In this document: one piece after another, positions 1 to 64,000 of the stretch
How the letters are laid out: each line of letters starts with the position of its first letter
How positions within the stretch are numbered: position 1 is the first letter of the stretch
Program-made: the position numbers and the translations under genes
Notes under the pieces: model-generated
Seen by the model: only the letters and a program-made list of their open reading frames with translations
Database searches by the model: none
Told to the model about the DNA's origin: nothing
Source of the DNA: an uncultured Candidatus Binatia bacterium
GTDB taxonomy: Bacteria > Desulfobacterota > Binatia > HRBIN30
Length of the DNA stretch: 64,000 nucleotides
NCBI GenBank assembly: GCA_964524885.1
Contig: CAZGEJ010000008.1
Location: 53,462 to 117,461, forward strand
Reading direction: 5' to 3'

Positions 1-3000
1 TCGACGTCCTTGACGAAGCCGATCCGGTCGGCGGCATGGCCGAGCAATTCGACGTCGTTGCCGCGAATGGTCGAGTCGGTGATCGTCATCGCGAGGTCTT
101 CGCGGTTGACGAGGAACTCGCAGCCGAACGGATCGCTGAAGCACGCCACCGGATCGCCGATGAGCTCGACCATCTCGTCGAGCAGCTGATCCAACGTCTC
201 CTCGAAGAAGGCCTGCAGAACCGCTTGGTCGCCCTCGGCCGCGGCCAGCTCTTCGAGGTCGAGGTCGAAGGTCAGGTCTTCGTTCTCGACGGTGATGTCG
301 ATATCGCCGGCGCGGTGCGAACTGCCCTCTTCCACGTGGGCCAGGATCTCGGCACCGGTGATCGTGACATTGAGGCCGCGGAGGAACATCGGCCCGGAAT
401 CGCCGATCGACGCATCGTTGAGCGGATCGGTGCCGGCGATGTTGCGGGTCGACAGCACGCCGGTTGAGGTGATCTCCAGGTCGACGTCGGCCTCGACGTC
501 GATTTCGCCGCCAAGCGTGAGAAGATCGCCGAAGGTCAGCTGGTCGACGATGTCGAGGGCATCATCGACGCTGTCGATCCCGAGGAAGTCGGCGATCGGC
601 GTGATCACCGACATCAGGTCGAAGTTGCCGATCGTATTGAGCACGCCGGTGACGGCGTCCAAGCCCGCGACCTGCAACAAGACGCTGAGGGAGACGCCGC
701 CGACGCTGGCGCCGAGGACGTCGTCGATATCGAGGGCGCCGATGATGTCGATCAGGTCGTCGAGGTTGAAGTCGCCGCTATCGGTCTGCAACTTGCCGCT
801 GATGACGACGTCGCCCGAGGTGGCGACGCCCTCTTTCTCGTCGGCGTCGATATCGATGTTGCCGTCGGGGATGAGGAGGTCTCCGAGTACCATGCTGCCG
901 GCGTCGGCATAGAGGGTGGCGCCGTTCTCGACGACGACGCGGCCGCCTTCGAGGTCGATGGTGCCACCGTCGGCGGTGACCGTCACGCCGTTCGGCACGG
1001 TGATCGTGCCGCCGGCGTCGAGTTCGACGTTGCCCTCGGACCCGAGGAGTTCCTCGAAGGCGAACTCTTGGAGGAACTCCACGAGTTCTTCCAGCGTGAT
1101 GGTGCGCTCGCCGGTGATGAGGCCGGCGAGGTCGAGGCTCACGTTGCTCTCGGTCGCGAGCAGGTTCGAGTTGGTCGTCAGATTGTCGCCCGCGGTACCG
1201 CGGATGTTCTCCGCCTCGACGAGAAGGCCCGCATTGATGGTGATGTCGCTGCCGGCTTCCAGCTCGATGTACCCGTCCGGAGCGTAGAGATCGGTCCTCA
1301 CCGTCAAGTCGTCGTCCGCCAGCATGCGGATGTTGCCGCCGTCGAGCGGCGCCAAATCGATCAGCACCTGGCTCAGGTTGGCGCCCGAACTGATCTGAAT
1401 GTCCTGCGCGTAGAGATTGACGTTGCTCGGGATGCTGACGTCGTTGCCGCCATGCAGGTAGACGTCGTGAGCGAAGCCGCCGCCGTCGGTGTCGACGACC
1501 GAGATCGTCCGGCCCGGGTTGATCGACAGCAGGCCGGTCGTCGTCGACACCTTGATGTCGCCATCGGTGACGATCAGGTCGATCGGCACGTTCTGTGCCA
1601 CGCCTGAAGTCCAATCGAGGCTACCGGCGTAGTACTTGAAACCCGGCGCCGCAAGGTCGATGCCGTTGCCGGCGGTAATCTTCAGCAGGGCTCCATCGTC
1701 GTCGACCGCGGGTCGCTCGACCTGCAAGGTCACGTTGCTGCCCGGATCGACCATACCGGTGCGCGCCGTCAGCGTCATGGCGCTCGGATTGCCGCCGCCA
1801 TCGGTGTCGAGGGTATCGAGGGTGATGCCGTTGGCCAGGGTGAGATTCCCGCCGGCCGTCAGCTTCATCGTGCCGTCCTTGGCGTTCAGGCTGAAGGGCA
1901 CGTCGAGGTTGACGCCCGACTCGAAGTCGATGCTGCCCGCCGTGTGAACCAGATTGGCAAGAGGCAGGCCGGTGCCACCGTAGAGGCGCAGGCGTCCGCC
2001 GTCATTGGTACGGGCCGCGGTTTCGGCTTCCAGGGTGACGCGACTGACCAGCGACAGCAAGCCGTCGGCCTCGAGCGTCAGGTTGCCCGAGTTGCCGCTA
2101 CCGTCGCTATCGAGGGTACTGAGCCTGGTGACGTCGTCGTCGAAGGTCAGGTCGCCGCCGACGACGATCGACATCGAACCGTCGGGGGTATTGAGGTTGT
2201 AGGGGACCTCCCACGCGGCGCCGGACTCGATATCCATGCTGCCGGCCTTGATCGAGGTGTTGTCGGCGGTGCTCAGGGTACCGCCAGCATGCAGGATCAG
2301 GTGGCCGCCGTCGTTGTTGCGATCGCTGCGTTCGGCCAGCACTTGCACGGCGGAGGCGAGGGTCAGATTGCCGCCGGCGTCGATGGTGAGGTCGCCGGCA
2401 TCGCCGCTACCGTCGGTGTCGCGGGTCGACAGCGTGATGCCTGTCGCCGTGGTGATGTTGCCGCCCGCCTCGATCTCGAGGTTTTTGTCGAGGGCGCTCA
2501 GGCTGAAAGGCAGGTGAATGCTGCCGGTGCCCGCATCGAACTCCATACCGCCGGCTTGCAGGTCGAGGGTGCTGGGGAACGAGATGCCCGAGGCGGAACG
2601 AAGGCGCACGTATCCACCGTCGTTGACCAGCGCCGAGTCTTCGGCATCGAGCACGGCACCGGTTTGGATCGTCACGGTGCCGCCGTTGGCGAAGAGTTCG
2701 ATGTTGCCGGCCTGCTCCTCATGGTCGTCGGTACGCAGGATCTTGCCAGCGTTGACGGTGATGTTGCCCCCGACGTCGGTCTCGATGTTGCCGTCGGAGG
2801 GGAGCAGGTCGCGCAGGAGGATGTCGGGCACGATGCCGCGCAGGCTGTCGTTGAGATCGTCGAGCCCGAGGAGGTCGAGGATCGCTTGGGCACCCGGAAT
2901 GTCCGAGGTCACGACGTCGACGCCGAGATCGGTCAGGGTGAAGAAATGGGAGGCCTCGAGAACATCGAGGAGGGTGGTGAAGCCGAGAGCATCACGCAGA

Positions 3001-6000
3001 TCGTTGAGGCTGGCACCGTTGTCGATGCCGGAGAGCCAATCGCTCAGGCTGATCTTGCCGCTGACGAGTTCGGACAGGGTCAACGAGTCCGGCAAACCGA
3101 TGAGGTCGCCGACGCCCGCTTCCTTGGCAGCCTGACCGACCAGCGAGAGGTCGAGTTCGACGTCGAGGCCGCCGTCGCGGATCAACTCACCTAGATCGAA
3201 GTCGGGGATGAGGTTGATGTAGTCGCCGACGGTGACCTCGTTGGCGATGGTGACCAGGTTGCCGTTGATGACGAGGTTGCCACCAGCCGACAGCTCCATG
3301 CTGCCGCTGTGATCGAGGAGATCGTGCAACCCGTAGACGGTGTCGCTGGCCGTCAGGTTGGCGTTGATCGTCAGGTTGCCGCCGGCGTCGAGGATGATCT
3401 GGTTGCGCGTCGTATCGATCGCGCTGCCGACCGTGACGTCGCCGTCCGCGGTGCCCTTGAAGGAGTGCCCGTCGATGTCGACCCCGGCTTGGATGACCAA
3501 GGTATCGGTGGCGTTGTCGGTGTCGTCATCGATCGTATCGATGCCGATGGCGCCCCAGACGGAGCCCCAATAGAGATCGCTGAGCGAGGGATCCGGCTCA
3601 CTTCCGTAGCCGTCGAAGCCGGCGAGCACGGTGATGTCGCCGCTGGTCGCCTGCAGATCGTTGCTGACGACGATGCCGTCGCCGGCGCGCAGGCTGATGT
3701 CGCCGCCGCGCGCGACCAGGTCGATGGGGACATTGAGGCTCGTTCCCGAACCGATGTCGATACCTTCGGCGAACAGCGTCAGGTTCGAGGGCAGCGAGAC
3801 GCCGGTGTTGCCGAAGAGCGTCACGTCGCCCGCCGGACTGCCCGGGTCCCCATCCGTATCCTCGGTCGACAGGGTCCGGCCGCTCGGCACGGTCAAGGTG
3901 CCGGCGGTGGTGATCTCCAGATCGCCGTCGGGGGTGCGCAGATCGACGGGGACGGTCCACGAAGCGCCGGTGGCGACGTTGAGGCTACCCGCCGTGATCG
4001 TCATCGTATTCGGCGTCGTCAATGCGCCCCCGGCCTGCACCGTGAGCTTGCCACCGTCATCGACGCGCCCGGTATGTTGCGTCAGCAGGCTGGTGTTGGC
4101 ACCGAAGGAAATCGCATCTCCTGCCTCCAGGGTCAGGTCGCCGGCGTTACCGCCCGCCGGATCGATGGTCGAGAGAGCGACGTTGGCGTTGACGGTGATG
4201 TCTTCGGCGGCCACGAGCTCGAGATCGCCGTCCGTCGCCGTCAAGCTGAGGGGGACGGTGAGGCTGGCACCCGATTCGATGTCGATCGCGCCCGCCGCGA
4301 ACGTCATGCTGCTTGGCAGGGTCACGCCCGAGGGGCCGTGCAGGATGACGCTGGCGCCATCACCGGCCTCGGCACTCTGATCGGCACGCAGGATCACGCC
4401 GGAGTTGACGATGACGCTGCCGCTGAAGTCGCCCGGATCATGGATCGAGATGCCCGCCCGCAGTTCGATGTTGCCGGACTGGTCGGTGTCGGTAGTATCG
4501 AGGGTCCTGCTCGAGCTGACCGTGACATTGCCGCGTCCCCAGACCTCGATGTTGCCATCGGAGGGGATCAGATCGCGGACGACCACGTGGGGGATGATGT
4601 CTTCGACGGGGATTTCGAAATCCATGCCGAAGGTATTCGTACCGTCGAAGAAGATCGAGTAGAGCGGTTCGAGAAGGTCGCGCAGCGGATCGATGGCGGC
4701 TTCGTTGAGAATGTCGACGAGGGTGCGATCGCCGAGGGCGGTGCGGGCATCATTCATCGAAGGAGTGCCCGGCAGGATGTCGCCGATGAGGTCTTCGACG
4801 GTGAACTGCCCTTCGATGAGGTCGGCGAGATTGACGCTGTCGGGCAGGTCGACGGTATCGAGGTTGCCGAGCAAGTCGAGGACGCTGTTGAGCGTATCTT
4901 CGACGCCGGTTAGGTCGACCTCGATGTCGAGATCGACGAGCTGGGCTAGGTCGTAGTCGCCATAGGCGGCGAGGTAACTCGACAGGCTGATCTCGTCGGC
5001 CGAGGTCGTCAGGTTGCCGTTGATGGTGACGGATCCTCCGGAGTCGATGTCGATGCTGCCACTCGAAACGCCCAGGTCGGTGAGACCGTGCGTGCCGTCG
5101 GAGGCGTTGAGGGTGCCGCTGATGTCGACGTTGCCGCCGGCGTCGAGGTCGATGGCATAGCGCGTGGCGGTCAGCGAGCCGTCGATGTCGAGGCCGTTAC
5201 CCGCGACCAGGGTGATGCCGGTTCCGCTCAGGTCCGCGCCCGTGCTGAGGTTGAGCGACCCCCCCGACGATGCGTACACGGAGCCATTGGTCGCCGCGAG
5301 GTCGACCGGGATGGTGAAGTCACCACTGCCGGTGGAAGCGAGGCTGAAGCTCCTGCCCCGGACGAGGCTCGTGCTCGGGATGGTGATGGACGACCCCTGG
5401 AGGGTGACCGTACCGTCGCCGGTGCTACCGTCCGAGTTCAGGGCCGACAGATCGACTCCGGTATTGAGTGTCAGGGCGCCGCCAGCGGTGACGCGAATGT
5501 CACCGTCCGGAGCCGTCAAGTCGTACGTCAGGGTCAAGGCGCCGCCCGAGGCGAGGTCGTACGAACCACCGTCGAGTGTCAGCCCCGTGCCGAGGGAAAG
5601 CGTTGCATCGGAAAGGAGGGAGATTTTGTTCCCATCGTTGGCGGCGCTGCCGTTGGCGTCGAGCGTGACGCCGTTGCCGATCGTCAGGTTTCCGACCGCA
5701 TCGAGGGTCAGGGCGCCGGCGGTACCGCCGCCATCGTCGAGGGTGGTCAGCGAGCGACCGTCGGGCACGCTCAGCGCCCCACCCACTACGATCGAGATGC
5801 CGCCGTCTTCGGCCGCCATGTCGAACGGAATCGTCAGATCGCTGGCCGAGGTGATTTGGTAAGCGCCGGCATCGATCGTCGTCGAGGCCGGCAGGGTCAG
5901 CGTGCCGCCGGCCAACAGGGCGACGGTGCCGCCGTTGTTGGCCCCGGGGCGATCCGCGTCGAGGGTGACCGATTCTTCGAGCAGGATGTGACCGCCGGCG

Positions 6001-8528
6001 GTGAGTCGGATCGAGCCGGCGGTGCCCGTCGTCGGAACGGTCGACAGCGTCACACCATCGAGAATCGCCAGGTCGCCTTTGACACTGATTTCGATGTCGC
6101 CGCTGGGGCTGAACATGTTGAAGGGGATGGTGAACCCGGCGAGCGACTCGAAGTCGAAGCTCCCGGCCACCGGGGTAAGGGTCGTCGGCGCAATCAATTC
6201 GCCGCCCGCGAGGAGCGACAGCTTGCCACCCAGGTCGGAGGTCGCGGCGTTACGCGCCACCAGATCGACGCCGCTGCCGAGAGTGAGGTCGATGCCGGCT
6301 TGCAGGGTGAGATCGTTCGAGCGACCGCCGCCGTCACTGTCGAGGGTCGACAGGTCGACGTTGTCGGACAGGGTCAGTCCCTCGGCGCTGTAGATGCGCA
6401 GGTCGCCGTCCGGCGTCGCAATGCTGTTGGTGATGGTCAACGCCCTGCCCGACTCGATGTCCAAGCTGCCGGCGTCGAGGGTGGTGGAGGACGGCAGGGT
6501 CAGTGCGCCGTCGGCGTGGATCGACACGGCGCCGCCGTCGTTGGTCGCGCTGCCGTTGGCGTCGATCGTCATGCCCGTGCCGAGGGTGAGGGCGCCCGTG
6601 GCGTCGAGAGTGATGTTGCCGGCGACGCCGCCCGCCGCGTCGACGGTGTTGACGGTCGTACCGTTGCTGAAGCTGAGGTCGCCGCGGACATGCACCTCGA
6701 TCGCACCATCGGGAGCCACGAGGTTGAACGGGATGAGCAGACTGGCGCCGGTGTCGATATCGATGCTGCCGGCGTCGAGGACGAGATTGACCGGTACGAG
6801 CAACTCGTCACCTGCGTTGAGCGTCACTTTGGCGCCGTCGTTGTTGGCACTGCCGTTGGCATCGATCGAGGCACCGGACTCGAGCGTCAGGTCGCCAGCG
6901 GCTTCGAGGCTCAGGGTGCCGGCGGTTCCCCCGGCACTATCGACCGTCGACAAGCTAGTATCGCTGGCGATCGTCAGGTTTTGGCCGCTCTTGATGGAAA
7001 TCGAACCATCCGGTGCGACCAAATCGATGGCGAAGCGCAGCGATGCGCCCGACTGGAGGGCGAACGAGCCACCTTCGAGCGTCATGTCGGCGGCGAGGTT
7101 CAAGGCATCGCCAGCCTTCAGAGTCACGGCACCGCCGTCGTTGGTCGAGGCCGAGTCGGCATCCAAGGTGGCCCCGCTGGCGATCGTCAAATCGTCACCG
7201 GCTTCGAGCGTGAGCGCACCGGCACGATCGCCGACGTTGGCGTCGGTGGTCAGCACTTGGCTGCCGCTGCCGATGGTGATGTCGTCGCCTGCCTTGAGGG
7301 TGAGGCTGCCCGCATTCTGTCCGGCGGTGGCATTGGAGGTGCGCAGGTCCGAGCCGCTGGCGACGGCGATCGAACCGGAGACGAACCACGACTCGCTGGC
7401 GCCGCCGGTATTGTAGCTCCCCGAGAGCTGCAGCAGGTCGACGTCGAGTTCGATGCCGGCGATGCCCGACACACCGGCCCCGCCGGTGAGCAGCGGCGTC
7501 GAGAAATCGAGGGAACCGCCGTTGCCGATTTGGAACGACGTATTTGCCATGGCGGCGCTGTCGACCGCCTCGACCGTGACGTTGCCGCCCGACTTCGAGC
7601 CCTTGGCGCGGGTGGCGATTTTGGCGCCGCCGCTGAGGCTGACTTCGTCCGCCTCGATGCGGATGTTGCCGCCGTCGACGGTATTGGACGCATCGCTGGC
7701 GATCGTACCGGAGACGCTGATGTCGTCCTCGGCGAGAATGACGATGTCGCCGTTCTCGACGGCGATTTGCGCGCCCGACGCGTAGCTGTTGGTGTTGACG
7801 ACGTCGGAGAAGCTCGGCGCGGTACCGGTGAAGACGGCACCCGATTGGATGGTGCCGGTGTGTTGAACGGCACCGGCATCGATGCGCACGTCGCCGATGG
7901 CGTTGACGGTACCGTCGATACGAACGACGCCGCGATCGTCGATCGGGGTGGTACCGAGCAGCACCTTACGCGCCTCGCTGTCACGCGGTGTCGTTCCGTC
8001 GAAGAAATCGTCGACGAAGTCCTTCGTCGAGGTGGCGACGGACAAGGTGCCGACGTTGACGACACCGCCGGAGCCGACGACGAAGCCGTTGGGGTTGGCG
8101 AAGTAGACGTTGCCGCCGATTTGCCCGCCCTTGATCGAATTGAGCACGCCGTGGATGTCGGTCTTTTCGTCGGTGACGATGTTGAGGAGGTTCTTGGTCG
8201 TACCTGGCAGGTGAAGATTGACCACCTTGCCGGTGTTGACGTCGAACCGGGTGAACGAGTTGAAGGCGTTGTCGCCGTTGACCGTGGTCGTCGTGACGTC
8301 GGTCACGTTGCCGGAGGTCGCGAACGAAGTGCCGGTGCGTCCGTCCGTCGCCATCGAGCCGTCGGCGCTGACGACCTGTGCCAGGGTGACGCTGCACAGG
8401 TGCGACAAGATGACGGTCGAGACCAGGGCTTGGCGGAGGATCTCGCGACGCAGGCGGCGCATGGTCCGACGCCGCCGCGCCGCTTGGCGCAATCGCAGCA
8501 ACTCTGTCGTTCGACGTCCTTCCACCAT
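1..8528 (-). CDS. Giant TpsA-like filamentous haemagglutinin family exoprotein (two-partner secretion substrate), partial; the 3' end lies beyond the window start
   Basis: Manual reverse-complement translation from ATG at 8528 gives MVEGRRTTELLRLRQAARRRRTMRRLRREILRQALVSTVILSHLCSVTLAQVV..., an extended Arg-rich signal peptide. The TPS-domain motifs follow: GDNAFNSFTRFDVNTGKVVNL, LLNIVTD, GGNVYFANPNGFVVGSGGVVNVGTLSVAT (matching NW.SFNIG / LNRV / NG.VFLINPNGI.FG / VNVG.L.AST of the haemagg_act domain). After that come long Gly/Asp/Thr/Leu-rich beta-helical repeats. The frame stays open to position 1. No listed minus-strand ORF shares this frame, and an open-ended ORF would not be reported by a stop-requiring ORF finder. 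An alternative start is the in-frame ATG at 8462 (MRRLRREI...). Confidence 0.8.
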   Translation of the reverse strand, partial: MVEGRRTTELLRLRQAARRRRTMRRLRREILRQALVSTVILSHLCSVTLAQVVSADGSMATDGRTGTSFATSGNVTDVTTTTVNGDNAFNSFTRFDVNTGKVVNLHLPGTTKNLLNIVTDEKTDIHGVLNSIKGGQIGGNVYFANPNGFVVGSGGVVNVGTLSVATSTKDFVDDFFDGTTPRDSEARKVLLGTTPIDDRGVVRIDGTVNAIGDVRIDAGAVQHTGTIQSGAVFTGTAPSFSDVVNTNSYASGAQIAVENGDIVILAEDDISVSGTIASDASNTVDGGNIRIEADEVSLSGGAKIATRAKGSKSGGNVTVEAVDSAAMANTSFQIGNGGSLDFSTPLLTGGAGVSGIAGIELDVDLLQLSGSYNTGGASESWFVSGSIAVASGSDLRTSNATAGQNAGSLTLKAGDDITIGSGSQVLTTDANVGDRAGALTLEAGDDLTIASGATLDADSASTNDGGAVTLKAGDALNLAADMTLEGGSFALQSGASLRFAIDLVAPDGSISIKSGQNLTIASDTSLSTVDSAGGTAGTLSLEAAGDLTLESGASIDANGSANNDGAKVTLNAGDELLVPVNLVLDAGSIDIDTGASLLIPFNLVAPDGAIEVHVRGDLSFSNGTTVNTVDAAGGVAGNITLDATGALTLGTGMTIDANGSATNDGGAVSIHADGALTLPSSTTLDAGSLDIESGRALTITNSIATPDGDLRIYSAEGLTLSDNVDLSTLDSDGGGRSNDLTLQAGIDLTLGSGVDLVARNAATSDLGGKLSLLAGGELIAPTTLTPVAGSFDFESLAGFTIPFNMFSPSGDIEISVKGDLAILDGVTLSTVPTTGTAGSIRLTAGGHILLEESVTLDADRPGANNGGTVALLAGGTLTLPASTTIDAGAYQITSASDLTIPFDMAAEDGGISIVVGGALSVPDGRSLTTLDDGGGTAGALTLDAVGNLTIGNGVTLDANGSAANDGNKISLLSDATLSLGTGLTLDGGSYDLASGGALTLTYDLTAPDGDIRVTAGGALTLNTGVDLSALNSDGSTGDGTVTLQGSSITIPSTSLVRGRSFSLASTGSGDFTIPVDLAATNGSVYASSGGSLNLSTGADLSGTGITLVAGNGLDIDGSLTATRYAIDLDAGGNVDISGTLNASDGTHGLTDLGVSSGSIDIDSGGSVTINGNLTTSADEISLSSYLAAYGDYDLAQLVDLDIEVDLTGVEDTLNSVLDLLGNLDTVDLPDSVNLADLIEGQFTVEDLIGDILPGTPSMNDARTALGDRTLVDILNEAAIDPLRDLLEPLYSIFFDGTNTFGMDFEIPVEDIIPHVVVRDLIPSDGNIEVWGRGNVTVSSSRTLDTTDTDQSGNIELRAGISIHDPGDFSGSVIVNSGVILRADQSAEAGDGASVILHGPSGVTLPSSMTFAAGAIDIESGASLTVPLSLTATDGDLELVAAEDITVNANVALSTIDPAGGNAGDLTLEAGDAISFGANTSLLTQHTGRVDDGGKLTVQAGGALTTPNTMTITAGSLNVATGASWTVPVDLRTPDGDLEITTAGTLTVPSGRTLSTEDTDGDPGSPAGDVTLFGNTGVSLPSNLTLFAEGIDIGSGTSLNVPIDLVARGGDISLRAGDGIVVSNDLQATSGDITVLAGFDGYGSEPDPSLSDLYWGSVWGAIGIDTIDDDTDNATDTLVIQAGVDIDGHSFKGTADGDVTVGSAIDTTRNQIILDAGGNLTINANLTASDTVYGLHDLLDHSGSMELSAGGNLVINGNLVTIANEVTVGDYINLIPDFDLGELIRDGGLDVELDLSLVGQAAKEAGVGDLIGLPDSLTLSELVSGKISLSDWLSGIDNGASLNDLRDALGFTTLLDVLEASHFFTLTDLGVDVVTSDIPGAQAILDLLGLDDLNDSLRGIVPDILLRDLLPSDGNIETDVGGNITVNAGKILRTDDHEEQAGNIELFANGGTVTIQTGAVLDAEDSALVNDGGYVRLRSASGISFPSTLDLQAGGMEFDAGTGSIHLPFSLSALDKNLEIEAGGNITTATGITLSTRDTDGSGDAGDLTIDAGGNLTLASAVQVLAERSDRNNDGGHLILHAGGTLSTADNTSIKAGSMDIESGAAWEVPYNLNTPDGSMSIVVGGDLTFDDDVTRLSTLDSDGSGNSGNLTLEADGLLSLVSRVTLEAETAARTNDGGRLRLYGGTGLPLANLVHTAGSIDFESGVNLDVPFSLNAKDGTMKLTAGGNLTLANGITLDTLDTDGGGNPSAMTLTARTGMVDPGSNVTLQVERPAVDDDGALLKITAGNGIDLAAPGFKYYAGSLDWTSGVAQNVPIDLIVTDGDIKVSTTTGLLSINPGRTISVVDTDGGGFAHDVYLHGGNDVSIPSNVNLYAQDIQISSGANLSQVLIDLAPLDGGNIRMLADDDLTVRTDLYAPDGYIELEAGSDITINAGLLVEAENIRGTAGDNLTTNSNLLATESNVSLDLAGLITGERTITLEELVEFLQEFAFEELLGSEGNVELDAGGTITVPNGVTVTADGGTIDLEGGRVVVENGATLYADAGSMVLGDLLIPDGNIDIDADEKEGVATSGDVVISGKLQTDSGDFNLDDLIDIIGALDIDDVLGASVGGVSLSVLLQVAGLDAVTGVLNTIGNFDLMSVITPIADFLGIDSVDDALDIVDQLTFGDLLTLGGEIDVEADVDLEITSTGVLSTRNIAGTDPLNDASIGDSGPMFLRGLNVTITGAEILAHVEEGSSHRAGDIDITVENEDLTFDLDLEELAAAEGDQAVLQAFFEETLDQLLDEMVELIGDPVACFSDPFGCEFLVNREDLAMTITDSTIRGNDVELLGHAADRIGFVKDV

Positions 8529-8530
8529 AG

Positions 8531-8538
8531 CCCCCCCC
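8531..8538 (-). repeat. Homopolymeric G8 tract (C8 on the plus strand) 2 nt upstream of the tpsA ATG, within or replacing the Shine-Dalgarno region
   Basis: Plus strand reads ...ccaccatag cccccccc tg...; on the minus strand this is caGGGGGGGGctATGgtg. Confidence 0.7.
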
Positions 8539-8617
8539 TGTCGCTCGATCGTCGTGCTCATGGATCCGAAATCCCGATTGGTCTTCGTCGCTAGGCTGGC
8601 GTCACGCATGATCGTCC

Positions 8618-11600
8618 TCACTCCGGATCCGTGCAGTCGACGCGGAATCGCGCCGTGCCGCGGCCGTTGAGAGCCGCTGAACACGACGGCCGCGCATCTT
8701 GGCAGAAGCCGATGCCTGCCGTCGGGCAACTCGGTGCCTCGCAGCCGTCACCATCCTCACCACCCGTCGGAGTACAAGTCGTAAAGCCCTCCTGGCCGAT
8801 GTACTCCCAGCAGCAATCGCCGAAGGTGGGGAACCCGGTCCATCCGCCGTCGGCGGCGATGCCCACCTGGTCGATGTTGTCGAGCGGGGCGTCGGCCTGG
8901 ATCCGACACGTGGTCACGGCATTGTCCGACAGATTGTCGTCGTTCGGTGTCAGGTTGAGCGTCAGGCGTCCCCCCGGCCACTCCGCCGGGTCGACCGAGC
9001 CGCCATCGCTGCTGGTGACGCTGAAGCGGTGTGTACCCTGCGGGCAGCAGATCCCTGGGCTCTGGCAGAGCCCGGAGCCGTTGCAGCGCTCGACTCCGTC
9101 ACAGGCGCGATTGTTGCTCGTGCACACGGAGCCGAACGCGTCGTTGCCGTTGCAGTCGTCCGCGTCCTCGCGGCATTGTTCGCTACAGTCCGAATCGCCG
9201 TCGACTCCGGGGCATGGATTGCCCGAGCCCACGCAGGCTCCGGCGCCATTGCACGAAGAAGTGCTGGTACAGAACAGGCCGTCATTACACGGCTTACCGC
9301 TTGGGTTGTTGCCGGTGCAGGAGTACGTTCCGCCGGTTTCGACACAGGCCTCCGTGCAGTCGGAGCTGTTGAGGCCTTCGTCGACCAGCGACTGGCACGG
9401 ATCGTTGCTGCCGACACAAATGCCGGTCGCGTTGCAGCGGTCCGTCGTCGTGCACGCCAGGCTGTCGTTGCAACTCGAGTTGAGCGGGTCGTTGCCGTTA
9501 CAGTCGTCATTCGCTTCGCGGCACTGTTCACTGCAATCGCCGTCGCCATCGGCGCCCTGGCACGGCGTGCCGGTACCGATGCAGAAGCCGTCGCCGTCGC
9601 AGCGATCGGTGGCGGTGCAGAACAAGCCATCGTTGCACGACACGTTGGCCGGGTCGTTGGTCGAGCAGTCGTCCTCCGCCTCGTTGCAGCGCTCCGAGCA
9701 GTCGCCGTCGCCATCCGGTCCTGGGCACGGATCGCCGGCATGGACGGTACAGGCACCGGCACTGCACCGGTCGGTACCGTTGCAGAAGGTACCGTCCGAG
9801 CAGTTGCTGAGATTGGCATCTTGCGCCGTACAGCTGCCGACGCCGATACAGCCATAGCCGCTGCAGGCCGTCTCGTCGGCGCACGCCTCGCTGCAATCGC
9901 TGTCCAGGTCGCCCAGCTTGAACTGATTCGCGGGCAGGTAACACGGGTCGTTCGGGTCGTCCGGGTCGCTGCCGATGATACAACGCTTGTTGCACGGATC
10001 GGCGCTGCGTACGCACGCACCCGCGCTGCACTTGTCGGCATCGCCGTTGCAGAAATCGTCGTCTCGGCAATCGAGGGCATCAGCCGACACGGCGGTGCAG
10101 CTCGACGTCGCTTCGTCGCAGGCATCTTGGCACGTCGCCGACAAGCCTACGCCGCGACCCAGCAAATCCTTGCTGTCGCCCGGACAGGGCGGCGCGCCGC
10201 CTTGGCATGTGCCGGCGACACAGAAGTCCTGCGCCACGGTGATGTCGGTGCCGTCGATCGAGAACACCTCCGAGGCGCAGGCGCGAGCGGCGCAGCGCCC
10301 ACCGTTCGGACAGTCCGCGTTGCCGGCACAAGGCTTGCCGGCGTCGGGTCCGTCGCAAACGTCGGCGCAGTTGTTGCTGCGGCAGTCCGAGTCCTGCGTG
10401 CAAGCGTTGCCGACGTCCGCGCCGGTGCAGAACAGTTGGTCGTTGCAGGGGGTGCCGTCCGGATCGGGGAAAGTGCAGGTGTTGGCGAACTCGTCACACG
10501 ACTCGCTGCAATTGATGTCGTCGTCGCCGCCATAGGCGCCGCCGTTGGGACAGGGATCGATGTTTTCGCTGACGCACAGACCGCCGGCGCAGACCTCGGT
10601 GCCGTTGCAGAACAGGCGATCGTCGCATGAGGAGCCATCCGGGTCATTGCCCGTGCAGGCATCGGCGCTTTCGTCGCACGTCTCGGAGCAGTCGGTGTCG
10701 GCATCGGGTCCGGCACACGGATCACCCGTGTGAATCGTGCAGGAGCCACCGCTGCACGTATCGTTGCCATTGCAGAAGAATCCGTCGTCGCATGGCGCCT
10801 GGTTGGCCTCGTGGCTGCAAGCGCCGAAGCCGTTGCACTCGTCGTCCGTGCACTGGTTGTCGTCGCTTTCGCAGACCTTGCCGGCAGGGGCGTAGCCGTT
10901 GTCGCGACAGCTGCCGCTGCCGTTGCAGGTGTCCTGCACGACACAGGCGCTACCCGGGTCGCCACATGGCGTTCCGGAGATTTCGAAGTTCGGGCGACAG
11001 ACCCCGGCACCGTTACACGAATCGGGGTTGTTGCATTCGGTATCCGTGCCGTCGCCGCACGTCGTACCGGCATCGACGAAGCCCTGGTCGAGACACTCGC
11101 CGGAACCGTCGCAGGTATCTTGGTTGATGCACTCGGTGCCCGTATCGCCGCAGGCCGTACCTACGGGCATGTCGTTGTCGCCGCACGCGCCGGCACCGTC
11201 GCAGGAGTCGGGTGCCGTACAGGCATTCGAGGTGGGATCGCCGCAGGTCGTGCCGGCCGACTTGAAGCCCTGATCGGCGCATTGGCCGCTGGCATCACAG
11301 GTGTCTTGGTTGGTGCACTCGGTGCCGGCGTCACCGCAATGGCTGCCTACCGTCGCGTGGTTGACGGCACAGGTACCGGAGCCGTCGCAGGTGTCGGGAT
11401 TGGTGCATTCGGTATCCGACGCATCGCCGCAGGGTGTACCGGCCGCGACGAAGCCGGCGTTGCGACATTGGCCGAAGCCGTTGCAGGTGTCCTGGACGAC
11501 GCACTCGCTGCCGGCGTCGCCGCAATCGGTGCCGCTGACGGCATGGTTGCCCTGGCAGGTACCGGCTCCGTCACAGGTGTCGGGGTTGGTACAGGCGTCG

Positions 11601-14296
11601 TCGGTAGGATCGCCGCAGGTCGTGCCAGAGGGGCGGAAGCCGTTGTCGCTACAGCTACCGCTACCGTCGCAGGTATCCTGCACGGTGCACTCGTCGCCGG
11701 CGTCGCCGCACGTCGCTCCCGACGGGGCGTCGTTGGCCAGACAAGTCCCTGCCCCATCGCAGGCGTCGGGGTTGGTGCATTCGCTGTCGAGGGCCGAGCC
11801 GCAGGTGGTTCCCGCCGAAAGGAAACCGTTGTCGACGCAGCTACCGTCACCGTTGCAGGTATCTTGCACGGTGCACTCGTCGCCGGCGTCGCCGCACGCG
11901 GTGCCCACGCTCAAGTCGTTGTCCTGGCAGGTACCGGCACCGTTACAGGTATCCTGAGCGCTGCACTCCGTCGCCGGGTCGCCGCAGGTCGTGCCGCTCA
12001 CCTTGAAGCCGTTGTCGCTGCACGCACCGGTGCCGTCGCAGGTATCTTGGTTGACGCATTCGGTGCCGGCGTCGCCGCACGAAGCTCCGGCCACGAGGTC
12101 GTTCGGCTGGCAGCTGCCCGTGCCGTCACAGGTATCCTGGCCACTGCATTCGGTCGCAGCATCACCACACGTTGTGCCGCTCGGCCGGAAGCCCTGGTCG
12201 GAGCAACTCCCCGTGCCATCGCAAATGTCCTGGACGGTGCACTCGTCCCCGGCATCGCCACACGGCGTACCATGCGAGCGAAAGCCGTTGTCCGAACAGG
12301 TGCCAGCACCGTTGCAGGTATCCTGCACGGTGCACTCGTCCCCGGCATCGCCACAGGAGGTACCGGCGGCGAGGAAACCGTTGTCAGAGCAACTGCCGGT
12401 GCCGTCGCAGGTATCCTGCACCGTGCATTCGTTGCCGGCGTCGCCGCAGGTCGTGCCCGTGGGCAAGTCATTGGGAACGCACGAGCCCGTGCCGTTGCAC
12501 GTATCCTGGCCGCTGCATTCGTTGGCTGGATCGCCGCAGGTCGTGCCGGAGGCGACGAAGCCGTTGTCGGTGCAGCGCCCCGACCCATCACAGAGGTCCT
12601 GGTTGGTGCACTCGTCCCCGGCATCGCCGCAGGTCGTGCCGGCGGAGCGATGGTTCACTTGGCAACTACCGGCGCCATCGCAGGTGTCTTGTTCGGAGCA
12701 TTCCGTCCCTGGGCTGCCGCAGCTCGAGCCGGCGGGGGCGAAGCCATTGTCGACGCAACTGCCGGTGCCGTCGCAAGTGTCGCGCAGGGTGCATTCCGTG
12801 CCCGGATCACCGCAGCCGGTACCCGGCGCCAGATCGTTGGCGAGACAGCTGCCGGCACCGTCACAGGTATCTTGCTCGGAGCACTCGGTGGCCGGATCGC
12901 CGCAGGCCGTGCCGGCGGTGGCGAAGCCATTGTCGACGCAGCTTCCCGAGCCGTCGCAGGTGTCTTGTAGCGAGCAGGCATCGGGGTCGCCGCCACAGGC
13001 GGTTCCGGCGGGCAGGTCGTTGGCGATGCAGTTGCCGTTCCCATCGCAGGTATCGGCCAGGCTGCAGCCGTTCGCCGAGGCGTCGCCGCAGGTGGTGCCG
13101 AAGGGAGCGGCCATGTTGATGCAACCGCCCGAGCCGTCGCACGCGTCGACCGTACACGGGTTGCCGTCGTCGCATTCGACGTCGGGGTTGGTGCCGACCT
13201 GCACCGGCAGGCACGCGCCGTCGGCACCGCCCGTCTTGTCGCCGACGCAGGCCATGCAGCCGGAGTCACAACGGGCATCGCAACAGACGCCATCGCTGGA
13301 GCAGATGCCGGACTGACACTGATCGTCGCTGCCGCAGGCGCGGCCGAGAGGTGCCGGCGTTTGGGTCGGCGTGGCGGAAGGCGGGGGCGAGACGAGCGGC
13401 GGCGAGGTGGCGGTCGGCGTCGGCGTCGGCACGCTCTGGTACATCGATTCGTGCAGGAAGTCGGCGCAGGTGTCGACGCTGTCACGCGTGCAACTCTGCA
13501 GACTGGTCAAGTCGTTGCCGCAGGTGTCGAGGCCCGTGCTCAGCATGCCGGTGTCGCAGCGCTTGGCGATGCCGCCGGCGAGCTTGTCGAGGACGCCGAC
13601 GTACTGCTTGTACATCGGGTTGTTGGCGGCATCGACCTGGCTGCAATCGACGCTCTCCCAGCCGGGACGCTGGCGGTCCTTGTTGAACTGGCACTTACCG
13701 CGCAGCTGCAACACCTTGACGCCGTACTTGCGCGCTTCCTTGCCGACCGCCTTCTGGCAGCTGATCGCGGCGCGATCGTCGAGACCGGCTGTCGGCGTAC
13801 CGTAAACGTCGGTGACGATGCCTTCGATGCAGGCATCGGCGAGACACTTGAGGCATTTGCCTACGTCACTGTATCGCTTCAGTTCGGGGACGAAGGCATC
13901 GCAGGGGGCGGGGCAACCGGCGAAGCCGAGCGCCGCCGGGCCGACGGGGGCGTCGGCGTCGCAGCGCGAGGTCATGCGGCTGAAGGCAGAAGCCGTCTGA
14001 CCGGCGATGGCGTCGATGCCGTCGCCGTAACCGGCGGCAACCCAGGTGCTGGGATCGGCGCAGTCGAGCGTCGGCGGTGGCGGCAGGTCACCGGCCATTT
14101 GGTCGGCGTAGCAGTCGGTGTAGACGCGCAACACTTTGTCGAAATAGGCGCCGGCGCTGCTGTTGATGGCGCGGCGGCACTTGGCGCCGCCCGAGTCGAG
14201 CTGCCCCTCCTGGGCACCCGCGAAGTAGAGGGTTCCGGCGCCGATGCCGAACGCGAGAATCAATCCGAGTCGGATCACCGTGTTGCGTGTGCGCAT
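8618..14296 (-). CDS. Secreted cysteine-rich tandem-repeat protein (1892 aa): N-terminal Cys-containing domain, Pro/Thr linker, ~21 tandem ~31-aa four-Cys repeats, then ~10 C-x-D-x-x-F-C-N-G...PC (DUF4215-like) units
   Basis: ORF with signal peptide MRTRNTVIRLGLILAFGIGAGTLYFAGAQ and GGGGG 9 nt upstream of the ATG. Repeats such as CGDPATECSEQDTCDGAGSCLANDLAPGTG recur in tandem. The C-terminal half carries CDDGFFCNGNDTCSGGSCTIHTGDPC-type units. These resemble Myxococcales cysteine-rich repeat proteins. Confidence 0.8.
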   Translation of the reverse strand: MRTRNTVIRLGLILAFGIGAGTLYFAGAQEGQLDSGGAKCRRAINSSAGAYFDKVLRVYTDCYADQMAGDLPPPPTLDCADPSTWVAAGYGDGIDAIAGQTASAFSRMTSRCDADAPVGPAALGFAGCPAPCDAFVPELKRYSDVGKCLKCLADACIEGIVTDVYGTPTAGLDDRAAISCQKAVGKEARKYGVKVLQLRGKCQFNKDRQRPGWESVDCSQVDAANNPMYKQYVGVLDKLAGGIAKRCDTGMLSTGLDTCGNDLTSLQSCTRDSVDTCADFLHESMYQSVPTPTPTATSPPLVSPPPSATPTQTPAPLGRACGSDDQCQSGICSSDGVCCDARCDSGCMACVGDKTGGADGACLPVQVGTNPDVECDDGNPCTVDACDGSGGCINMAAPFGTTCGDASANGCSLADTCDGNGNCIANDLPAGTACGGDPDACSLQDTCDGSGSCVDNGFATAGTACGDPATECSEQDTCDGAGSCLANDLAPGTGCGDPGTECTLRDTCDGTGSCVDNGFAPAGSSCGSPGTECSEQDTCDGAGSCQVNHRSAGTTCGDAGDECTNQDLCDGSGRCTDNGFVASGTTCGDPANECSGQDTCNGTGSCVPNDLPTGTTCGDAGNECTVQDTCDGTGSCSDNGFLAAGTSCGDAGDECTVQDTCNGAGTCSDNGFRSHGTPCGDAGDECTVQDICDGTGSCSDQGFRPSGTTCGDAATECSGQDTCDGTGSCQPNDLVAGASCGDAGTECVNQDTCDGTGACSDNGFKVSGTTCGDPATECSAQDTCNGAGTCQDNDLSVGTACGDAGDECTVQDTCNGDGSCVDNGFLSAGTTCGSALDSECTNPDACDGAGTCLANDAPSGATCGDAGDECTVQDTCDGSGSCSDNGFRPSGTTCGDPTDDACTNPDTCDGAGTCQGNHAVSGTDCGDAGSECVVQDTCNGFGQCRNAGFVAAGTPCGDASDTECTNPDTCDGSGTCAVNHATVGSHCGDAGTECTNQDTCDASGQCADQGFKSAGTTCGDPTSNACTAPDSCDGAGACGDNDMPVGTACGDTGTECINQDTCDGSGECLDQGFVDAGTTCGDGTDTECNNPDSCNGAGVCRPNFEISGTPCGDPGSACVVQDTCNGSGSCRDNGYAPAGKVCESDDNQCTDDECNGFGACSHEANQAPCDDGFFCNGNDTCSGGSCTIHTGDPCAGPDADTDCSETCDESADACTGNDPDGSSCDDRLFCNGTEVCAGGLCVSENIDPCPNGGAYGGDDDINCSESCDEFANTCTFPDPDGTPCNDQLFCTGADVGNACTQDSDCRSNNCADVCDGPDAGKPCAGNADCPNGGRCAARACASEVFSIDGTDITVAQDFCVAGTCQGGAPPCPGDSKDLLGRGVGLSATCQDACDEATSSCTAVSADALDCRDDDFCNGDADKCSAGACVRSADPCNKRCIIGSDPDDPNDPCYLPANQFKLGDLDSDCSEACADETACSGYGCIGVGSCTAQDANLSNCSDGTFCNGTDRCSAGACTVHAGDPCPGPDGDGDCSERCNEAEDDCSTNDPANVSCNDGLFCTATDRCDGDGFCIGTGTPCQGADGDGDCSEQCREANDDCNGNDPLNSSCNDSLACTTTDRCNATGICVGSNDPCQSLVDEGLNSSDCTEACVETGGTYSCTGNNPSGKPCNDGLFCTSTSSCNGAGACVGSGNPCPGVDGDSDCSEQCREDADDCNGNDAFGSVCTSNNRACDGVERCNGSGLCQSPGICCPQGTHRFSVTSSDGGSVDPAEWPGGRLTLNLTPNDDNLSDNAVTTCRIQADAPLDNIDQVGIAADGGWTGFPTFGDCCWEYIGQEGFTTCTPTGGEDGDGCEAPSCPTAGIGFCQDARPSCSAALNGRGTARFRVDCTDPE

Positions 14297-14510
14297 GTGC
14301 CGTTACCCCCGAGCCCGTGCATGCGAGTGCGAGCGATGACCCGCGCCAGCGGCGGCTGCCTGTTCGTCTGCGTGCTTCGTCATCGCTTCACCCTCCAGGC
14401 CGGCCGGCGCCCCTCTGCCCTGTCAACTGCCCCTTGGCGCGCGGCTGGCGGCTACTCTTCCCCAGTCTGACCGAATCGCTGCGCTACATACGAAAGTCGG
14501 AACCAAAATG

Positions 14511-14560
14511 TCCAGAGAAATCTGACGAAAATCTGACGTTCGCGATTTTGCAAAGGAATT
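14511..14560. promoter_or_regulatory. AT-rich operator-like region in a divergent intergenic region: direct repeat AAATCTGACG x2 (14518-14527, 14530-14539) and palindrome AGGAA-TTTG-TTCCT
   Basis: Local AT-rich island in a 68% GC background, between the divergent genes starting at 14296 (-) and 14828 (+). The same decamer occurs again at 54482-54491, upstream of the 54663 gene. Confidence 0.4.
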
Positions 14561-14688
14561 TGTTCCTGCGGCGCACGGTTTCCCGCCCCTCCGAAGCGTC
14601 GCCGCGCGCCTCCCCAGCCGGTCCGGACCCGCCGCAGTCCCACCCCGAGCGCCCCCCAACGGCAACCAAACGCAGGCGCCGACGCGCC

Positions 14689-14718
14689 CTAAGCCTCAGC
14701 CTCAGCCTAAGCCTAAGC
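14689..14718. repeat. Hexanucleotide microsatellite (CTAAGC/CTCAGC)x5
   Basis: ctaagc ctcagc ctcagc ctaagc ctaagc, read directly in the intergenic region. Confidence 0.9.
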
Positions 14719-14827
14719 CCTCCGGCGCCCAAGCGCCGACCCCACCAATTGTCCGCCGAGCCCCCGCTCTGGTACGGTCGATCGCACCCGGCGGTGCAGC
14801 AAGCCGCTCGGTAGCGGAGGGCTGACT

Positions 14828-15895
14828 GTGTCCCATCGTTTCGCCCGACTCTGCGTGCTCAGCATGTTGGCCGCCGTGGCCTTCATCTGGATCCGCCGTC
14901 CAGCGGTCGAGCCACCGGTGCACGTACGCGAGTTCGTCTCCGAGGCCCTGACTCTCGACGGCATCTACCGTTCGATGCGCGGGCCGACGAGCAGCCGGAC
15001 CATCCAGATCGACCCGGCCCAGCCGCCGCGCCGCATCTGGATTCGCGGCGTCGATGTCGAACCCGTTGCCGCCGACGGCTCCGTGCTGCCGGACGGCCAG
15101 CAATTCATTTGTCACGTCAATCTGTCGTATCCCGATCGCGAGTCCTGGCTACGCGATCTCGAACCCATGGAGCGCCAGGGGCGCTGGCTGCCCTTCAACC
15201 AGTTCACCTTGGTGCAAGGGCACTACTCCATCGACTTCCCCCCAGGCTTTGCCCTACCCGCCTCCTCCGATCAGCCCTTCCGCTTGCTGACGATGGCGCA
15301 AAATCAGGATCCGGCGCGCGACCCCTTCGCCCTGCACATCCGCTCGCGGCTGCGCTTCCACTACGACGACGAACTGCCTCAGCCCCCCATCCCGCTCAAC
15401 AAGCTCTCTTGGGACATCCGCGTGCCCGCCCCTTACGTTCCCGAGGTGCACGACCCGTTGCGCGCCGGCGAGAGTTGCGCCGGCGACGACCCGATCCTCG
15501 GTGCCGAGGGCACGCCGCCGGTGCTGCACTTCGCCGTACCGCCCGGCCGGCACGAGTATCGCAGCGTCGTCGACGGGGTCACCAAGATCCCGTTTCCGAC
15601 GACGGCGCACCACATTTCGGCGCACCTACACGTCTATGGGGTATCCCTCGAACTACGCGACCAGACGGCCGACCGGACCTTGTTCAAGAGTCTCGCCACG
15701 ACCAACCCGTCGGCCACCGGAATCGTCGAGATGACCCACTATTCGAGTGCCAGCGGCCTGCCGCTCGATCCGACGCACCGTTACGAGTTGATCGCCATCT
15801 ACGACAACCCGACGCCGCACGTGGTCGACGCCATGGCCGTCGTTTACATCTATTACAGAGACGTCCCGCCCGGCTCCGGCGAGCAGGCCTCGTGA
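14828..15895 (+). CDS. Hypothetical membrane-anchored protein (355 aa, N-terminal TM helix), first gene of a three-gene operon
   Basis: GTG start with GGAGGG 6 nt upstream; N-terminal hydrophobic segment LCVLSMLAAVAFIWI. The stop overlaps the next start (GTGA). Confidence 0.6.
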   Translation: MSHRFARLCVLSMLAAVAFIWIRRPAVEPPVHVREFVSEALTLDGIYRSMRGPTSSRTIQIDPAQPPRRIWIRGVDVEPVAADGSVLPDGQQFICHVNLSYPDRESWLRDLEPMERQGRWLPFNQFTLVQGHYSIDFPPGFALPASSDQPFRLLTMAQNQDPARDPFALHIRSRLRFHYDDELPQPPIPLNKLSWDIRVPAPYVPEVHDPLRAGESCAGDDPILGAEGTPPVLHFAVPPGRHEYRSVVDGVTKIPFPTTAHHISAHLHVYGVSLELRDQTADRTLFKSLATTNPSATGIVEMTHYSSASGLPLDPTHRYELIAIYDNPTPHVVDAMAVVYIYYRDVPPGSGEQAS

Positions 15896-16764
15896 GTCCT
15901 TTCAGGATCCCATGGGCGCCTGCGGTCGACGGCCCCACGGAGCGCCGCCGGCAGGTCGACGCCTTCGCCACGCTGCTGCTGGCGATCGTCGCCGTCGAGT
16001 ATTGGTCGCGTGGCATCCCGAAGTGGAACGACCTCGGCCCGCAGTACGTCGGGACCGCCGTGCTCGTCAGCGTGCTGGCGCTGCTGGGCATCGCGTGGCC
16101 GCGAACGCGCCGTAGCGTCTGCGCCGTCATCACCGGGCTGCACGTCGGCATCATCGTCGCCGAGTTTCCCGAAGCGGCGAATCACTCGTACTTGGAGGCG
16201 ACCCTCTGCGGCTTGGTGGCCCTGCTCGACGTCCGGCGCGACGAGGAGGTGGTGCTGCTGCGCGATGCGGCCCGAGTTCTCTTCGCCATCGTCTTGTTCT
16301 ACGCCGGCCTGCAGAAACTCCTGAGCGGCTACTGGTTCGCCGGGCAATACCTCGCCTTCTCCCTGGCGCGTCCGTCCTTCCAGCCCGTCCTCGCGCCGCT
16401 CCTCACGGCCGACGAATTCGCGCGTCTGACGGCCTACGGCGGCGCCGTCGGCGATGGTCCGTATCGGGTCGAGACGCCGCTTTTCCTGCTCGCCTCGAAC
16501 GCGGTCTACATCGCGGAGATGGCCTTGGCGCCGCTGTTGCTGTGGCAACGGGCGCGCGTCCTGGCGGCGCTCGCCGCGATCGCCCTGATCGTCATCATCG
16601 AAATCGCCGCGCGTGAGTTCTTCTTCGGATTGGTCTTTCTCAACCTGGCGTTGCTCTTCCTGCCGTCGTCCTGGCATGGGCGCGCCCGCTGGCCCGGCGC
16701 CGCGGCACTCGCCTACCTTCTGCTCGTGCGCCTCGGCGTCGCGCCGGCGATGGTGTTCCAGTGA
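15892..16764 (+). CDS. Polytopic integral membrane protein, unknown function (~290 aa). A weak, unverified resemblance to HTTM/SdpB-like membrane proteins
   Basis: GTG at 15892 overlaps the upstream TGA. Translation VSPFRIPWAPAVDG... contains many hydrophobic helices. It is reported in the track only as the C-terminal part of the mis-started ORF 15109..16764. Confidence 0.55.
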   Translation: MSPFRIPWAPAVDGPTERRRQVDAFATLLLAIVAVEYWSRGIPKWNDLGPQYVGTAVLVSVLALLGIAWPRTRRSVCAVITGLHVGIIVAEFPEAANHSYLEATLCGLVALLDVRRDEEVVLLRDAARVLFAIVLFYAGLQKLLSGYWFAGQYLAFSLARPSFQPVLAPLLTADEFARLTAYGGAVGDGPYRVETPLFLLASNAVYIAEMALAPLLLWQRARVLAALAAIALIVIIEIAAREFFFGLVFLNLALLFLPSSWHGRARWPGAAALAYLLLVRLGVAPAMVFQ

Positions 16765-17225
16765 CGACGGCGACGAAGCGGTGGATCGTGCGCGGCGTCT
16801 TGACGGCGGCGCTGCTCTGGCCCCTCGTGCATCTCGCCTTGGTCGCGCGCTACGACTTGAGCCGTTGGAAGCTCGCCGGCTGGGGCATGTACACCGAGCC
16901 GGGACTCAAGGACGTCGGCATGGAAGTCTACGGCCGGCGCACGGCCAACGGGACGCTGGAAATCCTCACCGAGATCGACGCGGTCCTGCGCCGGGAGGCC
17001 GACGAATTCCTGTACGATTATCGCTGGTTGCGCCGCCTGACCCAGCCCGACTCGTTCGTCGCCGCCATCGCCGCGGCGCGTCCCGAGTGGCAACGGATCG
17101 AGGTCCATGTCTTCCGTCCCTATCTGGACGCGGCCAGCGGCATCGTCGAACGCTCGCAGGTGCGTTACCTCTACGACCGAGACCACGACGGGATACGACT
17201 GTCGGCGGTCGAGGAAGTCCATTGA
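16761..17225 (+). CDS. Hypothetical protein (154 aa) with an N-terminal TM helix, third gene of the operon
   Basis: GTG start overlaps the TGA of the previous gene (GTGA); hydrophobic segment WIVRGVLTAALLWPLVHLALV. Confidence 0.5.
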   Translation: MTTATKRWIVRGVLTAALLWPLVHLALVARYDLSRWKLAGWGMYTEPGLKDVGMEVYGRRTANGTLEILTEIDAVLRREADEFLYDYRWLRRLTQPDSFVAAIAAARPEWQRIEVHVFRPYLDAASGIVERSQVRYLYDRDHDGIRLSAVEEVH

Positions 17226-17417
17226 GCCGGCGGCACGGCCCGCGGATGATTTGACCCGCGAAACCCATGCGCTAGGGTGCCGACGGACTTTGGGGTACGC
17301 GATCCATGCCCACGGAGGAGAGAGGAACGCGCCGGCCGGCCACGGCCCGCGCAGGCGGTGGTGGGCGTCAGGGCACGCGTGGCCCGACGCGGCGCACCGT
17401 CCGCTTCCACGACTGAC

Positions 17418-19376
17418 ATGCAAGCAAGCGAACCGTCGACTCCCGCGTCGACCGAGAACACTTCCGGCCATCACGGCCACGGCGAGGCGCACGGGCACAC
17501 GCCGCACGGGCCGACGCTAGCGCTCGCACTCGGCGCGTTGGGCGTCGTCTACGGCGACATCGGCACCTCGCCCCTCTACACGGTGCGCGAGTGTTTCATC
17601 GGCCCGCACGCCGTGCCGATCAATCCGGACAACATTCTCGGCATCCTGTCGCTGGTGTTCTGGTCGATGACCGTACTCGTCTCGATCAAGTACCTGAGTT
17701 TCGTCATGCGCGCCGACAACGAGGGCGAAGGCGGGGTCATGGCGTTGCTGGCGCTGGTCATTCCGGCGGGCAACGACCCGACGCCGCGGCGGTCGCGACT
17801 CATCCTCGTTGGGCTGTTCGGTTCCGCGCTGCTCTACGGCGACGGCGTGATCACACCGGCGATTTCGGTGCTTTCGGCGGTCGAGGGACTGAGCGTCGCT
17901 ACCCACACGCTCGAGCCCTTGGTCATGCCGATCGCCTTCGTGATCTTGATCGGCTTGTTCTCGGTGCAGAAACGCGGCACGGCCGGCCTCGGCACCATCT
18001 TCGGGCCGGCGATGCTCGCGTGGTTCATCACCATCGGCATTCTTGGTCTGCACTCGATCCTGACCCAGGCTCACGGCGAGATTTCGGTCTTGCAGGCTCT
18101 TTATCCGTGGCACGCTCTCACCTTCTTCATCGACAACGGCGTGCACGGCTTCCTCATCCTCGGGTCGGTCGTTCTGTGCGTCACCGGCGGCGAGGCGCTC
18201 TACGCCGACATGGGGCATTTCGGCGCCCGACCGATCCGACTCGCTTGGTACACGGTCGCCCTACCCGGCCTGCTGTTGAACTACTTCGGCCAGGGGGCGC
18301 TCCTGCTCGCCGAGGGCAGTGCGGTGCGCAACCCCTTCTTCGAGTTGGCGCCGGCCTGGGCCCTGTATCCGCTCGTCGGCCTGTCGACGTTGGCGACGAT
18401 CATCGCCTCGCAAGCCCTCATCTCCGGCGCCTTCTCGCTGACCCAGCAGGCGACCCAGCTCGGCTACTTGCCGCGCTTCAACATCATCCACACCTCCGGC
18501 CAAGCCGCCGGCCAAATCTACATCCCCGAAGTCAACGCCGCCCTCATGGTGATGTGCCTGCTGCTGGTGTTGGGCTTTCAGAACTCGAGCAATCTCGCCA
18601 GTGCCTACGGCATTGCCGTCACCATCACCATGGCGGTGACCACCGTGCTGTTTTACGTCTTGGCACGTGACCAATGGCGCTGGCCCAAACTGCCCACACT
18701 GGCGATCGTCACTCTCTTTCTCGTCTTCGAACTCGCCTTCCTCGCCGCCAATCTCGTCAAGGTGGTGGCGGGTGGTTGGTTCCCTCTGCTGGTCGGCTTG
18801 ATCGTCTTCACGGTACTGACCACCTGGAAGCGCGGCCGCTCCGAGGTCGCCCTCCTGCTCAGCCGTGCCGGCTTGCCGCTCGATGCCTTCCTCGCCGACG
18901 TCGAAATCAATCGCCCGCACCGGGTCGAGGGCACCGCGGTGGTCATGACCTCCAACCCCGAGGGCGTGCCGCCGGTGTTGCTGCATCATTTCAAGCACAA
19001 CAAGACGCTGCACAAACGCGTCGCCCTGGTGTCGATCCTCTCCGAAAAGCGTCCGGAAGTGCCCGATCGGGAGAAGGTCGCCGTCACCGAACTCGGCCAC
19101 GGCTTTTTCCGCGTCGTCGCCCGCTTCGGCTTCATGGAAACGCCGCGCATCCGCCACGTCTTGCGCCTATGCCAAGCCCACGGGCATGCCTTCGACATGA
19201 TGCAGACGACGTTCTTCCTCGGCCGCGAAACGTTGCTCTCGACCGGCAAGTCGAAGATGGCGCGCTGGCGCAAGCGCCTCTACTCCTTGCTGGCGCGCAA
19301 CGCGCCGTCGGCCGCCTCCTTCTTCGACATTCCGCCGAACCGCGTCGTCGAACTGGGCACGCAGCTCGAACTGTAA
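17418..19376 (+). CDS. kup: KUP/HAK/KT family potassium uptake transporter
   Basis: Translation MQASEPSTP...GALGVVYGDIGTSPLYTVRECF... carries the Kup signature GVVYGDIGTSPLY. It has 12 TM-like segments and a cytoplasmic C-terminal domain. Confidence 0.9.
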   Translation: MQASEPSTPASTENTSGHHGHGEAHGHTPHGPTLALALGALGVVYGDIGTSPLYTVRECFIGPHAVPINPDNILGILSLVFWSMTVLVSIKYLSFVMRADNEGEGGVMALLALVIPAGNDPTPRRSRLILVGLFGSALLYGDGVITPAISVLSAVEGLSVATHTLEPLVMPIAFVILIGLFSVQKRGTAGLGTIFGPAMLAWFITIGILGLHSILTQAHGEISVLQALYPWHALTFFIDNGVHGFLILGSVVLCVTGGEALYADMGHFGARPIRLAWYTVALPGLLLNYFGQGALLLAEGSAVRNPFFELAPAWALYPLVGLSTLATIIASQALISGAFSLTQQATQLGYLPRFNIIHTSGQAAGQIYIPEVNAALMVMCLLLVLGFQNSSNLASAYGIAVTITMAVTTVLFYVLARDQWRWPKLPTLAIVTLFLVFELAFLAANLVKVVAGGWFPLLVGLIVFTVLTTWKRGRSEVALLLSRAGLPLDAFLADVEINRPHRVEGTAVVMTSNPEGVPPVLLHHFKHNKTLHKRVALVSILSEKRPEVPDREKVAVTELGHGFFRVVARFGFMETPRIRHVLRLCQAHGHAFDMMQTTFFLGRETLLSTGKSKMARWRKRLYSLLARNAPSAASFFDIPPNRVVELGTQLEL

Positions 19377-19440
19377 GGCGCGGCTTCCAGCCGACACCGC
19401 TCCTGAGGTATCGAACCGCATGGAAGATGAGGAGATCGTC

Positions 19441-20481
19441 ATGCATCGCTACATCCGCTCGATCGGGCTCCGCCTCGCGCTCGCGCTCTCCCTCTGGGTC
19501 GGCAGCGGTACGCCGGCGTGGGCCGTCGCCGCCGACCTCGGCGAACTACTCCCGGCTCTCGGCTTCGACCAGGACGACGCCGACGACCTGCTCTCGGGCA
19601 AGGTACTCGCCGGAGAACTGACCGAAGGTGGCGGCAAGGAGTTGGCGATCACCCTCGCTCTCTTCGTCAAGGCCCCCCCGAGCAAGATCGCGCACGCCGT
19701 CCGCGACGGCGAGACGCTGCACGCCTCGCGCGACGTACTCGGCACAGCGACGCTCACCGACGCTGCAACCGCCGCCGCCGCATTGGCCAAGATCTCCTTG
19801 CCCGACAAGGAAGTGGTGGCTCTCTCGCAAGCCGAAGCCGGCTCCGACTTCAACCTCTCCAGCGACGAGATCGCCGCCCTGCGCGCGGCAGCCGCAGGGA
19901 AGTCTGCCAAGGAAGTGGCCACCGACGCCAACCTGCGCGCCGCGGTCGCCGATGCCTACCGCAAGGCCTTGGCGCAGCGCCTCGCGGCCTACCAGGCACG
20001 CGGCGTCGCCGGTATCGCCGCCTACGATCGCGGCGGCAGTCGCTCGCAACCATCCGACGAACTCGCCGGCGCCCTCGGCCGCGACGCCGTCCTGCGGCAA
20101 CGCCAGCCGGAAGTGTACGCCGCATTGGAATCGTTCCCGAAGAAACCTCTCGCCGGCGCCGAACATCAGTTCCTCGGCCTGTTGCAGGACGCCAACGGCC
20201 GTCCGGCCATGGTGCTGTCACATCGGATGTTCGTCGATCTGCCGCACGGAGCCCTGCTGGCCGAGCGACAATTCTTCGTCGGCCATTCGTACAACTCATT
20301 GCAAGTCTTGATCGGTGTCATCCCCGTCGACGGCGGTTCCGTGGTGTTCTATCGCAACCGCACCTTCACCGACCAGGTCACCGGCTTCGGCGGCGCGGCC
20401 AAGCGCGGCATCGGCGAGACGATGATGCGCGACGCCATCTCGGCCAAGCTCGAAGCGATTCGCAGCAAGGTCTTCGAATGA
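19441..20481 (+). CDS. Secreted hypothetical protein (signal peptide MHRYIRSIGLRLALALSLWVGSGTPAWA)
   Basis: ORF with GAGGAG 7 nt upstream of the ATG at 19441; an alternative start is 19420. Confidence 0.55.
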   Translation: MHRYIRSIGLRLALALSLWVGSGTPAWAVAADLGELLPALGFDQDDADDLLSGKVLAGELTEGGGKELAITLALFVKAPPSKIAHAVRDGETLHASRDVLGTATLTDAATAAAALAKISLPDKEVVALSQAEAGSDFNLSSDEIAALRAAAAGKSAKEVATDANLRAAVADAYRKALAQRLAAYQARGVAGIAAYDRGGSRSQPSDELAGALGRDAVLRQRQPEVYAALESFPKKPLAGAEHQFLGLLQDANGRPAMVLSHRMFVDLPHGALLAERQFFVGHSYNSLQVLIGVIPVDGGSVVFYRNRTFTDQVTGFGGAAKRGIGETMMRDAISAKLEAIRSKVFE

Positions 20482-20525
20482 CCCGCCGCCAGCAGCGGCA
20501 ATCACCGCAGGACAAGGAGGGCAAG

Positions 20526-21548
20526 ATGCGCCACGGTTGGATGATCGCCGCCATCGCTGGGCTCATGCTCGGCATCACGGGAACCGCGCAGGCGCAGCAA
20601 CTGAGTCACTATCTGCCGGGCCTTCCCAACTCGAACGACCTCTTCCTGCCACCGGAAGAGGCGGGTGAACTCGTCTATCTTCAGTACAACGTCTATTACC
20701 GCCCCGCAGCCTTGCGCAACGGCGACGGCAAAGAGATCGACGAGATCACCTTCACGCCCCGCTTCGGCAACCCGCGCACGGTCGACCTCGATCTCGACAT
20801 CGATCTCGTCTACATCGTGCCCACCATGGTCTGGGCACCGGACGTCCCCGTCCTCGGCGGTCGTTATGCCGCCTATGTCGCCCTGCCCGTCGGCCACCCC
20901 TCGATCAACGCCGGCGTCGAGTCGGCCCTCGGCTTCGGCCGCAACATCGACGAGTCCTCCTGGGGCGTGGGCGACATGTTCATCCAACCGCTCTGGTTCA
21001 TGTGGACCTTCCCGCGCCAGGGACGCCGCCCGACCCTCGATGTGACGGCAGGCTACGGCTTCGACGCACCCACCGGACGATACGAGGCCGGCGCCGCCGA
21101 CAACACCGGACTCGGCTTCTGGGAGCATCAATTCCAGTCGGCCCTGCGTCTGCGCGTCGACGAGCGCATCGGCCTCAATGCCTTCGTCGCCCACACCTTC
21201 GAAGTCGGCCACAACAAGGAAGACGCCGACATCCGACCCGGCGCCCACTATACGACCAACTGGGGCTTCGGACGGCAGTTCGCCGAGGGCTGGTTGGAGA
21301 CCGCCGTGCTCGGCTACCACTCCTTCCAGATCACCGAGGACTCCGGCTCCGACGTCCTCGCTCGCACCAAAGACGACCTCGATCAGGTCCACGGGATCGG
21401 CGCCCAACTGGGCGTTCCGAAGCTGGGCCTGTCGGTCAAGTACTTCCGCGAGTTCTGTGCCCAATCGCGCTTCGAAGGGGATCTCGTCACGTTCACCTTC
21501 GCTCTGCCTCTCGAGTTGCTGGCGCAGAAAGTCGGGCTCGACCTTTGA
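20526..21548 (+). CDS. Putative outer-membrane beta-barrel protein (transporter / MetA-pathway-like family)
   Basis: Signal peptide MRHGWMIAAIAGLMLGITGTAQAQQ with AGGAGGG upstream. It has alternating amphipathic beta-strand composition and many aromatic residues. The family assignment is from recollection, not a database search. Confidence 0.45.
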   Translation: MRHGWMIAAIAGLMLGITGTAQAQQLSHYLPGLPNSNDLFLPPEEAGELVYLQYNVYYRPAALRNGDGKEIDEITFTPRFGNPRTVDLDLDIDLVYIVPTMVWAPDVPVLGGRYAAYVALPVGHPSINAGVESALGFGRNIDESSWGVGDMFIQPLWFMWTFPRQGRRPTLDVTAGYGFDAPTGRYEAGAADNTGLGFWEHQFQSALRLRVDERIGLNAFVAHTFEVGHNKEDADIRPGAHYTTNWGFGRQFAEGWLETAVLGYHSFQITEDSGSDVLARTKDDLDQVHGIGAQLGVPKLGLSVKYFREFCAQSRFEGDLVTFTFALPLELLAQKVGLDL

Positions 21549-21592
21549 GGCACCCCTGCGCGCCGGCCGTGCCGCGGCGAGGCCGGCCAGGC

Positions 21593-23812
21593 GTGACCCG
21601 TCTCGCGGTCGCGGCGCTGCTCGCCTTCGCCGCGGCAGCCCATGCCGACACCGGGTTCGTCGACGAGTCGACCTGCGCCTCCTGCCATGCAACCGCCGCC
21701 GCCGCTTGGGCCGGCTCGCACCACGATCTCGCCATGCAGGAGGCCTCCGCGTCGACCGTGCGCGGAGCCTTCCACGGCTCGGAGGTGACATACGCAGGCG
21801 TCACCTCGCGCTTCAGCCAGCGCGACGGGCGCTTCTTCGTGCGCACCGACGGCGCCGACGGCCAACTCGCCGAATTCGCCATCAGCGCCGCCTTCGGGGT
21901 CGAACCCTTGCAGCAATATCTGGTGGATTTCGCCGACGGGCGAAAACAACCCCTGCCCCTCGCCTGGGATACCGCCGCGCGCCGCTGGTTCCACCTGTAT
22001 CCCGACGAATCGGTCGACTTCCGCGACGAGTTGCACTGGACCAAGCCGGCACAGAACTGGAATCACATGTGCGGCGAGTGCCACGCCACCGGCTATCGCA
22101 AGAACTACGACGCCGGCAAGGATCGCTTCGCCACCGCCGCCGCACGCTTCGACGTCGGCTGCCAGGCTTGCCACGGCCCCGCTGCGCGTCATCTGGAGTG
22201 GGCCAAGTCCGTCACGCCCGACGCCGCGCCTCGCCCACGCGACGTGGTACGACGGGGTTTCGACGTCGACCTGAGCGACGGCGACCGCCAACTCGAGGTG
22301 TGCGCCCAGTGCCACGCCCGCCGCGCCCGGCTGAGCGACGACGTCCGCTTCGACGCGCCGCTGCTCGACGCCCACCTGCCGGCCCTGTTGACCGAAGACC
22401 TTTATACCGCCGACGGCCAGATCCTCGGCGAGGTGTTCGAGTACGGATCGTTTCTCCAAAGCCGTATGCATGCCAAAGGCGTGCGTTGCAGCGACTGCCA
22501 CGAGCCGCATTCGACCCGCGTCCGCGCACCGGGGAACGCGCTGTGCGTCACATGCCACAACCCGACGGCCCCGGCCGCCGGCGCACACGTCGACACGAGC
22601 GGCTTGCTGCGCAAGACGTACGACGCGCCGGAGCACCATTTCCATCAGCCAGGCACGCCGGGCGCGCGATGCGTCGACTGCCACGCGCCGCCGCGCACCT
22701 ACATGGTCGTCGACCCGCGCCACGATCACAGCTTCCGCGTGCCGCGCCCGGATCTTTCGGTCAGCCTCGGCACGCCCAACGCCTGCCAGGGCTGTCATGC
22801 GGACAAGCCCGCTCCGTGGGCCGTCGAGCAGATCGAACGACGCTTCGGCACCCAACGCCGCCAACAACCCCATTTCGGCTCGACGCTGGCCGCCGGACGA
22901 CGTGGCCAACCGGGTGCGGCGGCGGCGCTGGCCGGCTTGATCGCCGACACGAGCCAACCCGGCATCGTGCGAGCCACCGCGCTCGAAGTCTTCACGGCCT
23001 ATCCGGGTCGGCCGTTGCTCGAAGCCCTGGCGCGCGCGACACGCGACGGCGACGCGCTCGTGCGGCGCACTGCCGCGACGGCCCACGAATCGCTGCCGCC
23101 CGAGATGCGCCGAGCGGCGCTCGAACCGCTGTTGAGCGACCCGACGCGTGCCGTGCGCATCGAAGCGGCACGCCTGCTGGCGCCCGTCGCCGCCGGGTTG
23201 GCGCCGGACGCTGCGGCGAAACAGGCGCGCGCCATCGCCGAACTCGAAGCGGTTTTCGCCCGCAACGCCGACCGGGCCGACGGCCTGACCAACCAGGGCA
23301 ACCTCGCCGTGGCCCGCAACGATGCAGCCGCGGCGGAGCGTTTGTTTGAGCAAGCCATCCGGCGCGACCCCCATTTCGTGCCGGCCTACGTCAATCTCGC
23401 CGACCTCTACCGCGCCACCGGACGTGAACCACAAGCCGAGAGCACGCTGCGCGCCGGCCTGGCCGTCGTGCCGCAAGCACCGGCGCTACACGAGACTCTC
23501 GGCCTCGCCTTGGTGCGCCAAGGCAGGAAAAACGAGGCCTTGCAGGAGTTCACCGCCGCCGTGAATGCGGCGCCGGAGGAGTCTCGCCTGGCGTATGTGT
23601 ACGCCTTGTCGCTCGACGACGCCGGCCGCCGCGCCGAGGCCATCGCGGTGCTCGAAACCGCCGACGCCCGGAGGAGCGACCGCGACATCCTTTTGGCGCT
23701 GGCAGCGTATGCGCGCGATGCCGGCGATACCGCCGCGATGGCGCGGCATCTCCAATCCCTGGCGGCCATCAACCCGCACGATCCCGCCGTCGCTCCCGCG
23801 GCACCACGCTGA
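21593..23812 (+). CDS. Multiheme cytochrome c (8 CXXCH motifs) fused to C-terminal TPR repeats
   Basis: GTG start followed by signal peptide VTRLAVAALLAFAAAAHA. Haem-binding motifs: CASCH, CGECH, CQACH, CAQCH, CSDCH, CVTCH, CVDCH, CQGCH. The C-terminal half has TPR-like repeats (RADGLTNQGNLAVARNDAAAAERLFEQAIRRDPHFVPAYVNLADLY...). Confidence 0.8.
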   Translation: MTRLAVAALLAFAAAAHADTGFVDESTCASCHATAAAAWAGSHHDLAMQEASASTVRGAFHGSEVTYAGVTSRFSQRDGRFFVRTDGADGQLAEFAISAAFGVEPLQQYLVDFADGRKQPLPLAWDTAARRWFHLYPDESVDFRDELHWTKPAQNWNHMCGECHATGYRKNYDAGKDRFATAAARFDVGCQACHGPAARHLEWAKSVTPDAAPRPRDVVRRGFDVDLSDGDRQLEVCAQCHARRARLSDDVRFDAPLLDAHLPALLTEDLYTADGQILGEVFEYGSFLQSRMHAKGVRCSDCHEPHSTRVRAPGNALCVTCHNPTAPAAGAHVDTSGLLRKTYDAPEHHFHQPGTPGARCVDCHAPPRTYMVVDPRHDHSFRVPRPDLSVSLGTPNACQGCHADKPAPWAVEQIERRFGTQRRQQPHFGSTLAAGRRGQPGAAAALAGLIADTSQPGIVRATALEVFTAYPGRPLLEALARATRDGDALVRRTAATAHESLPPEMRRAALEPLLSDPTRAVRIEAARLLAPVAAGLAPDAAAKQARAIAELEAVFARNADRADGLTNQGNLAVARNDAAAAERLFEQAIRRDPHFVPAYVNLADLYRATGREPQAESTLRAGLAVVPQAPALHETLGLALVRQGRKNEALQEFTAAVNAAPEESRLAYVYALSLDDAGRRAEAIAVLETADARRSDRDILLALAAYARDAGDTAAMARHLQSLAAINPHDPAVAPAAPR

Positions 23813-23851
23813 GTCGCGCCGACGCGAGCGACGAGACGGGCGTCGGGCGCG

Positions 23852-24154
23852 TCAGCCGCGCGACGCGAGCACGTGCTCGCGGTGCAACAAGTAGAGCAAG
23901 GCGCCGATGCTGCCGAGACCGAGCGTGGCGGCGACGTAGGGCGGCGCGGCGATGCCTTGCTCGCGGGCATCGCGCACCATCCACACGAGAAACAACATCA
24001 GCGCGATGACCAAATCGAAGAACACCTGCATGCCCATCGTGTTGGCGAAGTGGTAGGCGAAAAGCGCCACGAGACCGTGGTAGTAGAGCGCGTGAGCGGT
24101 CAACCCGAGGAACGCGACGAGCACGCCCGTCAACGCAAGTTGCTTGGCATTCAT
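23852..24154 (-). CDS. Small hydrophobic membrane protein (100 aa), unknown function
   Basis: ORF MNAKQLALTGVLVAFLGLTAHALYY... with three predicted TM helices. Confidence 0.45.
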   Translation of the reverse strand: MNAKQLALTGVLVAFLGLTAHALYYHGLVALFAYHFANTMGMQVFFDLVIALMLFLVWMVRDAREQGIAAPPYVAATLGLGSIGALLYLLHREHVLASRG

Positions 24155-24333
24155 GGAACCCTCCTGATGCGGACAGCGTCCGCGCTGGCGTTTGGCGCGG
24201 CTTCACTCCAAGCCGCGTGCCATCCCGGCGCATGCGGCACGTTCGGCCGCCGACGACTGCGGCGACGTAGCCACGTTGCCGCGGGGCAACACGCGTTGCG
24301 CCGCCGCAACACGCTGGCCGCCGACTTGCGGCT

Positions 24334-25412
24334 GTGGATCGGCTTGCCGACAATGTGCCGCATGGTTCGAAAGTTGCGTCACCCTCGGGTCGAACCGCGA
24401 TGGAGATACCCGTGACCGCTGCCCCGTCCGCCACTGCACCCCTTCCCACGACCGATCGAGCCACTGGGCCGCGCTGGCGCTGGTGGGGCGTCGTCGCCGG
24501 GATCGCGTCCGGACTCTTCGACACCTTCGGGTTGCGCGCCCTCGGCGTGTCCCTCGAGGTCAACGGCAACGACGTGATGCCGGCGGTCGCCCTGTTCTTC
24601 GCCAGTTCGTTCGCCCTGCTCGGCTTTCTCCTCGGTTATCTCGTCGAGCAACGACGCAGCGAACGCGCCATGGCCGATGTCGTACACCGGCAGCTCGCCG
24701 ACCTGGCGGCACTACGCGACCGGCTGGCCCAGAGCGAGAAGCTCGCAGCCCTCGGCCAACTGGCGGCGGCCATCGCGCACGAAGTGCGCAATCCTCTCGG
24801 CGTCATTCGCTCGGCGGCACAAGGCATCGGCGAATCCCTCACCTCGGACGATCGCGACACGCGCCGAGCCTGCGCCTTCATCACCGACGAGATCGATCGC
24901 CTCAACGGCGTCATCACCGCCCTGCTCGCCTTCGCCCGCCCCCTGAAGCTCGACCGCCGACCGACCTCGGTCGCCGCCATGCTCGAACGGGCGACCCAAC
25001 TCGTGGCCCGCGAACTCGCCGGCAGAACGCTCGAGCTACGCGCGCACCCTCCCCACGATGCGCTGGCGATCGAAGCCGACGCCGACCTCGCCACCCAAGC
25101 TCTCGTCGACCTCTTGCTCAATGCGGCCGCCGTCAGCCCGCCCGGCGCCGATATCGAGGTCGACACCCGCGTCGAACTCGACGCGGTGACCATCGCCGTC
25201 GTCGATCACGGTCCCGGCGTGCCCGTGGAACTGCGGGAGCGCATCTTCGAACCCTTCTTCACCACCAAGCCCGAAGGCACCGGGCTCGGCCTTGCCGTGG
25301 CGCGACAGATCGCCGTAGCGCATGGCGGACGCCTCTGCGTCGAAGCGGCTGCCGCCGGCGGTAGCCGCTTCAGCCTGGTCTTGCCGCGAGCCAGCGCCGC
25401 CCTGGTGCCCGC

Positions 25413-25416
<4 letters not shown>
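24334..25416 (+). CDS. Sensor histidine kinase (TM segments, HisKA, HATPase_c)
   Basis: H-box AAIAHEVRNPLGVI and G-boxes DHGPGVP...GTGLGLAV. A likely alternative start is the ATG at 24400 (MEIPVT). The stop overlaps the downstream start (ATGA). Confidence 0.8.
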
Positions 25417-26756
<1,340 letters not shown>

Positions 26757-26770
26757 ACCGACGCCGCGGT

Positions 26771-27598
26771 TCAGGAACGCCGGGCGCGCGCCACCATGCG
26801 ATCGGCGAGTGCATTGGTGAGACGACGCGGCAGCAACTTCTGCAACCACCAGGCGAAACGGGCGCGCCGGCCCGGGATGATCAGAAACTGTCCACGCTCG
26901 AGGCGGTCGATCATGTAACGGCAGCCCGCATCGAGGTCGACCACGCCGGCGAACAACTTCATCGCCGCCGTCTCCGGCGGGCGATCGCGCCGCTCGGACC
27001 GTGCCATCGGCGTGTCGATCTCGGGCGGACAGATCAGGCTCACCGCGATGCCGCGGGGTCGGCATTCGGTCCGCAGCACGCTACCCAACCCGACGACGGC
27101 ATGCTTCGACGCGGCGTAGCCGGCCTGACCATAGGCGGTGGTCAGGCCGGCGAGAGAAGCGACGAGGGCCAGATGCGAACCCGCCTGCATGTGCGGCAAT
27201 ACGGCAGCCGCCAAGTGGCGCGTACCGAATACGTTGATCCGCACCATGTCCTCGAACCGCTGCGCCGGAAATTCGAGAAACGGGCGCGAGAACCCGCCGA
27301 CGCCGGCGGCGTGGAAGACCACCCGCGGCGGACCGAGGTCGCCGACGACCCGTTCGACCGCAACGGCCAAGCCGGCGGCGTCGGTGACGTCGACGATTTC
27401 CGTCAGCACGACCTGCGCCGCGGAGCGCCGGTTCGCTTCGATCGCCGCCACGACCGCAGCATCGAAATGGCGGTCGAACAATGACAGCGATGCACCCCGA
27501 CCGGCATAGAGTTCGGCCACGCGACGCCCGATGCCGCTACCGGCGCCGGTGACGAGGACGTGATCCCAGCTGGCGCCCGACATGCGACTCACCCGCAT
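26771..27598 (-). CDS. Short-chain dehydrogenase/reductase (SDR)
   Basis: TGAGSGIG Rossmann motif and a YxxxK catalytic motif (YAASK); overlaps the upstream regulator gene by 10 bp. Confidence 0.8.
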   Translation of the reverse strand: MRVSRMSGASWDHVLVTGAGSGIGRRVAELYAGRGASLSLFDRHFDAAVVAAIEANRRSAAQVVLTEIVDVTDAAGLAVAVERVVGDLGPPRVVFHAAGVGGFSRPFLEFPAQRFEDMVRINVFGTRHLAAAVLPHMQAGSHLALVASLAGLTTAYGQAGYAASKHAVVGLGSVLRTECRPRGIAVSLICPPEIDTPMARSERRDRPPETAAMKLFAGVVDLDAGCRYMIDRLERGQFLIIPGRRARFAWWLQKLLPRRLTNALADRMVARARRS

Positions 27599-30525
27599 AG
27601 AGCGGCGTGCAGCGCAGCGATTCGTTGCCGGGCGCGCTCGACGTCGACGCCCGCCGGTCCGGACGGATGCGCGGCCAAGCTCGCCTCGAGGTCGGCCAGC
27701 GCCGGCCCGACTTCGCCGCGTCGTTGGCGCTCGTAGGCAAGCGAGGTGGAGGCCCGCAGATGGAGGAGTCGGGAGCCTTGTTGCTCGGCGATGTCACAAG
27801 CCCGGCGGTACGCGTGTTCGGCCGCAGTCGGTTGCTGGCGTCGCCGCGGTCGCGAGCCGTGCGCCAGGATGTCGCCGTGCAACCTCCAGAACTCGACCAG
27901 CAGGTGCGCTTCGCCGCCCTGCTCGCAGGCGGCGAGGCTGGCGTCGACGATGGCGGCGGCCGCAGCGACGTCCCCACCGAGGAGGAACGTCTCGGCGAGC
28001 ACCTGCCGGTGGTTCAGCAGGTTCTCGGCGTCGACGCGGTCCTGCAGTGATGTCAGAACTTGCTGCATCCTCGCCGTCACCGCGCCCGACGGGTGCTCCA
28101 GCCACTCCCGGTAGAGACGATAGAATTCGACCCGCAGCTCGAAGTAGGCGAGATCGTGGCGCCGACAGTGGGCGTTGGCGAGATGATACAACTCGTCCAA
28201 GAGTGTACGACTGCGCTGCAAAATCACCGCGTGCAACGAGACGACGATGACGGCCGCATAACCCCACGGGAGGTCGACGGCGGCGGCCAGCTGCACAGCG
28301 CGACGCACCGAGTCCTCGGCAGCGGCGTACTCCCCCAGGTGAGCCAGCGCGATCGAGCGCCAGGCCTCGGACTCGGCCACGGGGTCGACGTGAATCGGTA
28401 CACCTGCCGCGGCGGGAAAGCCCTGGGCCCTCTCGATGCTCTCGAGACTGGCGCGGAACTCCCCCTTGCCGATGTGCAAGCGAGCGGCGCGGATATGGCT
28501 GTAGAAATGCAACCCCTCCTGCACCGGAGCATCGGCGATCACGTCGAGGAGGCGGTCGACGATCGGCTGGGTTGCGTCGATCCGACCCAGATCGAGGGTG
28601 ACCGAGCTGATACCGAGCAAGGCGCGCACCCGCTCGCGCACCGCCCCCGCCGCCTTGGCGTGCGTCTCGGCATCGGCGAACGCCTGCGCCACGGCCGGGT
28701 GGGCGAACCCGTGGAGGCCGGCCAAGACGTTGCCGAGGGTAAGTAGAACGCGGGCCCGTCGCAGCTCGATACCGTCCATCTCGCCGACGAGGTCGAGATG
28801 GGTCTGGGCCCGCTGCAGCGAGCGCAGAGCTTCGTGGTAATCACAGCGGCCCATGGCGACGAGGGCCGCCTGCTCGCGATAGGTTGCGGCGCGATCATGA
28901 TCGAGCGCCGCCTCGAAGTGCATCGCCAGACGCAGTGCCCCTTCACCCGGCCGTTGGGCATAGAGTCGCTCGAGGTGGCGTCCGATGCGCTCGTGCAGGC
29001 GTCGCCGTTGCGACGGAGCGATGCGGCTGTAGACGGCGCGCTGATACAGGACGTGAGTGAAGCGGAAGACCTCGTCGCCTTCGGCGGCGCCGCTGCGCGT
29101 GCCGACGCCGAGGCGCAGGTAGGCGCCGCGCTGCACGACTCCGTAACCGAGATCACCCAGCGCGTCGGGATCGACGTCGAGGGCAGCGCTCAGCAAATCG
29201 AGCGTCGCCTCGTCCCCCGCTACGCTCGTGGCCTCGAGGAAGCGCAGCATTTCGGGTGACAAGCCACTCAGCTGGAGTTCGATGAGGTCGCGTAGATCCT
29301 CGGGCAAGCGCGGTACGAATCGATCGAGGTCACTGGCCAGTTTCCAACCACCGGCGTCGGGGCGTAGCCATCCCTCTTGCCGCAGCTGGTCACAAACGGC
29401 GCGTACGAACAACGGATTGCCGCCGCAGTGCCGACCGACGGGCTCGGCGAGGCGCATGCCGAGATCCTCATCCCCGAGCAGGTGCCCGAGACAGGCGCCC
29501 ACTTCAGCGACACTGAAGGCCGCCAGCGGGAGCACTTCGACGCTCTCGCGGCGCCGCAACTGCGCCGCCATCGGCACGATGGAATGGCCGTGCACGAGAG
29601 CGTCGACGGGCCGATAGGTGCCGATGAGCAGCAAGCGCGCCGGCGCCGTGCTCTGGCACAGCACGGGCAGCAGTTCGACCGTGGCCGTATCGGACCAGTG
29701 CAGGTCTTCGAGGACGAGAATCAGAGGCAAGTCCCGCGTCAGCGCCGCCATCAAGGCATCGGCTTCGCGCACCAGTCGTTGGCCGCCCTCGCCGATGAGC
29801 GAGCGTGCCAGCACGGCTTGCTCCGACGGGCGCAGGAGCCACGGCATTTGGGCCAGCCATCCCGGCGCATGCCGCCGGGCCGCATCCTCGACCAAGGCGC
29901 GGCGCGAGCCGAGCGACAACTCGCCGAGCGCCCGCAGCAGCGGGGCATAGGTTTCCGTGCTCCCATGGGACTCGATGCACGGCGCGCGCGCCACGATCGC
30001 ATCGGCGGCACCGACGAGAAACTGATCGACCAACGTCGTCTTGCCGCCGCCCGGTTCTCCGGTGATGAAGACGGCTCGGCGTTCACCCGCCTTCGCCGCC
30101 GCCAGCGCCGCGTCGAGCCGGGCCAGTTCATGGGCACGTCCGACGAAGCCCAGGACCGCGCTCGGCGGCGGCGATCGCAGGCTGGTGTCGCCGACCTCGG
30201 CGAGAAAGCGGTAGCCGCGCCGCGGCACCGTTTCGATGAAGCGGCGTCCATCGCGACCGTCGTCGAGCAGGCGGCGCAGCTCGCCGACGACGTTGGTCAT
30301 GGCGTTCGGCGTCACCGCCGTATCGCCCCAGACCGCGTCGTGCAGTTCCTCCGACGTCACCAGCCGACCGCAGTGGGCGACCAAGTACCGCAGCAGCGCC
30401 AACACCTTCGGGCGCAACGGCAGGTCCAGTTCGCCGCGTCGCAGACGGCCCTCCACCATGTTGAGCTCGAAGGGGCCGAAGGTGACGATCGCTGCTGCCG
30501 CAGCCATGGGTTCGAGTGGACTCAT
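27589..30525 (-). CDS. Large transcriptional regulator: OmpR/CadC-type winged-helix DNA-binding domain plus AAA/STAND-like ATPase plus TPR region
   Basis: N-terminal FGPFELNMVEGRLRRGELDLPLRPKVLALLRYLV...VPRRGYRF (trans_reg_C). Walker A GEPGGGKTTL. A long helical TPR-like C-terminus. The start is taken at MSPLEP (30525) rather than the ORF's upstream ATG at 30663. Confidence 0.7.
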   Translation of the reverse strand: MSPLEPMAAAAAIVTFGPFELNMVEGRLRRGELDLPLRPKVLALLRYLVAHCGRLVTSEELHDAVWGDTAVTPNAMTNVVGELRRLLDDGRDGRRFIETVPRRGYRFLAEVGDTSLRSPPPSAVLGFVGRAHELARLDAALAAAKAGERRAVFITGEPGGGKTTLVDQFLVGAADAIVARAPCIESHGSTETYAPLLRALGELSLGSRRALVEDAARRHAPGWLAQMPWLLRPSEQAVLARSLIGEGGQRLVREADALMAALTRDLPLILVLEDLHWSDTATVELLPVLCQSTAPARLLLIGTYRPVDALVHGHSIVPMAAQLRRRESVEVLPLAAFSVAEVGACLGHLLGDEDLGMRLAEPVGRHCGGNPLFVRAVCDQLRQEGWLRPDAGGWKLASDLDRFVPRLPEDLRDLIELQLSGLSPEMLRFLEATSVAGDEATLDLLSAALDVDPDALGDLGYGVVQRGAYLRLGVGTRSGAAEGDEVFRFTHVLYQRAVYSRIAPSQRRRLHERIGRHLERLYAQRPGEGALRLAMHFEAALDHDRAATYREQAALVAMGRCDYHEALRSLQRAQTHLDLVGEMDGIELRRARVLLTLGNVLAGLHGFAHPAVAQAFADAETHAKAAGAVRERVRALLGISSVTLDLGRIDATQPIVDRLLDVIADAPVQEGLHFYSHIRAARLHIGKGEFRASLESIERAQGFPAAAGVPIHVDPVAESEAWRSIALAHLGEYAAAEDSVRRAVQLAAAVDLPWGYAAVIVVSLHAVILQRSRTLLDELYHLANAHCRRHDLAYFELRVEFYRLYREWLEHPSGAVTARMQQVLTSLQDRVDAENLLNHRQVLAETFLLGGDVAAAAAIVDASLAACEQGGEAHLLVEFWRLHGDILAHGSRPRRRQQPTAAEHAYRRACDIAEQQGSRLLHLRASTSLAYERQRRGEVGPALADLEASLAAHPSGPAGVDVERARQRIAALHAALCG

Positions 30526-30682
30526 CGCACCACGCCCGCCCTTACCACAGAGCGGACGAGCGCTTCGACCCTTCGCCAACGAAAACTCCCGCCGCGAGCA
30601 CGCGCGGGCTGCGGCTCGACAGCAACCGCCGTATGCGCCAAAAGCAGGCTTCGCCTCGTACACGACACCGGGAGGAACGGAG

Positions 30683-31144
30683 ATGGAAGTCAGTCAGGAA
30701 CTGCGCGCCAAGTGGATCCAAGCACTGGAGAAGGGCATCCCCTTCGTCGAGCGCACGGGCATCGAGGTGCTGGCGCTGGAGCCGCGTTACGTGAAGATGA
30801 AGCTCCCGTTCGCCCCCAACGTGAATCACGTCGGCATGATGTACGCGGGGGCCCTCTTCACCCTCGCCGAGTTGCCGGGCGGCGCCATCTTCCTCTCGTC
30901 GTTCGACGCCCGAAAGTTCTACCCCATCGTGCGCGACATGCAGATCCGCTTCCTCAAGCCGGCCCTGACCGACGTCACCGTAGAAGTCCGGCTGAGCGAG
31001 GAGGAGGCACGCGACATCGCGGCGCGCGCCGAGGCCGAGGGCAAGGCCAACTACGAATGGAAGTGCGAACTCAAGGACGCCAACGGGGAGATCGTCGCGG
31101 TCACCACCAACCAGTACCAGATGCGGCGGCATCCGGGGCGGTGA
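30683..31144 (+). CDS. Hotdog-fold thioesterase-like protein (PaaI/YiiD_C-like)
   Basis: GGAGG 8 nt upstream of the ATG. Motif NHVGMMYAGALFTLAELPGGAIF resembles the PaaI-type N..G..HGG..A.LAD core. About 154 aa. Confidence 0.55.
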   Translation: MEVSQELRAKWIQALEKGIPFVERTGIEVLALEPRYVKMKLPFAPNVNHVGMMYAGALFTLAELPGGAIFLSSFDARKFYPIVRDMQIRFLKPALTDVTVEVRLSEEEARDIAARAEAEGKANYEWKCELKDANGEIVAVTTNQYQMRRHPGR

Positions 31145-31146
31145 AG

Positions 31147-31188
31147 GCTGAGGCTTAGGCTGAGGCTTAGGCTGAGGCTGAGGCTTGG
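31147..31188. repeat. Hexanucleotide microsatellite (GCTGAG/GCTTAG)x7, inverted relative to the array at 14689
   Basis: gctgag gcttag gctgag gcttag gctgag gctgag gcttgg, immediately after the thioesterase stop codon. Confidence 0.9.
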
Positions 31189-31262
31189 GGGGAATTCCTA
31201 GAGCTGGGACGGATGGGACTCGGCTTGGCTCGATGCCGACCTTTCGGCGGCGGACGGGCGGC

Positions 31263-31278
31263 TGGCGCGCGGCTTGCA
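31263..31278 (+). promoter_or_regulatory. Candidate sigma-54 (-24/-12) promoter TGGCGC-N5-TTGCA upstream of the 31353 gene
   Basis: cTGGCGCgcggcTTGCAa with correct GG-N10-GC spacing, about 75 bp upstream of the ATG at 31353. An NtrC-type activator is encoded at 25413. Confidence 0.5.
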
Positions 31279-31352
31279 AACGGTTGGCGTAGTCCAGTGT
31301 GCCCGCGGAGACGCGGTCGTCTTGCGTGCTCCGCCACGGGAAGGAGTCCGCC

Positions 31353-33236
31353 ATGCACGCCAAGCACCGCTTCGCCTTGGCCGCCGCCGTACTCGCCGCG
31401 GCCGCCCCCGCCGGCGCCGTCGAACTCGATAGTTCCGGCGACATCACCCTCGGCGTTCGGACTTACGTCAACAGCCGCATCGGCACCGAGAACACCGACC
31501 GCGACGTCAGCTACGTGCGCAACGCCAACGGCGACCTCGTCCTCAATAGCGAAGGCTACCCGATCCCGGCCCAGCGCAGCCAAACGTTCCCCTACTCCTC
31601 CGCCGGCCACTTGCGGCAGAACCGCTTCTTCATCGAAGCCGAGCTACGACACGACCTCGATCGCCTCGTCGAGAAAGGGGTCGGCCCGTTCAGCCTCATC
31701 CGCCGCCTGCCCGTGCGGGTGCGCAACCTGCGGTACGGCGTGACCTACCGCGGCGAGTTCGACGGCATCTACGACTGGGGCCCGAGCGAGTACCGCAATG
31801 CCTGGACGGCGGACCAGTTCCTCACGTCGCAGGGCGACAGCCTGCCGGTCAACCCATCGAACCCCGGCGTGCCGCCCGGCGCACCAATCTGCTCGACCTT
31901 CCCTTCCGACGACCGCTGCCGGCGCATCGTCGACGTGCCCGAGGGTCGGCGTGAGCTACGCGACGACGCGGTACACCGTTCGCGTCTCTTTCAGGCGTAC
32001 GTCGACGCCGAGGTCGGCAGCAACTTTTGGTTCCGCTTTGGGCGCCAGATCGTCGCTTGGGGCGAGACCGACAGCTTCCGCCTGCTCGACAACATCAACC
32101 CCACCGACAGTAGCTTCGGCGGCTTCCTCGTCCCCCTCGACGAGCGGCGCGTGCCGCTCGACATGCTGCGGGTCCAATACCGCCTCGGCGAGATCGGGCC
32201 CCTCTACGAAATCTTCCTCGAAGGCTACGTCGCCATCGACGATCGGGTCGGCTACGACCCGGGCGTACCCAAAGGGTCGCCGTGGGCTCTGCCCAACGGC
32301 GGCGAGCCGAGCCCCCTCAGCTTGACCTTGATCGAGAGTCCGTCCCGCACCTTCGAAGACGCACGCGGCGGCGGACGCTTGGTGTTCAATGCCGGCGACG
32401 CGACCTACTCGATCGCCCACTACTACACCTATCTCGATCGGCCGGTGGTGCAGGTGTTCACCAACCCCGAAGGCGGCTTCCCGACCAAGACGTGGCCGGA
32501 CGGCTACTCGACACACTACCTGCTGACCCCCGAACGCACGCAGATCACCGGTGCGACCACCACCTTCCCGATTCCGATGAACGTGGCCCGCTTCCTGCGG
32601 CTCAGCGGTCAACCGATCGTGCGTAGCGAGTTCGCCTACTTCAACGACGAACCGCGCTATCGCCAATCGGAAATCGACCCGTTCGTCGTCTACCGCTCTC
32701 CCGGCAAGCCTACCTACGGCCGCCGTCGCGTCGGCGACTCGCTCAATCTCGTCCTCGGCCTCGACTTGAACCAATTCATCCGGCCGCTGAACCCGATCCA
32801 ATCCTTCTTCATCTCGACGCAGTTCTTCTACAAGCACCTCATCGGCGCTGCCGAGTCGGGCCCGCTCGACTTCGGCCGCTTCCGCGTGGAGGAACGCGAG
32901 GTTCTGCCCGTGCCGCAATACTTCACCCAGGGCTTCGGCCTCGACAGCAACTACGCCACCGAGCCGGTGTTCGTACGCGAGCCGGAGGATCAGTTCCTGC
33001 AAACGCTGCTCATCAGCACCAGCTACATGAGCAGCCAAGTGAATCCGCAACTCACCATGTTCTACGACTGGGGCGGCGCTTTCGTGCTGCAGCCCGCCGT
33101 CACCTTGGTCTACGACCCGTTCCGCATCACCCTCGACTACACGTTCGTCAACGCCGGCACTCTGAAGGGTGGCAGCAGCGTCAGCCTGCTGCGCGACCGC
33201 GACAACGTGCAGATTCGCTTCGAGTACGTCATCTGA
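31353..33236 (+). CDS. Putative outer-membrane protein (DUF1302-like, unverified), 627 aa
   Basis: Signal peptide MHAKHRFALAAAVLAAAAPAGA with GGAAGGAG upstream; the residue composition is rich in beta-strand-forming and aromatic residues. Confidence 0.5.
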   Translation: MHAKHRFALAAAVLAAAAPAGAVELDSSGDITLGVRTYVNSRIGTENTDRDVSYVRNANGDLVLNSEGYPIPAQRSQTFPYSSAGHLRQNRFFIEAELRHDLDRLVEKGVGPFSLIRRLPVRVRNLRYGVTYRGEFDGIYDWGPSEYRNAWTADQFLTSQGDSLPVNPSNPGVPPGAPICSTFPSDDRCRRIVDVPEGRRELRDDAVHRSRLFQAYVDAEVGSNFWFRFGRQIVAWGETDSFRLLDNINPTDSSFGGFLVPLDERRVPLDMLRVQYRLGEIGPLYEIFLEGYVAIDDRVGYDPGVPKGSPWALPNGGEPSPLSLTLIESPSRTFEDARGGGRLVFNAGDATYSIAHYYTYLDRPVVQVFTNPEGGFPTKTWPDGYSTHYLLTPERTQITGATTTFPIPMNVARFLRLSGQPIVRSEFAYFNDEPRYRQSEIDPFVVYRSPGKPTYGRRRVGDSLNLVLGLDLNQFIRPLNPIQSFFISTQFFYKHLIGAAESGPLDFGRFRVEEREVLPVPQYFTQGFGLDSNYATEPVFVREPEDQFLQTLLISTSYMSSQVNPQLTMFYDWGGAFVLQPAVTLVYDPFRITLDYTFVNAGTLKGGSSVSLLRDRDNVQIRFEYVI

Positions 33237-33333
33237 CTCGGCCGGCGGCGAGCCGCACTCTTGCACGGGCTTCAGGCTCGCCGTCGCCACTGGGTCTGGC
33301 AGCCCGCACGCGACAGGAGTATGCAGCGTCGCC

Positions 33334-35493
<2,160 letters not shown>

Positions 35494-35530
35494 CGCTTCC
35501 CGCCTGCCTGGAAACACGGTTACGGCGAAG

Positions 35531-36994
35531 TCATGCCGCGCCGTGCCGTATCCGCCCGAGGCGTCGCAGCGCCGACCGGGCCGCCCACCAGCCGCACATC
35601 CCGTGAACACCACCTCCGGGCGGCGTCGCCGCCGAGCAGAGAAACAACCGTGGGTGGGGTGTCGCGTAGGGGTCGAGCCGCGCCACCGGACGGGTCCACA
35701 GTTGCCACACATCGGCGACCCCGCCGGTGATCGCACCGCCCAGGTAATTCGGGTTGTAGCGTTCGAAGTCGGCCGGGCTCATCGCGTGCCGCGCGAGGAT
35801 CCGGTCGCGAAAGCCGGGGGCAAAACGTTCGACCTGTGCTTCGATCGCCGCACGCATGTCCACGGTCGAGGCATGCGGCACATGGCAGTAGGCATACCCC
35901 GTATGGCAACCGGCCGGAGCGCGCGTCGCGTCGATTTCGCTCTGTTGGCACAAGATCAGAAACGGGCGCGCCGCATGTTGCCCGGTGTACATGGCGCGCT
36001 CGGAGTCGGCGATCTCTTCCAAGGTGCCGCCGACGTGTACCGTCGACGCCTCGCGACAGGCGGGATCGCGCCAGGGGATCGGCCCGTCGAGGGCCCAGTC
36101 GAGCTTGAACACACCGGGTCCGTAGCGGTAGCGCGCCAAGCGCCGGCGATACCTCGTCGGCAGTGCGTCGCCGGCGATCGCGACCAGTTGCGCCGGAGAG
36201 GTATCGAACAAGACCACGCGCGCTTCGGGTAGTTCATCCAACGTCCGGATGCGGCGACCAGTCTCGATTCGTCCACCGAGTTGGCGCAGATGCGATGCCA
36301 GGGCGCGCGCGATCGCCATCGACCCACCCTCGGCGACCGGCCAGTCGACGACGTGCGCCGTCAGGGCAAAGATCACGCCAATCGCCGCCGAGAGCGGTTG
36401 GCTCAGCGGCAGGATCGAATGCGCCGCGCAGCCGGCAAACAAGGCGCGGGCCCGCGGTTCGCGAAAGCAAAGACGCGCCAAGCGATTGGCCGACCACATG
36501 GAGCGCATGCCGAAGCGCGCCAGCAGCCAAGGTCGATCCGGAAACCGTAGCGGCGCCATCGCATCGGCAAGCAGCGCCTCGGCATCCTCCACCAAAGGTT
36601 CGAGAAGGGCACGCCAGGCCCTACCGTCGCGCCCGATTCCTTCACCGGTCACGTCGAGCGATCGACGCAACAGCACCGCCGGTTGATCGTCGAGCGGATG
36701 CGCCACGGAGGCCTCGGGAAACCGCCAGACGAGCCCATGGTCCGCCAGCGGTAGCGTCTTCCAATACGGCGACAACACCCCCATCGGGTGCACGGCCGAG
36801 CAGACGTCGTGCACGAAACCAGGCAAGGTCAGGGTCGCGCTGCGCATACCGCCGCCGACCTCGTCGTGCGCCTCGACGACGAGTACCGACACCCCGGCCT
36901 CCGCCAAGGCGATCGCCGCCGTCAGTCCGTTCGGTCCGGAGCCGACGACGACGGCTTCTGGATCACGACTCGGCACGCGCCGCCAGTCCCGCAT
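35531..36994 (-). CDS. FAD/NAD(P)-dependent oxidoreductase (phytoene desaturase / amine oxidase superfamily)
   Basis: N-terminal dinucleotide-binding motif VVVGSGPNGLTAAIALAEAGVSVLVVE; about 490 aa; start taken at MRDW. Confidence 0.65.
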   Translation of the reverse strand: MRDWRRVPSRDPEAVVVGSGPNGLTAAIALAEAGVSVLVVEAHDEVGGGMRSATLTLPGFVHDVCSAVHPMGVLSPYWKTLPLADHGLVWRFPEASVAHPLDDQPAVLLRRSLDVTGEGIGRDGRAWRALLEPLVEDAEALLADAMAPLRFPDRPWLLARFGMRSMWSANRLARLCFREPRARALFAGCAAHSILPLSQPLSAAIGVIFALTAHVVDWPVAEGGSMAIARALASHLRQLGGRIETGRRIRTLDELPEARVVLFDTSPAQLVAIAGDALPTRYRRRLARYRYGPGVFKLDWALDGPIPWRDPACREASTVHVGGTLEEIADSERAMYTGQHAARPFLILCQQSEIDATRAPAGCHTGYAYCHVPHASTVDMRAAIEAQVERFAPGFRDRILARHAMSPADFERYNPNYLGGAITGGVADVWQLWTRPVARLDPYATPHPRLFLCSAATPPGGGVHGMCGWWAARSALRRLGRIRHGAA

Positions 36995-38711
36995 GCTGCG
37001 AGTTGCCTCGTCCGCGCGCCAACGCAGCGGCGTACTCGCCCGTCGGCCACGGTTGCACCTCGCGCATGCGACGCAGGTCGGTGACACCTTGCGCGACCAT
37101 TCCAGTCGCTGCGTCGACGACGCGCCAATCCATGGTGTGGCCGAACAGCGCCTGCGACTCGATCATCACGACTCGCAACTCCCCCGGCTCGAAGTGGCAC
37201 TGCGCCTGAACCGCCTCGAGGAGTTGCGTATCGTTGAGGTGGCCGTCGCCGAAGTTCCAACCGAGCACCATGCCGCCGACGACTTCGCCCTCGTGCCACT
37301 CGTACGCGTCGATGTCGTCGACGGCACGCGGCAGAGCTTCGAGCAGCGGTCGACCCTCGAAGTGGAGGAATCGGTGCGCCATGGCGAGCGTCGTCGCCAT
37401 CTCGACCGCAACCGGATCGCCAAGTACCGCCTGGAGTTGTTCGCGAAAGGTACCGGCAGCCTTGACCAGAGCCTTGAACTTGTCGGCACTGCCCCGGCGC
37501 ACGAGCCAGATGTTGTAGGGCCAATTGCCGGCGTAATAGCGCATCGACAGAAGGAACGAGACGCGCGCCGGAAAGAAGTTGCCGACGAGAGGCACCAGGA
37601 ACGAGCAGAACAGCAGAAACGCCGCGAGCCCCGGCATCGACAGAACCGCCGACGGCGACACCTCCGGATGGATGCCGAAGAGGAAGACGCCACCGTAAAT
37701 CATCAAGATGTTCCACTCGATCGGCATGCCGCTCGGGTTGTTGATGGCGATGAACCCGTGAAAACACGTCATGACCACGAGAATGATCGCGGTGATCTCA
37801 GGCTGTCCGCCGGCGAGTACCAGCACCAACGGAATGGCGTATTCGGTAGCCGTTCCCATGTGCGCCATGAATGCGGCGAATCGTGACGGACGGAGGTCGT
37901 GCGGATAGTCGACGTACAGCTTCTGCTTCAGCCAAGGCGGGAAGAAGGGCCCATTGGTCATCATCACCATGATCACCGACGGGAAATGGGAATTCAGCTT
38001 CGACGTCGCGGCCCAGAACCAAATCGCGCACCACAACACCTTGCAACCGGCGAGCCAGAGATCGTCGGCGGGCGCTACCGTGAGGCATACCAACGCCACC
38101 CAGTAGTGCTCGGCACGAGCGGTCAGGAAGAGCATCTTGTCGAGGACACCCAGGGCGGGGATGAGCAGCGCGACCGGCCAGAGGTGGGCTGGCGTGACCT
38201 CGGGGGCGAGCAAGCCGCGCAACAGAAGCACTTGAAGCGCCGCATACGTGGCGACATCGAGCCAGCCGCGGCGGAAGTCGCCGATCCAGGGCGCTCCGGG
38301 AAAGAGAGGCAGTTTGGTCGTACCCGGACGCAGGAAATGCAGAAAGCCGCCGAGCGGCGGGTTGAGGCGAGCATTCATCGGCCCCATACCGCAGCCGAAT
38401 CCGAGCAACTCGTAAAAGATCGACCAGAGGATCGCCTTGTGGAAGGCCGTCGCGCTGAAGGCCCAAGCGGAGGGTGAGGCGAGGCCGGGGTATCCGGCCG
38501 AGAACGACACGCAGAACGCCCAGCCGCCGATGTACAGCAGGAAGTACTTGGCCCAGTACAGAGCCATGACGACGAGCGGCGTCGGGTGGGCCTGGGCAGC
38601 AAACGAGCGGCAGACGAGTTCGACTCGTTCCGGAAACGGCGCCGCCAGCAGTCGGGACGGCTCGTAGGGCGGCAGATCGCCATACCCCGGCCGCTTCGAA
38701 TCGTCAGTCAT
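36963..38711 (-). CDS. Large polytopic integral membrane protein of unknown function (582 aa)
   Basis: ORF with more than 10 predicted TM helices (e.g. LVVMALYWAKYFLLYIGGWAFCVSF) and a soluble C-terminal ~130 aa. Confidence 0.55.
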   Translation of the reverse strand: MTDDSKRPGYGDLPPYEPSRLLAAPFPERVELVCRSFAAQAHPTPLVVMALYWAKYFLLYIGGWAFCVSFSAGYPGLASPSAWAFSATAFHKAILWSIFYELLGFGCGMGPMNARLNPPLGGFLHFLRPGTTKLPLFPGAPWIGDFRRGWLDVATYAALQVLLLRGLLAPEVTPAHLWPVALLIPALGVLDKMLFLTARAEHYWVALVCLTVAPADDLWLAGCKVLWCAIWFWAATSKLNSHFPSVIMVMMTNGPFFPPWLKQKLYVDYPHDLRPSRFAAFMAHMGTATEYAIPLVLVLAGGQPEITAIILVVMTCFHGFIAINNPSGMPIEWNILMIYGGVFLFGIHPEVSPSAVLSMPGLAAFLLFCSFLVPLVGNFFPARVSFLLSMRYYAGNWPYNIWLVRRGSADKFKALVKAAGTFREQLQAVLGDPVAVEMATTLAMAHRFLHFEGRPLLEALPRAVDDIDAYEWHEGEVVGGMVLGWNFGDGHLNDTQLLEAVQAQCHFEPGELRVVMIESQALFGHTMDWRVVDAATGMVAQGVTDLRRMREVQPWPTGEYAAALARGRGNSQHAGLAARAES

Positions 38712-38883
38712 GATGACTACCGGCCTCCACCGCGTGGATCGATGCGAGTCTCACCCATCCTACCCCCATCAGCATCCGCCATGCCTCCGGCATCGCCGGA
38801 CCATAGAAGCGACGGCGACGTGCCGTCAACCTCGTTCGTACGGAGCCGACTTCGCGCCCGAACTCGAGTGATCGCCGGAAGTC

Positions 38884-41547
38884 TCAGCCCGGCGCAGCGG
38901 GGGCCACGGGCATCCGGTCGGCGGGTCGCGACTCGGGTAGACGCACGCGAAAGGTCGAGCCGACACCGGGAGTGCTCTCCAACGAGATCGCACCACCGAG
39001 AATTTCGAGAAAGCGCTTGACGATGTGCAGACCGAGCCCGGCGCCACCGTAGCGTTCGCTGATGTGCGGAGCCGCCTGGGTGAAGGGCTCGAAGATCCGC
39101 TGCTGCAACTCGGGGGCGATGCCGATGCCCGTATCGGCAACCGAGATTTCGACCCCGCCGTCGTATCGCGTCGCGCGCACCGTGATGCCGCCGACTTCGG
39201 TGAACTTGGCTGCATTGGCGATCAAGCTGCGCAGCACGACGTGCAGTTTGTCCTCGTCGGTCCAGACATCGAGGCCGCTTTCCCAGGCGAAGTCCAGCCG
39301 TAGACCACGGTCACCCCAGGCCTCCTCCGACTCCGTCCGCAGACGCGCCAACAACTTGCCGACGTCGAAGCGGGCGCGGCGGATCTCGACGCGTCCCGCT
39401 TCGAGCCGGCTCAGGTCGAGGGTATCGTTCACCAGCATGAGCAGTTGGCGCGCGTAATGCGTCAGACGGTCGACGATCTCGCGTTGCTCGACATTGAGTG
39501 GCCCGAGGTCCTCGTCGCGCAACAAGTCCTGATAGCCGATGATGACGTTCAGCGGCGTGCGCAACTCGTGCGACATGTTGGCGACGAAATTCGACTTGAT
39601 TTGATTGGCCTTCTCCAGCTCGGCCATCAGGCGAGTGTTGTGCAAGGCCAGCGAAGCCAGATGCGCCATGCCGCGGGCCATGCGGTGTTGCTGCAGGCTG
39701 AACGGCTGCGTCGGCGACCGAAATCCAGCCGAGAGCGTACCGATGATCTGTCCACCGCGGCGCAACGCGGTGAACAGACCGGCGTGAATGCCGTAGGCCT
39801 GTTGCAACCCCGGCGGTAGCAGGTTGGAGTTCATCCACGGCGATATCTCGATCGAGTCCGTCGCCTCGGACGCGGTCAGCATGTCGGCGAGCATCGATCG
39901 GTCGATCGGCACCACCCTCAGTCGCTCCCATTGTTCGGGAGTGTCGCCGTCCTGCGCTACCGGCACGAACGCCGTACCCTCCGGATTCGCCAGATACACA
40001 TGGCTGACGTCGACTTGCAGAGCGCGCCGGGTATGGCGACAGAGTTCCTCGAGCATGTGCGGCTGGTCCAGCGACCCGATGAGCGTCTGCCCCAATTCCG
40101 CCAGCGTCGAGAACAGCTGCGATTGTTGGTCGCGTTCGGTGAGCATGCGCCATCGCTGCATCGCGACACTCGCGAGGTGCGTCGCATGGTCGAGGATTTC
40201 GAACCAACCCTCCGATGGACGTCCGGGCGTGTGGGCATAACAGGCGAAGGTCCCGAGCAACTCGCCGCTGGGCGCGAGGATCGGACGCGAACAGCAGGCG
40301 GCAATGTCGAACTTCAGGGCGAGATCGCGGTATTCCGCCCAATCCGGATCCGTCGCTACGTTCTCCGTCACGACCACGCGGCGCCACGTCGCCGCGCTGC
40401 CGCAGGTGCCGTTGCCTGCACGGACTTCGAGGCCATCAATGGCCTGCAGAAAGGCTTCGGGCATGCGCGGCGCCGCACCGTGGAACAGCTTGGTCCCGTC
40501 CTCCGACGCGCGCAGGATCGAGGTCCGCAACTCCGGCTGGAGACGCTCGATGAATTCGCAGATCGAATGGAGTTGCTCGCCTAGCGGCGTGTCGCTGGCG
40601 ATCTGCTCGAGGACCCGCCGCTCGCCCTCCAGAAGGATCAGGTTGCGTTGCTCCGTGCTGGTTTCGCGCACCGTCACCTGCACACAGCGCGATTCGCGAA
40701 ACAGCAGCGGTGCGGCCGTCACCGACGCTGGAAACCAGCCGCCGTCGACGATGAAGTGCAACGAAAATGCGGGGGCATGCGACGAACCGAACGCTCCCGC
40801 GAGGAGGTAGGCGTCGAAAGGCACTCGATTGGCCTCGGCCACGAGCGACGTCGCCGCCCGCCCCAGCAGAGCCGCGGGGTCGTCCTCGCCGAGCAGCCGC
40901 GCAAACCGAGCGTTGACGAAGACGATGGTGCCGCGATCGCAGACGAACATGCCGTCCGGACTCGAATCGAGCAGGTTGCGCAACTGTTGCTCGGACTGCT
41001 CGAGGAGCCGAGCCTGGCGGCTAACGTTCCGCTGGCCTCGCGCCAGCAGTTGCGAACCCATCGCCGCCAACAACGCCGCCAGCGGGGGCAACGACCATTG
41101 ATGCACCAGTAGCGGCCCCGGACGATCGAGACTGAACAACGTCAGGAGGTAGGCCGCGAGTTCGACGGCACTCGTCACGCGTTGCACCCCCACCGGCCAG
41201 GGCACGAGCAATGCCGACCCGAGCCACTTGAGACTCAGGATGAAGCCCGTGCCCGAAATCGTCGCGTTGGGTGCATACGACATGCCGGCGATGACGAGCA
41301 TGCTCCACACCAGGTCGCTGACGACGAGGAGCGCCATCGGGCGCACGACGTTCCGCTGATGCAACGCCAGGGCCAGGGCCGGGATACCAATCGCCGCGAG
41401 GTAGTACGGTATCTCCAGATGGGTGTGGCCGGGTCGAAGCAGGTCGGCCGCCGCGTAGATCACGCTGCCGAGCACCAGCACCGCCAGCGCCCGCGGTAAC
41501 GCCCGACGCAACCCTTCCGTCGGCTCCATCGTCGGATCGAAACCCAT
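38884..41547 (-). CDS. Hybrid PAS/GAF-domain sensor histidine kinase (887 aa)
   Basis: N-terminal TM helices, PAS/GAF regions, H-box [18 protein letters not shown] and HATPase_c (DTGIGIAPE...[11 protein letters not shown]). Confidence 0.8.
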
Positions 41548-41568
41548 CGCTGCGCCTCGGCCTGCCGC

Positions 41569-42249
41569 CTACCCCAACGCCGGTGACATCACCGCAATCG
41601 TTTCGGGGAGTTGCGCCAATCGCGACAGAATCGGCCCTGCTCCTTCGAGCTCGTCGCGATAGCCGTAGCCATAGTCACAACCGACGAACGCCGTGCCGAC
41701 CCCCTGCGCCGCCTCGACGTCGCTGGCTCGGTCGCCGACCATGACCACTTCGTGCGGCGCCAAGCCGTAGCGCCGCAGATACGCATCCAGCAGCGCCACC
41801 TTGGCGCGCGGGTGGTCGACGTCGTTGGCTTCGAGGGCGACGAAGAACGACGCGAGGTCGTGCCGCCGCAACACCGCCTCGACATACGGACGTCTTCCAT
41901 TGGAGGCGACGCCGAGCTGCAGACCGGCCTGACGCAAGCGCTCTAAGGTTTCGACGACCTCGGGATAGAGTTCGCCCTCGCCACGCTCGACGTGTGCGCA
42001 AATGACGGCCAGGGTGACGTCGAACATTACGGCCAGCGCCTCGGGCCCGACATCGGGGAAAAGCCGCGCCAGAATGACCGGCACCGGCCAGCCGACGTGA
42101 TCGAGGATCTCCCGCGTCGTCGGCACGTAGGGAAAGGAACCCGGGCGTCGCTCGTTGGCGAGGGCGATCGCCTCACGGTAGGCCTCGCCGAGAAACGGCT
42201 CGGCCGAGTACAGCACGCCGTCGAGATCGAAAGCGACGAAGCGGATCAT
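41569..42249 (-). CDS. HAD-superfamily hydrolase (phosphatase-like)
   Basis: Motif I FDLDGVL at the N-terminus (MIRFVAFDLDGVLY) and motif III/IV VGDRASDVEAAQ. The start is taken at MIRF, not the ORF's upstream ATG. Confidence 0.75.
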   Translation of the reverse strand: MIRFVAFDLDGVLYSAEPFLGEAYREAIALANERRPGSFPYVPTTREILDHVGWPVPVILARLFPDVGPEALAVMFDVTLAVICAHVERGEGELYPEVVETLERLRQAGLQLGVASNGRRPYVEAVLRRHDLASFFVALEANDVDHPRAKVALLDAYLRRYGLAPHEVVMVGDRASDVEAAQGVGTAFVGCDYGYGYRDELEGAGPILSRLAQLPETIAVMSPALG

Positions 42250-42262
42250 CCTGTCGCCTGCC

Positions 42263-42938
42263 TCAACACCACGACTGCTGCCCGACGGGTCGCTCGAGCA
42301 GTTCACGCACGTTGGCCTCGATGATGCGGTAGCCGACATTGCCCGTGAGCCGCTGGCGTCCCTCGTTGAAGATCAGCGTCGGGCTGGCGCGCACGTCGTG
42401 TTCGCGCACCAACTCGAGATCGCTCGCCAACTGCGCGTGCGCTTCGCCCGATTCCAGGCGGCTTTCGATCGCATCCACCGGCAGCCCTACCTCGGCGACG
42501 AGTTCGCGCAGCGCCGCGTGCCGGCCGACGTCGACGAGATCACGGAAAAAAGCTTCGCGGATACGCCAGGCGAGCCGCTCACTGCTGCCGGCCCAGCGCT
42601 CCGGGTCGGTCCGTTCGAAGGCGCGCGCGGCGCACAGAACCAGGTGCGCTGGCATCGACGAACGGGGGCGGTGCTCCTGCCACACGTCGGGGTGCACCGG
42701 CACGTGGCCGAACTGCTCGACGATGCCGCGCACGTGCGCCGCGTAGCCGGCGAAGCCGCCACGCTCGGCCCACGCCTTGGACAACTTGGCCTCGGCGGCG
42801 CCAAAGACCTGCACGAAGCGGTAGTCGAGATCCACCGCCTCGGCGAAGGTGCGCTTCAGCTCGTCGAGGCGCACCTGCGAGACATAGGCCCAGACGCACA
42901 GCACATCGGAAAAGTGGAGAATGCCGATTGCCCCCATG
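42263..42938 (-). CDS. DsbA-family thiol:disulfide oxidoreductase (FrnE / 2-hydroxychromene-2-carboxylate isomerase-like)
   Basis: Only the C-terminal 225 codons of track ORF 42263..43618 are genuine (MGAIGILHFSDVLCVWAYV...SPTLIFNEG). The upstream part of that ORF is antisense to ccmA. Confidence 0.65.
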
Positions 42939-43030
42939 CCGCCACCGCTAGCGAGGCTCAGGCGCCAGCGCAAGCGTAAAGACGAGCGTCGCGCGTTGCG
43001 CTGCCGGCTTCGGTTCGCTCTATTGCGCCC

Positions 43031-43780
43031 GTGTCGCTCTCGGAACACCCCTCGCCCCCGGTGGTCGCGGCGCGCGGCTTGATCCGCCGCTTCGGCACGG
43101 TGCAGGCGCTCGACGGTCTCAACCTCGACATCGCCGCCGGCGAGGTCGTGGCGCTGTTCGGCCCCAACGGCGCCGGCAAGAGCACGCTGCTGCGCCTGCT
43201 GGCGACGCTGGTGCGACCCACCGCCGGCGAACTCTCCCTGTTCGGCAGCACCAAGGGCCACGCCGCCCTGCGCCGGCGTATCGGTTTCGTCGGCCACAAG
43301 AGCTTCCTCTACCCCGACCTGAGCCCGATCGAGAACCTCGAATTTTACGCCCGCCTCTTCGGCGTCGCCGACCCGGCGGCGCGGGCCCGCGCCGGCCTCG
43401 AAGCGGTCGGCGTCCGCGGCTGGGCCCATCGCCCGGTCCGCACCCTGTCGCAGGGCATGGAACAACGCTGCGCCATCGCCCGCGCCTTCGTACACGACCC
43501 GGACCTCTTGCTGCTCGACGAGCCGTTCAGCGGCCTCGACGCCGACGGCGTCGCCATGCTGCAGGGCCTGTTGGTCGAGGCGCGCCGCGCCGGCAGGACG
43601 GTGGTGCTGTCGACCCACGACCGCGCCAGTGGCCTAGCCTCGAGCACCCGCGCCGTGCTGCTCTCACGCGGCAAGGTGGCCTGGGACGGCCCCCCCGTGG
43701 ATGACGCGACGAGCGCCTTCGCGCAGGCCCACGCCCAGGTCTTCGTGCGCGCCGCCGCCGAGGCCCGGAGATCGGCATGA
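43031..43780 (+). CDS. ccmA: Cytochrome c biogenesis haem exporter ATP-binding protein CcmA
   Basis: Walker A GPNGAGKST, ABC signature LSQGMEQR, Walker B LLLLDEP; followed by ccmB, ccmC and ccmD with overlapping ATGA junctions. Confidence 0.85.
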   Translation: MSLSEHPSPPVVAARGLIRRFGTVQALDGLNLDIAAGEVVALFGPNGAGKSTLLRLLATLVRPTAGELSLFGSTKGHAALRRRIGFVGHKSFLYPDLSPIENLEFYARLFGVADPAARARAGLEAVGVRGWAHRPVRTLSQGMEQRCAIARAFVHDPDLLLLDEPFSGLDADGVAMLQGLLVEARRAGRTVVLSTHDRASGLASSTRAVLLSRGKVAWDGPPVDDATSAFAQAHAQVFVRAAAEARRSA

Positions 43781-44445
43781 AGGCGATCCTCACCCTGGCG
43801 CGCAAGGATCTGGCCATCGAGCTGCGCACCAAGGAAACCCTCGCCGGCCTGTTGTTGATGGGCGTGCTGACGTTGCTCGTCCTCAGCTTCGCCTTCGATC
43901 CGACGAGCGAGTTGCGCCCGGCCGCGGCCCCTGGGGCACTGTGGGTGGCCGTCACCTTCGCCGGCGTGCTCGGGCTCGGTCGCTCGTTCCTCACCGAGCG
44001 CGAGAACGACTGTCTGATGGGTCTGCTGCTGAGCCCGATCGACCGCGGCAACATCTATCTCGCCAAGGTGCTGTCCAACTTCGCCATGATGTCCCTCGCG
44101 CAAGTCGGTATCGTCCCGGTGTTCGTGCTGTTCTTCGACGTCGACCCGTCGGCCGGCTGGCTCGGCGTGTTGTTGGCCGTCGGCCTGGGCCTGCTCGGCA
44201 TGGCGGCGCTGGGCTCGCTGTTCGCCGCCATCACGGTGCGGACGCGGGCGCGCGAGATTCTCCTGCCCCTCGTCATGCTGCCGCTGCTGGTGCCGTTGTT
44301 CATCGGCGGCGTCAGCGTCACCACCCGCTCGCTGGCCGGGCGGGCGTTGGCCGACGTGGCGCCTTGGCTGAACAGCATGCTGGCGTTCGACATCGGCTTT
44401 CTGGTCGTCGGCTGGATCCTGTTCGAGTTCGCCGTCGAAGACTGA
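43777..44445 (+). CDS. ccmB: Haem exporter protein CcmB
   Basis: A 222-aa, six-TM protein in the canonical position between ccmA and ccmC. Confidence 0.85.
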   Translation: MKAILTLARKDLAIELRTKETLAGLLLMGVLTLLVLSFAFDPTSELRPAAAPGALWVAVTFAGVLGLGRSFLTERENDCLMGLLLSPIDRGNIYLAKVLSNFAMMSLAQVGIVPVFVLFFDVDPSAGWLGVLLAVGLGLLGMAALGSLFAAITVRTRAREILLPLVMLPLLVPLFIGGVSVTTRSLAGRALADVAPWLNSMLAFDIGFLVVGWILFEFAVED

Positions 44446-44498
44446 GGCGCGCCGGCCCGACTGGTGCGGGCGGGTCTTTGTTGCTAGCTGAAGGAGCT

Positions 44499-45182
44499 AT
44501 GAAGCGTTGGTTCGATGCGCTACATCCGTGGCTCACCCTCATCGGCATGAGCGCCGCGATCTACGCGGTGTTCGTCTACGTGCCGACCGACGAAGCCCAA
44601 GGGGTGATCCAGCGCATCTTCTACTTCCACGTGCCGCTGGCGATCATGACGTATTGCTCGATCGCCGCGGTCGCCTTGGGCAGCATCCTCTACCTCTGGC
44701 GCGAGGAACGCCGCTGGGACCGGCTGGCGCATGCCGGCGCCGAGCTGGGGGTGCTGTTCTGTTCGTTGGTGTTGATCACCGGGCCGATCTGGGCCAAACC
44801 GATCTGGGGCACGTGGTGGAGTTGGGACGCGCGCCTGACGGCGACCCTCATCCTCTGGCTGATCTACGCCGCCTATCTGATGCTGCGCAGCGTCGCCCCC
44901 GGGCCGCAGGGCGCGCGGTATGCGGCGATCCTGGGCATCGTCGGCGCCTTCGACGTGCCGGTCATCAACCGCGCCGTCTATTGGTGGCGCACCATTCATC
45001 CCGCCGTCATCCAAAACCGCGAAGGCGGCACCGGCCTCGCCGACCCGGCGATGCAGCTGACCTTCGGCCTCTGCATGGGCGCTTTCTTCCTGCTCTTCCT
45101 GTGGCTGCTGTGGCTGCGCACCGAGAGCCTGCGCCTACAAGACGACATCGAAGACCTGCGCCAGGAGGTGTTGCACGCATGA
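44499..45182 (+). CDS. ccmC: Haem exporter protein CcmC
   Basis: AAGGAG RBS; WWD domain WGTWWSWDARLT; the real start is internal to track ORF 43701..45182. Confidence 0.85.
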   Translation: MKRWFDALHPWLTLIGMSAAIYAVFVYVPTDEAQGVIQRIFYFHVPLAIMTYCSIAAVALGSILYLWREERRWDRLAHAGAELGVLFCSLVLITGPIWAKPIWGTWWSWDARLTATLILWLIYAAYLMLRSVAPGPQGARYAAILGIVGAFDVPVINRAVYWWRTIHPAVIQNREGGTGLADPAMQLTFGLCMGAFFLLFLWLLWLRTESLRLQDDIEDLRQEVLHA

Positions 45183-45340
45183 AGAACCTCAACTTCCTCT
45201 TCGCCGCCTACACCGCCGTGTGGGTCATGCTGTTCGTCTACATCGCCTCGCTGGCGCGCCGGAATCGTTCGCTGCAGGACGAGATCGACGAGTTGCGCCG
45301 CCTGGTCGAGGATCGGTCGAGCGAATCCGCGCCGCGCTGA
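45179..45340 (+). CDS. ccmD: Haem exporter protein CcmD (53 aa)
   Basis: MKNLNFLFAAYTAVWVMLFVYIASLARR..., a small single-TM protein overlapping the ccmC stop codon. Confidence 0.75.
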   Translation: MKNLNFLFAAYTAVWVMLFVYIASLARRNRSLQDEIDELRRLVEDRSSESAPR

Positions 45341-45354
45341 AACGAGCCGTCGCC

Positions 45355-45546
45355 ATGCCGCGCAGCGTGCCCTGCCCCACCTGTCGCCAGGCCGCGGACT
45401 GGGACGACAATCCGTATCGTCCGTTCTGCTCGCAGCGGTGCCGATTGCTCGATCTCGGCAACTGGACCGAAGAGCGCTATCGCATCGCCGGAGCACCGGT
45501 CGAACCGACCGAGTCACCCGACGACCCGGACGATACCCTGCACTGA
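45355..45546 (+). CDS. yacG: DNA gyrase inhibitor YacG (zinc-finger)
   Basis: VPCPTCRQAADWDDNPYRPFCSQRCRLLDLGNWTEERYRI matches the YacG C4 zinc-ribbon consensus. Confidence 0.8.
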   Translation: MPRSVPCPTCRQAADWDDNPYRPFCSQRCRLLDLGNWTEERYRIAGAPVEPTESPDDPDDTLH

Positions 45547-46343
45547 TGGCCATTCACCCGACCGCCGTCGTCGACCCGCGTGCCTCGATCGATCCGACCG
45601 TCGACATCGGCCCGTACGTCGTCGTCGACGGACCGGTCGAGATAGGACCGCGCACCAAGGTCGCGGCGCACGCCGTGCTGTGCGGCCCGACCCGCATCGG
45701 TGCCGACAACCAGATCCACATGGGCGCGGTGTTGGGCAATACGCCGCAAGACCGCGGCTTCGACGGCAGCGACAGTTATCTCGTGGTGGGCGATCGCAAT
45801 CTGGTGCGCGAGTACGTCACCATCCACCGCGGCACGCAGCCGGGCAGCACGACGCGCATCGGCGACGACAACCTGTTCATGGCGACGTCGCACATCGCCC
45901 ACAACTGCACCGTCGGCAACGGCGTGACTCTGGCCAACGGCGCTGTCGTCGGCGGTCACGCGACGTTGGAGGATCGTGTCTTCTTGTCGGGCAACTGTGC
46001 CGTGCACCAGCACGTGCGCGTCGGGACCTTCGCTTTCCTGCGTGGTCTGAGCGCGGCCGACAAGGACGTGCCGCCGTTCTGCATCATCGACGAGATCAAC
46101 GTCGTGCGCGCGCTCAACCGCGTCGGGTTGCTGCGCGCGGGCTTCGATCGCCGGCGTGTCAACGCGCTGCGCCGTGCCTTCCGCATCCTGTTCCAGCGCC
46201 GCCGCAACCTGAAGCTCGCCCTGGCCGAAGTCGAGGCGGAGCCGGTGACCGACGACGTGCAACGGCTGATCGACTTCATCCGCGCCAGCCGCCGCGGCGT
46301 CTGCGTCGGCCCGGCCCACCCGGCGCCGGGCGCGGCGGAGTGA
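45546..46343 (+). CDS. lpxA: UDP-N-acetylglucosamine O-acyltransferase LpxA
   Basis: MAIHPTAVVDPRASIDPTVDIGPYVVVDGPVEIG... with left-handed beta-helix hexapeptide repeats and the typical LpxA C-terminal helical domain. The ATG overlaps the yacG stop codon. Confidence 0.9.
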   Translation: MAIHPTAVVDPRASIDPTVDIGPYVVVDGPVEIGPRTKVAAHAVLCGPTRIGADNQIHMGAVLGNTPQDRGFDGSDSYLVVGDRNLVREYVTIHRGTQPGSTTRIGDDNLFMATSHIAHNCTVGNGVTLANGAVVGGHATLEDRVFLSGNCAVHQHVRVGTFAFLRGLSAADKDVPPFCIIDEINVVRALNRVGLLRAGFDRRRVNALRRAFRILFQRRRNLKLALAEVEAEPVTDDVQRLIDFIRASRRGVCVGPAHPAPGAAE

Positions 46344-46358
46344 AAGCGGCGGCGCGCT

Positions 46359-46468
46359 TCAATCCACCGGTTCGAGGCGGGCGAACTTGAGAATGAGTTT
46401 GCGGATGCCGACCGAGCGGAACTGCACGGTCGCCTTACGCTGATCGCCGCTACCCTCGAAGCCGCGCA
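46359..46468 (-). pseudogene. Duplicated 3'-terminal fragment of uvrD (last ~35 codons), non-functional
   Basis: Encodes ...GFEGSGDQRKATVQFRSVGIRKLILKFARLEPVD, identical to the C-terminus of the intact uvrD at 47695. Homology ends at 46468. Confidence 0.7.
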
Positions 46469-46572
46469 GGCACGCCAACACGTCGATCTCGAACACCCGC
46501 CGCAACAACATGCCCACGCCACATGGCGCGGGCATGTTGACGTTGTCCAGCAACACCCATATCTGCGGGCAT

Positions 46573-46839
46573 ATGAAGACGACGATTGAGCTGCCGGACG
46601 CACTCTTCCATCGAGCGAAGGTGTTGGCGGCGCAGCGGAAGACGACGTTGAAGCAATTGGTGGTCGAAGGGTTGGAGCGGGTAACGGCCGGCCCCGCGCC
46701 AACCGCCAGCGCCAAACTGACACGCGAGCAGAAGCGCTATTTCGCCATCGACGCAGATGGCGTTCCCGTCCTCAAAAAGCGCACTGACGGGATCAGCAAC
46801 GACATGGTGAACCGCATGCGCGACGAACTCGGAATCTGA
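46573..46839 (+). CDS. vapB: Type II toxin-antitoxin VapB-family antitoxin
   Basis: MKTTIELPDALFHRAKVLAAQRKTTLKQLVVEGLERV...; the stop overlaps the vapC start (TGATG). Confidence 0.75.
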   Translation: MKTTIELPDALFHRAKVLAAQRKTTLKQLVVEGLERVTAGPAPTASAKLTREQKRYFAIDADGVPVLKKRTDGISNDMVNRMRDELGI

Positions 46840-47237
46840 TGCACCTGCTCGATGTCAACGTGCTGATCGCGCGGGCCGACGCGAGCCATCCGCATCACGA
46901 CGCAGCAGCACAATGGATGAGGCGGCATGCTTCATCCGGCTGGGCCACGTGTCCACTGACGGAAAACGGCATGCTGCGCATTCTTGGCCAAGCGGCCTAC
47001 CCCGGTGGCACAGGGAGTCCGGACGGTGCTTTGGTCAGCTTGAGGAGCATCCTCGCGATTCCCGGCCATCGCTTCTTGGCCGACGATTTCTCTTTGCCCG
47101 ATGGCATTCCTTCTCTCCGCGGGGCTACCTCCAGCCAATTGACGGATCTTTACCTCTTGGCGTTGGCCGTGAGGCATGGAGCGCGATTCTTGACGCTCGA
47201 CCTCGGATCAATCCCGCGATGGTCCCTGGTGGAGTGA
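46839..47237 (+). CDS. vapC: Type II toxin VapC (PIN-domain ribonuclease)
   Basis: MHLLDVNVLIARADASHPHH... with the PIN acidic residues; LTDLYLLALAVRHGARFLTLD. Confidence 0.8.
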   Translation: MHLLDVNVLIARADASHPHHDAAAQWMRRHASSGWATCPLTENGMLRILGQAAYPGGTGSPDGALVSLRSILAIPGHRFLADDFSLPDGIPSLRGATSSQLTDLYLLALAVRHGARFLTLDLGSIPRWSLVE

Positions 47238-47292
47238 CGGCATACGTACAGATCAACGCGTAACCCGCGCACCAACGAGGGACGGATCACAT

Positions 47293-47679
47293 CGCCGCAA
47301 GACCGCGGCTTCGACGGCCTTGTCGGGCAACTGTGCCGTGCACCAGCACGTGCGCATCGGGACCTTCGCTTTCCTGCGTGGTCTGAGCGCGGCCGACAAG
47401 GACGTGCCGCCGTTCTGCATCATCGACGAGATCAACGTCGTGCGCGCGCTCAACCGCGTCGGGTTGCTGCGCGCGGGCTTCGATCGCCGGCGTGTCAACG
47501 CGCTGCGCCGTGCCTTCCGCATCCTGTTCCAGCGCCGCCGCAACCTGAAGCTCGCCCTGGCCGAAGTCGAGGCGGAGCCGGTGACCGACGACGTGCAACG
47601 GCTGATCGACTTCATCCGCGCCAGCCGCCGCGGCGTCTGCGTCGGCCCGGCCCACCCGGCGCCGGGCGCGGCGGAGTGA
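47293..47679 (+). pseudogene. Duplicated, internally deleted 3' fragment of lpxA
   Basis: 47293-47318 matches lpxA 45733-45758, then jumps to 45983 onward (a 224-bp deletion). It encodes ...SGNCAVHQHVRIGTFAFLRG...GAAE with a V-to-I substitution relative to the intact copy. Confidence 0.75.
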
Positions 47680-47694
47680 AAGCGGCGGCGCGCT

Positions 47695-49938
<2,244 letters not shown>

Positions 49939-50130
49939 CCCACCACACTCCTTTCACCGTCGACACGGGCACGGTTGGGTAGCAGGTTCGGCGCGAGCGC
50001 GACAGCCCCGCAGGTGACGCGCCGTCAGGGCGGCAACAAATGCCTTGATTTCGGAACGGGACCAAAGGCAAAGGAACAGGACGCTCCCCGACGGAGACGG
50101 ATGGGGGGAGGAGGGGACGGCGGGCGAAGC

Positions 50131-50991
50131 ATGGCTGCAGCGACGGGTTTGACCATACGATTCTGGGGGGTACGCGGGAGTTTCCCGGTGCCCGGTCCGA
50201 GTTGCGCCGAAGTCGGCGGCAACTCCTCGTGCGTCGAGGTGGAGGCCGGCGGCCAACGCATCATCTTCGACGCCGGCACCGGGCTGATCGGCCTCGGGGC
50301 GCGCCTGATTCGCCGCGGCAAGCCGCATCCGCTGCACCTGTTCCTCAGCCACCTCCACTACGACCACATCGAGGGCATCCGCTTCTTCAAGCCGCTGTAC
50401 CGCCCGGCGTGGGCGTGCACGATCTACGGACCGGACAGCCGGCGGCCGGACCTGGCGGAGTTGCTGACGCAGAACATGTCGGGGCGCTTCTTCCCGGTCG
50501 ATTTCCGCAAGCTGCCGGCGCAAGTGACGGTGCGCCCGTTGGGCAAGAGCGACACGGTGGTGCTGCCCGGCAGCCCTGAGGTGCGCATCGAGACGGAGTA
50601 CAGCGCGGCGCATCCGACCTTCGGCGTGCAGTTCTACCGATTGACCTGCGGCCGGCGTTCGATCGTTTATGCCACCGACGTCGAGGCGCCCAAGGGTGGT
50701 TTCGACGAAGTGGTGCGCTTCGCCAAAGGGGCCGACGTGTTGATCCACGACGCCCAGTACACGGACCAAGAGTATTTCCGCGAGGTGGACAACCGACAGG
50801 GGTGGGGTCACAGCACCGTGCGCATGGCGGCGGAAGCGGCCCGCGCCGCCGAGGTGGGGCAACTGGTGTTGTACCACCACGACCCGACGCGCACGGACAC
50901 GCAGATGCCGCCGCTCCTCAAGCTGGCGACGAAGATCTTCCCCAACACGATCCTGGCCCGCGAAGGCCTGAGCGTCCGCCTACGAGCGTGA
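50131..50991 (+). CDS. MBL-fold metallo-hydrolase
   Basis: HLHYDH motif (LSHLHYDHIEG) with an upstream GGAGGAGGGG. It is the genuine C-terminal part of track ORF 48925..50991; an alternative start is 50101. Confidence 0.7.
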   Translation: MAAATGLTIRFWGVRGSFPVPGPSCAEVGGNSSCVEVEAGGQRIIFDAGTGLIGLGARLIRRGKPHPLHLFLSHLHYDHIEGIRFFKPLYRPAWACTIYGPDSRRPDLAELLTQNMSGRFFPVDFRKLPAQVTVRPLGKSDTVVLPGSPEVRIETEYSAAHPTFGVQFYRLTCGRRSIVYATDVEAPKGGFDEVVRFAKGADVLIHDAQYTDQEYFREVDNRQGWGHSTVRMAAEAARAAEVGQLVLYHHDPTRTDTQMPPLLKLATKIFPNTILAREGLSVRLRA

Positions 50992-51027
50992 GCGCGCCTG
51001 CCATGGCGGCGTGAGCGTCGTTGGTGA

Positions 51028-51189
51028 GGTCGGCGACGCGAAACGAGGCTAGTGCGGCTAGGCGACGCTCGTCAGCCTCTGCTGGTGATCTTGGTCGGCG
51101 GTAGCACCAAACAACGTCAGTCCGACGCGATCGCCGCGGCGCTGGAGTGTTGGCAGGACTATCGGAGAAGAAAGAAGCGGGAGATGTAG
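51028..51189 (+). pseudogene. 3' remnant (~53 codons) of an HI1419-type addiction-module killer (RelE/HigB-like) gene; the 5' part is absent
   Basis: The frame ending in TAG at 51187 translates as ...ARQPLLVILVGGSTKQRQSDAIAAALECWQDY, matching the conserved C-terminus of TIGR02683-type killers (..LIILLCGGDKSTQ..DI..A..L...). It has no start codon and abuts the MBL hydrolase stop codon. Confidence 0.5.
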
Positions 51190-51191
51190 AG

Positions 51192-51515
51192 ATGGCACTG
51201 ACGCGAGATTTTCGCGACACCGTTCTCGAGCGGGCGCAGAGCGAACCGGCCTACCGGCGCGGCCTTCTGACCCGCGGGGTGGCGTTCATGGTGAGCGGTG
51301 ATGCGGAGGACCGCGCTGTCGGCCGGGCGCTGATCCGCTACTACATCAACGCGACGATCGGTTTCCAGCGACTCGGCGACGACCTCGGGTGCAAACCGCA
51401 GAGCTTGATGCGGATGTTCAGCAGCACCGGCACCCCCCGGCTCAACAGCCTCGCCGATGTCGTTCACCGCCTGCAGGAGCACGAAGGCATCCACCTCGAG
51501 GTTGCCGCGAAGTGA
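51192..51515 (+). CDS. Addiction-module antidote protein, HI1420 / HigA-like family (DNA-binding)
   Basis: MALTRDFRDTVLERAQSEPAYRRGLL...KPQSLMRMFSSTGTPRLNSLADVVHRLQEHEGIHLEV matches the TIGR02684-type antidote pattern (..SRESLYRALS.NGNPRLDTLLKVL.ALGL.L.V). Confidence 0.65.
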   Translation: MALTRDFRDTVLERAQSEPAYRRGLLTRGVAFMVSGDAEDRAVGRALIRYYINATIGFQRLGDDLGCKPQSLMRMFSSTGTPRLNSLADVVHRLQEHEGIHLEVAAK

Positions 51516-51747
51516 CGTTCAACGATTACCGTCGGTGCTCGAGGTGCATGAAGGTGGCCAGCCACCCAATTGCTGCCGAGGACCCCAGACACTCCCGACA
51601 GTGTCGTGAAGTGTAAGTGTCTTGCTTGTCCTACATTGCGCACAAAGGTAACGCCTAGCCGATAGTACGCCGTAGCGAGCTGTGGTAGGCGGGAGAGCCT
51701 TGGTCCAAGGGAACGAAGTCGCTCGCAGATCCTGGGGCCGCGTCGTA

Positions 51748-52206
51748 ATGGTCGTGCTTGGTTCCTGCATGTCGGTCCTGGCGTCCTGTGATTCCGCCAG
51801 TTCACCAAGCTCGGCAGCGCCGACAGCAAGTCCGAGCGCGACAGTAGCCGGAGTACACTCGCCGACCGCAAGCCCTGGCGCAACTTCGACAATGACGCCC
51901 GATCCAACACCAACACCCACCCATTCCCCGCCTTCGTTCGAGGTGTGCTTGGCAGCAAAGGCAAGGAATCGAGAAGACTGTCTTCGGAGCGGGGGCCAGT
52001 GGACTCGCAATTCAACATTCACCGACATCTGCGTCTGCCCGACCGGAGAAGGCGACGTTCCTTGCGAAAGCAACGCTCAGTGCCTGGCGGGCTGCGTTGC
52101 TTCTGCTCGGCGCGATTGTGTAGGCGTCTCGTTCTTTTGCGCCTCGCAAGCGCCGCTCGTAGGCTGCTTCTGCAGCCCTGGGGAGCGATTCGTTATTTGC
52201 GATTGA
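51748..52206 (+). CDS. Cys-rich lipoprotein (lipobox VLASC), unknown function
   Basis: MVVLGSCMSVLASCDSASSPSS... followed by a Thr/Pro/Ser linker and a Cys-rich C-terminal domain; it lies in a lower-GC stretch. Confidence 0.5.
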   Translation: MVVLGSCMSVLASCDSASSPSSAAPTASPSATVAGVHSPTASPGATSTMTPDPTPTPTHSPPSFEVCLAAKARNREDCLRSGGQWTRNSTFTDICVCPTGEGDVPCESNAQCLAGCVASARRDCVGVSFFCASQAPLVGCFCSPGERFVICD

Positions 52207-52230
52207 TTTCAAAACGGGGTAGCGTAACGC

Positions 52231-52256
52231 CAAGTGCTCGATAGGTTTCGAGAAAT
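52231..52256 (+). repeat. 26-bp direct repeat, copy 1 (CCAAGTGCTCGATAGGTTTCGAGAAA); copy 2 is at 54099-54124
   Basis: The two copies differ at 2 positions (cgatAGgttt versus cgatGAgttt) and flank a 1.85-kb segment. Confidence 0.8.
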
Positions 52257-52446
52257 GATCCTGCCGGACGTCAACGTCCTCGTGCACGATTACAACTCCA
52301 ACCTTCCGGCCGCCACTTCACGAACCTGCAGGCGGCGCTCAAGGTCGCGGCGCGCATCCGCTTCGCCTGGCGAAGCAGTTTCGAACGAGTGTGAAGGCAT
52401 CAGGTACCAATGGAACCTGCGCGGCGAAGGTTTCGGGCTCCCGTAG
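52234..52446 (+). pseudogene. Possible degraded vapC-like (PIN) toxin remnant
   Basis: Starts MILPDVNVLVHDYNSN (a PIN N-terminus-like sequence) and then loses coherence. It is preceded by an 11-nt spacer after a ...PSAR* mini-ORF end, which is the typical antitoxin-stop/toxin-start geometry. Confidence 0.3.
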
Positions 52447-53180
52447 TTGTATTCCTGGGGCTGGCAGCAATCGCCTCGGGGATGGCGGCGATCTATACGC
52501 TCCGATTCCCGGTGTACTTGTGGTTGAGCCATCTGTGGAGCGAGTCAGGGGCACGCGCTGCCGTGGGGTATGCCGCGATTGAAGCACCGAACATCGAAGC
52601 GGAATCGTTGTACGTATACGATTCGTTCCCGTATCCTCGCGTTGACATTACGAATCCGCGTTTCCAGCTCGGCGTGGTCGAATCGCCTGCTCTGTCCGGA
52701 CAGACGCCGGTGGAGATCGCTGTCAACCGCGCAAAGGCCTATCTGCGGGCGATCGCTCCGGAGATCGGACTCGCGCCGTTCGAGAGCTTGCGCGAAGTAT
52801 CCGTCTCCGCAGGGGCGCCGCCCTACAACTTCGTGGTCGTGCTCCAGCGGACGGTGGATGGTATCGATGTCGAGGGTGCGACTGCAATCGTCACGATCGG
52901 GCCGAACGACGAGGTCACAGGAGTCGTTGTCGCCCTGGTCAGACTGGATGACTCGGTCGCGTTGATTACCAGTGAGAGTGGTCTGAGCAAGAGCTCGATC
53001 GTTCGAGGAATGGCGTGGCTCACGGGTCAGTCGCCTGAAAGTATGTGGTGCGAGCGATACTTATCGGTGCAGGCACCGCATCTCCGGTGGAGGGTTACGT
53101 TCGGGCTGGAGGTCGTCACTGTAGATGCGATCACGGGTGCCTTCATTAGCTACGAACTGGGTCCGGGGTTCCTTCCGTAG
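52410..53180 (+). CDS. Hypothetical secreted or membrane-anchored protein (256 aa)
   Basis: ORF with an N-terminal hydrophobic segment VVVFLGLAAIASGMAAIYTL; no recognisable motif. Confidence 0.4.
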   Translation: MEPARRRFRAPVVVFLGLAAIASGMAAIYTLRFPVYLWLSHLWSESGARAAVGYAAIEAPNIEAESLYVYDSFPYPRVDITNPRFQLGVVESPALSGQTPVEIAVNRAKAYLRAIAPEIGLAPFESLREVSVSAGAPPYNFVVVLQRTVDGIDVEGATAIVTIGPNDEVTGVVVALVRLDDSVALITSESGLSKSSIVRGMAWLTGQSPESMWCERYLSVQAPHLRWRVTFGLEVVTVDAITGAFISYELGPGFLP

Positions 53181-53398
53181 CTTCAACAGGGGTGGCTGGA
53201 CAGTCCGAGCATCGGACGTAGTCCTCGCAGAAGTGGTCGATGCTGCCGTGATGGCGTCGGCTGCCGTGTTCGGTGCGCAAGGAGCTACTGCCGCGATCAT
53301 GCTACGTCCGACAAATTCCGTTCCCGGCGGAAACGCAGCTTGTACGGGCTGTCGGCCCAGTCTTCAGAGAGCCGGACAACGATCGCGACCACCCGCCA

Positions 53399-53701
53399 TC
53401 ATGCCGCCTCGGTCCGTTTCAGCGGCTTGATGTCGAGGATCGTCCGGGCGCTCGGCAGCGTCTTGAGATCATAGGCGGCCTGAAGGTTCAGCCAGAACTC
53501 GGCGCTACCGCCGAAATAGCGAGCGAGGCGGGCGGCGGTATCAGCCGTGACAGCGCGCCGCCCGAGCACGATGTCATTGATTCGCGACGCCGGCACCCGC
53601 AGCGCCATCGCCAGCGCGTGCGGGCTCATCTGCAGCGGCACCAGAAAGTCCTCGCGGAGAATCTCTCCGGGATGAATCGGACGCATACGATTTGTGGGCA
53701 T
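53399..53701 (-). CDS. higA: HigA antitoxin (XRE-family HTH)
   Basis: MPTNRMRPIHPGEILREDFLVPLQMS...INDIVLGRRAVTADTAARLARYFGGSAEFWLNLQAAYDL is the canonical HigA sequence; the start is taken at MPTN. Confidence 0.85.
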   Translation of the reverse strand: MPTNRMRPIHPGEILREDFLVPLQMSPHALAMALRVPASRINDIVLGRRAVTADTAARLARYFGGSAEFWLNLQAAYDLKTLPSARTILDIKPLKRTEAA

Positions 53702-53715
53702 GGTGTTCTCCCTCC

Positions 53716-53991
53716 TCAATGGTAATCCACGATCTCGACGTCCTCCGCGGCATCGGTCCAGCGGAAGCAAATCCGCCATTGATCGTTGATGCGGATGCTC
53801 CACTGGCCCTCCCGATCACCGGAGAGCTTCTCCAGTCGGTTGCCCGGCGGCGCGCGCAGATCACCGAGCTGGGTGGCCGCATCCAGCGCTTGGAGCCTGC
53901 GTTCGGCGACCGACCGAAACGCGCGAAATCGGGCAGGACACTTGCCGCCGTAGAGCGCCTCGGTGTCCTTGCCCCGGAAGGTCTTGATCAC
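53716..53991 (-). CDS. higB: HigB toxin (RelE/ParE superfamily plasmid-maintenance killer)
   Basis: VIKTFRGKDTEALYGGK...LDAATQLGDLRAPPGNRLEKLSGDREGQWSIRINDQWRICFRWTDAAEDVEIVDYH matches HigB. A GTG start is assumed; an in-frame ATG at 54075 would add 28 aa. Confidence 0.8.
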   Translation of the reverse strand: MIKTFRGKDTEALYGGKCPARFRAFRSVAERRLQALDAATQLGDLRAPPGNRLEKLSGDREGQWSIRINDQWRICFRWTDAAEDVEIVDYH

Positions 53992-54098
53992 GCCGGGAAG
54001 GTATACCGCGTTGCGGTAAGTGTCTAGCGGTATGCACGCGGGGGAGGGGTCAGGGTACGCGACGCAGGAGCGCATCCAATGGCGAATCGGGGTGGCAC

Positions 54099-54124
54099 CA
54101 CTCCAAGTGCTCGATGAGTTTCGA
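54099..54124 (+). repeat. 26-bp direct repeat, copy 2 (CCAAGTGCTCGATGAGTTTCGAGAAA)
   Basis: See copy 1. It is also preceded by a short ORF ending ...PSAR* (MANRGGTTPSAR*). Confidence 0.8.
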
Positions 54125-54662
54125 GAAAGGCGCGTGCCGGGGCTTGCGTTTGAGCTTGGGGGCGCGTTTCCGGGGGCGAAATGGCGGCGCAAGGTCCGCG
54201 GCGGTGGGGTGAATTCGCCGTGTCGGTGATCAGCGGGGCGAACGAGGTCGGTGCAGCGGCGTTCGACCATGGCGGTGCTCCGTGCCTGCGTCCAGCGTAC
54301 GACGTTCCCTTCTGATGCTGCCAAGGCGGACTCGGCGAAATCTAAGGCTCCTGGCTGCCACTGCGACTGTGCGCAGCGGAATGCGCGGCGCTTCGCGGCC
54401 GACGCTCGCTGCGAAGCCATCGGCTCGGGTCGACGCTCATCGGCGGCGAGAGCGCGTGCCGATGTTCTGGGTTGATCTTTTAAATCTGACGTGCGAGCAG
54501 TCCTCCTGAAGTATCTTGTAAGAAAAACTGATTCGGTCGCACGTCTTGCCGACGTGTTGCCCTAACGACAGGGCCTCCGCGGGGGAGGTCAGGCGCATCA
54601 CCGACGAAGCGCGTAGTCATCGGTTCCCGGCGACCACATCGCTTCGTAAAGGGAGGGATTCC

Positions 54663-57600
54663 GTGACCTCGACCCGAAACCTACTCTTCTTCTGGTTGCT
54701 GCTGGCCGCCGCTGCCCCCGCCTACGCAACGAGCTACACCTGGACCGCCGGAGGATTCGTCTCCGGGTCCGCAACCGTGTGGAGCAATCCCGCCAATTGG
54801 AACCCCAACGGCGTACCTGGACCCGGAGATGATGTCGTCATCGACGCCACCATCACCTCGGAGAACGTCTATCTCGACGTCAACGTCACCGTCCGCAACT
54901 ACACCCAGAGCGGACTCAACTTGTACGCAGATGGGAACCTCACCACGACCGGAACCCTGACGTGGCTGGGAGGCCAGATGCAGCGGGCCGGGCTCGCCAC
55001 CGGCGACATCAACGCCAACGGCCCGGTCCTCATCAGCGGCAGCGCATCCAAGATCCTCGGCCGCACATTCAATTGTAATGCCGGAGCGACGTGGACCGGT
55101 TCCGGCGACATCTTTCTCGGGCAGAACGTCGACAACGCAGTGCTCAACATCGCTGCTGGCACCGTCTTTGAGATCCGAGGTGATGCCACGTTCAAGGGCT
55201 CGCTGCTGAGCAACGGCAAGACGGGAACCATCAACAACGCCGGCACCTTGCGCAAGACGACCGCTACCGGGATCACCAAGGTGGAGTCACCGGTCGTCTT
55301 CAACAATACCGGCGCGACCGACATTCAGTCGGGAACCTTGGATCTGACCACCAACGCCACCTACAGCACCGGCACCTTCGGCGCCACGGGCGGCGGGGTG
55401 GTCGGCTTCAGCACCGGTACCCACACCATCCAACCGCCGGCGGCGTTCAATGGCAATACGCTGGTCAACGGCGCGACGGTGAGTTTCACCGGCACTTCGA
55501 ATGCCGTCGGCAGCCTGAGCGTTTCCTCGGGCACGCTGAACCTCAACACGACCGGCACCCTAACCGCCACGAGCATCGCGCCGGCCGGTGGCACGACGAA
55601 TTTCATCGGACCCGTCAACGCCGGGACCGTCAACGCGAGTGCCGGCACTTCGGCGATTACCGGTGCGCTCACCGCCGCGAACCTACAGCTGAGCGGCACC
55701 GCTACGGTCAACTTCACGGCGAGCACTCCAGCCCTGACAGACGTCAGCCTCTCGGGCGGAACTCTCACCTTCGATACCAGCGGCACTGCAGTCGCCGTCG
55801 GCAGCCTCACCCAAAGCGGCGGCACGCTGCAGGGCGCTGACGACGTCAACGTCACCGGTGCACTCAGCTATTCGGCAGGCACGATGGGCGGCACCGGCGC
55901 CACCAACGCCAACGGCGCGTGGTCGCTCAGCGGCACCGGAACCAAGACTCTTCGTCGTACCCTCAACAGCAATGCCGATGCGACTTGGATGAACGACGGC
56001 ACGCTGACCCTCGGAAACGGCGCGGTCGGCGGCGTGCTCAACATCGCCAACGGCACCACCTTCGACGCTCAGGGCAACGGGTCTTTCGCACTCGGAGCCA
56101 CCAGCGCCACGATCAACAACAGCGGTACCTTCCAGAAGAGCGTCGGTTCCGGCACCACCACGGTCGGCACGTCCGTCGTCTTCAACAACACCGGTGCCGT
56201 CGACGTCCAGACAGGCACCTTGTCGATCGGCTCCCCCGGAAATACCTATTCCGGAACCTTCGACGCCACCGGCGCGCAGTTGCGCCTCACCGCTGGCACG
56301 CACAACTTCGGCGGCGCGGCCTCGGTGACCGGTGGCCTGACCGTCGCTGGCGCGACCGTCAACTTCAACGGCACAGGCGCCACTCTCGGCAGCGTGACCG
56401 TCAGCAGCGGTACCCTCAACGTCTCGCCGAGCAGCGCCGTGGCCATCAGCAGCGTGAGCGTCTTGGGCGGTACGGCAAACTTCACGACGGCTGGGACGAC
56501 CATCGACAGCATCGGCATCACCAACGGAACCCTGAATCTCAGCACTTCGACCGCAACCAGCGCCACCAGCCTGACGATGAGCGGCGGAACACTGTCCGGC
56601 TCCGCCACTCTCCATGTATCCGGAGCGTTGGCTTGGTCTGGCGGCCTCATGAGCGGCACCGGCACGACCAACGCCAACGGGGCCTGGACCATGAGCGGTG
56701 TCGGGTCCAAGAGTCTTGGGCGAACGTTGAACAGCAATGCATCCGCCATCTGGACCGGGAGCGGCCCACTGGCTTTCAACGGCGGCGTGCTCAACATCGC
56801 GAGCGGCACGGTCCTCGACACCCAGGGCGACGCATCTATCTCGTTTAGCGCCGTGAGCGCTACCGTAAACAACAGCGGAACGTTCCAGAAATCGGGGGGC
56901 ACCGGCACCACCGCCGTCAACGCCAACGTCGTCTTCAACAATGGCGGCGTGGTGGACGCGCAAACCGGCACGATCACTTTCGGCAGCGGCGGCGGAACGC
57001 ATACCGGCTCCTTCGACGGTACCGGCGCGACCCTCAGCTTCACCGCCGGTACTCACACCTTCAGCGGCAATGCATCGGTGAGTGCCGCCAACTTCAGCGG
57101 CGCTACCGCCAACTTCACCGGTACCAGCGCGACTCTGAGCGCCATCACGCTCAGCGGCGGTACGGTGAACTTCAGCACCAGCAGTCCGTCGGTGAGCATC
57201 GCCGGATTGACGCAGAGCGGTGGGACGCTGAACGGGGCCGACGACGTCAACGTGAGCGGTGCGCTGTCGTGGACCGGCGGGACGATGAGTGGTACCGGCG
57301 CGACGAACGCCAACGGTACGCTCTCGATCTCCACGAGCACGGCGAAGATCCTGGGGCGTACCCTGAACAGCAACGGCACGGGAACATCGGGCACCTCGGT
57401 AAACCTTGGATTCAGCAGCGGCACCCTCAACATCGCGAGCGCGACGACGTTTACCGCGGATGCCGCGAGTTGGACTCTCGCGTCGACGGGCGGCACGGTG
57501 AACAACGCGGGAACCTTCATCAAGTCGACGGCGGGTGGCGCTGCGACGCTGACGTTCGCGTCCGGGATTGCCTTCCACAACAGCGGAACGGTGGATGTAC

Positions 57601-60242
57601 AAAGCGGCTCGCTAACGCTCCCCACCAGCGGCACGCACTCCGGTTCATTCGATGCCACCGGAGCGATGGTCACGTTCAGCGGCGGCACTCATACCTTCAC
57701 GGGCGGGAACGCGCTCACGGGCAGCTCGACGTTCAGCGGCGCCACGGCGAACTTCAACGGAACGACCTCGACCCTCGAAACCGTAACGCTCAGCAGCGGG
57801 ACCCTGCAAGGTTCGGGGACGGTAGACATTGGAACATTGACCTGGAGCGGCGGCACGATGGCCGGCACCGGTGTCACGAATGTGAACACTGCGTCGACGA
57901 TCAACGGCAGTGCGAGCAAAACTCTCGCTCGAACGCTGAACAGCAAAGGCACCGGCAACTTCACGCAAGGCAGCCTGGTGTTCGGCAGCAGCGGTGTCGG
58001 TGGCGTGCTCAACATTGCGGCGGGTACGACATTCAGTGTTTCCGGCGCACAGTTTCCGTCCCCATCGATCAGCCTCGGCGCGGTCAGCGGGGTGATCAAC
58101 AACGCCGGTTCGTTCGTCAAGTCGAATACGTCCGGCAGCGTGGCGATCGGTGCTGGTGTCGCGTTCAACAACAGCGGCACGGTCGACGTGGATGCCTCCG
58201 GTCTCATCCTGAGCGGCGGCGGCACCCATGCAGGATCCTTCGATGCTACGGGCCGGACCATCGAGTTCAACGGCGGGACCCATACCTTCACCGGGAGCGG
58301 CACTGTGATCGGCGGCGTCACCTTCACCAATAGCGGAACCTTCGACTTCACGGGCAGCGGGGCGACGCTCGGCAACGTCACCCTCAACAGCGGTACGGTG
58401 AGCCTCAACACCAGCAGCCCCACCGTCAGCGCCGCAAGCTGGATCCACAACGGCGGGACTCTCCAGGGCGCCAATCACCTGACGCTGAGCGGTGCGCTGA
58501 CCTGGTATGGTGGCTCGATCGTGGGTGGCGCGGATCTCACGGTCAACGGGGCTGCCACCATCGCCTTTTCGACGACGCTGGCGCGCAGGCTCAACGTCAA
58601 CGGGCCGGGCGGCACGCTCTCTCACACCCTCACCATGGGCGTCGGCGGCGTCGGCGGCGAACTCCATATCGGACCGGCCGGGGTACTCGTGGTTCAAGGT
58701 ACCACCGGGTCGATCAACTTCGGGGACACCAGCGCCGCAATCCACAATGCCGGCGTGCTCCAGCGCAGCAACGATACAGGCACGACCACCGTCGGCCCAG
58801 GGGTGACCTTCGAGAATTCCGGCACCGTTACCGCGACGCTCGGCACCCTGAACGTCGGCGGCGCGTACTCGCAGACGGCGGGGACGACCAGCATCAACGG
58901 TGGCTCCATCGTCGCGACGGGTCCCGTGAACGTGCAGGGCGGAACGATCGCGGGCTCCGGATCGCTGACGATGGACGTCGTCAATAGCGGCGGCACGCTG
59001 AGCCCCGGTGCATCACCAGGCTTGCTCACGTCGACCGGCGGTTACGGCCAAGGCACTGCTGCGACATACACGGTCGAGATCGGCGGCCTCATCGCGGGAA
59101 CGGAGTTTGACCAGACGACGTGGACTGCTCCCGTCACTCTCGACGGTACTCTCAACGTGAGCGTGATTTCGCCGTTCGTGCCAAACGCCGGCGACACCTT
59201 CGAGATCATGACCTTCCCGTCGCGCACGGGTACCTTTGCCACGGTCAACGGATTGATCGTCGGCAACGGCAAGGGCTTCACTCTCGACTATGGGGCCACC
59301 GCACTGAGGTTGACGACCATCGAAGAGATCTGTGGCGACTCGACCGACAACGACGGCGATACTTTGATCGATTGCCTCGATCCTAAATGCGCCGATGCGC
59401 TCTACTGCGTTGGGACCGCCACCCCGACGCAGACGCCGACTCCGACCATCACAGAGACCCCGACGCATACCGCGACCGTGACCCCGACCGAGGCCGCGAC
59501 GGCGACGCAAACGGCCACCGAGACGCCAACGGAGACGGCGACGCACACCGCGACGTCGACGCCGACCGAAACGCCGACCCCATCAGCGACCGACACCCCG
59601 ACAGCCGCGCCGACCGATACCGCGACTCTGACACCGTCTGCTTCTCCGACCGCGTCTGCTTCGCCGACACCGGCGGTCGGAACGAGCTGCCCTGCGGCGC
59701 CCGTGACCTGTCGCGACGGCGGCAAGGGATCGGTCGCGCTGAGCTACGATTCCGATCCCACAAAGCGCAAGTTTTCGTGGAAGTGGGGGAAAGGTCTGCT
59801 GACGAGCGAACAAGCGGATTTCGGCAATCCGGTGAGCGGAACACCGCGCTACACTCTCTGCCTCTACGACGAGAGTGCCGATATCCCTACGCTGGCGATG
59901 GAGCTCGAAGTGGACGCTCAGGGTACTTGCGACGACAAGCCGTGTTGGAAGCTAGTTTCCGACAAGGGCTGGGCTTACAAGAGCAAGAGCGGCAACGGCA
60001 GTGGAGTGCTGAAGGTCGCCTTCAAGGGTGGCGACGCCGGCAAACCTTCGCTGCGGGTATCCGCGAAGGGCGCGAGCCTGCCGCTGCCGACGCCGCTCAG
60101 CGGTAGCGAGTCCTTGGACCTCGACAGCAACGTCATCGTGCAGTGGCACGTCAGCGCCCCGGCCGGTTGCTGGCAGAGCGAATTCTCCCTCACGGGCGTG
60201 AAGAAGAACGACGGGGAAGACTTCAAAGCGGTCGCGCCGTAA
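54663..60242 (+). CDS. Large secreted beta-helix-like repeat protein (1859 aa): five ~290-aa tandem repeats, a CxDxDxDGD metal-binding-like Cys motif, a Thr/Pro linker and a C-terminal Cys-containing domain
   Basis: GTG start with GGGAGGG upstream and signal peptide LLFFWLLLAAAAPAYA. The repeated block is ...GTGxTNANGxWxxSGxGxKxLxRTLNSNAxAxWxxxGxLxxGNGAVGGVLNIAxGTxF...NNSGTFQKSxGxGTT.... Then comes EEICGDSTDNDGDTLIDCLDPKC, followed by (TPTxT)n. Confidence 0.75.
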   Translation: MTSTRNLLFFWLLLAAAAPAYATSYTWTAGGFVSGSATVWSNPANWNPNGVPGPGDDVVIDATITSENVYLDVNVTVRNYTQSGLNLYADGNLTTTGTLTWLGGQMQRAGLATGDINANGPVLISGSASKILGRTFNCNAGATWTGSGDIFLGQNVDNAVLNIAAGTVFEIRGDATFKGSLLSNGKTGTINNAGTLRKTTATGITKVESPVVFNNTGATDIQSGTLDLTTNATYSTGTFGATGGGVVGFSTGTHTIQPPAAFNGNTLVNGATVSFTGTSNAVGSLSVSSGTLNLNTTGTLTATSIAPAGGTTNFIGPVNAGTVNASAGTSAITGALTAANLQLSGTATVNFTASTPALTDVSLSGGTLTFDTSGTAVAVGSLTQSGGTLQGADDVNVTGALSYSAGTMGGTGATNANGAWSLSGTGTKTLRRTLNSNADATWMNDGTLTLGNGAVGGVLNIANGTTFDAQGNGSFALGATSATINNSGTFQKSVGSGTTTVGTSVVFNNTGAVDVQTGTLSIGSPGNTYSGTFDATGAQLRLTAGTHNFGGAASVTGGLTVAGATVNFNGTGATLGSVTVSSGTLNVSPSSAVAISSVSVLGGTANFTTAGTTIDSIGITNGTLNLSTSTATSATSLTMSGGTLSGSATLHVSGALAWSGGLMSGTGTTNANGAWTMSGVGSKSLGRTLNSNASAIWTGSGPLAFNGGVLNIASGTVLDTQGDASISFSAVSATVNNSGTFQKSGGTGTTAVNANVVFNNGGVVDAQTGTITFGSGGGTHTGSFDGTGATLSFTAGTHTFSGNASVSAANFSGATANFTGTSATLSAITLSGGTVNFSTSSPSVSIAGLTQSGGTLNGADDVNVSGALSWTGGTMSGTGATNANGTLSISTSTAKILGRTLNSNGTGTSGTSVNLGFSSGTLNIASATTFTADAASWTLASTGGTVNNAGTFIKSTAGGAATLTFASGIAFHNSGTVDVQSGSLTLPTSGTHSGSFDATGAMVTFSGGTHTFTGGNALTGSSTFSGATANFNGTTSTLETVTLSSGTLQGSGTVDIGTLTWSGGTMAGTGVTNVNTASTINGSASKTLARTLNSKGTGNFTQGSLVFGSSGVGGVLNIAAGTTFSVSGAQFPSPSISLGAVSGVINNAGSFVKSNTSGSVAIGAGVAFNNSGTVDVDASGLILSGGGTHAGSFDATGRTIEFNGGTHTFTGSGTVIGGVTFTNSGTFDFTGSGATLGNVTLNSGTVSLNTSSPTVSAASWIHNGGTLQGANHLTLSGALTWYGGSIVGGADLTVNGAATIAFSTTLARRLNVNGPGGTLSHTLTMGVGGVGGELHIGPAGVLVVQGTTGSINFGDTSAAIHNAGVLQRSNDTGTTTVGPGVTFENSGTVTATLGTLNVGGAYSQTAGTTSINGGSIVATGPVNVQGGTIAGSGSLTMDVVNSGGTLSPGASPGLLTSTGGYGQGTAATYTVEIGGLIAGTEFDQTTWTAPVTLDGTLNVSVISPFVPNAGDTFEIMTFPSRTGTFATVNGLIVGNGKGFTLDYGATALRLTTIEEICGDSTDNDGDTLIDCLDPKCADALYCVGTATPTQTPTPTITETPTHTATVTPTEAATATQTATETPTETATHTATSTPTETPTPSATDTPTAAPTDTATLTPSASPTASASPTPAVGTSCPAAPVTCRDGGKGSVALSYDSDPTKRKFSWKWGKGLLTSEQADFGNPVSGTPRYTLCLYDESADIPTLAMELEVDAQGTCDDKPCWKLVSDKGWAYKSKSGNGSGVLKVAFKGGDAGKPSLRVSAKGASLPLPTPLSGSESLDLDSNVIVQWHVSAPAGCWQSEFSLTGVKKNDGEDFKAVAP

Positions 60243-60458
60243 CCGCCGGCTTCGACCGGCGAGGCTGTCGGCGTTCCAACAGCAAGCTTTTGCCGCTGAT
60301 GCACGCGGATGGACTGCCGGACCTCGATCAGAAGTTCCCAATCGTGGTAGTCGAGGAAGGCCTCGCAACAGAGGCGGCCCCCGCGTCGGCAGCGTCGGCC
60401 GTGCGACGCCGGGGCCGGCCCTGTTCGTGGGGCCGGCCCGCGGCCGAGCCATCTCGGG

Positions 60459-61540
60459 TCATAGGCTGGCGACGGAGTACTGCCGGTACTGCGTGGCGCA
60501 GACGCTCGTTCCCGCCAGACAGACCGTGACGGAGAAGTCCACCACGTCGGCCTCGTAGAGCTGGAAGTCCGCCGCCGAAGTCGTGTTCCCGTTCGCGTTG
60601 GCGGCCAGCAGGAAGTCCGGGCATCCCGTGTTCGTCCCCGACGTGCATGTCCAAAAGTACTGCAGCGGCTGGCCGCAACCGCTGAGCGAGGCCCCCGCAT
60701 CCAGGTGCAGGAGCTGCGGCAGGCGAATGCCGGAGGCGGGAGTGAGAGAGGCCGCCACGCCGCAGGTGCAGACCGTCGGCTCCCCACTGCAGTCCCACCC
60801 AGGCTCGCTGCCGCAGGAGGCCGAGCACCCGTCGTCCGGATCGATGTTGTCGTCGTCGCACAGCTCGGTGCCGCGGACCAGTCCGTCGCCGCAGATGGGC
60901 GAACAGACCGACGGGCCGCTGCCCACCGGGCAGGTCCAGCCGGTCTCGCGCACGCAGTCCGACGCGCAGCCGTCGCCGTCACTGGCATCGCCGTCGTCGC
61001 ACTGCTCGTCGCTGGCGACGATGCCGTCGGAGCATGTGGACAGGCAGCTCGACGGCTCGCCGGCGCAATCGTAGCCCGTCTCGGGCGCACACGATGCCGA
61101 GCAGCCGTCGCCGGAGGCTGGGTCGCCGTCGTCGCAGTCTTCCGACGGCGCGATCACGCCGTCGCCACACACGCGGGCCACGTCGTCGCCGACCAGCGAC
61201 GAGCATTCGCCGAGATACGTGTCCACGGTAGTGGCGTCGCCGTTCACCGCGCAGGCCCCCGACGCTTCCGCCTTCGCGAACGCATTGAAGAACTTCTGCT
61301 CGGCCTTTGCCACACAGGCCGCGTCGACGCTCGTGCCGGCCAGTGCCGCTTTAGCGCGGCACTTCGCGATGGACGCGAAACGCTTGCCACTGGCGTTCAG
61401 CTTCGCGGCTACGCAACGGGCGGCTGCGCTCGGCGCGGCTGAGACCGACTTCAACGGCATCGTGAACAGTTGCGCGGACAGCACCGCGCCGCACATCGCG
61501 GCCACCTTGGCCGCGAACTTGATTCGCGTGGAATTCATCG
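60459..61540 (-). CDS. Secreted Myxococcus-type cysteine-rich repeat protein (360 aa)
   Basis: Start at MNSTRIKFAAKVAAMCGAVLSAQ (signal peptide). Three tandem repeats follow: CGDGVIAPSEDCDDGDPASGDGCSASCAPETGYDC, CSDGIVASDEQCDDGDASDGDGCASDCVRETGWTC and CGDGLVRGTELCDDDNIDPDDGCSASCGSEPGWDC. Confidence 0.7.
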
Positions 61541-61836
61541 AAGTGCCCCCTTCTCGATCCGATTTCGGGAAAACACGCAAGGCAGCGTCGGCGACGCCGC
61601 GGTCCGATCCCTGGACCGCACCTGCTGCCCGGTCCGCCGGCGCCGCGATGGGCGGCGTGGCTGCACGTTTCCTTCCGGCCCTGGCGAAGGCGGAGTTCAG
61701 CATCCCGGGCGAGCCGTGTCGAGAGCCGATCGACGGCGCATCCCTGCCGGCCCCCGGACCGTTGCGCCGCCACGCACGGCGGCGCGCCCCCATCACCGCG
61801 TGCAGCAACCCGCGGGGCACGCTACGTTCCGGCCCC

Positions 61837-62598
61837 ATGAGCGAAGAGGTTCCCGTCCACCACATGTCCTCGTTCGATGGCGCATCCCTCGCGTGGCGCG
61901 AAGTCGGGGAGGGTCGCCCCGTGCTCATGCTGCACGGGCTGTTCAGCCACGCCGCCCTGAACTGGCTGAACTTCGGCACGGCCGGCGTGCTGGCCGACGC
62001 CGGCTTCCGCGCGATCCTGCCCGACTTCCGCGGCCACGGGCACAGCGACTCCCCTCGCGACGCCGCGGCCTGGCCGGCCGACGTGCTGGCGCGCGACATC
62101 GAGCACCTCGTGGCGCACCTCGGCCTCGGCGACTTCGACCTCGCCGGCTATTCGCTGGGCGCCCGCACGGCGGTACGCCTGGTGGTGCGCGGCCTTGCGC
62201 CGCGGCGCCTCGTGCTGTCCGGCATGGGCACGGAAGGCATCGTGCACTCGGGCGCGCGGGTCGAGTTCTTCCTGCGCGCCATCGCGACGCGCCACACCGC
62301 GAAGCCTGGCACGCCGGAATGGCTGGCCGGGCAGTTCCTGAAGAGCAACGGTGTGGATCCGGATGCCGCCACTTGCCTGCTGCGCTCGCTGGTGCAGACG
62401 AAGGTGGAGGAGCTGGCGGCCATCACCACGCCGACGCTCGTGCTCTGCGGCAAGGACGACCGCGACAACGGATCGGGCGCCGAGCTGGCGAAGCTCCTTC
62501 GCGACGGCCGCTTCGTCGAGGTGCCCGGCAACCATATGACGGTGCCCACCAGGCGCGACTTCGCGCTGGCCATCCGCGACTTCCTGAGCGAACCGTAG
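61837..62598 (+). CDS. Alpha/beta-fold hydrolase
   Basis: PVLMLHGLFSH (HG oxyanion motif) and the nucleophile elbow GYSLGAR; about 253 aa; the real start is internal to track ORF 61219..62598. Confidence 0.75.
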   Translation: MSEEVPVHHMSSFDGASLAWREVGEGRPVLMLHGLFSHAALNWLNFGTAGVLADAGFRAILPDFRGHGHSDSPRDAAAWPADVLARDIEHLVAHLGLGDFDLAGYSLGARTAVRLVVRGLAPRRLVLSGMGTEGIVHSGARVEFFLRAIATRHTAKPGTPEWLAGQFLKSNGVDPDAATCLLRSLVQTKVEELAAITTPTLVLCGKDDRDNGSGAELAKLLRDGRFVEVPGNHMTVPTRRDFALAIRDFLSEP

Positions 62599-62767
62599 AC
62601 CAGCGAGCGGGGCAGCGAGCGCAATGGCCTTCGTTTTGGGGCAGTTGACGGCAATGAGTTAGGCGGCAGCTGCCATTGCAAATGTTGTAGACCGTCTTGT
62701 GGTAATCGCGTGCGGCGGTGCGACACCCGACCGGGTCGAGCGCCCGAAACCAGTCTTCCGTTGGCCC

Positions 62768-63010
62768 GGGAACCGATTCGACATCGCAAAACCGTTCGTC
62801 CGTTGAGCGGAGAACCGATTTGGCATGACAAAACCGTTCTTCCGTTGAACCGAAAACCGATTTGAGATGGCAAAATCGTTCCTCGGTTGAACCGAAAACC
62901 GATTTGCACTCGCAAAACCGTTCATCCGTTCACCCGCCGATCGGTTTGGCACTGCAAAACCGATCGCCGGATGAACCCGCGAACGGATTCGGAGGTGCGA
63001 ACCGGTTCTC
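62768..63010. repeat. Degenerate tandem array of six ~41-42-bp units containing AACCG(A)TT half-sites phased every ~20-21 bp
   Basis: Units: aaccgattcgacatcgcaaaaccgttcgtccgttgagcggag / aaccgatttggcatgacaaaaccgttcttccgttgaaccgaa / aaccgatttgagatggcaaaatcgttcctcggttgaaccgaa / aaccgatttgcactcgcaaaaccgttcatccgttcacccgcc / two further degenerate units. It lies in a lower-GC convergent intergenic region. Confidence 0.85.
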
Positions 63011-63278
63011 GTGCGACTCGCCGTTGGCTCTGGGCAGGCGCAGCTGCGGTCACGGGAAAGGATTCACCGCGGAGATTTCGGGCACGGAGTCGATCGGGGG
63101 AATGTCGTTGAGCCGCCGGGCGCGCGATGGTGGGCACTTTCTCGCGCCACGTGGATCTTGCGCTGCACCGGGCTCGCCGAGTGCAACTCGGCGCTCCGGT
63201 GGACACACGCTAGGTGCAATGAAGTGCTCGCGTTCGCTCGCGATGCGGCGCGGCGCTTCGGAGATGGGTGATGCGGCT

Positions 63279-64000
63279 TTACTCGCTGATGAGGACGAGG
63301 TCGTCGCGGTGGATGATTTCGTCGGTACGGCGATAGCCCAGCGCCGGCTCGATCTCGGCTGAACGCAGGCCCTTGATGCGCTCCAACTCCACGGCGCTGT
63401 AGGTCACCAGACCACGCGCCAGCTCACGACCCTCGGCGTCGACACAACGCACGCAGGCGCCATCGTCGAAGCGTCCTTCGACCCGCACCACTCCCGACGG
63501 CAACAGGCTGCGGCCGCCGCGCAATACGGCTTCCACCGCGCCGGCGTCGAGCACCAGCGTACCGCTCGGCTTCAACGTATACGCGATCCAATGCTTGCGG
63601 CGCGCCAGACGGTCGCCGTCGGGCAAAAACAAGGTGCCGGTCTCGACGTCGGCGTCGAAGACTCGCTGCAATACCCCCGGCGTCATACCGTCGGCGATGA
63701 CCGTGGCGATGCCGGCGGCGGCGGCCTTGCCCGCGGCGGCAAACTTCGAGGCCATGCCGCCGGTGCCGACCGCGCTGCGCCCCTGCATGTCGTAGCCGCC
63801 GCCGGCTCGCTCTTCCGCAGTCACCAAGGTCACCAATGCGGCGTCGGCGTGCTCACGCGGGTTCTTGGTGTAGAGGCCGGCGACGTCGCTCAACAGCACC
63901 AACAGATCGGCCTCGACCAAGCCGGCGATCAGCGCCGACAAGTTGTCGTTGTCGCCGAAGTTGAGCAGCTCCTTGGTGACGACCGTGTCGTTTTCGTTGG
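63279..64000 (-). CDS. proB: Glutamate 5-kinase ProB, partial (C-terminal kinase part plus PUA domain); the N-terminus lies beyond the window end
   Basis: ...NFGDNDNLSALIAGLVEADLLVLLSDVAGLYTKNP... and the C-terminal PUA domain (GVVRVEGRFDDGACVRCVDAEGRELARGLV). Confidence 0.85.
   Translation of the reverse strand, partial: NENDTVVTKELLNFGDNDNLSALIAGLVEADLLVLLSDVAGLYTKNPREHADAALVTLVTAEERAGGGYDMQGRSAVGTGGMASKFAAAGKAAAAGIATVIADGMTPGVLQRVFDADVETGTLFLPDGDRLARRKHWIAYTLKPSGTLVLDAGAVEAVLRGGRSLLPSGVVRVEGRFDDGACVRCVDAEGRELARGLVTYSAVELERIKGLRSAEIEPALGYRRTDEIIHRDDLVLISE

What the first reader, a model, noticed from the sequence alone, without database searches (positions are those of the whole stretch)
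14828..17225. Translationally coupled three-gene membrane operon of unknown function, divergent from the Cys-rich giant
Three genes (355, 290 and 154 aa) are joined by GTGA overlaps. All have TM segments, and the middle one is polytopic. None matches a family I can name confidently. The middle protein's size and topology loosely recall HTTM/SdpB-type membrane modification enzymes. The divergent arrangement with the Cys-rich repeat protein hints at a maturation or export role.
Basis: inference. Interest (0 to 1): 0.5.

Follow-up and report, generated by a model that had tools for sequence, protein, structure and literature searches.

The report
Split carboxylase-like enzyme beside Cys-rich proteins
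The three overlapping genes are real: two of them form a widespread, unnamed gene pair resembling the membrane core of the blood-clotting enzyme vitamin K-dependent carboxylase, and this pair sits next to secreted cysteine-rich proteins sharing one C-terminal domain, so it probably modifies or matures them.

Summary
Genes A (14828-15895, 355 aa), B (15892-16764, 290 aa) and C (16761-17225, 154 aa) are joined by GTGA overlaps. A and C each have one N-terminal membrane helix. B is polytopic.

The trio is not the conserved unit.
- B-C is the conserved core. C follows B in all 33 genome loci where the downstream sequence is intact, across at least seven phyla.
- B has the fold of the human vitamin K-dependent gamma-carboxylase (GGCX) membrane domain. 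The 14 best Foldseek hits are all GGCX.
- B keeps residues that align with GGCX N159/H160, K218, D263 and F299.
- In B's closest clade, B-C lies beside secreted Cys/Asp-rich proteins that share a new ~130-aa C-terminal domain (CTD). The window's 1892-aa giant carries it. The link holds in both search directions.

Best reading: a two-subunit GGCX-like periplasmic enzyme that matures CTD proteins, with A as an added tailoring oxygenase. The chemistry is inferred, not shown. A, C and the CTD have no Pfam or NCBIfam family. I rate it a new variant of a known kind.

The parts
14828..15895 (+). Gene A, 355 aa. One N-terminal membrane anchor or signal (residues 4-27), then a two-domain periplasmic beta-sandwich with the PHM/DBH copper-monooxygenase fold. 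Added to the operon only in this lineage.
15892..16764 (+). Gene B, 290 aa. Polytopic membrane protein with the fold of the GGCX membrane (HTTM) domain. It is the catalytic core of the conserved B-C pair.
16761..17225 (+). Gene C, 154 aa. One N-terminal membrane helix (residues 9-30; basic residues precede it, so the rest should be periplasmic) and a ~120-aa domain. It is the obligate partner of B. It has no Cys.
   Evidence: Translation. C lies directly downstream of B in all 33 genome loci where that sequence is intact. Invariant W20, P21, W36, M43, Y44, P47 across phyla. No Pfam, NCBIfam or PDB sequence match.
8618..14296 (-). Divergently transcribed 1892-aa secreted protein rich in Cys, Asp and Gly. 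It has a signal peptide, an N-terminal domain, about 30 repeats of 31 aa, further Cys-rich modules and the CTD. It is the proposed substrate or client of B-C.
   Evidence: Translation. Composition and signal peptide. 93-nt repeats. No Pfam or NCBIfam hit. Ortholog in the same arrangement in L004.
8621..9070 (-). C-terminal domain (CTD) of the giant, residues ~1743-1892. Motifs: GGxxDxAEWPGG, GG(E)DGDGC, SCPPAG, RPSCSAALNG. This is the element that co-occurs with B-C.
   Evidence: Local profile match at residues 1743-1891, E = 3e-31. Alignment A7 with 38 invariant columns, including 10 Cys, D37 and E40. No Pfam, NCBIfam or PDB match. A metagenome scan starting from the CTD recovers B and/or C beside it in 28 of 55 loci.
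14297..14827 (.). 531-bp divergent intergenic region between the giant and gene A. It presumably holds both promoters. It contains a hexamer repeat (14688-14719) and a direct 11-mer repeat (14518-14538).
   Evidence: Sequence. Tandem repeats. No sigma-70-type promoter consensus was found, which says little for this kind of organism.
14816..14821 (+). GGAGGG Shine-Dalgarno sequence 6 nt upstream of the GTG start of A.
   Evidence: Read directly from the sequence.

Best explanation
B and C form a two-subunit enzyme in the inner membrane whose active site faces the periplasm. [quoted passage not shown] C supplies one more membrane helix and a small periplasmic lid, the role played by the fused lumenal segment in GGCX and by DUF5819 in other bacteria.

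The complex acts on secreted Cys/Asp-rich proteins encoded beside it. It recognises or modifies their shared ~130-aa C-terminal domain (CTD). In this window the client is the 1892-aa giant.

The most likely chemistry follows GGCX. The conserved Lys (K142) deprotonates a menaquinol, and oxygenation of the quinol creates a strong base. That base removes a proton from an acidic residue held by N97/H98. The residue is then carboxylated or otherwise altered. Invariant candidates in the CTD are E40 in AEWPGG and the acidic GG(E)DGDG loop.

Gene A is a periplasmic, membrane-anchored protein with the PHM/DBH copper-monooxygenase fold. It joined the operon only in this lineage. It probably adds a second oxidative modification (hydroxylation) to the same client.

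Shown: the gene structure, the folds, the conserved residues, B-C coupling and B-C/CTD synteny. Inferred: the physical B-C complex, the identity of the substrate, the use of quinol, and the chemistry.
For: 2. Catalytic equivalents are kept. hhalign maps N97/H98, K142, E209 and F245 onto GGCX N159/H160, K218, D263 and F299. The GGCX sequence was verified. The roles of those residues are described in PMC12647623. All are at least 90% conserved in 126 diverse family members.
3. B-C is an obligate pair. C lies directly downstream of B in all 33 genome loci where that sequence is intact, across Myxococcota, Binatia, Acidobacteriota, Spirochaetota, Sumerlaeota, Gemmatimonadota and Verrucomicrobiota, usually 0-30 nt apart.
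4. A split HTTM enzyme with a small single-helix partner has a precedent: HTTM plus DUF5819, predicted to rebuild the whole GGCX shape (bioRxiv 10.64898/2026.08.19.745780).
5. Synteny with the CTD is two-way. Of the 14 loci in B's closest clade, 11 carry one or more CTD proteins; the other three are cut just downstream of B-C. Starting from the CTD, 28 of 55 metagenome loci have B and/or C, typically 25-280 bp away. For loci with at least 5 kb on both sides the figure is 11 of 15.
6. The compartment is consistent. The five CTD proteins checked have Sec signal peptides and 8-11.6% Cys. A and C have N-terminal anchors. Some A homologues have lipoprotein-type signals.
Against: - No biochemical data exist for any member of the A, B, C or CTD families.
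- The sequence links to GGCX are weak: hhalign E ~0.01, the Pfam score is 0.2 bits below threshold, and a PDB profile search did not find GGCX.
- C cannot be shown to be homologous to DUF5819 or to the GGCX lumenal segment. There are no Pfam hits. hhalign produces a collinear 120-column alignment, but with P = 0.23.
- 29 of 126 B-family members weakly match MauE, more than the 12 that match HTTM. MauE has no known carboxylase role.
- In the more distant B-C loci (L020-L045) no CTD was found and the neighbours are heterogeneous. The client relationship is therefore established for one clade only.
- B has signature residues that GGCX lacks (GDGPY, R241/E242), so its chemistry may differ.
- A's link to B-C rests only on operon membership in one narrow lineage.
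- A's second copper site (CuH) is not conserved: PHM has HH where A has C95-H96, and H132 is present in only 9 of 13 members.
Confidence: 0.4

Rival explanations
1. B-C is a maturation or folding factor for disulfide-rich secreted proteins and adds no covalent group. It would resemble what is proposed for other members of the same superfamily: MauE for the disulfide-rich small subunit of methylamine dehydrogenase, and LMF1 for lipases (from my own knowledge of those families). It would couple the membrane quinone pool or redox state to oxidative folding of the CTD, or of the whole Cys-rich client.
For: - The clients have 8-11.6% Cys, and 10 Cys are invariant in the CTD.
- MauE is the most frequent weak Pfam match in the B family (29 of 126). 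One member, P0007, passes the MauE cut-off with 29 bits against 27.
- The whole superfamily appears to deal with quinones (GGCX; DoxD/DoxX from established knowledge).
Against: - B has no conserved Cys pair, and no Cys is among its near-invariant columns. C has no Cys at all. B-C therefore cannot exchange disulfides itself.
- No thioredoxin-fold partner recurs in the neighbourhood.
- The MauE match covers only the helix carrying the Lys (B residues ~118-170). It leaves out the N-terminal half with the N-H motif, which aligns to GGCX.
- GGCX residues that hold the substrate carboxylate and CO2 (N159/H160, F299) have conserved counterparts in B.
Confidence: 0.25
2. The CTD is a sorting or processing signal and B-C is its dedicated processing machinery. 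B-C would cleave, release or anchor the passenger protein, as SdpA and SdpB are required to process the secreted protein SdpC into the SDP toxin.
For: - The architecture is that of a sorting tag: variable passengers of 478-1892 aa carry the same domain at the extreme C-terminus, often as two or three paralogues per locus, next to a dedicated membrane protein pair.
- The SdpAB-SdpC precedent has the same gene logic: a small partner, an HTTM-type membrane protein and an adjacent secreted client (PMC6818787).
Against: - The CTD is a 130-aa globular, Cys-rich domain with no membrane helix or basic tail, unlike known sortase or exosortase signals.
- B and C did not match any NCBIfam model, including the SdpB and SdpA models.
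- B shows no protease-like motif. Its conserved residues map to an oxygenase/carboxylase site.
Confidence: 0.15
3. B-C is a general membrane function, such as quinone or lipid handling or stress response, and is unrelated to the neighbouring Cys-rich proteins. Under this reading A, B and C share an operon here by accident of genome rearrangement.
For: - In the distant B-C loci the neighbours are heterogeneous: VWA, GDSL/AlgX-like and Acyl_transf_3 proteins.
- A is an independent gene in six other loci.
- A Kup potassium transporter follows C in the window.
Against: - Two-way B-C/CTD adjacency across many independent contigs, often with gaps of 25-100 bp on the same strand, is far beyond chance.
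- The family is rare: 35 loci among 185,579 species genomes. That does not fit a housekeeping role.
Confidence: 0.1

Closest known systems
[quoted passage not shown]
   Same: - Residues aligned with N159/H160, K218, D263 and F299 are conserved.
- The active side faces away from the cytoplasm, and the clients are secreted acidic, Cys-rich proteins.
   Different: - B is only 290 aa and lacks the fused lumenal clamp and cap domains, which supply Y395, M401 and R436.
- A separate 154-aa protein, C, probably substitutes for them.
- Sequence identity is 15-19% and the Pfam score is just under threshold.
- B-specific invariant motifs (GDGPY, IExAAREFFFG) are absent from GGCX.
- The candidate recognition element is a C-terminal domain, not an N-terminal propeptide.
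- Activity has not been tested.
Bacterial HTTM protein plus adjacent DUF5819 protein (predicted complex, bioRxiv 10.64898/2026.08.19.745780), and the fused bacterial carboxylase MloH
   Same: The plan is the same two-gene one: an HTTM-type polytopic protein and an adjacent protein with an N-terminal membrane helix followed by a ~120-160-aa domain. In the published model that pair rebuilds the overall GGCX shape.
   Different: - C gives no match to DUF5819 in Pfam, in any of 37 members scanned.
- B has no DCC1-like C-terminal domain.
- The gene order here is B then C.
- Here a family of large secreted CTD proteins is the conserved neighbour. MloH acts on a polyketide-peptide intermediate.
SdpA/SdpB-SdpC (and YitP/YitO-YitM) of Bacillus subtilis
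   Same: A small partner and an HTTM-family membrane protein (family assignment from my own knowledge) are encoded next to a secreted protein whose maturation needs both (PMC6818787).
   Different: - NCBIfam returned no match for B, and only a sub-threshold, unrelated one for C.
- The client is a small toxin precursor, not a large protein of 478-1892 aa with a CTD.
- The systems occur in Firmicutes rather than in Myxococcota, Binatia and their relatives.
MauE / DoxX family (Pfam PF07291, PF07681)
   Same: There are weak profile matches over the helix carrying the conserved Gly-x-Gln-Lys-Leu motif. MauE is needed for maturation of a disulfide-rich periplasmic protein (established knowledge).
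   Different: MauE is a ~130-residue module. B has an extra N-terminal half with the N-H motif that aligns to GGCX, not to MauE. The window's own B does not match MauE.
Peptidylglycine alpha-hydroxylating monooxygenase and dopamine beta-hydroxylase (type II copper monooxygenases)
   Different: - A gives no Pfam hit to the Cu2_monooxygen domains, and hhalign against PHM is not significant.
- The CuH site is not kept: C95-H96 replaces H107-H108, and the third His is variable.
- A is bacterial and membrane- or lipid-anchored.
- Its substrate is unknown.

Membership tests
HTTM / GGCX superfamily (gene B) | Score at or above the Pfam HTTM (PF05090) gathering threshold | tested here: not met
   27.5 bits against a 27.7-bit cut-off, E = 3e-6, over residues 127-186 only. 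Only 12 of 126 family members give even weak HTTM matches.
HTTM / GGCX superfamily (gene B) | Fold of the GGCX membrane domain | tested here: met
   [not shown]
HTTM / GGCX superfamily (gene B) | Catalytic Lys (K218), substrate-carboxylate binders N159/H160, D263 and the CO2-stacking F299 | tested here: met
   hhalign pairs them with K142, N97/H98, E209 and F245. All are at least 90% conserved in the family. Caveat: the alignment E-value is only ~0.01, and I could not do a 3D superposition.
HTTM / GGCX superfamily (genes B + C) | Lumenal or periplasmic segment after a further membrane helix that closes the active site (GGCX Y395, W399-D-M401, R436) | tested here: inconclusive
   B lacks this segment. 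C has the right architecture and collinear motifs (a Pro in the membrane helix, W36, W41-G-M43, P-D). However, hhalign against GGCX plus four long bacterial HTTM proteins gives score 14 and P = 0.23. Earlier tests were negative.
HTTM / GGCX superfamily (genes B + C) | Quinol- and O2-dependent epoxidase/carboxylase activity | not testable with these tools
   This needs biochemistry.
DUF5819 (gene C) | Match to the Pfam DUF5819 model | tested here: not met
   No match at E <= 10 in any of 19, then 37, family members.
SdpB / SdpA antimicrobial-peptide maturation system (genes B, C) | Match to the NCBIfam SdpB-family and SdpA-family models | tested here: not met
   No NCBIfam family matched B at E <= 1. 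Only an irrelevant weak hit appeared for C.
MauE (gene B) | Match to Pfam PF07291 at threshold | tested here: not met
   The window's B gives no MauE hit. 29 of 126 relatives match weakly. One (P0007) reaches 29 bits against a 27-bit cut-off, over the Lys helix only.
Type II copper monooxygenase, PHM/DBH (gene A) | Two-domain beta-sandwich fold | tested here: met
   [not shown]
Type II copper monooxygenase, PHM/DBH (gene A) | CuM site: His-x-His plus Met about 70 residues downstream | tested here: met
   H266, H268 and M336 are invariant in 13 sequences, with 68-residue spacing. The motifs parallel PHM H242/H244/M314 in the verified PHM sequence. The correspondence is at motif level only; hhalign was not significant.
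Type II copper monooxygenase, PHM/DBH (gene A) | CuH site: three His (H107, H108, H172 in PHM) | tested here: not met
   The candidate positions are C95-H96 (invariant) and H132 (9 of 13 members). Three conserved His are not present. The PHM N-domain positions come from my memory of the sequence and were not verified here.
Type II copper monooxygenase, PHM/DBH (gene A) | Match to Pfam Cu2_monooxygen / Cu2_monoox_C | tested here: not met
   No such hit at E <= 1.

The most novel reading that the evidence does not exclude
B-C is the first protein-modifying vitamin K-type (menaquinol- and O2-dependent) carboxylase system of bacteria. It would be built from two separate subunits. It would install gamma-carboxy-Glu or beta-carboxy-Asp, or use the same strong-base chemistry for another modification, in a previously unknown C-terminal domain of large secreted Cys/Asp-rich surface proteins. 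In this lineage a copper monooxygenase with only the CuM site would add a second modification.
Probability: 0.25. Interest if true: 0.85.

Novelty: new variant of a known kind. Interest (0 to 1): 0.62.

Why it matters
GGCX is known as an animal enzyme for blood clotting and bone proteins. The only characterised bacterial relative that carboxylates, MloH, works on a small-molecule intermediate. What the many other bacterial HTTM-type proteins do is an open question.

This locus gives that question a concrete, testable form:
- a compact two-gene version of the enzyme with the catalytic residues intact;
- a clear candidate client family marked by one conserved domain, which can be examined by mass spectrometry.

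It also defines four protein families with no database model, or only sub-threshold matches: the B family (several hundred 50%-identity clusters), its partner C, the CTD, and a bacterial PHM-like family (A). If the chemistry is carboxylation, it would extend Gla-type calcium-binding modification to bacterial surface proteins.

Tried and rejected
- **Fused B-C structure prediction.** I tried a linker-joined B-C prediction to test the complex. 
- **AFDB Foldseek for A.** The library was not available.
- **Profile searches against PDB sequences.** Searches with A, B, C and the CTD gave nothing useful.
- **C as the GGCX lumenal segment.** hhalign against GGCX picked only a spurious 'DLSPW' match. 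Against a five-sequence profile of long HTTM C-termini it gave the expected collinear alignment, but without significance.
- **C as DUF5819.** No Pfam support.
- **A against the PHM sequence.** hhalign was not significant, so the CuM correspondence rests on motifs plus fold.
- **A third conserved gene in distant B-C loci.** The neighbours are heterogeneous.
- **A beside B-C or a CTD protein elsewhere.** Not seen in any of six loci.
- **B-C as a thiol-disulfide oxidoreductase.** Rejected, because neither protein has conserved Cys.
- **Kup as part of the unit.** Rejected. It is an ordinary K+ transporter and is not conserved next to B-C.
- **Regulatory features.** The Rfam scan of the window found nothing. 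The promoter and terminator scan was uninformative.
- **Source organism.** It could not be named, because the cluster look-up returned no names.
Full report
**1. The observation**

The three genes are present as described.
- A runs 14828-15895 (GTG start, 355 aa), B 15892-16764 (GTG start, 290 aa) and C 16761-17225 (GTG start, 154 aa). Each junction is a GTGA in which the stop overlaps the next start.
- GC3 of 0.85-0.87 fits real genes in this 65-68% GC window. A GGAGGG ribosome-binding site precedes A.
- Public gene calls on independent contigs give the same three products.
- Hydropathy and the models give one N-terminal helix in A (residues 4-27), one in C (9-30) and a polytopic B with 12 helices.
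- Upstream and divergent lies an 1892-aa protein (8618-14296, minus strand). It has a signal peptide, 220 Cys (11.6%), 241 Asp and 31-aa tandem repeats.
- Downstream lies an ordinary Kup potassium transporter.

**2. The conserved unit is B-C, not the trio**

The indexed protein search found few relatives: 22 for B, 14 for A and 17 for C. An exhaustive profile search then found 765 B-family representatives at E <= 1e-3. The listed best 150 are mostly about 280-320 aa; the shorter ones look like fragments.

In 35 species genomes, B is followed directly by C in every locus where the downstream sequence is intact (33 of 35). The gap is usually 0-30 nt. These genomes span Myxococcota, Binatia, Acidobacteriota, Spirochaetota, Sumerlaeota, Gemmatimonadota and Verrucomicrobiota. 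The same holds in metagenome contigs.

A is absent from all these loci. It occurs alone in six unrelated contexts. The A-B-C arrangement is seen only in the window, in an 89-94% identical contig and in one 65-79% identical relative, L004. L004 also keeps the giant and the large gene behind it.

**3. What B is**

- Pfam HTTM matches at E = 3e-6 but falls 0.2 bits below the family threshold.
- Family members match MauE (29 of 126) or HTTM (12 of 126) only weakly. The MauE matches cover only the helix that carries the conserved Lys.
- The B model is confident (pLDDT 92.3).
- Foldseek's 14 best PDB hits are all human GGCX (prob 1.00, TMq 0.58-0.61, 15-18% identity). The next hits are ABC transporters with TM ~0.2.

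I verified the human GGCX sequence against the PDB and ran profile-sequence alignments. They pair B residues with GGCX residues as follows:

| B residue | GGCX residue |
|---|---|
| N97/H98 | N159/H160 |
| K142 | K218 |
| E209 | D263 |
| F245 | F299 |

By eye, extending the alignment, W148 falls opposite W223. This position is not conserved across the family.

In GGCX these residues are the quinol-deprotonating base, its neighbouring acid, the binders of the substrate carboxylate and the CO2-stacking residue (PMC12647623). In B, the five tabulated residues are at least 90% conserved over 126 diverse members.

The alignment statistics alone are weak (E ~0.01). Fold, motif order and conservation agree with them. 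B also has its own invariant motifs (GDGPY, IExAAREFFFG), so its chemistry need not be identical to that of GGCX.

**4. What C is**

C matches nothing in Pfam, NCBIfam or PDB sequences. Its invariant residues are W20-P21 in the membrane helix, W36, M43-Y44 and P47.

A 2026 preprint reports that adjacent HTTM and DUF5819 proteins are predicted to rebuild the whole GGCX shape. DUF5819 proteins have an N-terminal helix followed by a small domain. The preprint also notes that the bacterial carboxylase MloH has these parts fused.

C has that architecture. I retrieved four long bacterial HTTM proteins from plasmids. I aligned their post-HTTM regions together with GGCX 349-523 against the C profile. 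The result is a collinear 120-column alignment: membrane helix with Pro, then W, then W-x-M (GGCX W399-D-M401), then P-D. The score is not significant (P = 0.23). C as the lid subunit is therefore an inference by analogy.

**5. What A is**

H266-x-H268 and M336 are invariant, with 68-residue spacing. In the verified PHM sequence the CuM ligands H242, H244 and M314 are spaced by 70 residues. The flanking motifs also match: 'SAHLHVYG' against 'RVHTHHLG', and 'DAMAVVYIYY' against 'DEMCNLYIMYY'.

The electron-transfer CuH site is not kept (C95-H96; H132 variable). Some homologues carry lipoprotein-type signals, so A is periplasmic.

**6. The link to the Cys-rich giant**

All-against-all comparison of the neighbourhoods showed that proteins next to B-C share the giant's last ~130-150 residues, not merely its repeats. 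A local profile finds this C-terminal domain (CTD) in 11 loci: the window, L004-L007, L011-L013, L016, L018 and L019. It is always at the extreme C-terminus of proteins of 478-1892 aa, sometimes as two paralogues per locus.

These 11 are the loci whose B is closest to the window's (45-65% identity). The three remaining loci of that clade (L014, L015, L017) are cut just downstream of B-C.

The CTD alignment has 38 invariant columns. They include 10 Cys and the motifs GGxxDxAEWPGG, GGxxGxxC (consensus GGEDGDGC) and RPSCSAALNG. The CTD has no Pfam, NCBIfam or PDB match.

The five CTD proteins whose N-termini I checked have Sec signal peptides and 8-11.6% Cys.

The reverse test was a metagenome scan starting from the CTD. 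It returned 55 loci.
- 28 carry B and/or C, typically 25-280 bp from the CTD gene.
- Among loci with at least 5 kb on both sides, 11 of 15 carry them.
- One contig without a local B-C carries the pair elsewhere on the same contig (L072 and L088).
- None has A.

In more distant B-C loci no CTD was found. Their neighbours vary, although a few are Cys-rich.

**7. Interpretation**

The best-supported reading is a two-subunit, periplasm-facing GGCX-like enzyme (B plus C) dedicated to secreted CTD proteins. The giant is its client in this window. A is a lineage-specific second tailoring oxygenase.

I favour quinol- and O2-driven strong-base chemistry on an acidic residue of the CTD, with carboxylation as the default. 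The reason is that the residues which hold the carboxylate and CO2 in GGCX have conserved counterparts in B.

Three rivals remain:
- a non-covalent, redox-linked maturation factor, as proposed for MauE and LMF1;
- a processing or sorting system like SdpAB-SdpC (PMC6818787);
- no functional link at all.

Neither B nor C has conserved Cys, which argues against direct disulfide chemistry.

**8. Novelty and verdict**

The superfamily and the split HTTM-plus-partner idea are known. Three things are new here:
- the B-C family as a distinct unit without a model of its own (B matches HTTM and MauE only weakly, C matches nothing);
- its two-way association with a new C-terminal domain on large secreted Cys/Asp-rich proteins;
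- the operon fusion with a CuM-only PHM-like protein.

I rate it a new variant of a known kind, of above-average interest, with the function still to be shown.

Noticed in passing
window 1-8729 (-): A very large ORF (over 2909 aa, running off the window) with a two-partner-secretion TPS domain at residues 127-370 lies directly behind the Cys-rich giant on the same strand. In relative L004 the gene at this position is called at 10,665 aa; I did not compare the two sequences. The giant may be co-expressed with a TpsA-type exoprotein.
   Followed up: partly
window 21002-23812 (+): A 936-aa protein combines multihaem cytochrome c motifs (Cytochrome_C7, paired CXXCH, c554) with C-terminal TPR repeats. 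Two ORFs with no Pfam match lie before it, at 19420-20481 (+) and 20502-21791 (-); the second overlaps the cytochrome ORF by about 790 nt.
   Followed up: no
window 14518-14538 and 14688-14719: The divergent intergenic region holds a direct 11-mer repeat (AAATCTGACGA, two copies) and a hexamer array (CCTAAG/CCTCAG, 5.3 copies). These could be regulatory or slippage-prone. Their function is unknown.
   Followed up: no
L006 (Logan ERR3494953, the same sample as window-identical contig L003): This is a second B-C pair (46% identical B) with its own 909-aa CTD protein and without A. The same community, or possibly the same genome, therefore carries two such systems.
   Followed up: partly
L017 9246-11031: B is tandemly duplicated (B-B-C) in a 'Deltaproteobacteria' MAG.
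   Followed up: no
window 13450-14200 (-) and the N-termini of CTD proteins in L005, L006, L007 and L016: CTD proteins also share an N-terminal region just after the signal peptide (for example '..KC(I/R)xx(M/I)N..'). BLAST matches the giant's residues 35-288 to a CTD protein and to a further ORF in L016. The clients may form one family with conserved ends and a variable Cys-rich middle.
   Followed up: partly
L010 8603-9058 and L106 1792-2235: In two of the loci where A occurs alone, a ~150-aa protein with a weak Cys_rich_FGFR match lies two genes upstream of A, separated from it by an enoyl-CoA hydratase gene. This could be a small Cys-rich partner of A. I did not examine it.
   Followed up: no
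L101 (Chondrinema plasmid) 114-7779: A classical long HTTM protein sits in an operon of imelysin, di-haem oxidoreductase, imelysin, HTTM protein and a TonB-dependent receptor. This context is quite different from the B-C/CTD system and shows how varied bacterial HTTM roles are.
   Followed up: no

Follow-up and report, generated by a model that had tools for sequence, protein, structure and literature searches.

Introduction

Toxin-antitoxin (TA) pairs of the HI1419/HI1420 type begin with the toxin gene, and the gene for the antidote lies directly downstream, 1-5 nt away, the same order that is found at the locus described here. The toxins of these pairs are modelled by NCBIfam TIGR02683, whose members belong to the RelE/ParE superfamily and match Pfam Gp49 (PF05973) as well. 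The antidote at the present locus shares the starting motif MA.TRD[FY]RE and the motif L.RM.S..GNP with a true member of the antidote family TIGR02684, but the locus differs from the HI1419/HI1420 pairs in that only 35 codons of the toxin are present and in that the antidote fails the models TIGR02684 and PF21716. With so little of the toxin left, the locus cannot work as a TA pair.

Orphan antitoxins are frequent and mostly derive from degraded pairs, with roles as relics, as regulators or in anti-addiction having been proposed for them, and some 2250 have been predicted in Klebsiella (PMC7354431). Described cases include a Caulobacter parD gene beside a parE pseudogene and the Shigella antitoxin YacA, encoded beside a frameshifted yacB (PMC7354431). 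It is well documented that TA decay can end with an orphan antitoxin beside a toxin pseudogene. Like Caulobacter parD and Shigella YacA, the locus in the 64-kb stretch of DNA analysed here (hereafter the window) has an intact antitoxin gene adjoining recognisable toxin debris. Unlike the Caulobacter, Shigella and Klebsiella cases it belongs to another TA family, the age of its lesion can be bracketed by means of a sister contig (L063), and selection in the orphan state can be estimated.

Two further systems bear on what such an antitoxin might do and on how it might be expressed. The chromosomal ccd locus of Erwinia chrysanthemi acts against CcdB of the F plasmid, a case of anti-addiction (cited in PMC7354431), and by analogy a chromosomal antitoxin with plasmid relatives, such as that in the window, could neutralise an incoming toxin, although Erwinia ccd, unlike the window, is an intact chromosomal pair. 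In mqsRA, two constitutive promoters of the antitoxin gene mqsA lie inside the mqsR toxin ORF (PMC6918082). The window resembles mqsRA in its toxin-first order and the 3' part of its dead toxin is unusually conserved, but the two families are unrelated and no promoter was found in our scan of the window.

Results

Organization of the locus

The locus lies on the + strand downstream of a gene for an RNase Z-like MBL-fold hydrolase (50188..50991, +; 267 aa), an upstream neighbour that falls outside the TA module. The MBL protein scores 73 bits on PF12706 and, against the RNase Z model NF000801, residue 281/283 is aligned at model position 303/307; because the alignment reaches the end of the family models the gene is complete at its C-terminus, and the gene call in the identical contigs L001/L002 also gives a protein of 267 aa. 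From the stop codon of this gene (TGA, 50989-50991) to the antidote the spacing is 200 nt, which contains junction DNA of non-toxin origin (50995..51081, +), common to L063 at 86% identity, and the 5'-truncated remnant of an HI1419/TIGR02683-type RelE/ParE-family toxin gene (51082..51189, +), comprising the last 35 codons and a TAG. The antidote gene (51192..51515, +), which encodes a 107-aa Xre-like helix-turn-helix protein of a diverged HI1420 type, runs from an ATG at 51192 to a TGA at 51513-51515. A GGGAG at 51179..51183 (+), 8 nt 5' of the ATG, reads as its likely Shine-Dalgarno sequence and sits in the final codons of the remnant, in the 40 nt that precede the ATG (51152-51191). After an intergenic stretch (51516-51681) the antidote is followed by ORF174 (51682-52206). 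Further downstream, 2.2 kb from the antidote, there is an intact higBA module whose HigA scores 109 bits on TIGR02607, and an imperfect palindrome, CGGGGTGGCACCACTCCAAG, is present at 54088-54107.

The toxin remnant

A sequence-only reading of this DNA had proposed an orphan antidote gene preceded by the conserved C-terminal ~40 residues of a killer protein, in a frame without a start that opens immediately after the MBL stop codon. The antidote ORF (51192..51515, 107 aa) is indeed intact, and the frame 5' of it, which reads ...LLVILVGGSTKQRQSDAIAAALECWQDYRRRKKREM up to a TAG at 51187-51189, ends 2 nt before the ATG, as described. That frame is not open right from the MBL stop, however, as it contains an in-frame TGA at 51025-51027 and is open only from 51028. 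Nor is it strictly startless, since a GTG at 51052, also present in L063, is a possible start and would give 45 aa, but no family member begins there.

Against TIGR02683, residues 17-45 of the fragment align to model positions 67-95 of 95 with 15 bits (E=0.024), under the curated cut-off of 62.85 bits; as only the end of the model is matched, the remnant is a fragment of a family member and no member itself. A custom toxin HMM of 109 positions, built from 24 intact upstream partners of relatives of the antidote, recognises the remnant with 40.2 bits (E=1.9e-11) over model positions 74/75-108 of 109, and this is its sole match in the 64-kb window, all segments of 25 aa or more in the six frames having been searched. 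The proposed similarity to killer C-termini is therefore significant, its extent being 35 codons in place of the ~40 residues first suggested. Directly 5' of the antidote there is no full-length toxin ORF, for which a start codon and a length of about 95-115 aa would be expected; none was found in any forward frame between 50800 and 51200 or in the six frames of the 64 kb, so that neither observation that would have told against the sequence-only reading, a full-length toxin in another frame or a fragment unlike killer proteins, was made. The same profile search confirmed the antitoxin as an orphan within the 64 kb, with no other toxin of the family in any of the six frames. A frameshifted yet complete toxin and a local inversion are likewise ruled out by the six-frame search of the window.

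At the DNA level, homology between the window and the full-length toxin gene of contig L064 extends from 51081 to 51520 and begins abruptly at ...GCTGGTGATC, which corresponds to toxin codon 74/75. Judged by this homology, toxin-derived DNA is confined to 51082-51189, that is 35 codons and the stop, whereas the 5' two thirds of the toxin gene, some 74 codons out of about 108, are missing from the operon together with its promoter. The possibility that 50995-51081 is degenerate toxin sequence was also ruled out, as this segment has no match to the toxin profile in any frame and no DNA homology to the toxin genes of L064 or L061.

In terms of the RelE/ParE fold, the missing part of the toxin contains the helices at the N-terminus and the greater part of the sheet. 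The 35 remaining codons span at most one strand and the C-terminal helix, and therefore no toxin of RelE/ParE fold is possible; judged from this known fold, the toxin is dead. With the toxin represented by model positions 75-108 and the region of the operon promoter replaced, the window holds no functional type II TA system of this family.

Relatives with intact or damaged toxin genes

In relatives the position 5' of the antidote is taken by a toxin of 106-115 aa that passes TIGR02683. The sequence-only reading had suggested a comparison with relatives that carry the intact pair, and such relatives do exist: in L006/L007/L008, L012, L061 and L062 a toxin gene of 108-110 aa ends 1-47 nt before the antidote, with the L006 and L012 toxins scoring 93-94 bits on TIGR02683, over the cut-off of 62.85. 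The remnant in the window aligns to the toxin C-termini of these intact-pair relatives. An antidote that starts within a few nt of the end of an intact HI1419-type toxin gene was found at 22/47 genome loci (see below) as well as in L006, L012, L061 and L062, and in the window the toxin remnant holds the place of that toxin gene.

The closest full-length toxin gene is that of L064/L065, where the antidote is about 90% identical to that of the window and a TAG at codon 95 is the sole inactivating lesion of the toxin. In L060, whose antidote is 89% identical to that of the window, the shared stretch covers only 51152-51515, comprising a 40-nt leader with GGGAG and the ORF exactly through its stop, and both flanks differ. 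One shallow clade thus contains three independent toxin lesions, each with an intact antidote of 107 codons: in L064/L065 the toxin gene is interrupted by a nonsense codon, in the window and L063 its 5' part has been deleted as far as codon 75, and in L060 the deletion extends to about codon 96.

Two rearrangements at the 5' side

The junction in the window is genuine, because it is found in identical form and with the same 200-nt spacing in L001, L002 and L004, which were assembled separately from different runs. The sister contig L063 (L005 with a longer flank, from another sample) carries an antidote 94% identical to that of the window, and blastn shows the two to share 50995-52234 at 88% identity, including the truncated toxin and the 87-nt junction. 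To the left of 50995 the two have nothing in common: the window has the MBL gene, L063 unrelated DNA next to a divergent gene for a 966-aa regulator. As the shared block starts at 50995 and the truncation is common to L063, there must have been two rearrangements. The alignment places the older breakpoint within the toxin at 51081/82, common to window and L063, and the later one at 50994/95, 4 nt past the MBL stop, so that the toxin truncation evidently predates the split between window and L063. The earlier proposal that the 5' part of the toxin was lost, be it by deletion or by overwriting, is thus borne out, with at least two rearrangements being involved. A reconstruction of the ancestral arrangement from L063 met with 56-nt repeats, which bound a cassette-like structure, and with a permuted order of blocks, and yielded no single clean model.

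The antidote family

With cut-offs of 53.7 bits for TIGR02684 and 27 bits for PF21716, the antidote scores 13.9 bits on TIGR02684 (E=0.046), below the cut-off, and a Pfam match is absent. Paired relatives on the same branch likewise fail TIGR02684/PF21716, L006 with 16.5 bits and L012 with no match. In a profile-profile comparison by hhalign, however, the antidote family alignment (A4) matched L006:4291-4590, a protein that passes both the TIGR02684 and the PF21716 cut-offs, with a probability of 96.8% (E=2.1e-10), A4 columns 2-108 aligning to residues 1-97, i.e. homology over the full length. The HI1420-type assignment made from the sequence alone therefore stands as a statement of homology (hhalign 96.8%), but not as one of membership in TIGR02684 (13.9 against 53.7 bits), and by these alignments the antidote is of HI1420 type on a diverged branch. 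A lambda-repressor-like helix-turn-helix fold occupies its C-terminal half, as in Xre-type HTH antitoxins. Homologues number more than 3144, are about 105 aa long and have a Pfam domain in no case. The antidote is matched by 73 plasmid records in PLSDB, and in those at the top of the list a gene labelled 'RelE/ParE family toxin' adjoins a 'transcriptional regulator'.

The turn formed by G80-N81-P82 shows no variation among 117 other members of the family. It is replaced by GTP in the window (N81T), by CNP in L063 (G80C) and by GNS in L060 (P82S), and is retained as GNP in L064; the window antidote in addition has D50Y at a position where 90% of the family have D. A mutated GNP was found in 4/27 orphan and 0/24 paired antidotes, a test that was chosen post hoc and is suggestive only. 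The clustering of replacements in GNP, noticed after the fact, agrees with relaxed selection but is no more than suggestive, and with N81T and D50Y at conserved positions the antidote protein of the window could already be impaired.

Expression signals

A scan of 50700-51800 found no sigma-70-like promoter and no + strand terminator, including between the MBL stop and the antidote ATG. The RNA fold of 51040-51215 did not exceed that of shuffled sequence in stability (z=+1.2), and Rfam and tRNA scans gave no matches. All lineages retain the ribosome-binding site that lies within the remnant, and the MBL gene may be a source of read-through transcription into the antidote. Between window and L063 the remnant differs at 4/108 positions compared with 36/253 in neighbouring non-coding sequence (P=0.003 by Fisher's test, P=0.0006 by Poisson), i.e. 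it is as conserved as the antidote and about fourfold less diverged than adjacent non-coding DNA. The segment of high identity has precisely the limits of the TA-derived DNA, 51082-51515. Possible causes for the conservation of the remnant are cis signals of the antidote, a 45-aa peptide or recombination.

Selection on the orphan antidote

As window and L063 share the truncation, the divergence between them accrued with the antidote already an orphan. Along the shared block the two differ at 12/87 positions in the junction (50995-51081; 86.2% identity), 4/108 in the toxin remnant (51082-51189; 96.3%), 13/324 in the antidote (51192-51515; 96.0%), 24/166 in the intergenic stretch (51516-51681; 85.5%) and 94/530 aligned columns in ORF174 (51682-52206; 82.3%). 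Against a divergence of 14.2% (36/253) in the flanking non-coding DNA, the amino-acid-changing sites of the antidote have diverged by 2.5%, with 6 non-synonymous differences seen and 34 expected at the flank rate (P=3e-9), whilst the 7 synonymous differences seen, with 11 expected, fit neutrality. The dN/dS of the antidote between window and L063 is 0.27 and the synonymous excess has a binomial P=0.02.

In comparisons with L064 the antidote dN/dS is 0.09-0.12. It reaches 0.44 for window versus L060 and 0.91, indistinguishable from neutral, for L063 versus L060, values that rest on the few substitutions per pair (13 to 24) available among the 5'-deleted lineages. Differences by codon position amount to [8,3,30] with L064 and are nearly flat, [5,2,6] and [7,8,9], among the 5'-deleted lineages. 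Since dN/dS rises from about 0.1 to 0.27-0.91 in the 5'-deleted lineages, selection has been relaxed, not lost. These comparisons indicate that the orphan antidote is under purifying selection, weaker than before toxin loss. The low divergence of the TA segment relative to its flanks could also come from recombination, giving it a younger common ancestor; such recombination would weaken the flank-based test, but the internal dN/dS test still stands.

Frequency of toxin loss

The state of the toxin was surveyed in 47 species-representative genomes with an antidote relative, all relatives in the GTDB genome scan being at most 52% identical to the antidote. The toxin is intact at 22/47 loci; at the others it carries a nonsense codon (2/47) or is frameshifted (3/47), or is present as a C-terminal remnant only (4/47), an N-terminal remnant only (2/47) or an internal piece (1/47), with nothing detectable at 13/47. 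An intact toxin is hence lacking in 25/47 genomes and a full-length antidote ORF is kept in 43/47, figures that are conditioned on the presence of the antidote, so that orphan antidotes are over-represented relative to orphan toxins. With about half of the loci lacking an intact toxin, the window is in an ordinary, typical state for the family. One of the C-terminal remnants, in L032, starts at model position 76, compared with 75 in the window. Antidotes have decayed at some loci of the survey (L056-L059), and the medians of leave-one-out profile scores are 174.6 for orphan and 175.6 for paired antidotes (P=0.21).

Discussion

We consider it probable that the window contains a decayed type II TA operon of the HI1419/HI1420 type, the orphan antidote of which is still under selection and is presumably still made and of use. 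An old rearrangement took the promoter and about the first 74 codons of the toxin, and the antidote survived intact. Its continued production would most likely draw on read-through from the MBL gene and on the ribosome-binding site within the remnant. The protein would retain some use as a helix-turn-helix protein, most plausibly a putative anti-addiction role in which it neutralises related plasmid-borne toxins in trans; a leftover role as a repressor would be the second option. The circumstantial case for anti-addiction consists of the homologous pairs on plasmids together with purifying selection in the orphan state, which would be consistent with such a role; as to a target, no related toxin is encoded within the 64-kb window. 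That orphan antidotes beside toxin debris are common follows from the order in which the genes can be lost, as the toxin can be lost first and the antidote cannot.

This forced order of loss would by itself predict many transient orphans, and with the antidotes of L056-L059 decayed one may ask whether that of the window is a functionless, neutral leftover, as yet spared by disabling mutations, whose apparent constraint reflects a short divergence or recombination of the TA segment. The dN/dS values of 0.91 (L063 versus L060) and 0.44 (window versus L060), the near-uniform distribution of differences over codon positions among the orphan lineages and the three independent replacements in the invariant GNP, together with D50Y in the window, all agree with such a relic. 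Against it, only 6 of 34 expected non-synonymous differences separate window and L063 (P=3e-9) at a dN/dS of 0.27 (P=0.02), the homology to L060 consists of exactly the ORF and a 40-nt leader even though both flanks have been replaced there, and in the family at large orphan antidotes are on a par with paired ones in conservation. We therefore regard a pure relic, the main rival, as unlikely, if far from negligible. The near-identity of the remnant with that of L063 (4/108 versus 36/253 in adjacent DNA), with high identity exactly over 51082-51515, raises the converse possibility that remnant and antidote have been domesticated together, the remnant serving as promoter or 5' leader of the antidote or encoding a 45-aa peptide that binds it. 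The conserved GTG at 51052, the remnant in the independent lineage L032, with its start at nearly the same model position (76; 75 in the window), and the precedent of mqsA promoters within mqsR (PMC6918082) would fit this idea. The scan revealed no promoter-like site, however, and the RNA structure is ordinary (z=+1.2); only the final 40 nt of the remnant survive in L060, where most of it is therefore dispensable. The 10 codons from the GTG to the toxin-derived part have two amino-acid changes relative to L063, and the remnant has two synonymous and two non-synonymous changes, with which constraint at the protein and at the nucleotide level are inseparable. Domestication of the two parts seems to us quite improbable, and the same holds for its fuller form, in which the GNP replacements would represent an adaptive retuning of DNA binding by the domesticated unit following release from the toxin, and not decay.

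Two further explanations are less likely still. The antidote might counter a toxin from another place in the genome, be it a second HI1419-type toxin or HigB nearby; an intact higBA module does lie 2.2 kb downstream, and 64 kb of the genome were examined. HigB has its own adjacent HigA, though (109 bits, TIGR02607), the 64-kb window contains no further TIGR02683-type toxin or fragment, and debris directly 5' of the antidote means that the cognate toxin was there and was destroyed, which counts against a pair split in this way and makes it very unlikely. As for a chimeric join of MBL gene and remnant in a metagenome-assembled contig, the metagenome-type source and a breakpoint only 4 nt past a stop codon might arouse suspicion, but the identical junction in L001, L002 and L004, separate assemblies from different runs, and the occurrence of the inner breakpoint (51081/82) in L063, from an unrelated sample, render an artefact exceedingly improbable.

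A decayed operon with a selected antidote, as favoured here, belongs to a family in which the 47-genome survey quantifies the one-sidedness of TA decay, and the nonsense codon, the 5' deletion and the deeper deletion in close relatives permit a comparison of selection on the antitoxin before and after toxin loss. Were the domesticated unit to be the true explanation, the same lineages would form a natural series from an antitoxin to a free-standing regulator or immunity factor. As regards annotation, proteins of the antidote branch are labelled 'transcriptional regulator' by PGAP and 'DNA-binding phage protein' by JGI, the latter notwithstanding that the phage collection contained no relative of the antidote. 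Since this HI1420-like branch is missed by Pfam and NCBIfam and only vaguely labelled by PGAP, its TA loci and its orphans are under-counted.

Composition and segment order downstream of the orphan antidote

The GC content of positions 51500-53500 of the window, which begin at the end of the orphan HI1420-type antidote gene, is 59-61%, whereas the flanking helicase and MBL-fold hydrolase genes reach 65-71%, and judged by composition this lower value is consistent with a variable or acquired region that contains the toxin-antitoxin debris, ORF174, ORF256 and higBA. A 56-nt direct repeat is present in two copies (52212-52267 and 54085-54140; 79% identity), which flank on both sides a 1.8-kb segment carrying ORF256 and higBA. 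The core of this repeat, CGGGGTGGCACCACTCCAAG, is an imperfect palindrome. The same core occurs in L063, a sister contig from another sample, at 9345-9400 and approximately 10985-11010, where it flanks both ends of the segment holding the toxin remnant, antidote and ORF174. The DNA between the L063 cores consists of 200 nt that match window positions 54085-54285, a stretch of 264 nt that has no match, and the block of remnant, antidote and ORF174; this order is a circular permutation of that in the window. An att-like or cassette-boundary site is one possible reading of the repeat core, an operator another.

The protein encoded by ORF174 (51682-52206, forward strand) carries a signal resembling that of lipoproteins (…LASC), is rich in cysteine at its C-terminus and matches no family. 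The ORF is kept in L063 at a nucleotide identity of only 82%, diverging between the two contigs more than the neighbouring non-coding DNA. ORF256 (52410-53180, forward strand; 256 aa), situated between the two repeat copies, has a hydrophobic segment at its N-terminus and weakly matches the Fungalysin/Thermolysin Propeptide (FTP) motif (PF07504, 26 bits). At a distance of 2.2 kb downstream from the orphan antidote is an intact higBA module (53399-53991, reverse strand), which comprises HigB (53716..53991; PF05015, 62 bits) and HigA (53399..53701; TIGR02607, 109 bits), both on the reverse strand and separated by 14 nt.

Toxin decay and coexisting pairs in related loci

Two other decay states of the toxin were found among relatives, in L010/L011 (2331-2471) and L064 (1318-1647). 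L010 retains an N-terminal toxin fragment, covering positions 8-54 of the toxin model and containing an internal stop, followed by an intact antidote. In L064 a TAG interrupts the toxin gene at codon 95, and the usual stop codon has been lost as well. The Deltaproteobacteria MAG with an intact pair of the diverged branch (L006/L007) also encodes a canonical HI1419/HI1420 pair, located 1.1 kb farther downstream (3966-4593; TIGR02683, 115 bits; TIGR02684, 67 bits), and the diverged and canonical branches therefore coexist in one genome.

Flanking genes

A PcrA/UvrD-type helicase gene occupies 47695-49938 on the reverse strand (TIGR01073, 843 bits, just below the cut-off). Opposite it, a long spurious open frame (48925..50991) runs into the frame of the MBL-fold hydrolase gene, the true start of which is near 50188. 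On the forward strand, 54546-60242 encodes a very large, repeat-rich protein (1898 aa) that is rich in Thr, Gly and Ser and predicted to be secreted; direct repeats occur within the DNA sequence of its gene.

Follow-up and report, generated by a model that had tools for sequence, protein, structure and literature searches.

Background

The term 'insertion with long target duplication' was coined by Kobayashi's group for restriction-modification (R-M) gene complexes (Nobusato et al. 2000, Gene 259:99; Furuta, Abe & Kobayashi 2010, PMC2853133). The repeats of such R-M insertions measure 46-423 bp, and loci at which one system has taken the place of another as an allele have been described (PMC2853133). 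Chromosomal integron arrays, for example the Vibrio superintegron, hold small and often foreign genes as well as complete toxin-antitoxin (TA) operons, each of which is followed by a related repeat (PMC2654758).

We analyzed a lower-GC islet at positions 51000-54660 of a 64-kb stretch of DNA from an uncultured bacterium, probably Binatia-like ("the window" below always means this whole stretch). Like the R-M insertions with long target duplication, the locus combines a small addiction pair, the absence of a mobility gene and host-sequence repeats of variable length above 30 bp with an atypical composition of the insert and a swap of systems at one locus. Unlike them, its cargo consists of type II TA modules (higBA, vapBC and mazE-PIN), the islet repeats are old (79% identical), and only a case at 46.5 kb, outside the islet, is clear-cut. 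The TA operons with related repeats, and content that varies between relatives, recall chromosomal integrons, but there is no intI, attC hairpin or R''/R' box here and there are only two or three repeats. As in integrase-borne genomic islands, a lower-GC insert lies between direct repeats; unlike those islands, this one has neither integrase nor tRNA target, and its imperfect repeats lie off the composition boundary. The features are collected in Table 1.

Table 1. Features of the islet and of the vapBC insertion near 46.5 kb, with positions in the window
Feature	Position	Strand	Remarks
Left 484-nt direct repeat	45983-46466		lpxA 3' end, spacer and fragment of uvrD/pcrA 3' end
852-nt insert	46467-47318	+	vapB 46573-46839, vapC/PIN 46839-47237; PF01850, E = 1.9e-7
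Right 484-nt direct repeat	47319-47802		truncated lpxA 3' fragment and 3' end of intact uvrD/pcrA
C-terminal stub of RelE/ParE-family (HI1419-type) toxin gene	51052-51189	+	TIGR02683 positions 67-95 of 95, E = 0.018
Antidote (antitoxin) gene, intact, 107 aa	51192-51515	+	partner of truncated toxin; GC3 0.83, near host
Lipoprotein-like ORF	51748-52206	+	lipobox-like VLASC, Pro/Thr-rich linker, Cys-rich end; GC3 0.60
Repeat copy 1	52212-52267	+	26-mer core 52230-52255; starts 6 nt past stop of lipoprotein-like ORF
VapC (PIN) N-terminus-like ATG plus 11 codons, MILPDVNVLVH	52255-52290	+	read in the sequence; first 13 nt within repeat homology
3'-end remnant of PF04075 (F420H2-dependent quinone reductase-like) gene, ...KVAARIRF, stop lost	52305-52370	+	alignment to L058 9531-9890
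hyp256, membrane-anchored, FTP/PepSY-type motif	52410-53180	+	PF07504, E = 6.9e-6; GC3 0.70, atypical
Flank U, left side of TA slot	53180-53247	+	starts at hyp256 stop codon; aligns with L058 13684-13748, z = 18
higBA unit	53389-54068	-	HigA 53399-53701, HigB 53716-53994, about 74 nt upstream (promoter) region
Repeat copy 2 plus U-prime	54085-54181	+	26-mer core 54103-54128; homology to copy 1 ends at 54140; right side of TA slot

Composition and gene content of the islet

The islet sits between an MBL-fold hydrolase gene (end 50991) and a giant repeat-protein gene (start 54663). Its GC content is 0.623, against a mean of 0.665 for the 64-kb window, with a low-GC core of 0.604 at 51520-53400. 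The lowest 1-kb, 2-kb and 3.6-kb intervals of the entire 64 kb all fall inside it, and its minimum range (0.60-0.62) is the lowest in the 64 kb; the host genes that flank it have GC3 values of 0.87-0.89. A compositionally foreign nature of the islet is supported. The first-pass annotation had reported a GC drop from 51.0 to 54.6 kb and a gene content dominated by addiction modules and their debris; sliding GC intervals across the 64 kb bear out the former and the genes described below the latter.

Directly after the hydrolase gene lies a toxin gene stub from which roughly the N-terminal two thirds are missing; in a tblastn comparison window 51082-51162 corresponds to residues 75-101 (59%) of a 109-aa TIGR02683 toxin (E = 1.4e-26) in L070. 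The antidote gene that follows has 1219 relatives at E <= 1e-3, including a 62%-identical homologue in L070, which a TIGR02683 toxin precedes by 3 nt. The antidote itself matches TIGR02684 only weakly (E = 0.046), and four of 30 relatives reach <= 1.6e-4. Its earlier description as an orphan antidote is confirmed indirectly, through the TIGR02683-paired homologues, with a stub of its toxin still present. The pair resembles HI1419/HI1420-type RelE/ParE toxin-antidote pairs, in that the antidote's relatives are likewise paired with TIGR02683 toxins, but differs in that most of its toxin gene is lost, which is how chromosomal TA modules are expected to end.

The higBA operon had been called intact, and both of its products do score above the family cut-offs (HigA: TIGR02607, 6e-32, 109.3 bits, cut-off 47.7; HigB: PF05015, 6e-17, 62.3 bits, cut-off 27). 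In these curated HigB/HigA families, a RelE-superfamily toxin with an HTH-XRE antitoxin, the islet proteins show nothing unusual. Relatives of the family number more than 7000 and occur in varied contexts, plasmids included. The unit of about 680 nt is 93% identical over 681 nt to contig L069 of a stromatolite metagenome, where the flanks are unrelated and the unit has no repeat-type site; judged by this alignment, it is a discrete block that moves horizontally. No short target duplication was found at its edges.

The other genes are less easily placed. A search of 5.8 billion proteins at E <= 1e-3 returned no homologue of the lipoprotein-like ORF, and gene callers run on Logan contigs picked antisense ORFs at this position; it is an ORFan whose status as a real gene is uncertain. 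The likeness of the putative vapC-like remnant rests on 11 codons, which have no Pfam or NCBIfam match at E <= 10. The sole relative of hyp256 among the 5.8 billion proteins is P0002 (81% at the amino acid level).

The direct repeats and the blocks between them

The two 26-bp direct repeats of the first-pass annotation are real (24 of 26 positions identical, 1873 nt apart start to start), although the coordinates first given for them (52231-52256 and 54099-54124) were slightly off the register of Table 1. With up to three mismatches allowed, two matches to the 26-mer are found in the window versus zero expected from shuffles. Ungapped similarity around the 26-mers reaches 56 nt at 79% identity, and a local alignment of copy 1 with copy 2 gives z = 18 (1000 shuffles). 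The mismatches are spread over the whole 56 nt, and identity fades gradually, without a sharp-edged identical core. Both copies close a short frame that ends in ...TPSAR*, in agreement with the tiny ORFs ending in PSAR* noted earlier, and the sole two core differences change the TAG of this frame into TGA. Logan assemblies made independently from several samples cover both copies and match the window at 100% identity, so the repeats are not an assembly artefact. From their alignment copies 1 and 2 are an old direct duplication, and since the event would be this old (79% identity) its junctions may have been reworked. Another 37 nt separate copy 1 from the PF04075 remnant and are not accounted for by the reading favoured below. 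In the public collections searched, no copies of the repeat were found beyond five or six in two genomes, and all those in the 64-kb window and in 20.7 kb of the second genome (L058, below) adjoin TA modules.

Two proposals made for the repeats are not supported by this analysis. They do not bound the low-GC stretch, the left limit of which precedes copy 1 by about 700 nt, and the 1.87 kb between them is not one acquired cassette, but consists of at least two blocks of separate origin. Its only genes are hyp256 and higBA; the first block (the PF04075 remnant with hyp256) is an 84% match to one genome, and the second (the higBA unit) a 93% match to another. The earlier suggestion of recombination junctions is supported, in that the repeats lie at seams between blocks of differing history; 10-20 nt, for example, separate the start of copy 2 from the higBA edge as set by the identity to L069. 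The islet is a mosaic of TA genes and their debris; its further reading as a hotspot where TA modules and other foreign pieces were spliced in and have since been decaying has, in our judgement, about an even chance.

The TA slot in a related genome

L058, the only related genome found and the source of the one relative of hyp256, has a GC content of 0.68 and a GC3 of 0.88-0.91 in its housekeeping genes, a host composition similar to that of the window. Its positions 9531-9890 are an intact gene whose end aligns with the PF04075 remnant, and the DNA block 52341-53279 is 84% identical to L058 9861-10763. Further on, window 54089-54181 aligns without gaps to L058 14530-14622 (70%, z = 17); this U-prime homologue starts at, or about 20 nt past, the stop of a PIN toxin gene. 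The homologue of flank U lies downstream of a 265-aa gene (without a Pfam match) and upstream of mazE-PIN. The U and U-prime homologues have the same order and orientation as in the window, 782 nt apart versus 842 nt, with mazE-PIN between them in L058 and higBA in the window; TA cargo thus differs between conserved flanks. The L058 mazE-PIN is bracketed by a 46-nt direct repeat of its own (38/46 identical, 83%; z = 9.2, reached by 0 of 1000 shuffles), the right copy of which starts at the vapC stop codon.

Flank U does not align significantly with copies 1 and 2 directly (z = 0.4-1.1), and is probably a third, strongly diverged relative of the repeat, through a link that is transitive only. 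Over the same stretch copies 1 and 2 are 79% identical, versus about 65% for copy 2 and its L058 homologue; this greater likeness between the two window copies fits a duplication that arose in the lineage of the window after its split from that of L058. Neither synteny nor an empty site was found in the closest genomes of the species-representative collection, where the neighbouring MBL protein is 48-58% identical.

A fresh duplication around vapBC

At 46.5 kb, 5 kb from the islet, a minimal vapBC unit stands inside a fresh duplication of 484 nt, the two copies of which are identical at 481 of 484 positions (99.4%). Across the repeats lpxA and uvrD each occur once intact and once truncated, and on this gene arrangement the repeats are plainly a duplicated target. 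The last 26 nt of the 852-nt insert are identical to lpxA 45742-45767. An independent Logan contig from two samples (L068) equals window 46407-47348 and spans both insert junctions.

Origin of the islet repeats

The main ORFs of 33-64 kb yielded no integrase or transposase and the 64-kb window no tRNA gene, and neither the higBA unit nor the repeat-bounded segment is flanked by inverted repeats. All copies were folded, both strands, with DNA and RNA parameters, and compared with shuffles; no copy folds beyond its shuffles (z -1.45 to +1.46) into an attC-type hairpin, an imperfect palindrome of 57-141 nt. The R'' (RYYYAAC) and R' (GTTRRRY) boxes are not conserved in the aligned copies, AAC being present in two only and a complementary GTT box in none. 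An integron cassette with attC is not supported on these grounds (no intI in the main ORFs of 33-64 kb, no hairpin, no boxes), and neither is an integrase island with attL and attR (no recombinase gene in the element or the main ORFs of 33-64 kb, no tRNA, no sharp core) or a transposon, IS or MITE (no terminal inverted repeats, no short duplication, a copy number of two in the window, with no match in the public collections searched). The att-like character once proposed for the 26-mers is likewise not supported, there being no integrase in the main ORFs of 33-64 kb and no tRNA, sharp identical core or attC-type hairpin.

The explanation that we favour, and to which we assign about an even chance, is that the islet is a decaying TA hotspot and its repeats are the scars of long target duplication during an integrase-free insertion. 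The 26-mers would be the best-kept core of U-prime, a host-lineage sequence of 56-93 nt that forms the right-hand edge of the TA slot. DNA carrying a PF04075 fragment, hyp256, U and a TA module, in that order, would have recombined in beside the resident U-prime and so created two copies, most likely by an integrase-independent route that duplicates a long target stretch; one concrete possibility would be that a fragment circularised and then entered the chromosome by a single crossover. That the duplication was made by the insertion event itself, and by what molecular route, is what we infer from the arrangement. We applied the criteria of Furuta et al. 2010 (PMC2853133): an addiction-type pair, an insert below 20 kb without mobility genes, and direct repeats above 30 bp. 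Such a pair is present in the 1.87-kb segment (higBA), in the 852-nt insert (vapBC) and in L058 (mazE-PIN), none with a mobility gene, and the respective repeats are 56 nt at 79%, 484 nt at 99.4% and 46 nt at 83%. At 46.5 kb the status of the repeats as duplicated target follows from the intact and truncated copies of lpxA and uvrD; the islet repeats would presumably be duplicated target too. Our literature search found no papers that apply insertion with long target duplication to TA modules.

The repeats could instead be passive paralogues, that is, intergenic or 3'-flank sequences or leftovers of decayed gene starts that were copied with their neighbours, the TA modules having merely landed nearby. 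We regard this as possible but clearly less probable. The stop codons of hyp256 and of the L058 265-aa gene are both followed by flank U, as if gene and flank were duplicated jointly; of the nine mismatches that separate window 53214-53279 from L058 10698-10763, six occupy every third base (counted by eye), a hint that the flank is or was coding; and the similarity fades gradually, as in old paralogues. On the other hand, no significant copy is more than about 200 nt away from a TA module or its remnant, and the copies always form a direct pair around one; none of the repeat frames matches a protein family; and the 484-nt case directly shows TA insertion and target duplication together in the genome of the window. 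If passive paralogy were true, the repeats would be uninformative about the insertion route.

A site-specific cassette system, in which the repeats would be att- or attC-like sites of an integrase island or integron-like array whose recombinase lies outside the window, would account for the succession of ORF(s) and then a related repeat straight after the stop (with U included, three times in the window; twice in L058), for the differing TA cargo between conserved flanks, and for the inversion of one TA operon, as occurs in chromosomal integrons (PMC2654758). It is nevertheless unlikely in view of the negative fold, motif, integrase and tRNA searches above, the lack of a sharp-bordered core and the occurrence of higBA elsewhere without the site. 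We think it equally doubtful that selection has kept the repeats as a functional cis element or micro-ORF, be it a binding palindrome (CTCGA-N6-TCGAG), a 3'-end or terminator element, or the ...TPSAR* peptide end. Both core substitutions do lie within the 6-nt palindrome spacer and also exchange one in-frame stop codon for another, but the L058 homologue has neither the palindrome nor a stop at the matching position, no Rfam match, terminator-like or promoter-like site or significant fold was found, and the distance to the downstream genes varies (143 nt versus about 520 nt), the L058 homologue facing the 3' end of a convergent gene. The match count, the alignment score and the independent assemblies already refute chance similarity and an artefact of assembly.

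Beyond insertion with long target duplication as described for R-M complexes, U and U-prime might be docking sites of an undescribed cassette-exchange system that swaps whole TA operons (higBA, vapBC, mazE-PIN) into fixed slots without a hairpin or nearby integrase or, more generally, type II TA modules might have a dedicated mechanism for moving themselves, in which tens to hundreds of target bases are duplicated; we consider this improbable. The region is ordinary in kind and of a common type, and it gives a modest hint on how TA genes move.

The low-GC islet and its genes

Our analysis of positions 51000-54660, between an MBL-fold hydrolase gene and a giant repeat-protein gene, confirms the drop in GC content described there by the first-pass annotation: GC is 0.623 against a window mean of 0.665, and with window sizes of 1, 2 and 3.6 kb alike the minimum for the 64 kb falls inside this islet (its core, 51520-53400, has a GC of 0.604). 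Codon usage agrees, with GC3 values of 0.83 in the antidote gene, 0.60 in the lipoprotein-like ORF, 0.70 in the gene for a 256-aa protein (hyp256) and 0.77-0.79 in higBA, against 0.87-0.89 in the flanking host genes (table). By reading, the ORFs of 43-50 kb are ccmABC, yacG, lpxA, uvrD and the MBL gene. The window also encodes several very large repeat proteins (8618-14296, minus strand; 54663-60242, plus strand; 1-8594), and in one of these genes a 186-nt unit occurs eleven times in tandem. The protein encoded to the right of the islet (1860 aa) combines a signal peptide with repeated modules of ~250 aa and a Pro/Thr-rich linker, and gene 60459-62099 encodes DUF4215 repeats. Two simple-sequence tracts (14687-14722 and 31143-31190, CCTAAGCCTCAGCC...), 16.4 kb apart, are mutually 89-94% complementary.

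The toxin-antitoxin (TA) genes of the islet are in various states of preservation. The higBA operon is complete, as had been reported, and typical. The HigB frame is open over a long stretch upstream (53716-54420, minus strand), and gene calls on public contigs consequently give a 119-aa, 159-aa or 184-aa "HigB" that crosses the right-hand repeat copy discussed below; since the family match is confined to the last 92 aa, these long versions are an annotation artefact. The antidote gene, previously called an orphan, is present and is not a lone antitoxin: a 62%-identical relative lies 3 nt downstream of a 109-aa TIGR02683 RelE/ParE toxin gene, and 51082-51162 still codes for residues 75-101 of such a toxin, so the module is toxin-truncated. 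The proposed vapC-like remnant amounts to 11 codons, which have no family match. The 0.7 kb of 51516-52206 has the lowest GC of the region; its sole long sense ORF is the lipoprotein-like one, and public annotation places antisense ORFs in it (51464-52018 and 52012-52287, minus strand). A weak FTP/PepSY-type motif is present in the 256-aa protein, which has a single relative (P0002, 81% amino acid identity), from the JGI metagenomes. Taken by itself, the islet is a decaying TA hotspot of an ordinary kind.

Features of the islet, of the vapBC region and of the related locus L058 (paired positions are left and right copies)
Feature	Position in window	Strand	Position in L058	Remarks
uvrD-like gene	47695-49938	minus		flanking host gene, GC3 within 0.87-0.89
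MBL-fold hydrolase gene	50188-50991			flanking host gene, GC3 within 0.87-0.89
Antidote gene	51192-51515			family of about 1200 representatives
higA	53399-53701	minus		TIGR02607, 6e-32
higB	53716-53994	minus		PF05015, 6e-17
Exchanged higBA unit	53389-54068
26-mer, copies 1 and 2	52230-52255 / 54103-54128			24/26 identical, in register
Gapless similarity around the 26-mer, 56 nt	52212-52267 / 54085-54140			79%
Stretch 1	52341-53279		9861-10763	84%
Stretch 2 (U)	53180-53247		13684-13748	z = 18
Stretch 3 (U-prime, copy 2 extended)	54089-54181		14530-14622	70%, gapless, z = 17
46-nt repeat			13674-13717 / 14510-14555	38/46 identical (83%), z = 9.2
484-nt repeat	45983-46466 / 47319-47802			481/484 identical (99.4%)
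852-nt insert	46467-47318			vapB and PIN vapC (PF01850, 1.9e-7)

The direct repeats and the higBA unit

The 26-bp direct repeats of the first-pass annotation are real at 24/26 identity, with coordinates slightly shifted from those first given. At up to 3 mismatches the 26-mer has two matches in the window and none in shuffled sequence, and copy 1 matches copy 2 with z = 18 (1000 shuffles). In Logan, assemblies of about a dozen runs (ERR3494947-74) reproduce the window at 100% identity through both copies; the pair is therefore not an assembly artefact. A short frame ...TPSAR* terminates in both copies, as had been noted; the two core differences turn TAG into TGA and lie between the arms of a small palindrome, CTCGA-N6-TCGAG. 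Checks for further copies in public collections gave 0 matches to the repeat core CAAGTGCTCGATNNGTTTCGAGAA by exact-pattern scans of genome and metagenome collections, and no match in the plasmid collection. When the conserved right half of U, CTCGCNGANGTGGTCGATGCTGCC, served as the pattern, there were seven matches, all unrelated beyond it. Only five or six copies of this repeat family are known, from the window and L058.

Over 681 nt the higBA unit shares 93% identity with a contig from a stromatolite metagenome (L069; SRR3310977, PRJNA315555). The flanks of this contig are unrelated to the window and contain no U-like sequence, a pattern indicating that a bare TA operon was recently transferred horizontally along with its promoter region. 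More distant HigA relatives lie in other contexts again, including plasmids of several phyla, and none of the loci L071-L074 around such relatives has the window flanks. The extent of the L069 match sets the edge of the unit, and copy 2 starts 10-20 nt from it; copy 2 is part of the host-lineage flank and not of the cargo.

Comparison with a related locus

The relative of hyp256 is encoded in a 20.7-kb locus, L058, whose composition resembles that of the window's host (GC 0.68; housekeeping-gene GC3 0.88-0.91). The locus and the islet have three stretches in common, in conserved order and orientation (table). Stretch 1 comprises the 256-aa gene, ~100 nt downstream of it and the final codons of a PF04075 gene upstream, complete in L058 but reduced to a stub in the window. 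In the part of the match downstream of the 256-aa gene (L058 10696-10763), six of the nine mismatches show a three-base periodicity, which suggests an unannotated or decayed coding frame at 53125-53430 (plus; ...VVLAEVVDAAV...) or antisense at 53061-53300 (minus); this putative frame has no family match. In L058 the homologue of U lies just downstream of a 265-aa gene, and that of U-prime starts 20 nt past the stop of a PIN toxin gene. The TA cargo between these homologous flanks differs: it is higBA (minus strand) in the window and, in L058, an unrelated MazE-type antitoxin and PIN toxin pair (plus strand; PF04014, 2e-9, and PF01850, 2e-12), with spacings of 842 and 782 nt, respectively. The L058 module has its own 46-nt direct repeat, whose right copy begins at the vapC stop codon. 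U is linked to the 26-mer only transitively. Copy 2 is 79% identical to copy 1 and ~65% identical to its L058 homologue over the same stretch, which fits a duplication within the window's lineage. The segment between the 26-mers is not the single acquired cassette that had been suggested; it contains at least two blocks, the 84% L058 block and the separate 93% higBA unit.

A 484-nt duplication around vapBC

A third TA module lies in an 852-nt insert flanked by 484-nt direct repeats, each comprising the 3' ends of lpxA and of the convergent uvrD/pcrA gene with the spacer in between. Intact lpxA lies to the left and intact uvrD to the right, each facing a truncated duplicate, and both junctions are covered by an independent Logan contig (L068, two samples). 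The insert ends with the 26 nt of lpxA 45742-45767; the duplication was therefore probably longer at first and later lost 215 nt by deletion. This is an unambiguous case of host target sequence duplicated around a minimal TA module without a mobility gene.

A proposed insertion with long target duplication

Direct repeats of 46 nt (83%), 56 nt (79%) and 484 nt (99.4%) thus bracket three TA modules, found in two related uncultured genomes. The repeats consist of host-lineage sequence or of sequence homologous to it, and none of the three modules includes a recombinase. Restriction-modification systems are the other classic addiction modules. For these, "insertion with long target duplication" has been described (Nobusato et al., 2000; Furuta et al., 2010, PMC2853133): the direct repeats measure 46-423 bp, mobility genes are absent and the GC is atypical, and allelic substitution of one such system by another is also reported (PMC2853133). 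The TA modules share with those insertions the direct repeats and the lack of a mobility gene, and because of this common footprint we read the 26-mers as the decayed scar of an insertion with long target duplication; our literature search found no paper extending the process to type II TA modules. DNA carrying the PF04075 stub, hyp256, U and a TA module would have been joined beside a resident U-prime, leaving U-prime on both sides of the joined DNA, and single-crossover integration of a circular fragment would be the simplest route. The toxin stub with its antidote, and the ORFan, at the left would represent further, separate events.

The main rival reading takes the repeats for passive paralogous flank sequence, unconnected with the insertion itself. 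No empty site was found, either through MBL-gene synteny (the protein's best relatives, 58% and 48% identical, come from Candidatus Binatia MAGs with different neighbouring genes, and the organism itself is probably Binatia-like), through LpxA and UvrD look-ups (no empty site or longer contig on record) or with the lipoprotein-like ORF (no homologue among 5.8 billion proteins). The interpretation first proposed is partly supported: these repeats are recombination junctions, but they are not att-like.

A hidden site-specific system is less likely. A search of the main ORFs of 33-64 kb for recombinase and transposase domains found none, the window lacks tRNA genes, the units are not bracketed by inverted repeats and there is no significant fold, so integron-attC, integrase-att and transposon-end readings each lack defining features. 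Of particular elements, a Tn3-type end (GGGG...) is contradicted by the direct orientation of the copies, the lack of TAAG and similarity that continues past GGGG, and an IS200/IS605-like subterminal hairpin by a stem of only 5 bp that is not conserved in L058. A functional cis element is also less likely. As an RNA element the repeat has no Rfam family match (the only signal being a sub-threshold CRISPR-repeat match elsewhere), and the folding of each copy, on both strands, was no better than that of its shuffles. Neither copy has a terminator-like or promoter-like site (one terminator-like match lies elsewhere in the islet, 51114-51128); the TGGCAC of copy 2, inspected by eye as a sigma-54 promoter, has the wrong spacing and is missing from copy 1. 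Read as coding sequence, the repeat has no family match in any of its six frames, and the ...PSAR* stop is not conserved in the L058 homologue.

To our knowledge, the movement of chromosomal TA modules without plasmid, phage, transposon or integron is poorly understood. The insertion with long target duplication read here is a hint, strengthened by the very clean, fresh 484-nt duplication of housekeeping-gene ends, that TA modules can insert in this way. If a systematic survey found the footprint to be common for TA modules, this would indicate a shared, recombinase-independent route of spread.

Follow-up and report, generated by a model that had tools for sequence, protein, structure and literature searches.

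A predicted giant beta-helix protein without an autotransporter barrel, and a large family of C-terminal domains on putatively exported proteins of Candidatus Binatia

The stretch of DNA analysed here (the window, 64,000 nucleotides from an uncultured Candidatus Binatia bacterium) carries on its forward strand a gene for a 1859-aa protein, which converges with a gene for a Cys-rich protein; another giant gene lies elsewhere in the window. The features, with positions counted within the window, are:

54650..54658, +: Shine-Dalgarno-like sequence AGGGAGGGA, 4 nt 5' of the GTG start (read from the sequence)
54663..60242, +: whole gene, 1859 aa plus stop codon (open reading frame and translation)
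54663..54728, +: Sec-type signal peptide, aa 1-22, MTSTRNLLFFWLLLAAAAPAYA (read from the sequence)
54729..54926, +: N-terminal cap, aa 23-88, with the motif W..P.NW.P.G.P...DDV.I, common to distant homologues
54927..55820, +: module R1, aa 89-386, 298 aa, of which ~110 aa are extra rungs added to the core (landmarks, blastp)
55821..56585, +: module R2, aa 387-641, 255 aa (landmarks, blastp)
56586..57221, +: module R3, aa 642-853, 212 aa (landmarks, blastp)
57222..57794, +: module R4, aa 854-1044, 191 aa (landmarks, blastp)
57795..58448, +: module R5, aa 1045-1262, 218 aa (landmarks, blastp; modelled as a beta-solenoid)
58449..58988, +: module R6, aa 1263-1442, 180 aa (landmarks, blastp; modelled)
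58989..59321, +: terminal capping module, aa 1443-1553, GGTLSPGASPG..YTVEIGG..FDQ..LDGTLNV..GDTFEIMTF..RTGTF, resembling the PATR-containing stalk of the autotransporter passenger helix
59322..59408, +: acidic double-disulfide knot, aa 1554-1582, EICGDSTDNDGDTLIDCLDPKCADALYC (NF033662 and teneurin-4 matches)
59409..59678, +: Thr/Pro-rich linker, aa 1583-1672, 90 aa, 57 % T+P, no K or R (composition)
59679..60239, +: C-terminal domain (CTD), aa 1673-1859, 187 aa, predicted beta-sandwich with six Cys, from a Binatia-wide family of C-terminal domains (homologue search, model)
60412..60439, no strand: palindrome GGGCCGGCCC, present twice with 8 nt between the copies, within the 216 bp that separate the convergent genes (read from the sequence)
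60459..61538, -: convergent gene, 359 aa, with a signal peptide, a Cys-containing N-terminal region, 3 x myxo_disulf_rpt/DUF4215 and a Cys-rich C-terminal region of ~105 aa (profile matches)
3-8609, -: giant TpsA-like gene (PF05860 match)

The large gene is a single reading frame, as the preliminary description had it and translation bears out. Its start codon, GTG, lies behind the ribosome-binding site AGGGAGGGA, and GC at the third codon position is 0.81, the expected value for a true frame. The product is identical to P0001, from an NCBI-derived collection, and its full-length identity is 83 % to P0002 and 70 % to P0003. The N-terminus, MTSTRNLLFFWLLLAAAAPAYA followed by TS, has the proposed Sec-type layout when read by eye (a basic n-region, a hydrophobic core and an AxA site, AYA|T), and P0002 and P0003 have another signal peptide sequence but end in the identical AYA|T site.

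The convergent gene starts at 61538, two nucleotides from the position (61540) given initially. The three CGDG..CDDG..DGCS..C repeats attributed to it, units of ~40 aa, are recovered by TIGR02232 (120.2 bits, cutoff 20.8), and PF13948 also matches (79.1 bits, cutoff 27), each in three stretches. A functional pairing of both genes was considered and rejected for lack of synteny in a related MAG: an 85 %-identical copy of the large gene in a Binatia MAG has wholly different neighbours. In the intergenic gap, the GGGCCGGCCC palindromes possibly form a terminator hairpin serving both genes; a consensus terminator scan around both gene ends found none, since there is no T-run at these palindromes, and a consensus promoter scan around the same ends was likewise empty. 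The window had been credited with three large secreted proteins, an undercount that misses the giant TpsA-like gene as a fourth; the Pfam search that was also run on the 1859-aa protein finds PF05860 there (46.3 bits, cutoff 33.5). These three or four big secreted proteins are not homologous among themselves, and homology of the window's two Cys-rich proteins was ruled out, no mutual similarity being detectable (best E 0.38).

Behind its cap, the 1859-aa protein has six tandem modules of 180-298 aa, not the five repeats of ~290 aa first reported. A landmark motif, [RK][RT][LF]N[SCV][NK], at aa 134, 432, 687, 899, 1090 and 1308 defines the modules with the lengths listed above; all six share a core of ~180 aa, the variation in length coming from extra rungs of ~20 aa at the module ends. 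The self-alignment that had been suggested as a check lacks a ~290-aa period, which formally refutes that part of the claim, and nonetheless shows a clear tandem super-repeat; the autocorrelation peaks at 251/255, 212 and 19-26. The similarity between modules is far above chance, with pairwise blastp scores of 36-187 bits (lowest 36.6; E 8e-7 to 1e-63) against 25.8 bits for the best of 120 shuffled units. R2 and R3 are 57 % identical (E 1e-63), and R6 is the most diverged module, with 28-38 % identity to the others. The helix region is as rich in Gly, Thr, Ser and Asn as had been noticed (G 17.6, T 17.3, S 12.0, N 8.0 %) and contains few charged residues or histidines (D 2.8, E 0.5, K 1.0, R 1.1, H 1.1 %).

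The terminal module matches the passenger stalk of Ssp in sequence (E 2.9e-4); PF12951 (PATR) gives no match at E<=1 in the protein, and a literature search on PATR in Planctomycetes or Verrucomicrobia gave no relevant result. The motif CGDSTDNDGDTLIDCLDPKC is present at aa 1556-1575, as announced, within the acidic knot, which matches NF033662 (acid_disulf_rpt) as a single copy below the cutoff (30.2 bits against 41) and the C-rich domain of teneurin-4 (7plp, E 1.1e-4), and which by analogy probably binds Ca2+. The (TPT)n linker that had been described is present, and the nearest relatives have equivalent TPTxTPT linkers just before the C-terminal domain.

A fold like that of autotransporter passengers, proposed in the preliminary description, is backed by an AlphaFold model of aa 1045-1585 (pLDDT 85.4, pTM 0.77), which consists of short strands only. 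The accompanying remark that neither a barrel nor a known anchor is visible also stood, Pfam giving no matches at all and NCBIfam the sub-threshold acid_disulf_rpt alone. On the evidence of this model, the protein is predicted to be a beta-helical rod resembling an autotransporter passenger; it lacks both barrel and TPS domain. It has 238 sequence homologues, most of which cover the helix region alone, with family matches that span 50-83 % of its length at E 1e-210 to 1e-30. They come from metagenomes and MAGs with source labels that include Rokubacteria, Phycisphaerae, Pirellulales, Chthoniobacteraceae, Gemmatimonadales and Dolichospermum, where they are named 'hypothetical' or 'fibronectin-binding autotransporter adhesin'. 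The family has a module pattern (..W.GG.M.G.G.T...G......K.L..RTLN..G....) and a terminal module (LSPG.SPG...ELGG...D.L...G.L.V) that is kept in 107 of 120 homologues; distant homologues (e.g., P0004, P0007 and P0013) begin with 'W.NP.GGDW....NWS....P...DDVVI'. The 1859-aa protein has all three family elements (N-terminal cap, tandem modules of ~200 aa and terminal module), which places it by sequence among giant beta-helix repeat proteins that form an uncharacterised family. The C-termini of homologues carry differing known anchors or surface modules (PEP-CTERM PF07589, SLH PF00395, Calx-beta, DUF11), and some homologues carry a TPS domain, so that within the family the end modules are swapped while the helix is kept.

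The distinct C-terminal domain of ~180 aa that had been described is indeed there, as 187 aa ending at the stop codon, but calling it merely distinct was incomplete, since it also belongs to a very large, lineage-restricted and almost always C-terminal family. Word-indexed searches retrieved one short fragment with the domain alone and seven short fragments with an alignment of it, and it was an exhaustive phmmer search that revealed the family, in 4789 representative proteins, mostly from Candidatus Binatia MAGs. The domain lies within a few residues of the C-terminus in ~146 of the best 150 of these matches (~97 %, tallied by eye) and ends 0-5 aa ahead of the stop codon in 81 of 93 genomic ORFs. 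Its partners, very diverse and of kinds typical for exoproteins, include reprolysin, subtilase, Kelch, SBBP, LamG, FG-GAP, Chlamydia-PMP repeats and choice-of-anchor Q; every complete partner protein inspected has a signal-peptide-like N-terminus, and there are many paralogues per genome, with tandem arrays of CTD genes. The placement is not strict: in P0257 the domain stands directly behind the signal peptide, P0191 and P0209 extend past it, and P0244 and L037 apparently consist of a signal peptide and the domain only. Clustering of neighbours (all-versus-all six-frame ORFs) at 79 CTD loci yielded no recurrent partner gene; apart from shadow frames of CTD genes, the same comparison returned just a handful of housekeeping genes with local synteny.

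The domain has no counterpart in Pfam, NCBIfam or the PDB, and is modelled with confidence as a beta-sandwich with disulfides (pLDDT 94). Six Cys are conserved (C4, C11, C61, C84, C89 and C164 of a ~185-aa domain), implying that it folds in an oxidising compartment, together with the motifs WKW, LCxYD, PCWK, GWxY, CWxSxF and KKNDGxxFKA and a junction motif, L-x-A-G-C-P, with the linker ahead of the domain. The copy in the 1859-aa protein has every invariant column of the alignment. Members of the family are basic, with a median pI of 9.1 and a median net charge of +6.5, which fits binding to an anionic surface polymer. With a pI of 5.9, the copy studied here is less basic than all others in the alignment. 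An outer-membrane barrel was also considered for the domain and rejected, given the six Cys, the Lys/Asp/Ser-rich composition, the sandwich model and the absence of outer-membrane-protein matches. A literature search on secretion, C-terminal domains, adhesins or surface proteins of Binatota/Binatia found nothing relevant.

We favour, with a probability of about 0.55, that the gene encodes a Sec-exported, adhesin-like fibrous surface protein of Candidatus Binatia in which the CTD replaces the autotransporter barrel for anchoring and/or export targeting. After removal of the signal peptide, ~1490 residues would fold as one long right-handed three-stranded beta-helix, comprising the N-terminal cap, the six modules and the PATR-like capping module, and forming a rod of roughly 30 nm by our estimate (at ~24 residues per turn). 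Its few charged residues and its abundance of Thr, Ser, Asn and Gly make a structural or binding surface more likely than an enzyme, and by analogy of fold an adhesin role is suggested. The Cys knot and the 90-residue Thr/Pro spacer would connect the rod to the beta-sandwich at the extreme C-terminus, a portable module that Binatia appear to place on the C-termini of thousands of unrelated exported proteins. That its family is very large, lineage-restricted and almost always C-terminal makes this domain the obvious choice for the anchor or targeting element that is otherwise missing. We infer that the exported proteins have it in common as a module for attachment to the surface or for export targeting: it would keep the protein on the cell surface or matrix, the rod pointing away from the cell, and/or label it for passage through the outer membrane. 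Against such a role stand the lack of a recurrent partner gene around the 79 CTD loci, the N-terminal and internal copies of the domain and the low pI of the copy studied here. The TpsA-type gene in the window points to a diderm envelope in the host. The export route and extracellular location are putative, and a periplasmic location is still conceivable.

A more specific and tentative version holds that the CTD is the cargo tag of a Binatota-specific sorting or surface-display system, a functional analogue of the T9SS CTD or of PEP-CTERM/exosortase, the rod being one of several thousand cargo proteins. Somewhat less probable is that it is a lectin- or CBM-like ligand-binding module, which would steer freely secreted proteins to external polysaccharide, mineral or cells and make the 1859-aa protein a released matrix or binding protein that is not anchored to the cell; the proteins with only a signal peptide and CTD are easier to reconcile with a domain that binds on its own than with a mere export tag. 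We consider it rather doubtful that the domain is, by analogy with the T9SS CTD, a true secretion signal for a putative Binatia outer-membrane translocon, perhaps cleaved at the junction motif, with the rod then released or re-attached. Its extreme C-terminal position, its restriction to one lineage, its very diverse cargo (choice-of-anchor Q included) and the linker and conserved motif at its junction would agree with such a signal, but 187 aa with three likely disulfides are large for one, cargo-less copies appear to exist, N-terminal and internal copies argue against any mechanism needing a free C-terminus, no conserved machinery neighbours the 79 loci, and Pfam, NCBIfam and the PDB give no similarity to the T9SS CTD. 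That the beta-helix region is an enzyme of the pectate-lyase superfamily (a polysaccharide lyase, hydrolase or epimerase) is very improbable, as such enzymes score below autotransporter passengers, the low D, E, K, R and H content speaks against it, the six near-equivalent repeats show no unique insert, and Pfam Beta_helix, NosD and Pectate_lyase do not match.

We know of no cultured representative of Candidatus Binatia (Binatota), the cell surface of which is, to our knowledge, essentially unknown. The locus suggests that these bacteria make autotransporter-like beta-helix fibres without an autotransporter barrel, and one unannotated domain turns out to be common to thousands of putatively exported enzymes, propellers and adhesin-like proteins. 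It offers a simple sequence handle to list the exported proteins of the phylum, and its definition raises the testable question of what binds or transports it. Should it be a sorting tag, it would be a new member of the short list of lineage-specific protein-sorting systems; should it be a binding module only, the result would scarcely go beyond a useful, newly defined domain family.

With the type Va autotransporters (pertactin, IcsA, Ssp, Ag43 and Hap) the 1859-aa protein shares a Sec signal peptide and, as modelled, a right-handed beta-helical passenger. Unlike them, it has no 12-stranded translocator barrel (no PF03797, nor any Pfam match), its helix is made of six super-repeats of ~200 aa, and its C-terminus is a predicted soluble-type, Cys-containing beta-sandwich behind a Thr/Pro linker. 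Unlike the TpsA exoproteins of two-partner secretion (FHA, EtpA and HMW1), it has no TPS domain (PF05860), and its N-terminus is instead the W..NW.P..P..DDV cap typical of the barrel-less family. Other members of that family stop right after the terminal module or bear PEP-CTERM, SLH, Calx-beta, DUF11 or other tails, whereas the TP linker and CTD are found only in Binatia copies (P0002, P0003, P0151 and the 1859-aa protein); P0151 has a matching architecture with two helix modules only, and it lacks the Cys knot, which is confined to the other three. The knot has the CxDxxDNDxDxxxDCxDxxC spacing of the teneurin C-rich domain and NF033662, but the latter usually occurs as several repeats, and here one sub-cutoff copy sits at the junction between helix and linker. 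The CTD resembles the T9SS CTD (Por_Secre_tail), PEP-CTERM, MYXO-CTERM and the bacterial pre-peptidase C-terminal (PPC) domain in the way it is used: it is restricted to one lineage, it stands at the extreme C-terminus of numerous Sec-exported proteins that are unrelated to each other, a linker often precedes it, and genomes carry many paralogues as well as tandem arrays of its genes. Pfam, NCBIfam and the PDB gave no match to any of these modules in sequence or structure, and no T9SS CTD-type model of Pfam or NCBIfam matches the 1859-aa protein or 30 other CTD proteins. The folds of the T9SS CTD and PPC are all-beta, as that of the Binatia domain is predicted to be, but the latter, at about twice the size of the T9SS CTD of Bacteroidota (~80-100 aa), with six conserved Cys and a position that is not absolutely C-terminal, would, as a sorting tag, be an unrelated, much larger and disulfide-bonded beta-sandwich.

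The 1859-amino acid (aa) secreted protein encoded at 54663-60242 of the forward strand belongs, as a new member, to a barrel-less beta-helix family that is widespread but unnamed; its tail is a C-terminal domain (CTD) from a family that is very large, centred on Binatia and unannotated. The gene is a single ORF, and its GC content by codon position (0.52/0.61/0.81, in a genome of 65 % GC) indicates that the frame is the true one. In its longest version the stop-free frame opens at 54546, and the GTG at 54663 is the credible start, because AGGGAGGGA (54650-54658) lies 4 nt upstream and the N-terminus read from there, MTSTRNLLFFWLLLAAAAPAYA|TS, is a typical Sec signal peptide. An identical 1859-aa protein (P0001) is present in an NCBI-derived collection, and two other database proteins, P0002 and P0003, share 83 % and 70 % full-length identity with it.

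The protein had been described as five repeats of ~290 aa; the tandem repetition stands, but neither the count nor the period does. Six copies of the landmark [RK][RT][LF]N[SCV][NK] (mostly RTLNSN) are found, at aa 134, 432, 687, 899, 1090 and 1308, and cutting at equivalent points yields six modules of 298, 255, 212, 191, 218 and 180 aa, which align over a common core of ~180 aa and vary in length through additional ~20-residue rungs at their ends. Module-against-module blastp gives 36.6-187 bits (E 8e-7 to 1e-63), while the best score in a shuffled control of 120 units was 25.8 bits, so the tandem super-repeat is real; its period is variable, with autocorrelation peaks at 251/255, 212 and 19-26. 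The original observation is therefore largely real, with its repeat architecture corrected. Behind the six modules lie the following elements, all on the forward strand:

aa 1443-1553, terminal module (GGTLSPGASPG..YTVEIGG..FDQ..LDGTLNVSV..GDTFEIMTF..RTGTF), distinct from the six repeats
aa 1554-1582, acidic double-disulfide knot (EICGDSTDNDGDTLIDCLDPKC..C), directly behind the terminal module
between knot and CTD, linker of 90 residues, 57 % Thr+Pro
aa 1673-1859, CTD of 187 residues, ending at the stop codon

The terminal module does not count as a seventh repeat. An iterated HMM search finds it in 107 of 120 homologues, mostly in single copy and at the helix end. The acidic knot scores 30.2 bits against NF033662, below the cutoff of 41, and matches the teneurin-4 C-rich domain with E 1.1e-4. 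The linker/CTD junction (59670-59700; columns 1-12 of the CTD alignment) carries a conserved L-x-A-G-C-P-x-x-P-x-x-x-C motif, here A-V-G-T-S-C-P-A-A-P-V-T-C, whose first part is lipobox-like, but it is internal and not preceded by a hydrophobic stretch. The motif could mark a processing site or could be no more than the first disulfide loop.

Homologues of the helix modules (238 at E <= 1e-5) form a large family without Pfam coverage, whose source labels include Rokubacteria, Phycisphaerae, Pirellulales, Chthoniobacteraceae, Gemmatimonadales and Dolichospermum, and whose members, if named at all, are called 'hypothetical' or 'fibronectin-binding autotransporter adhesin'. They have in common an N-terminal W..NW.P..P..DDV cap, modules of ~200 aa and the terminal module, behind which there is either no tail or PEP-CTERM, SLH, Calx-beta, DUF11 or others. 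The helix is thus a cassette to which end modules are added lineage by lineage.

The CTD was searched exhaustively with phmmer against 1.84 billion cluster representatives, giving 4789 matches at E <= 1e-3, of which 2499 reach E <= 1e-10. In the 30 members searched, the domain lies outside every Pfam and NCBIfam model. It ends a few residues from the C-terminus in ~146 of the 150 best matches, and 0-5 residues before the stop in 81 of 93 CTD-bearing ORFs from genomic loci. A TP linker directly precedes it in 18 of these 93, and often Cys-rich repeats do (myxo_disulf or CxDDxxxCT type). Every complete CTD protein inspected begins with a signal-peptide-like sequence. The N-terminal partner domains are of the most diverse kinds, among them reprolysin, subtilase, Kelch, SBBP, LamG, FG-GAP, Chlamydia-PMP repeats, streptogramin-lyase-like propellers and choice-of-anchor Q. 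Scanning a single genome for each species gave 79 loci, several in some genomes, and most bear the label Candidatus Binatia, generic 'Deltaproteobacteria bacterium' or Polyangiaceae; GTDB assigns many genomes under the latter two labels to Binatota. Consecutive genes each ending in a CTD form tandem arrays of up to four: four genes at L005, three each at L065 and L023, and two each at L034 and L044; the window holds a single copy.

Being lineage-restricted, nearly always terminal, linker-preceded and carried by many unrelated Sec-exported proteins, with partners that include domain types preceding known anchors elsewhere, the CTD has the usage pattern of a sorting or display module. From this pattern we propose that it would replace the missing barrel as an attachment or targeting element. 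Three sets of observations are points against this proposal: rare architectures with the CTD elsewhere than at the C-terminus (in P0257 it lies directly behind the signal peptide; in P0191 and P0209 a linker and another domain, beginning RRVFVTS.TYTGNLGG, come after it), proteins that seem to consist of a signal peptide and CTD only, and CTD gene neighbourhoods in which no conserved machinery was found. The same sets keep open a plain lectin-like role, and they speak more for a domain that binds or anchors than for a secretion signal tied strictly to the C-terminus. The role of the family is worth testing.

The gene facing the big one (60459-61538, reverse strand, 359 aa) encodes, as reported, three Myxococcus-type Cys-rich repeats and clearly belongs to the myxo_disulf_rpt/DUF4215 family. 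The two genes are not a conserved pair: the Binatia MAG with P0002 (GCA_964528465.1, locus L001) has a gene for a PDDEXK_3 protein downstream, and the remaining neighbours are all different as well. Nucleotide similarity (85 %) between 54714-60245 and L001 10058-15589 begins 51 nt into the ORF, beyond the signal peptide, which differs, and extends to 3 nt past the stop; the flanks are dissimilar even at the protein level. The big gene therefore lies in different contexts, behind different signal peptides, in two related genomes, which suggests a gene-sized transfer or recombination of an adhesin-like cassette. Between the convergent genes, two copies of the self-complementary palindrome GGGCCGGCCC (60412-60439, 8 nt apart, 20 nt from the downstream gene's stop) could form a 10-bp G+C stem with no T-run. 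Just upstream of the big gene, a 234-aa ORF (53716-54420, reverse strand) matches the HigB-like toxin PF05015 (E 5e-16) only over the ~64 residues at its end, and the actual gene is therefore probably much shorter than this ORF; L001 has a PemK toxin and the PDDEXK_3 gene near its copy.

The flanking genes are ordinary chromosomal ones (UvrD, a metallo-beta-lactamase-fold protein, the HigB-like toxin, an alpha/beta hydrolase, ProB, histidine kinases, Kup, a multihaem cytochrome). A 936-aa ORF (21002-23812, forward) has multihaem cytochrome c motifs and C-terminal TPR repeats, and a 256-aa ORF (52410-53180, forward) a fungalysin/thermolysin propeptide (FTP) motif, with no peptidase domain detected. 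The 1892-aa Cys-rich protein (8618-14296, reverse) has no Pfam match and no detectable similarity to the convergent 359-aa protein. Both are built from unit kinds that stand directly before the CTD in many Binatia proteins (C.DD..PCT..D.C..G.C type or myxo_disulf repeats, at L016-L048 and other loci), so the window's three proteins use one lineage-specific extracellular module set and are not homologous as wholes. The preliminary description's three large secreted proteins are an undercount. Directly downstream of the 1892-aa gene, a frame with 2899 codons and no stop (3-8609, reverse) runs off the left window edge, with an ATG at 8609, 8 nt past that gene's stop. Its product consists of a long basic leader, then a TPS secretion domain with an NPNGF motif (PF05860, 46.3 bits, cutoff 33.5) and ~45-aa degenerate repeats. 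It is a giant TpsA-type exoprotein of two-partner secretion, 2869 aa long or more; within the window, no gene for TpsB was seen. Forward-strand ORFs at 1944-3194, 3309-4913 and 5088-8594 (up to 1168 aa) are its antisense shadows: their codon-position GC (0.85/0.5/0.6) is the reverse of a true frame, and they lack Pfam matches.

The big protein differs from such TpsA exoproteins in having no TPS domain, and from autotransporters in that the defining barrel is missing, as first noted: Pfam gives no match to the whole protein at E <= 1, and the sole NCBIfam match is a sub-threshold acidic-disulfide repeat. The beta-helix reading is supported, and Vag8, EtpA, Hap, TibA and Ag43 are lower-placed entries in the fold comparison. 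Among solved structures, the profile of the terminal module matches one: Ssp (8e7f), over residues 463-552, with E 2.9e-4. According to the paper on Ssp (PMC9977779), these residues are part of the beta-helical stalk; the stalk contains the passenger-associated transport repeat, and its final rungs are autochaperone-like. Fold and weak sequence similarity to passengers thus both support the earlier autotransporter-passenger-like reading.
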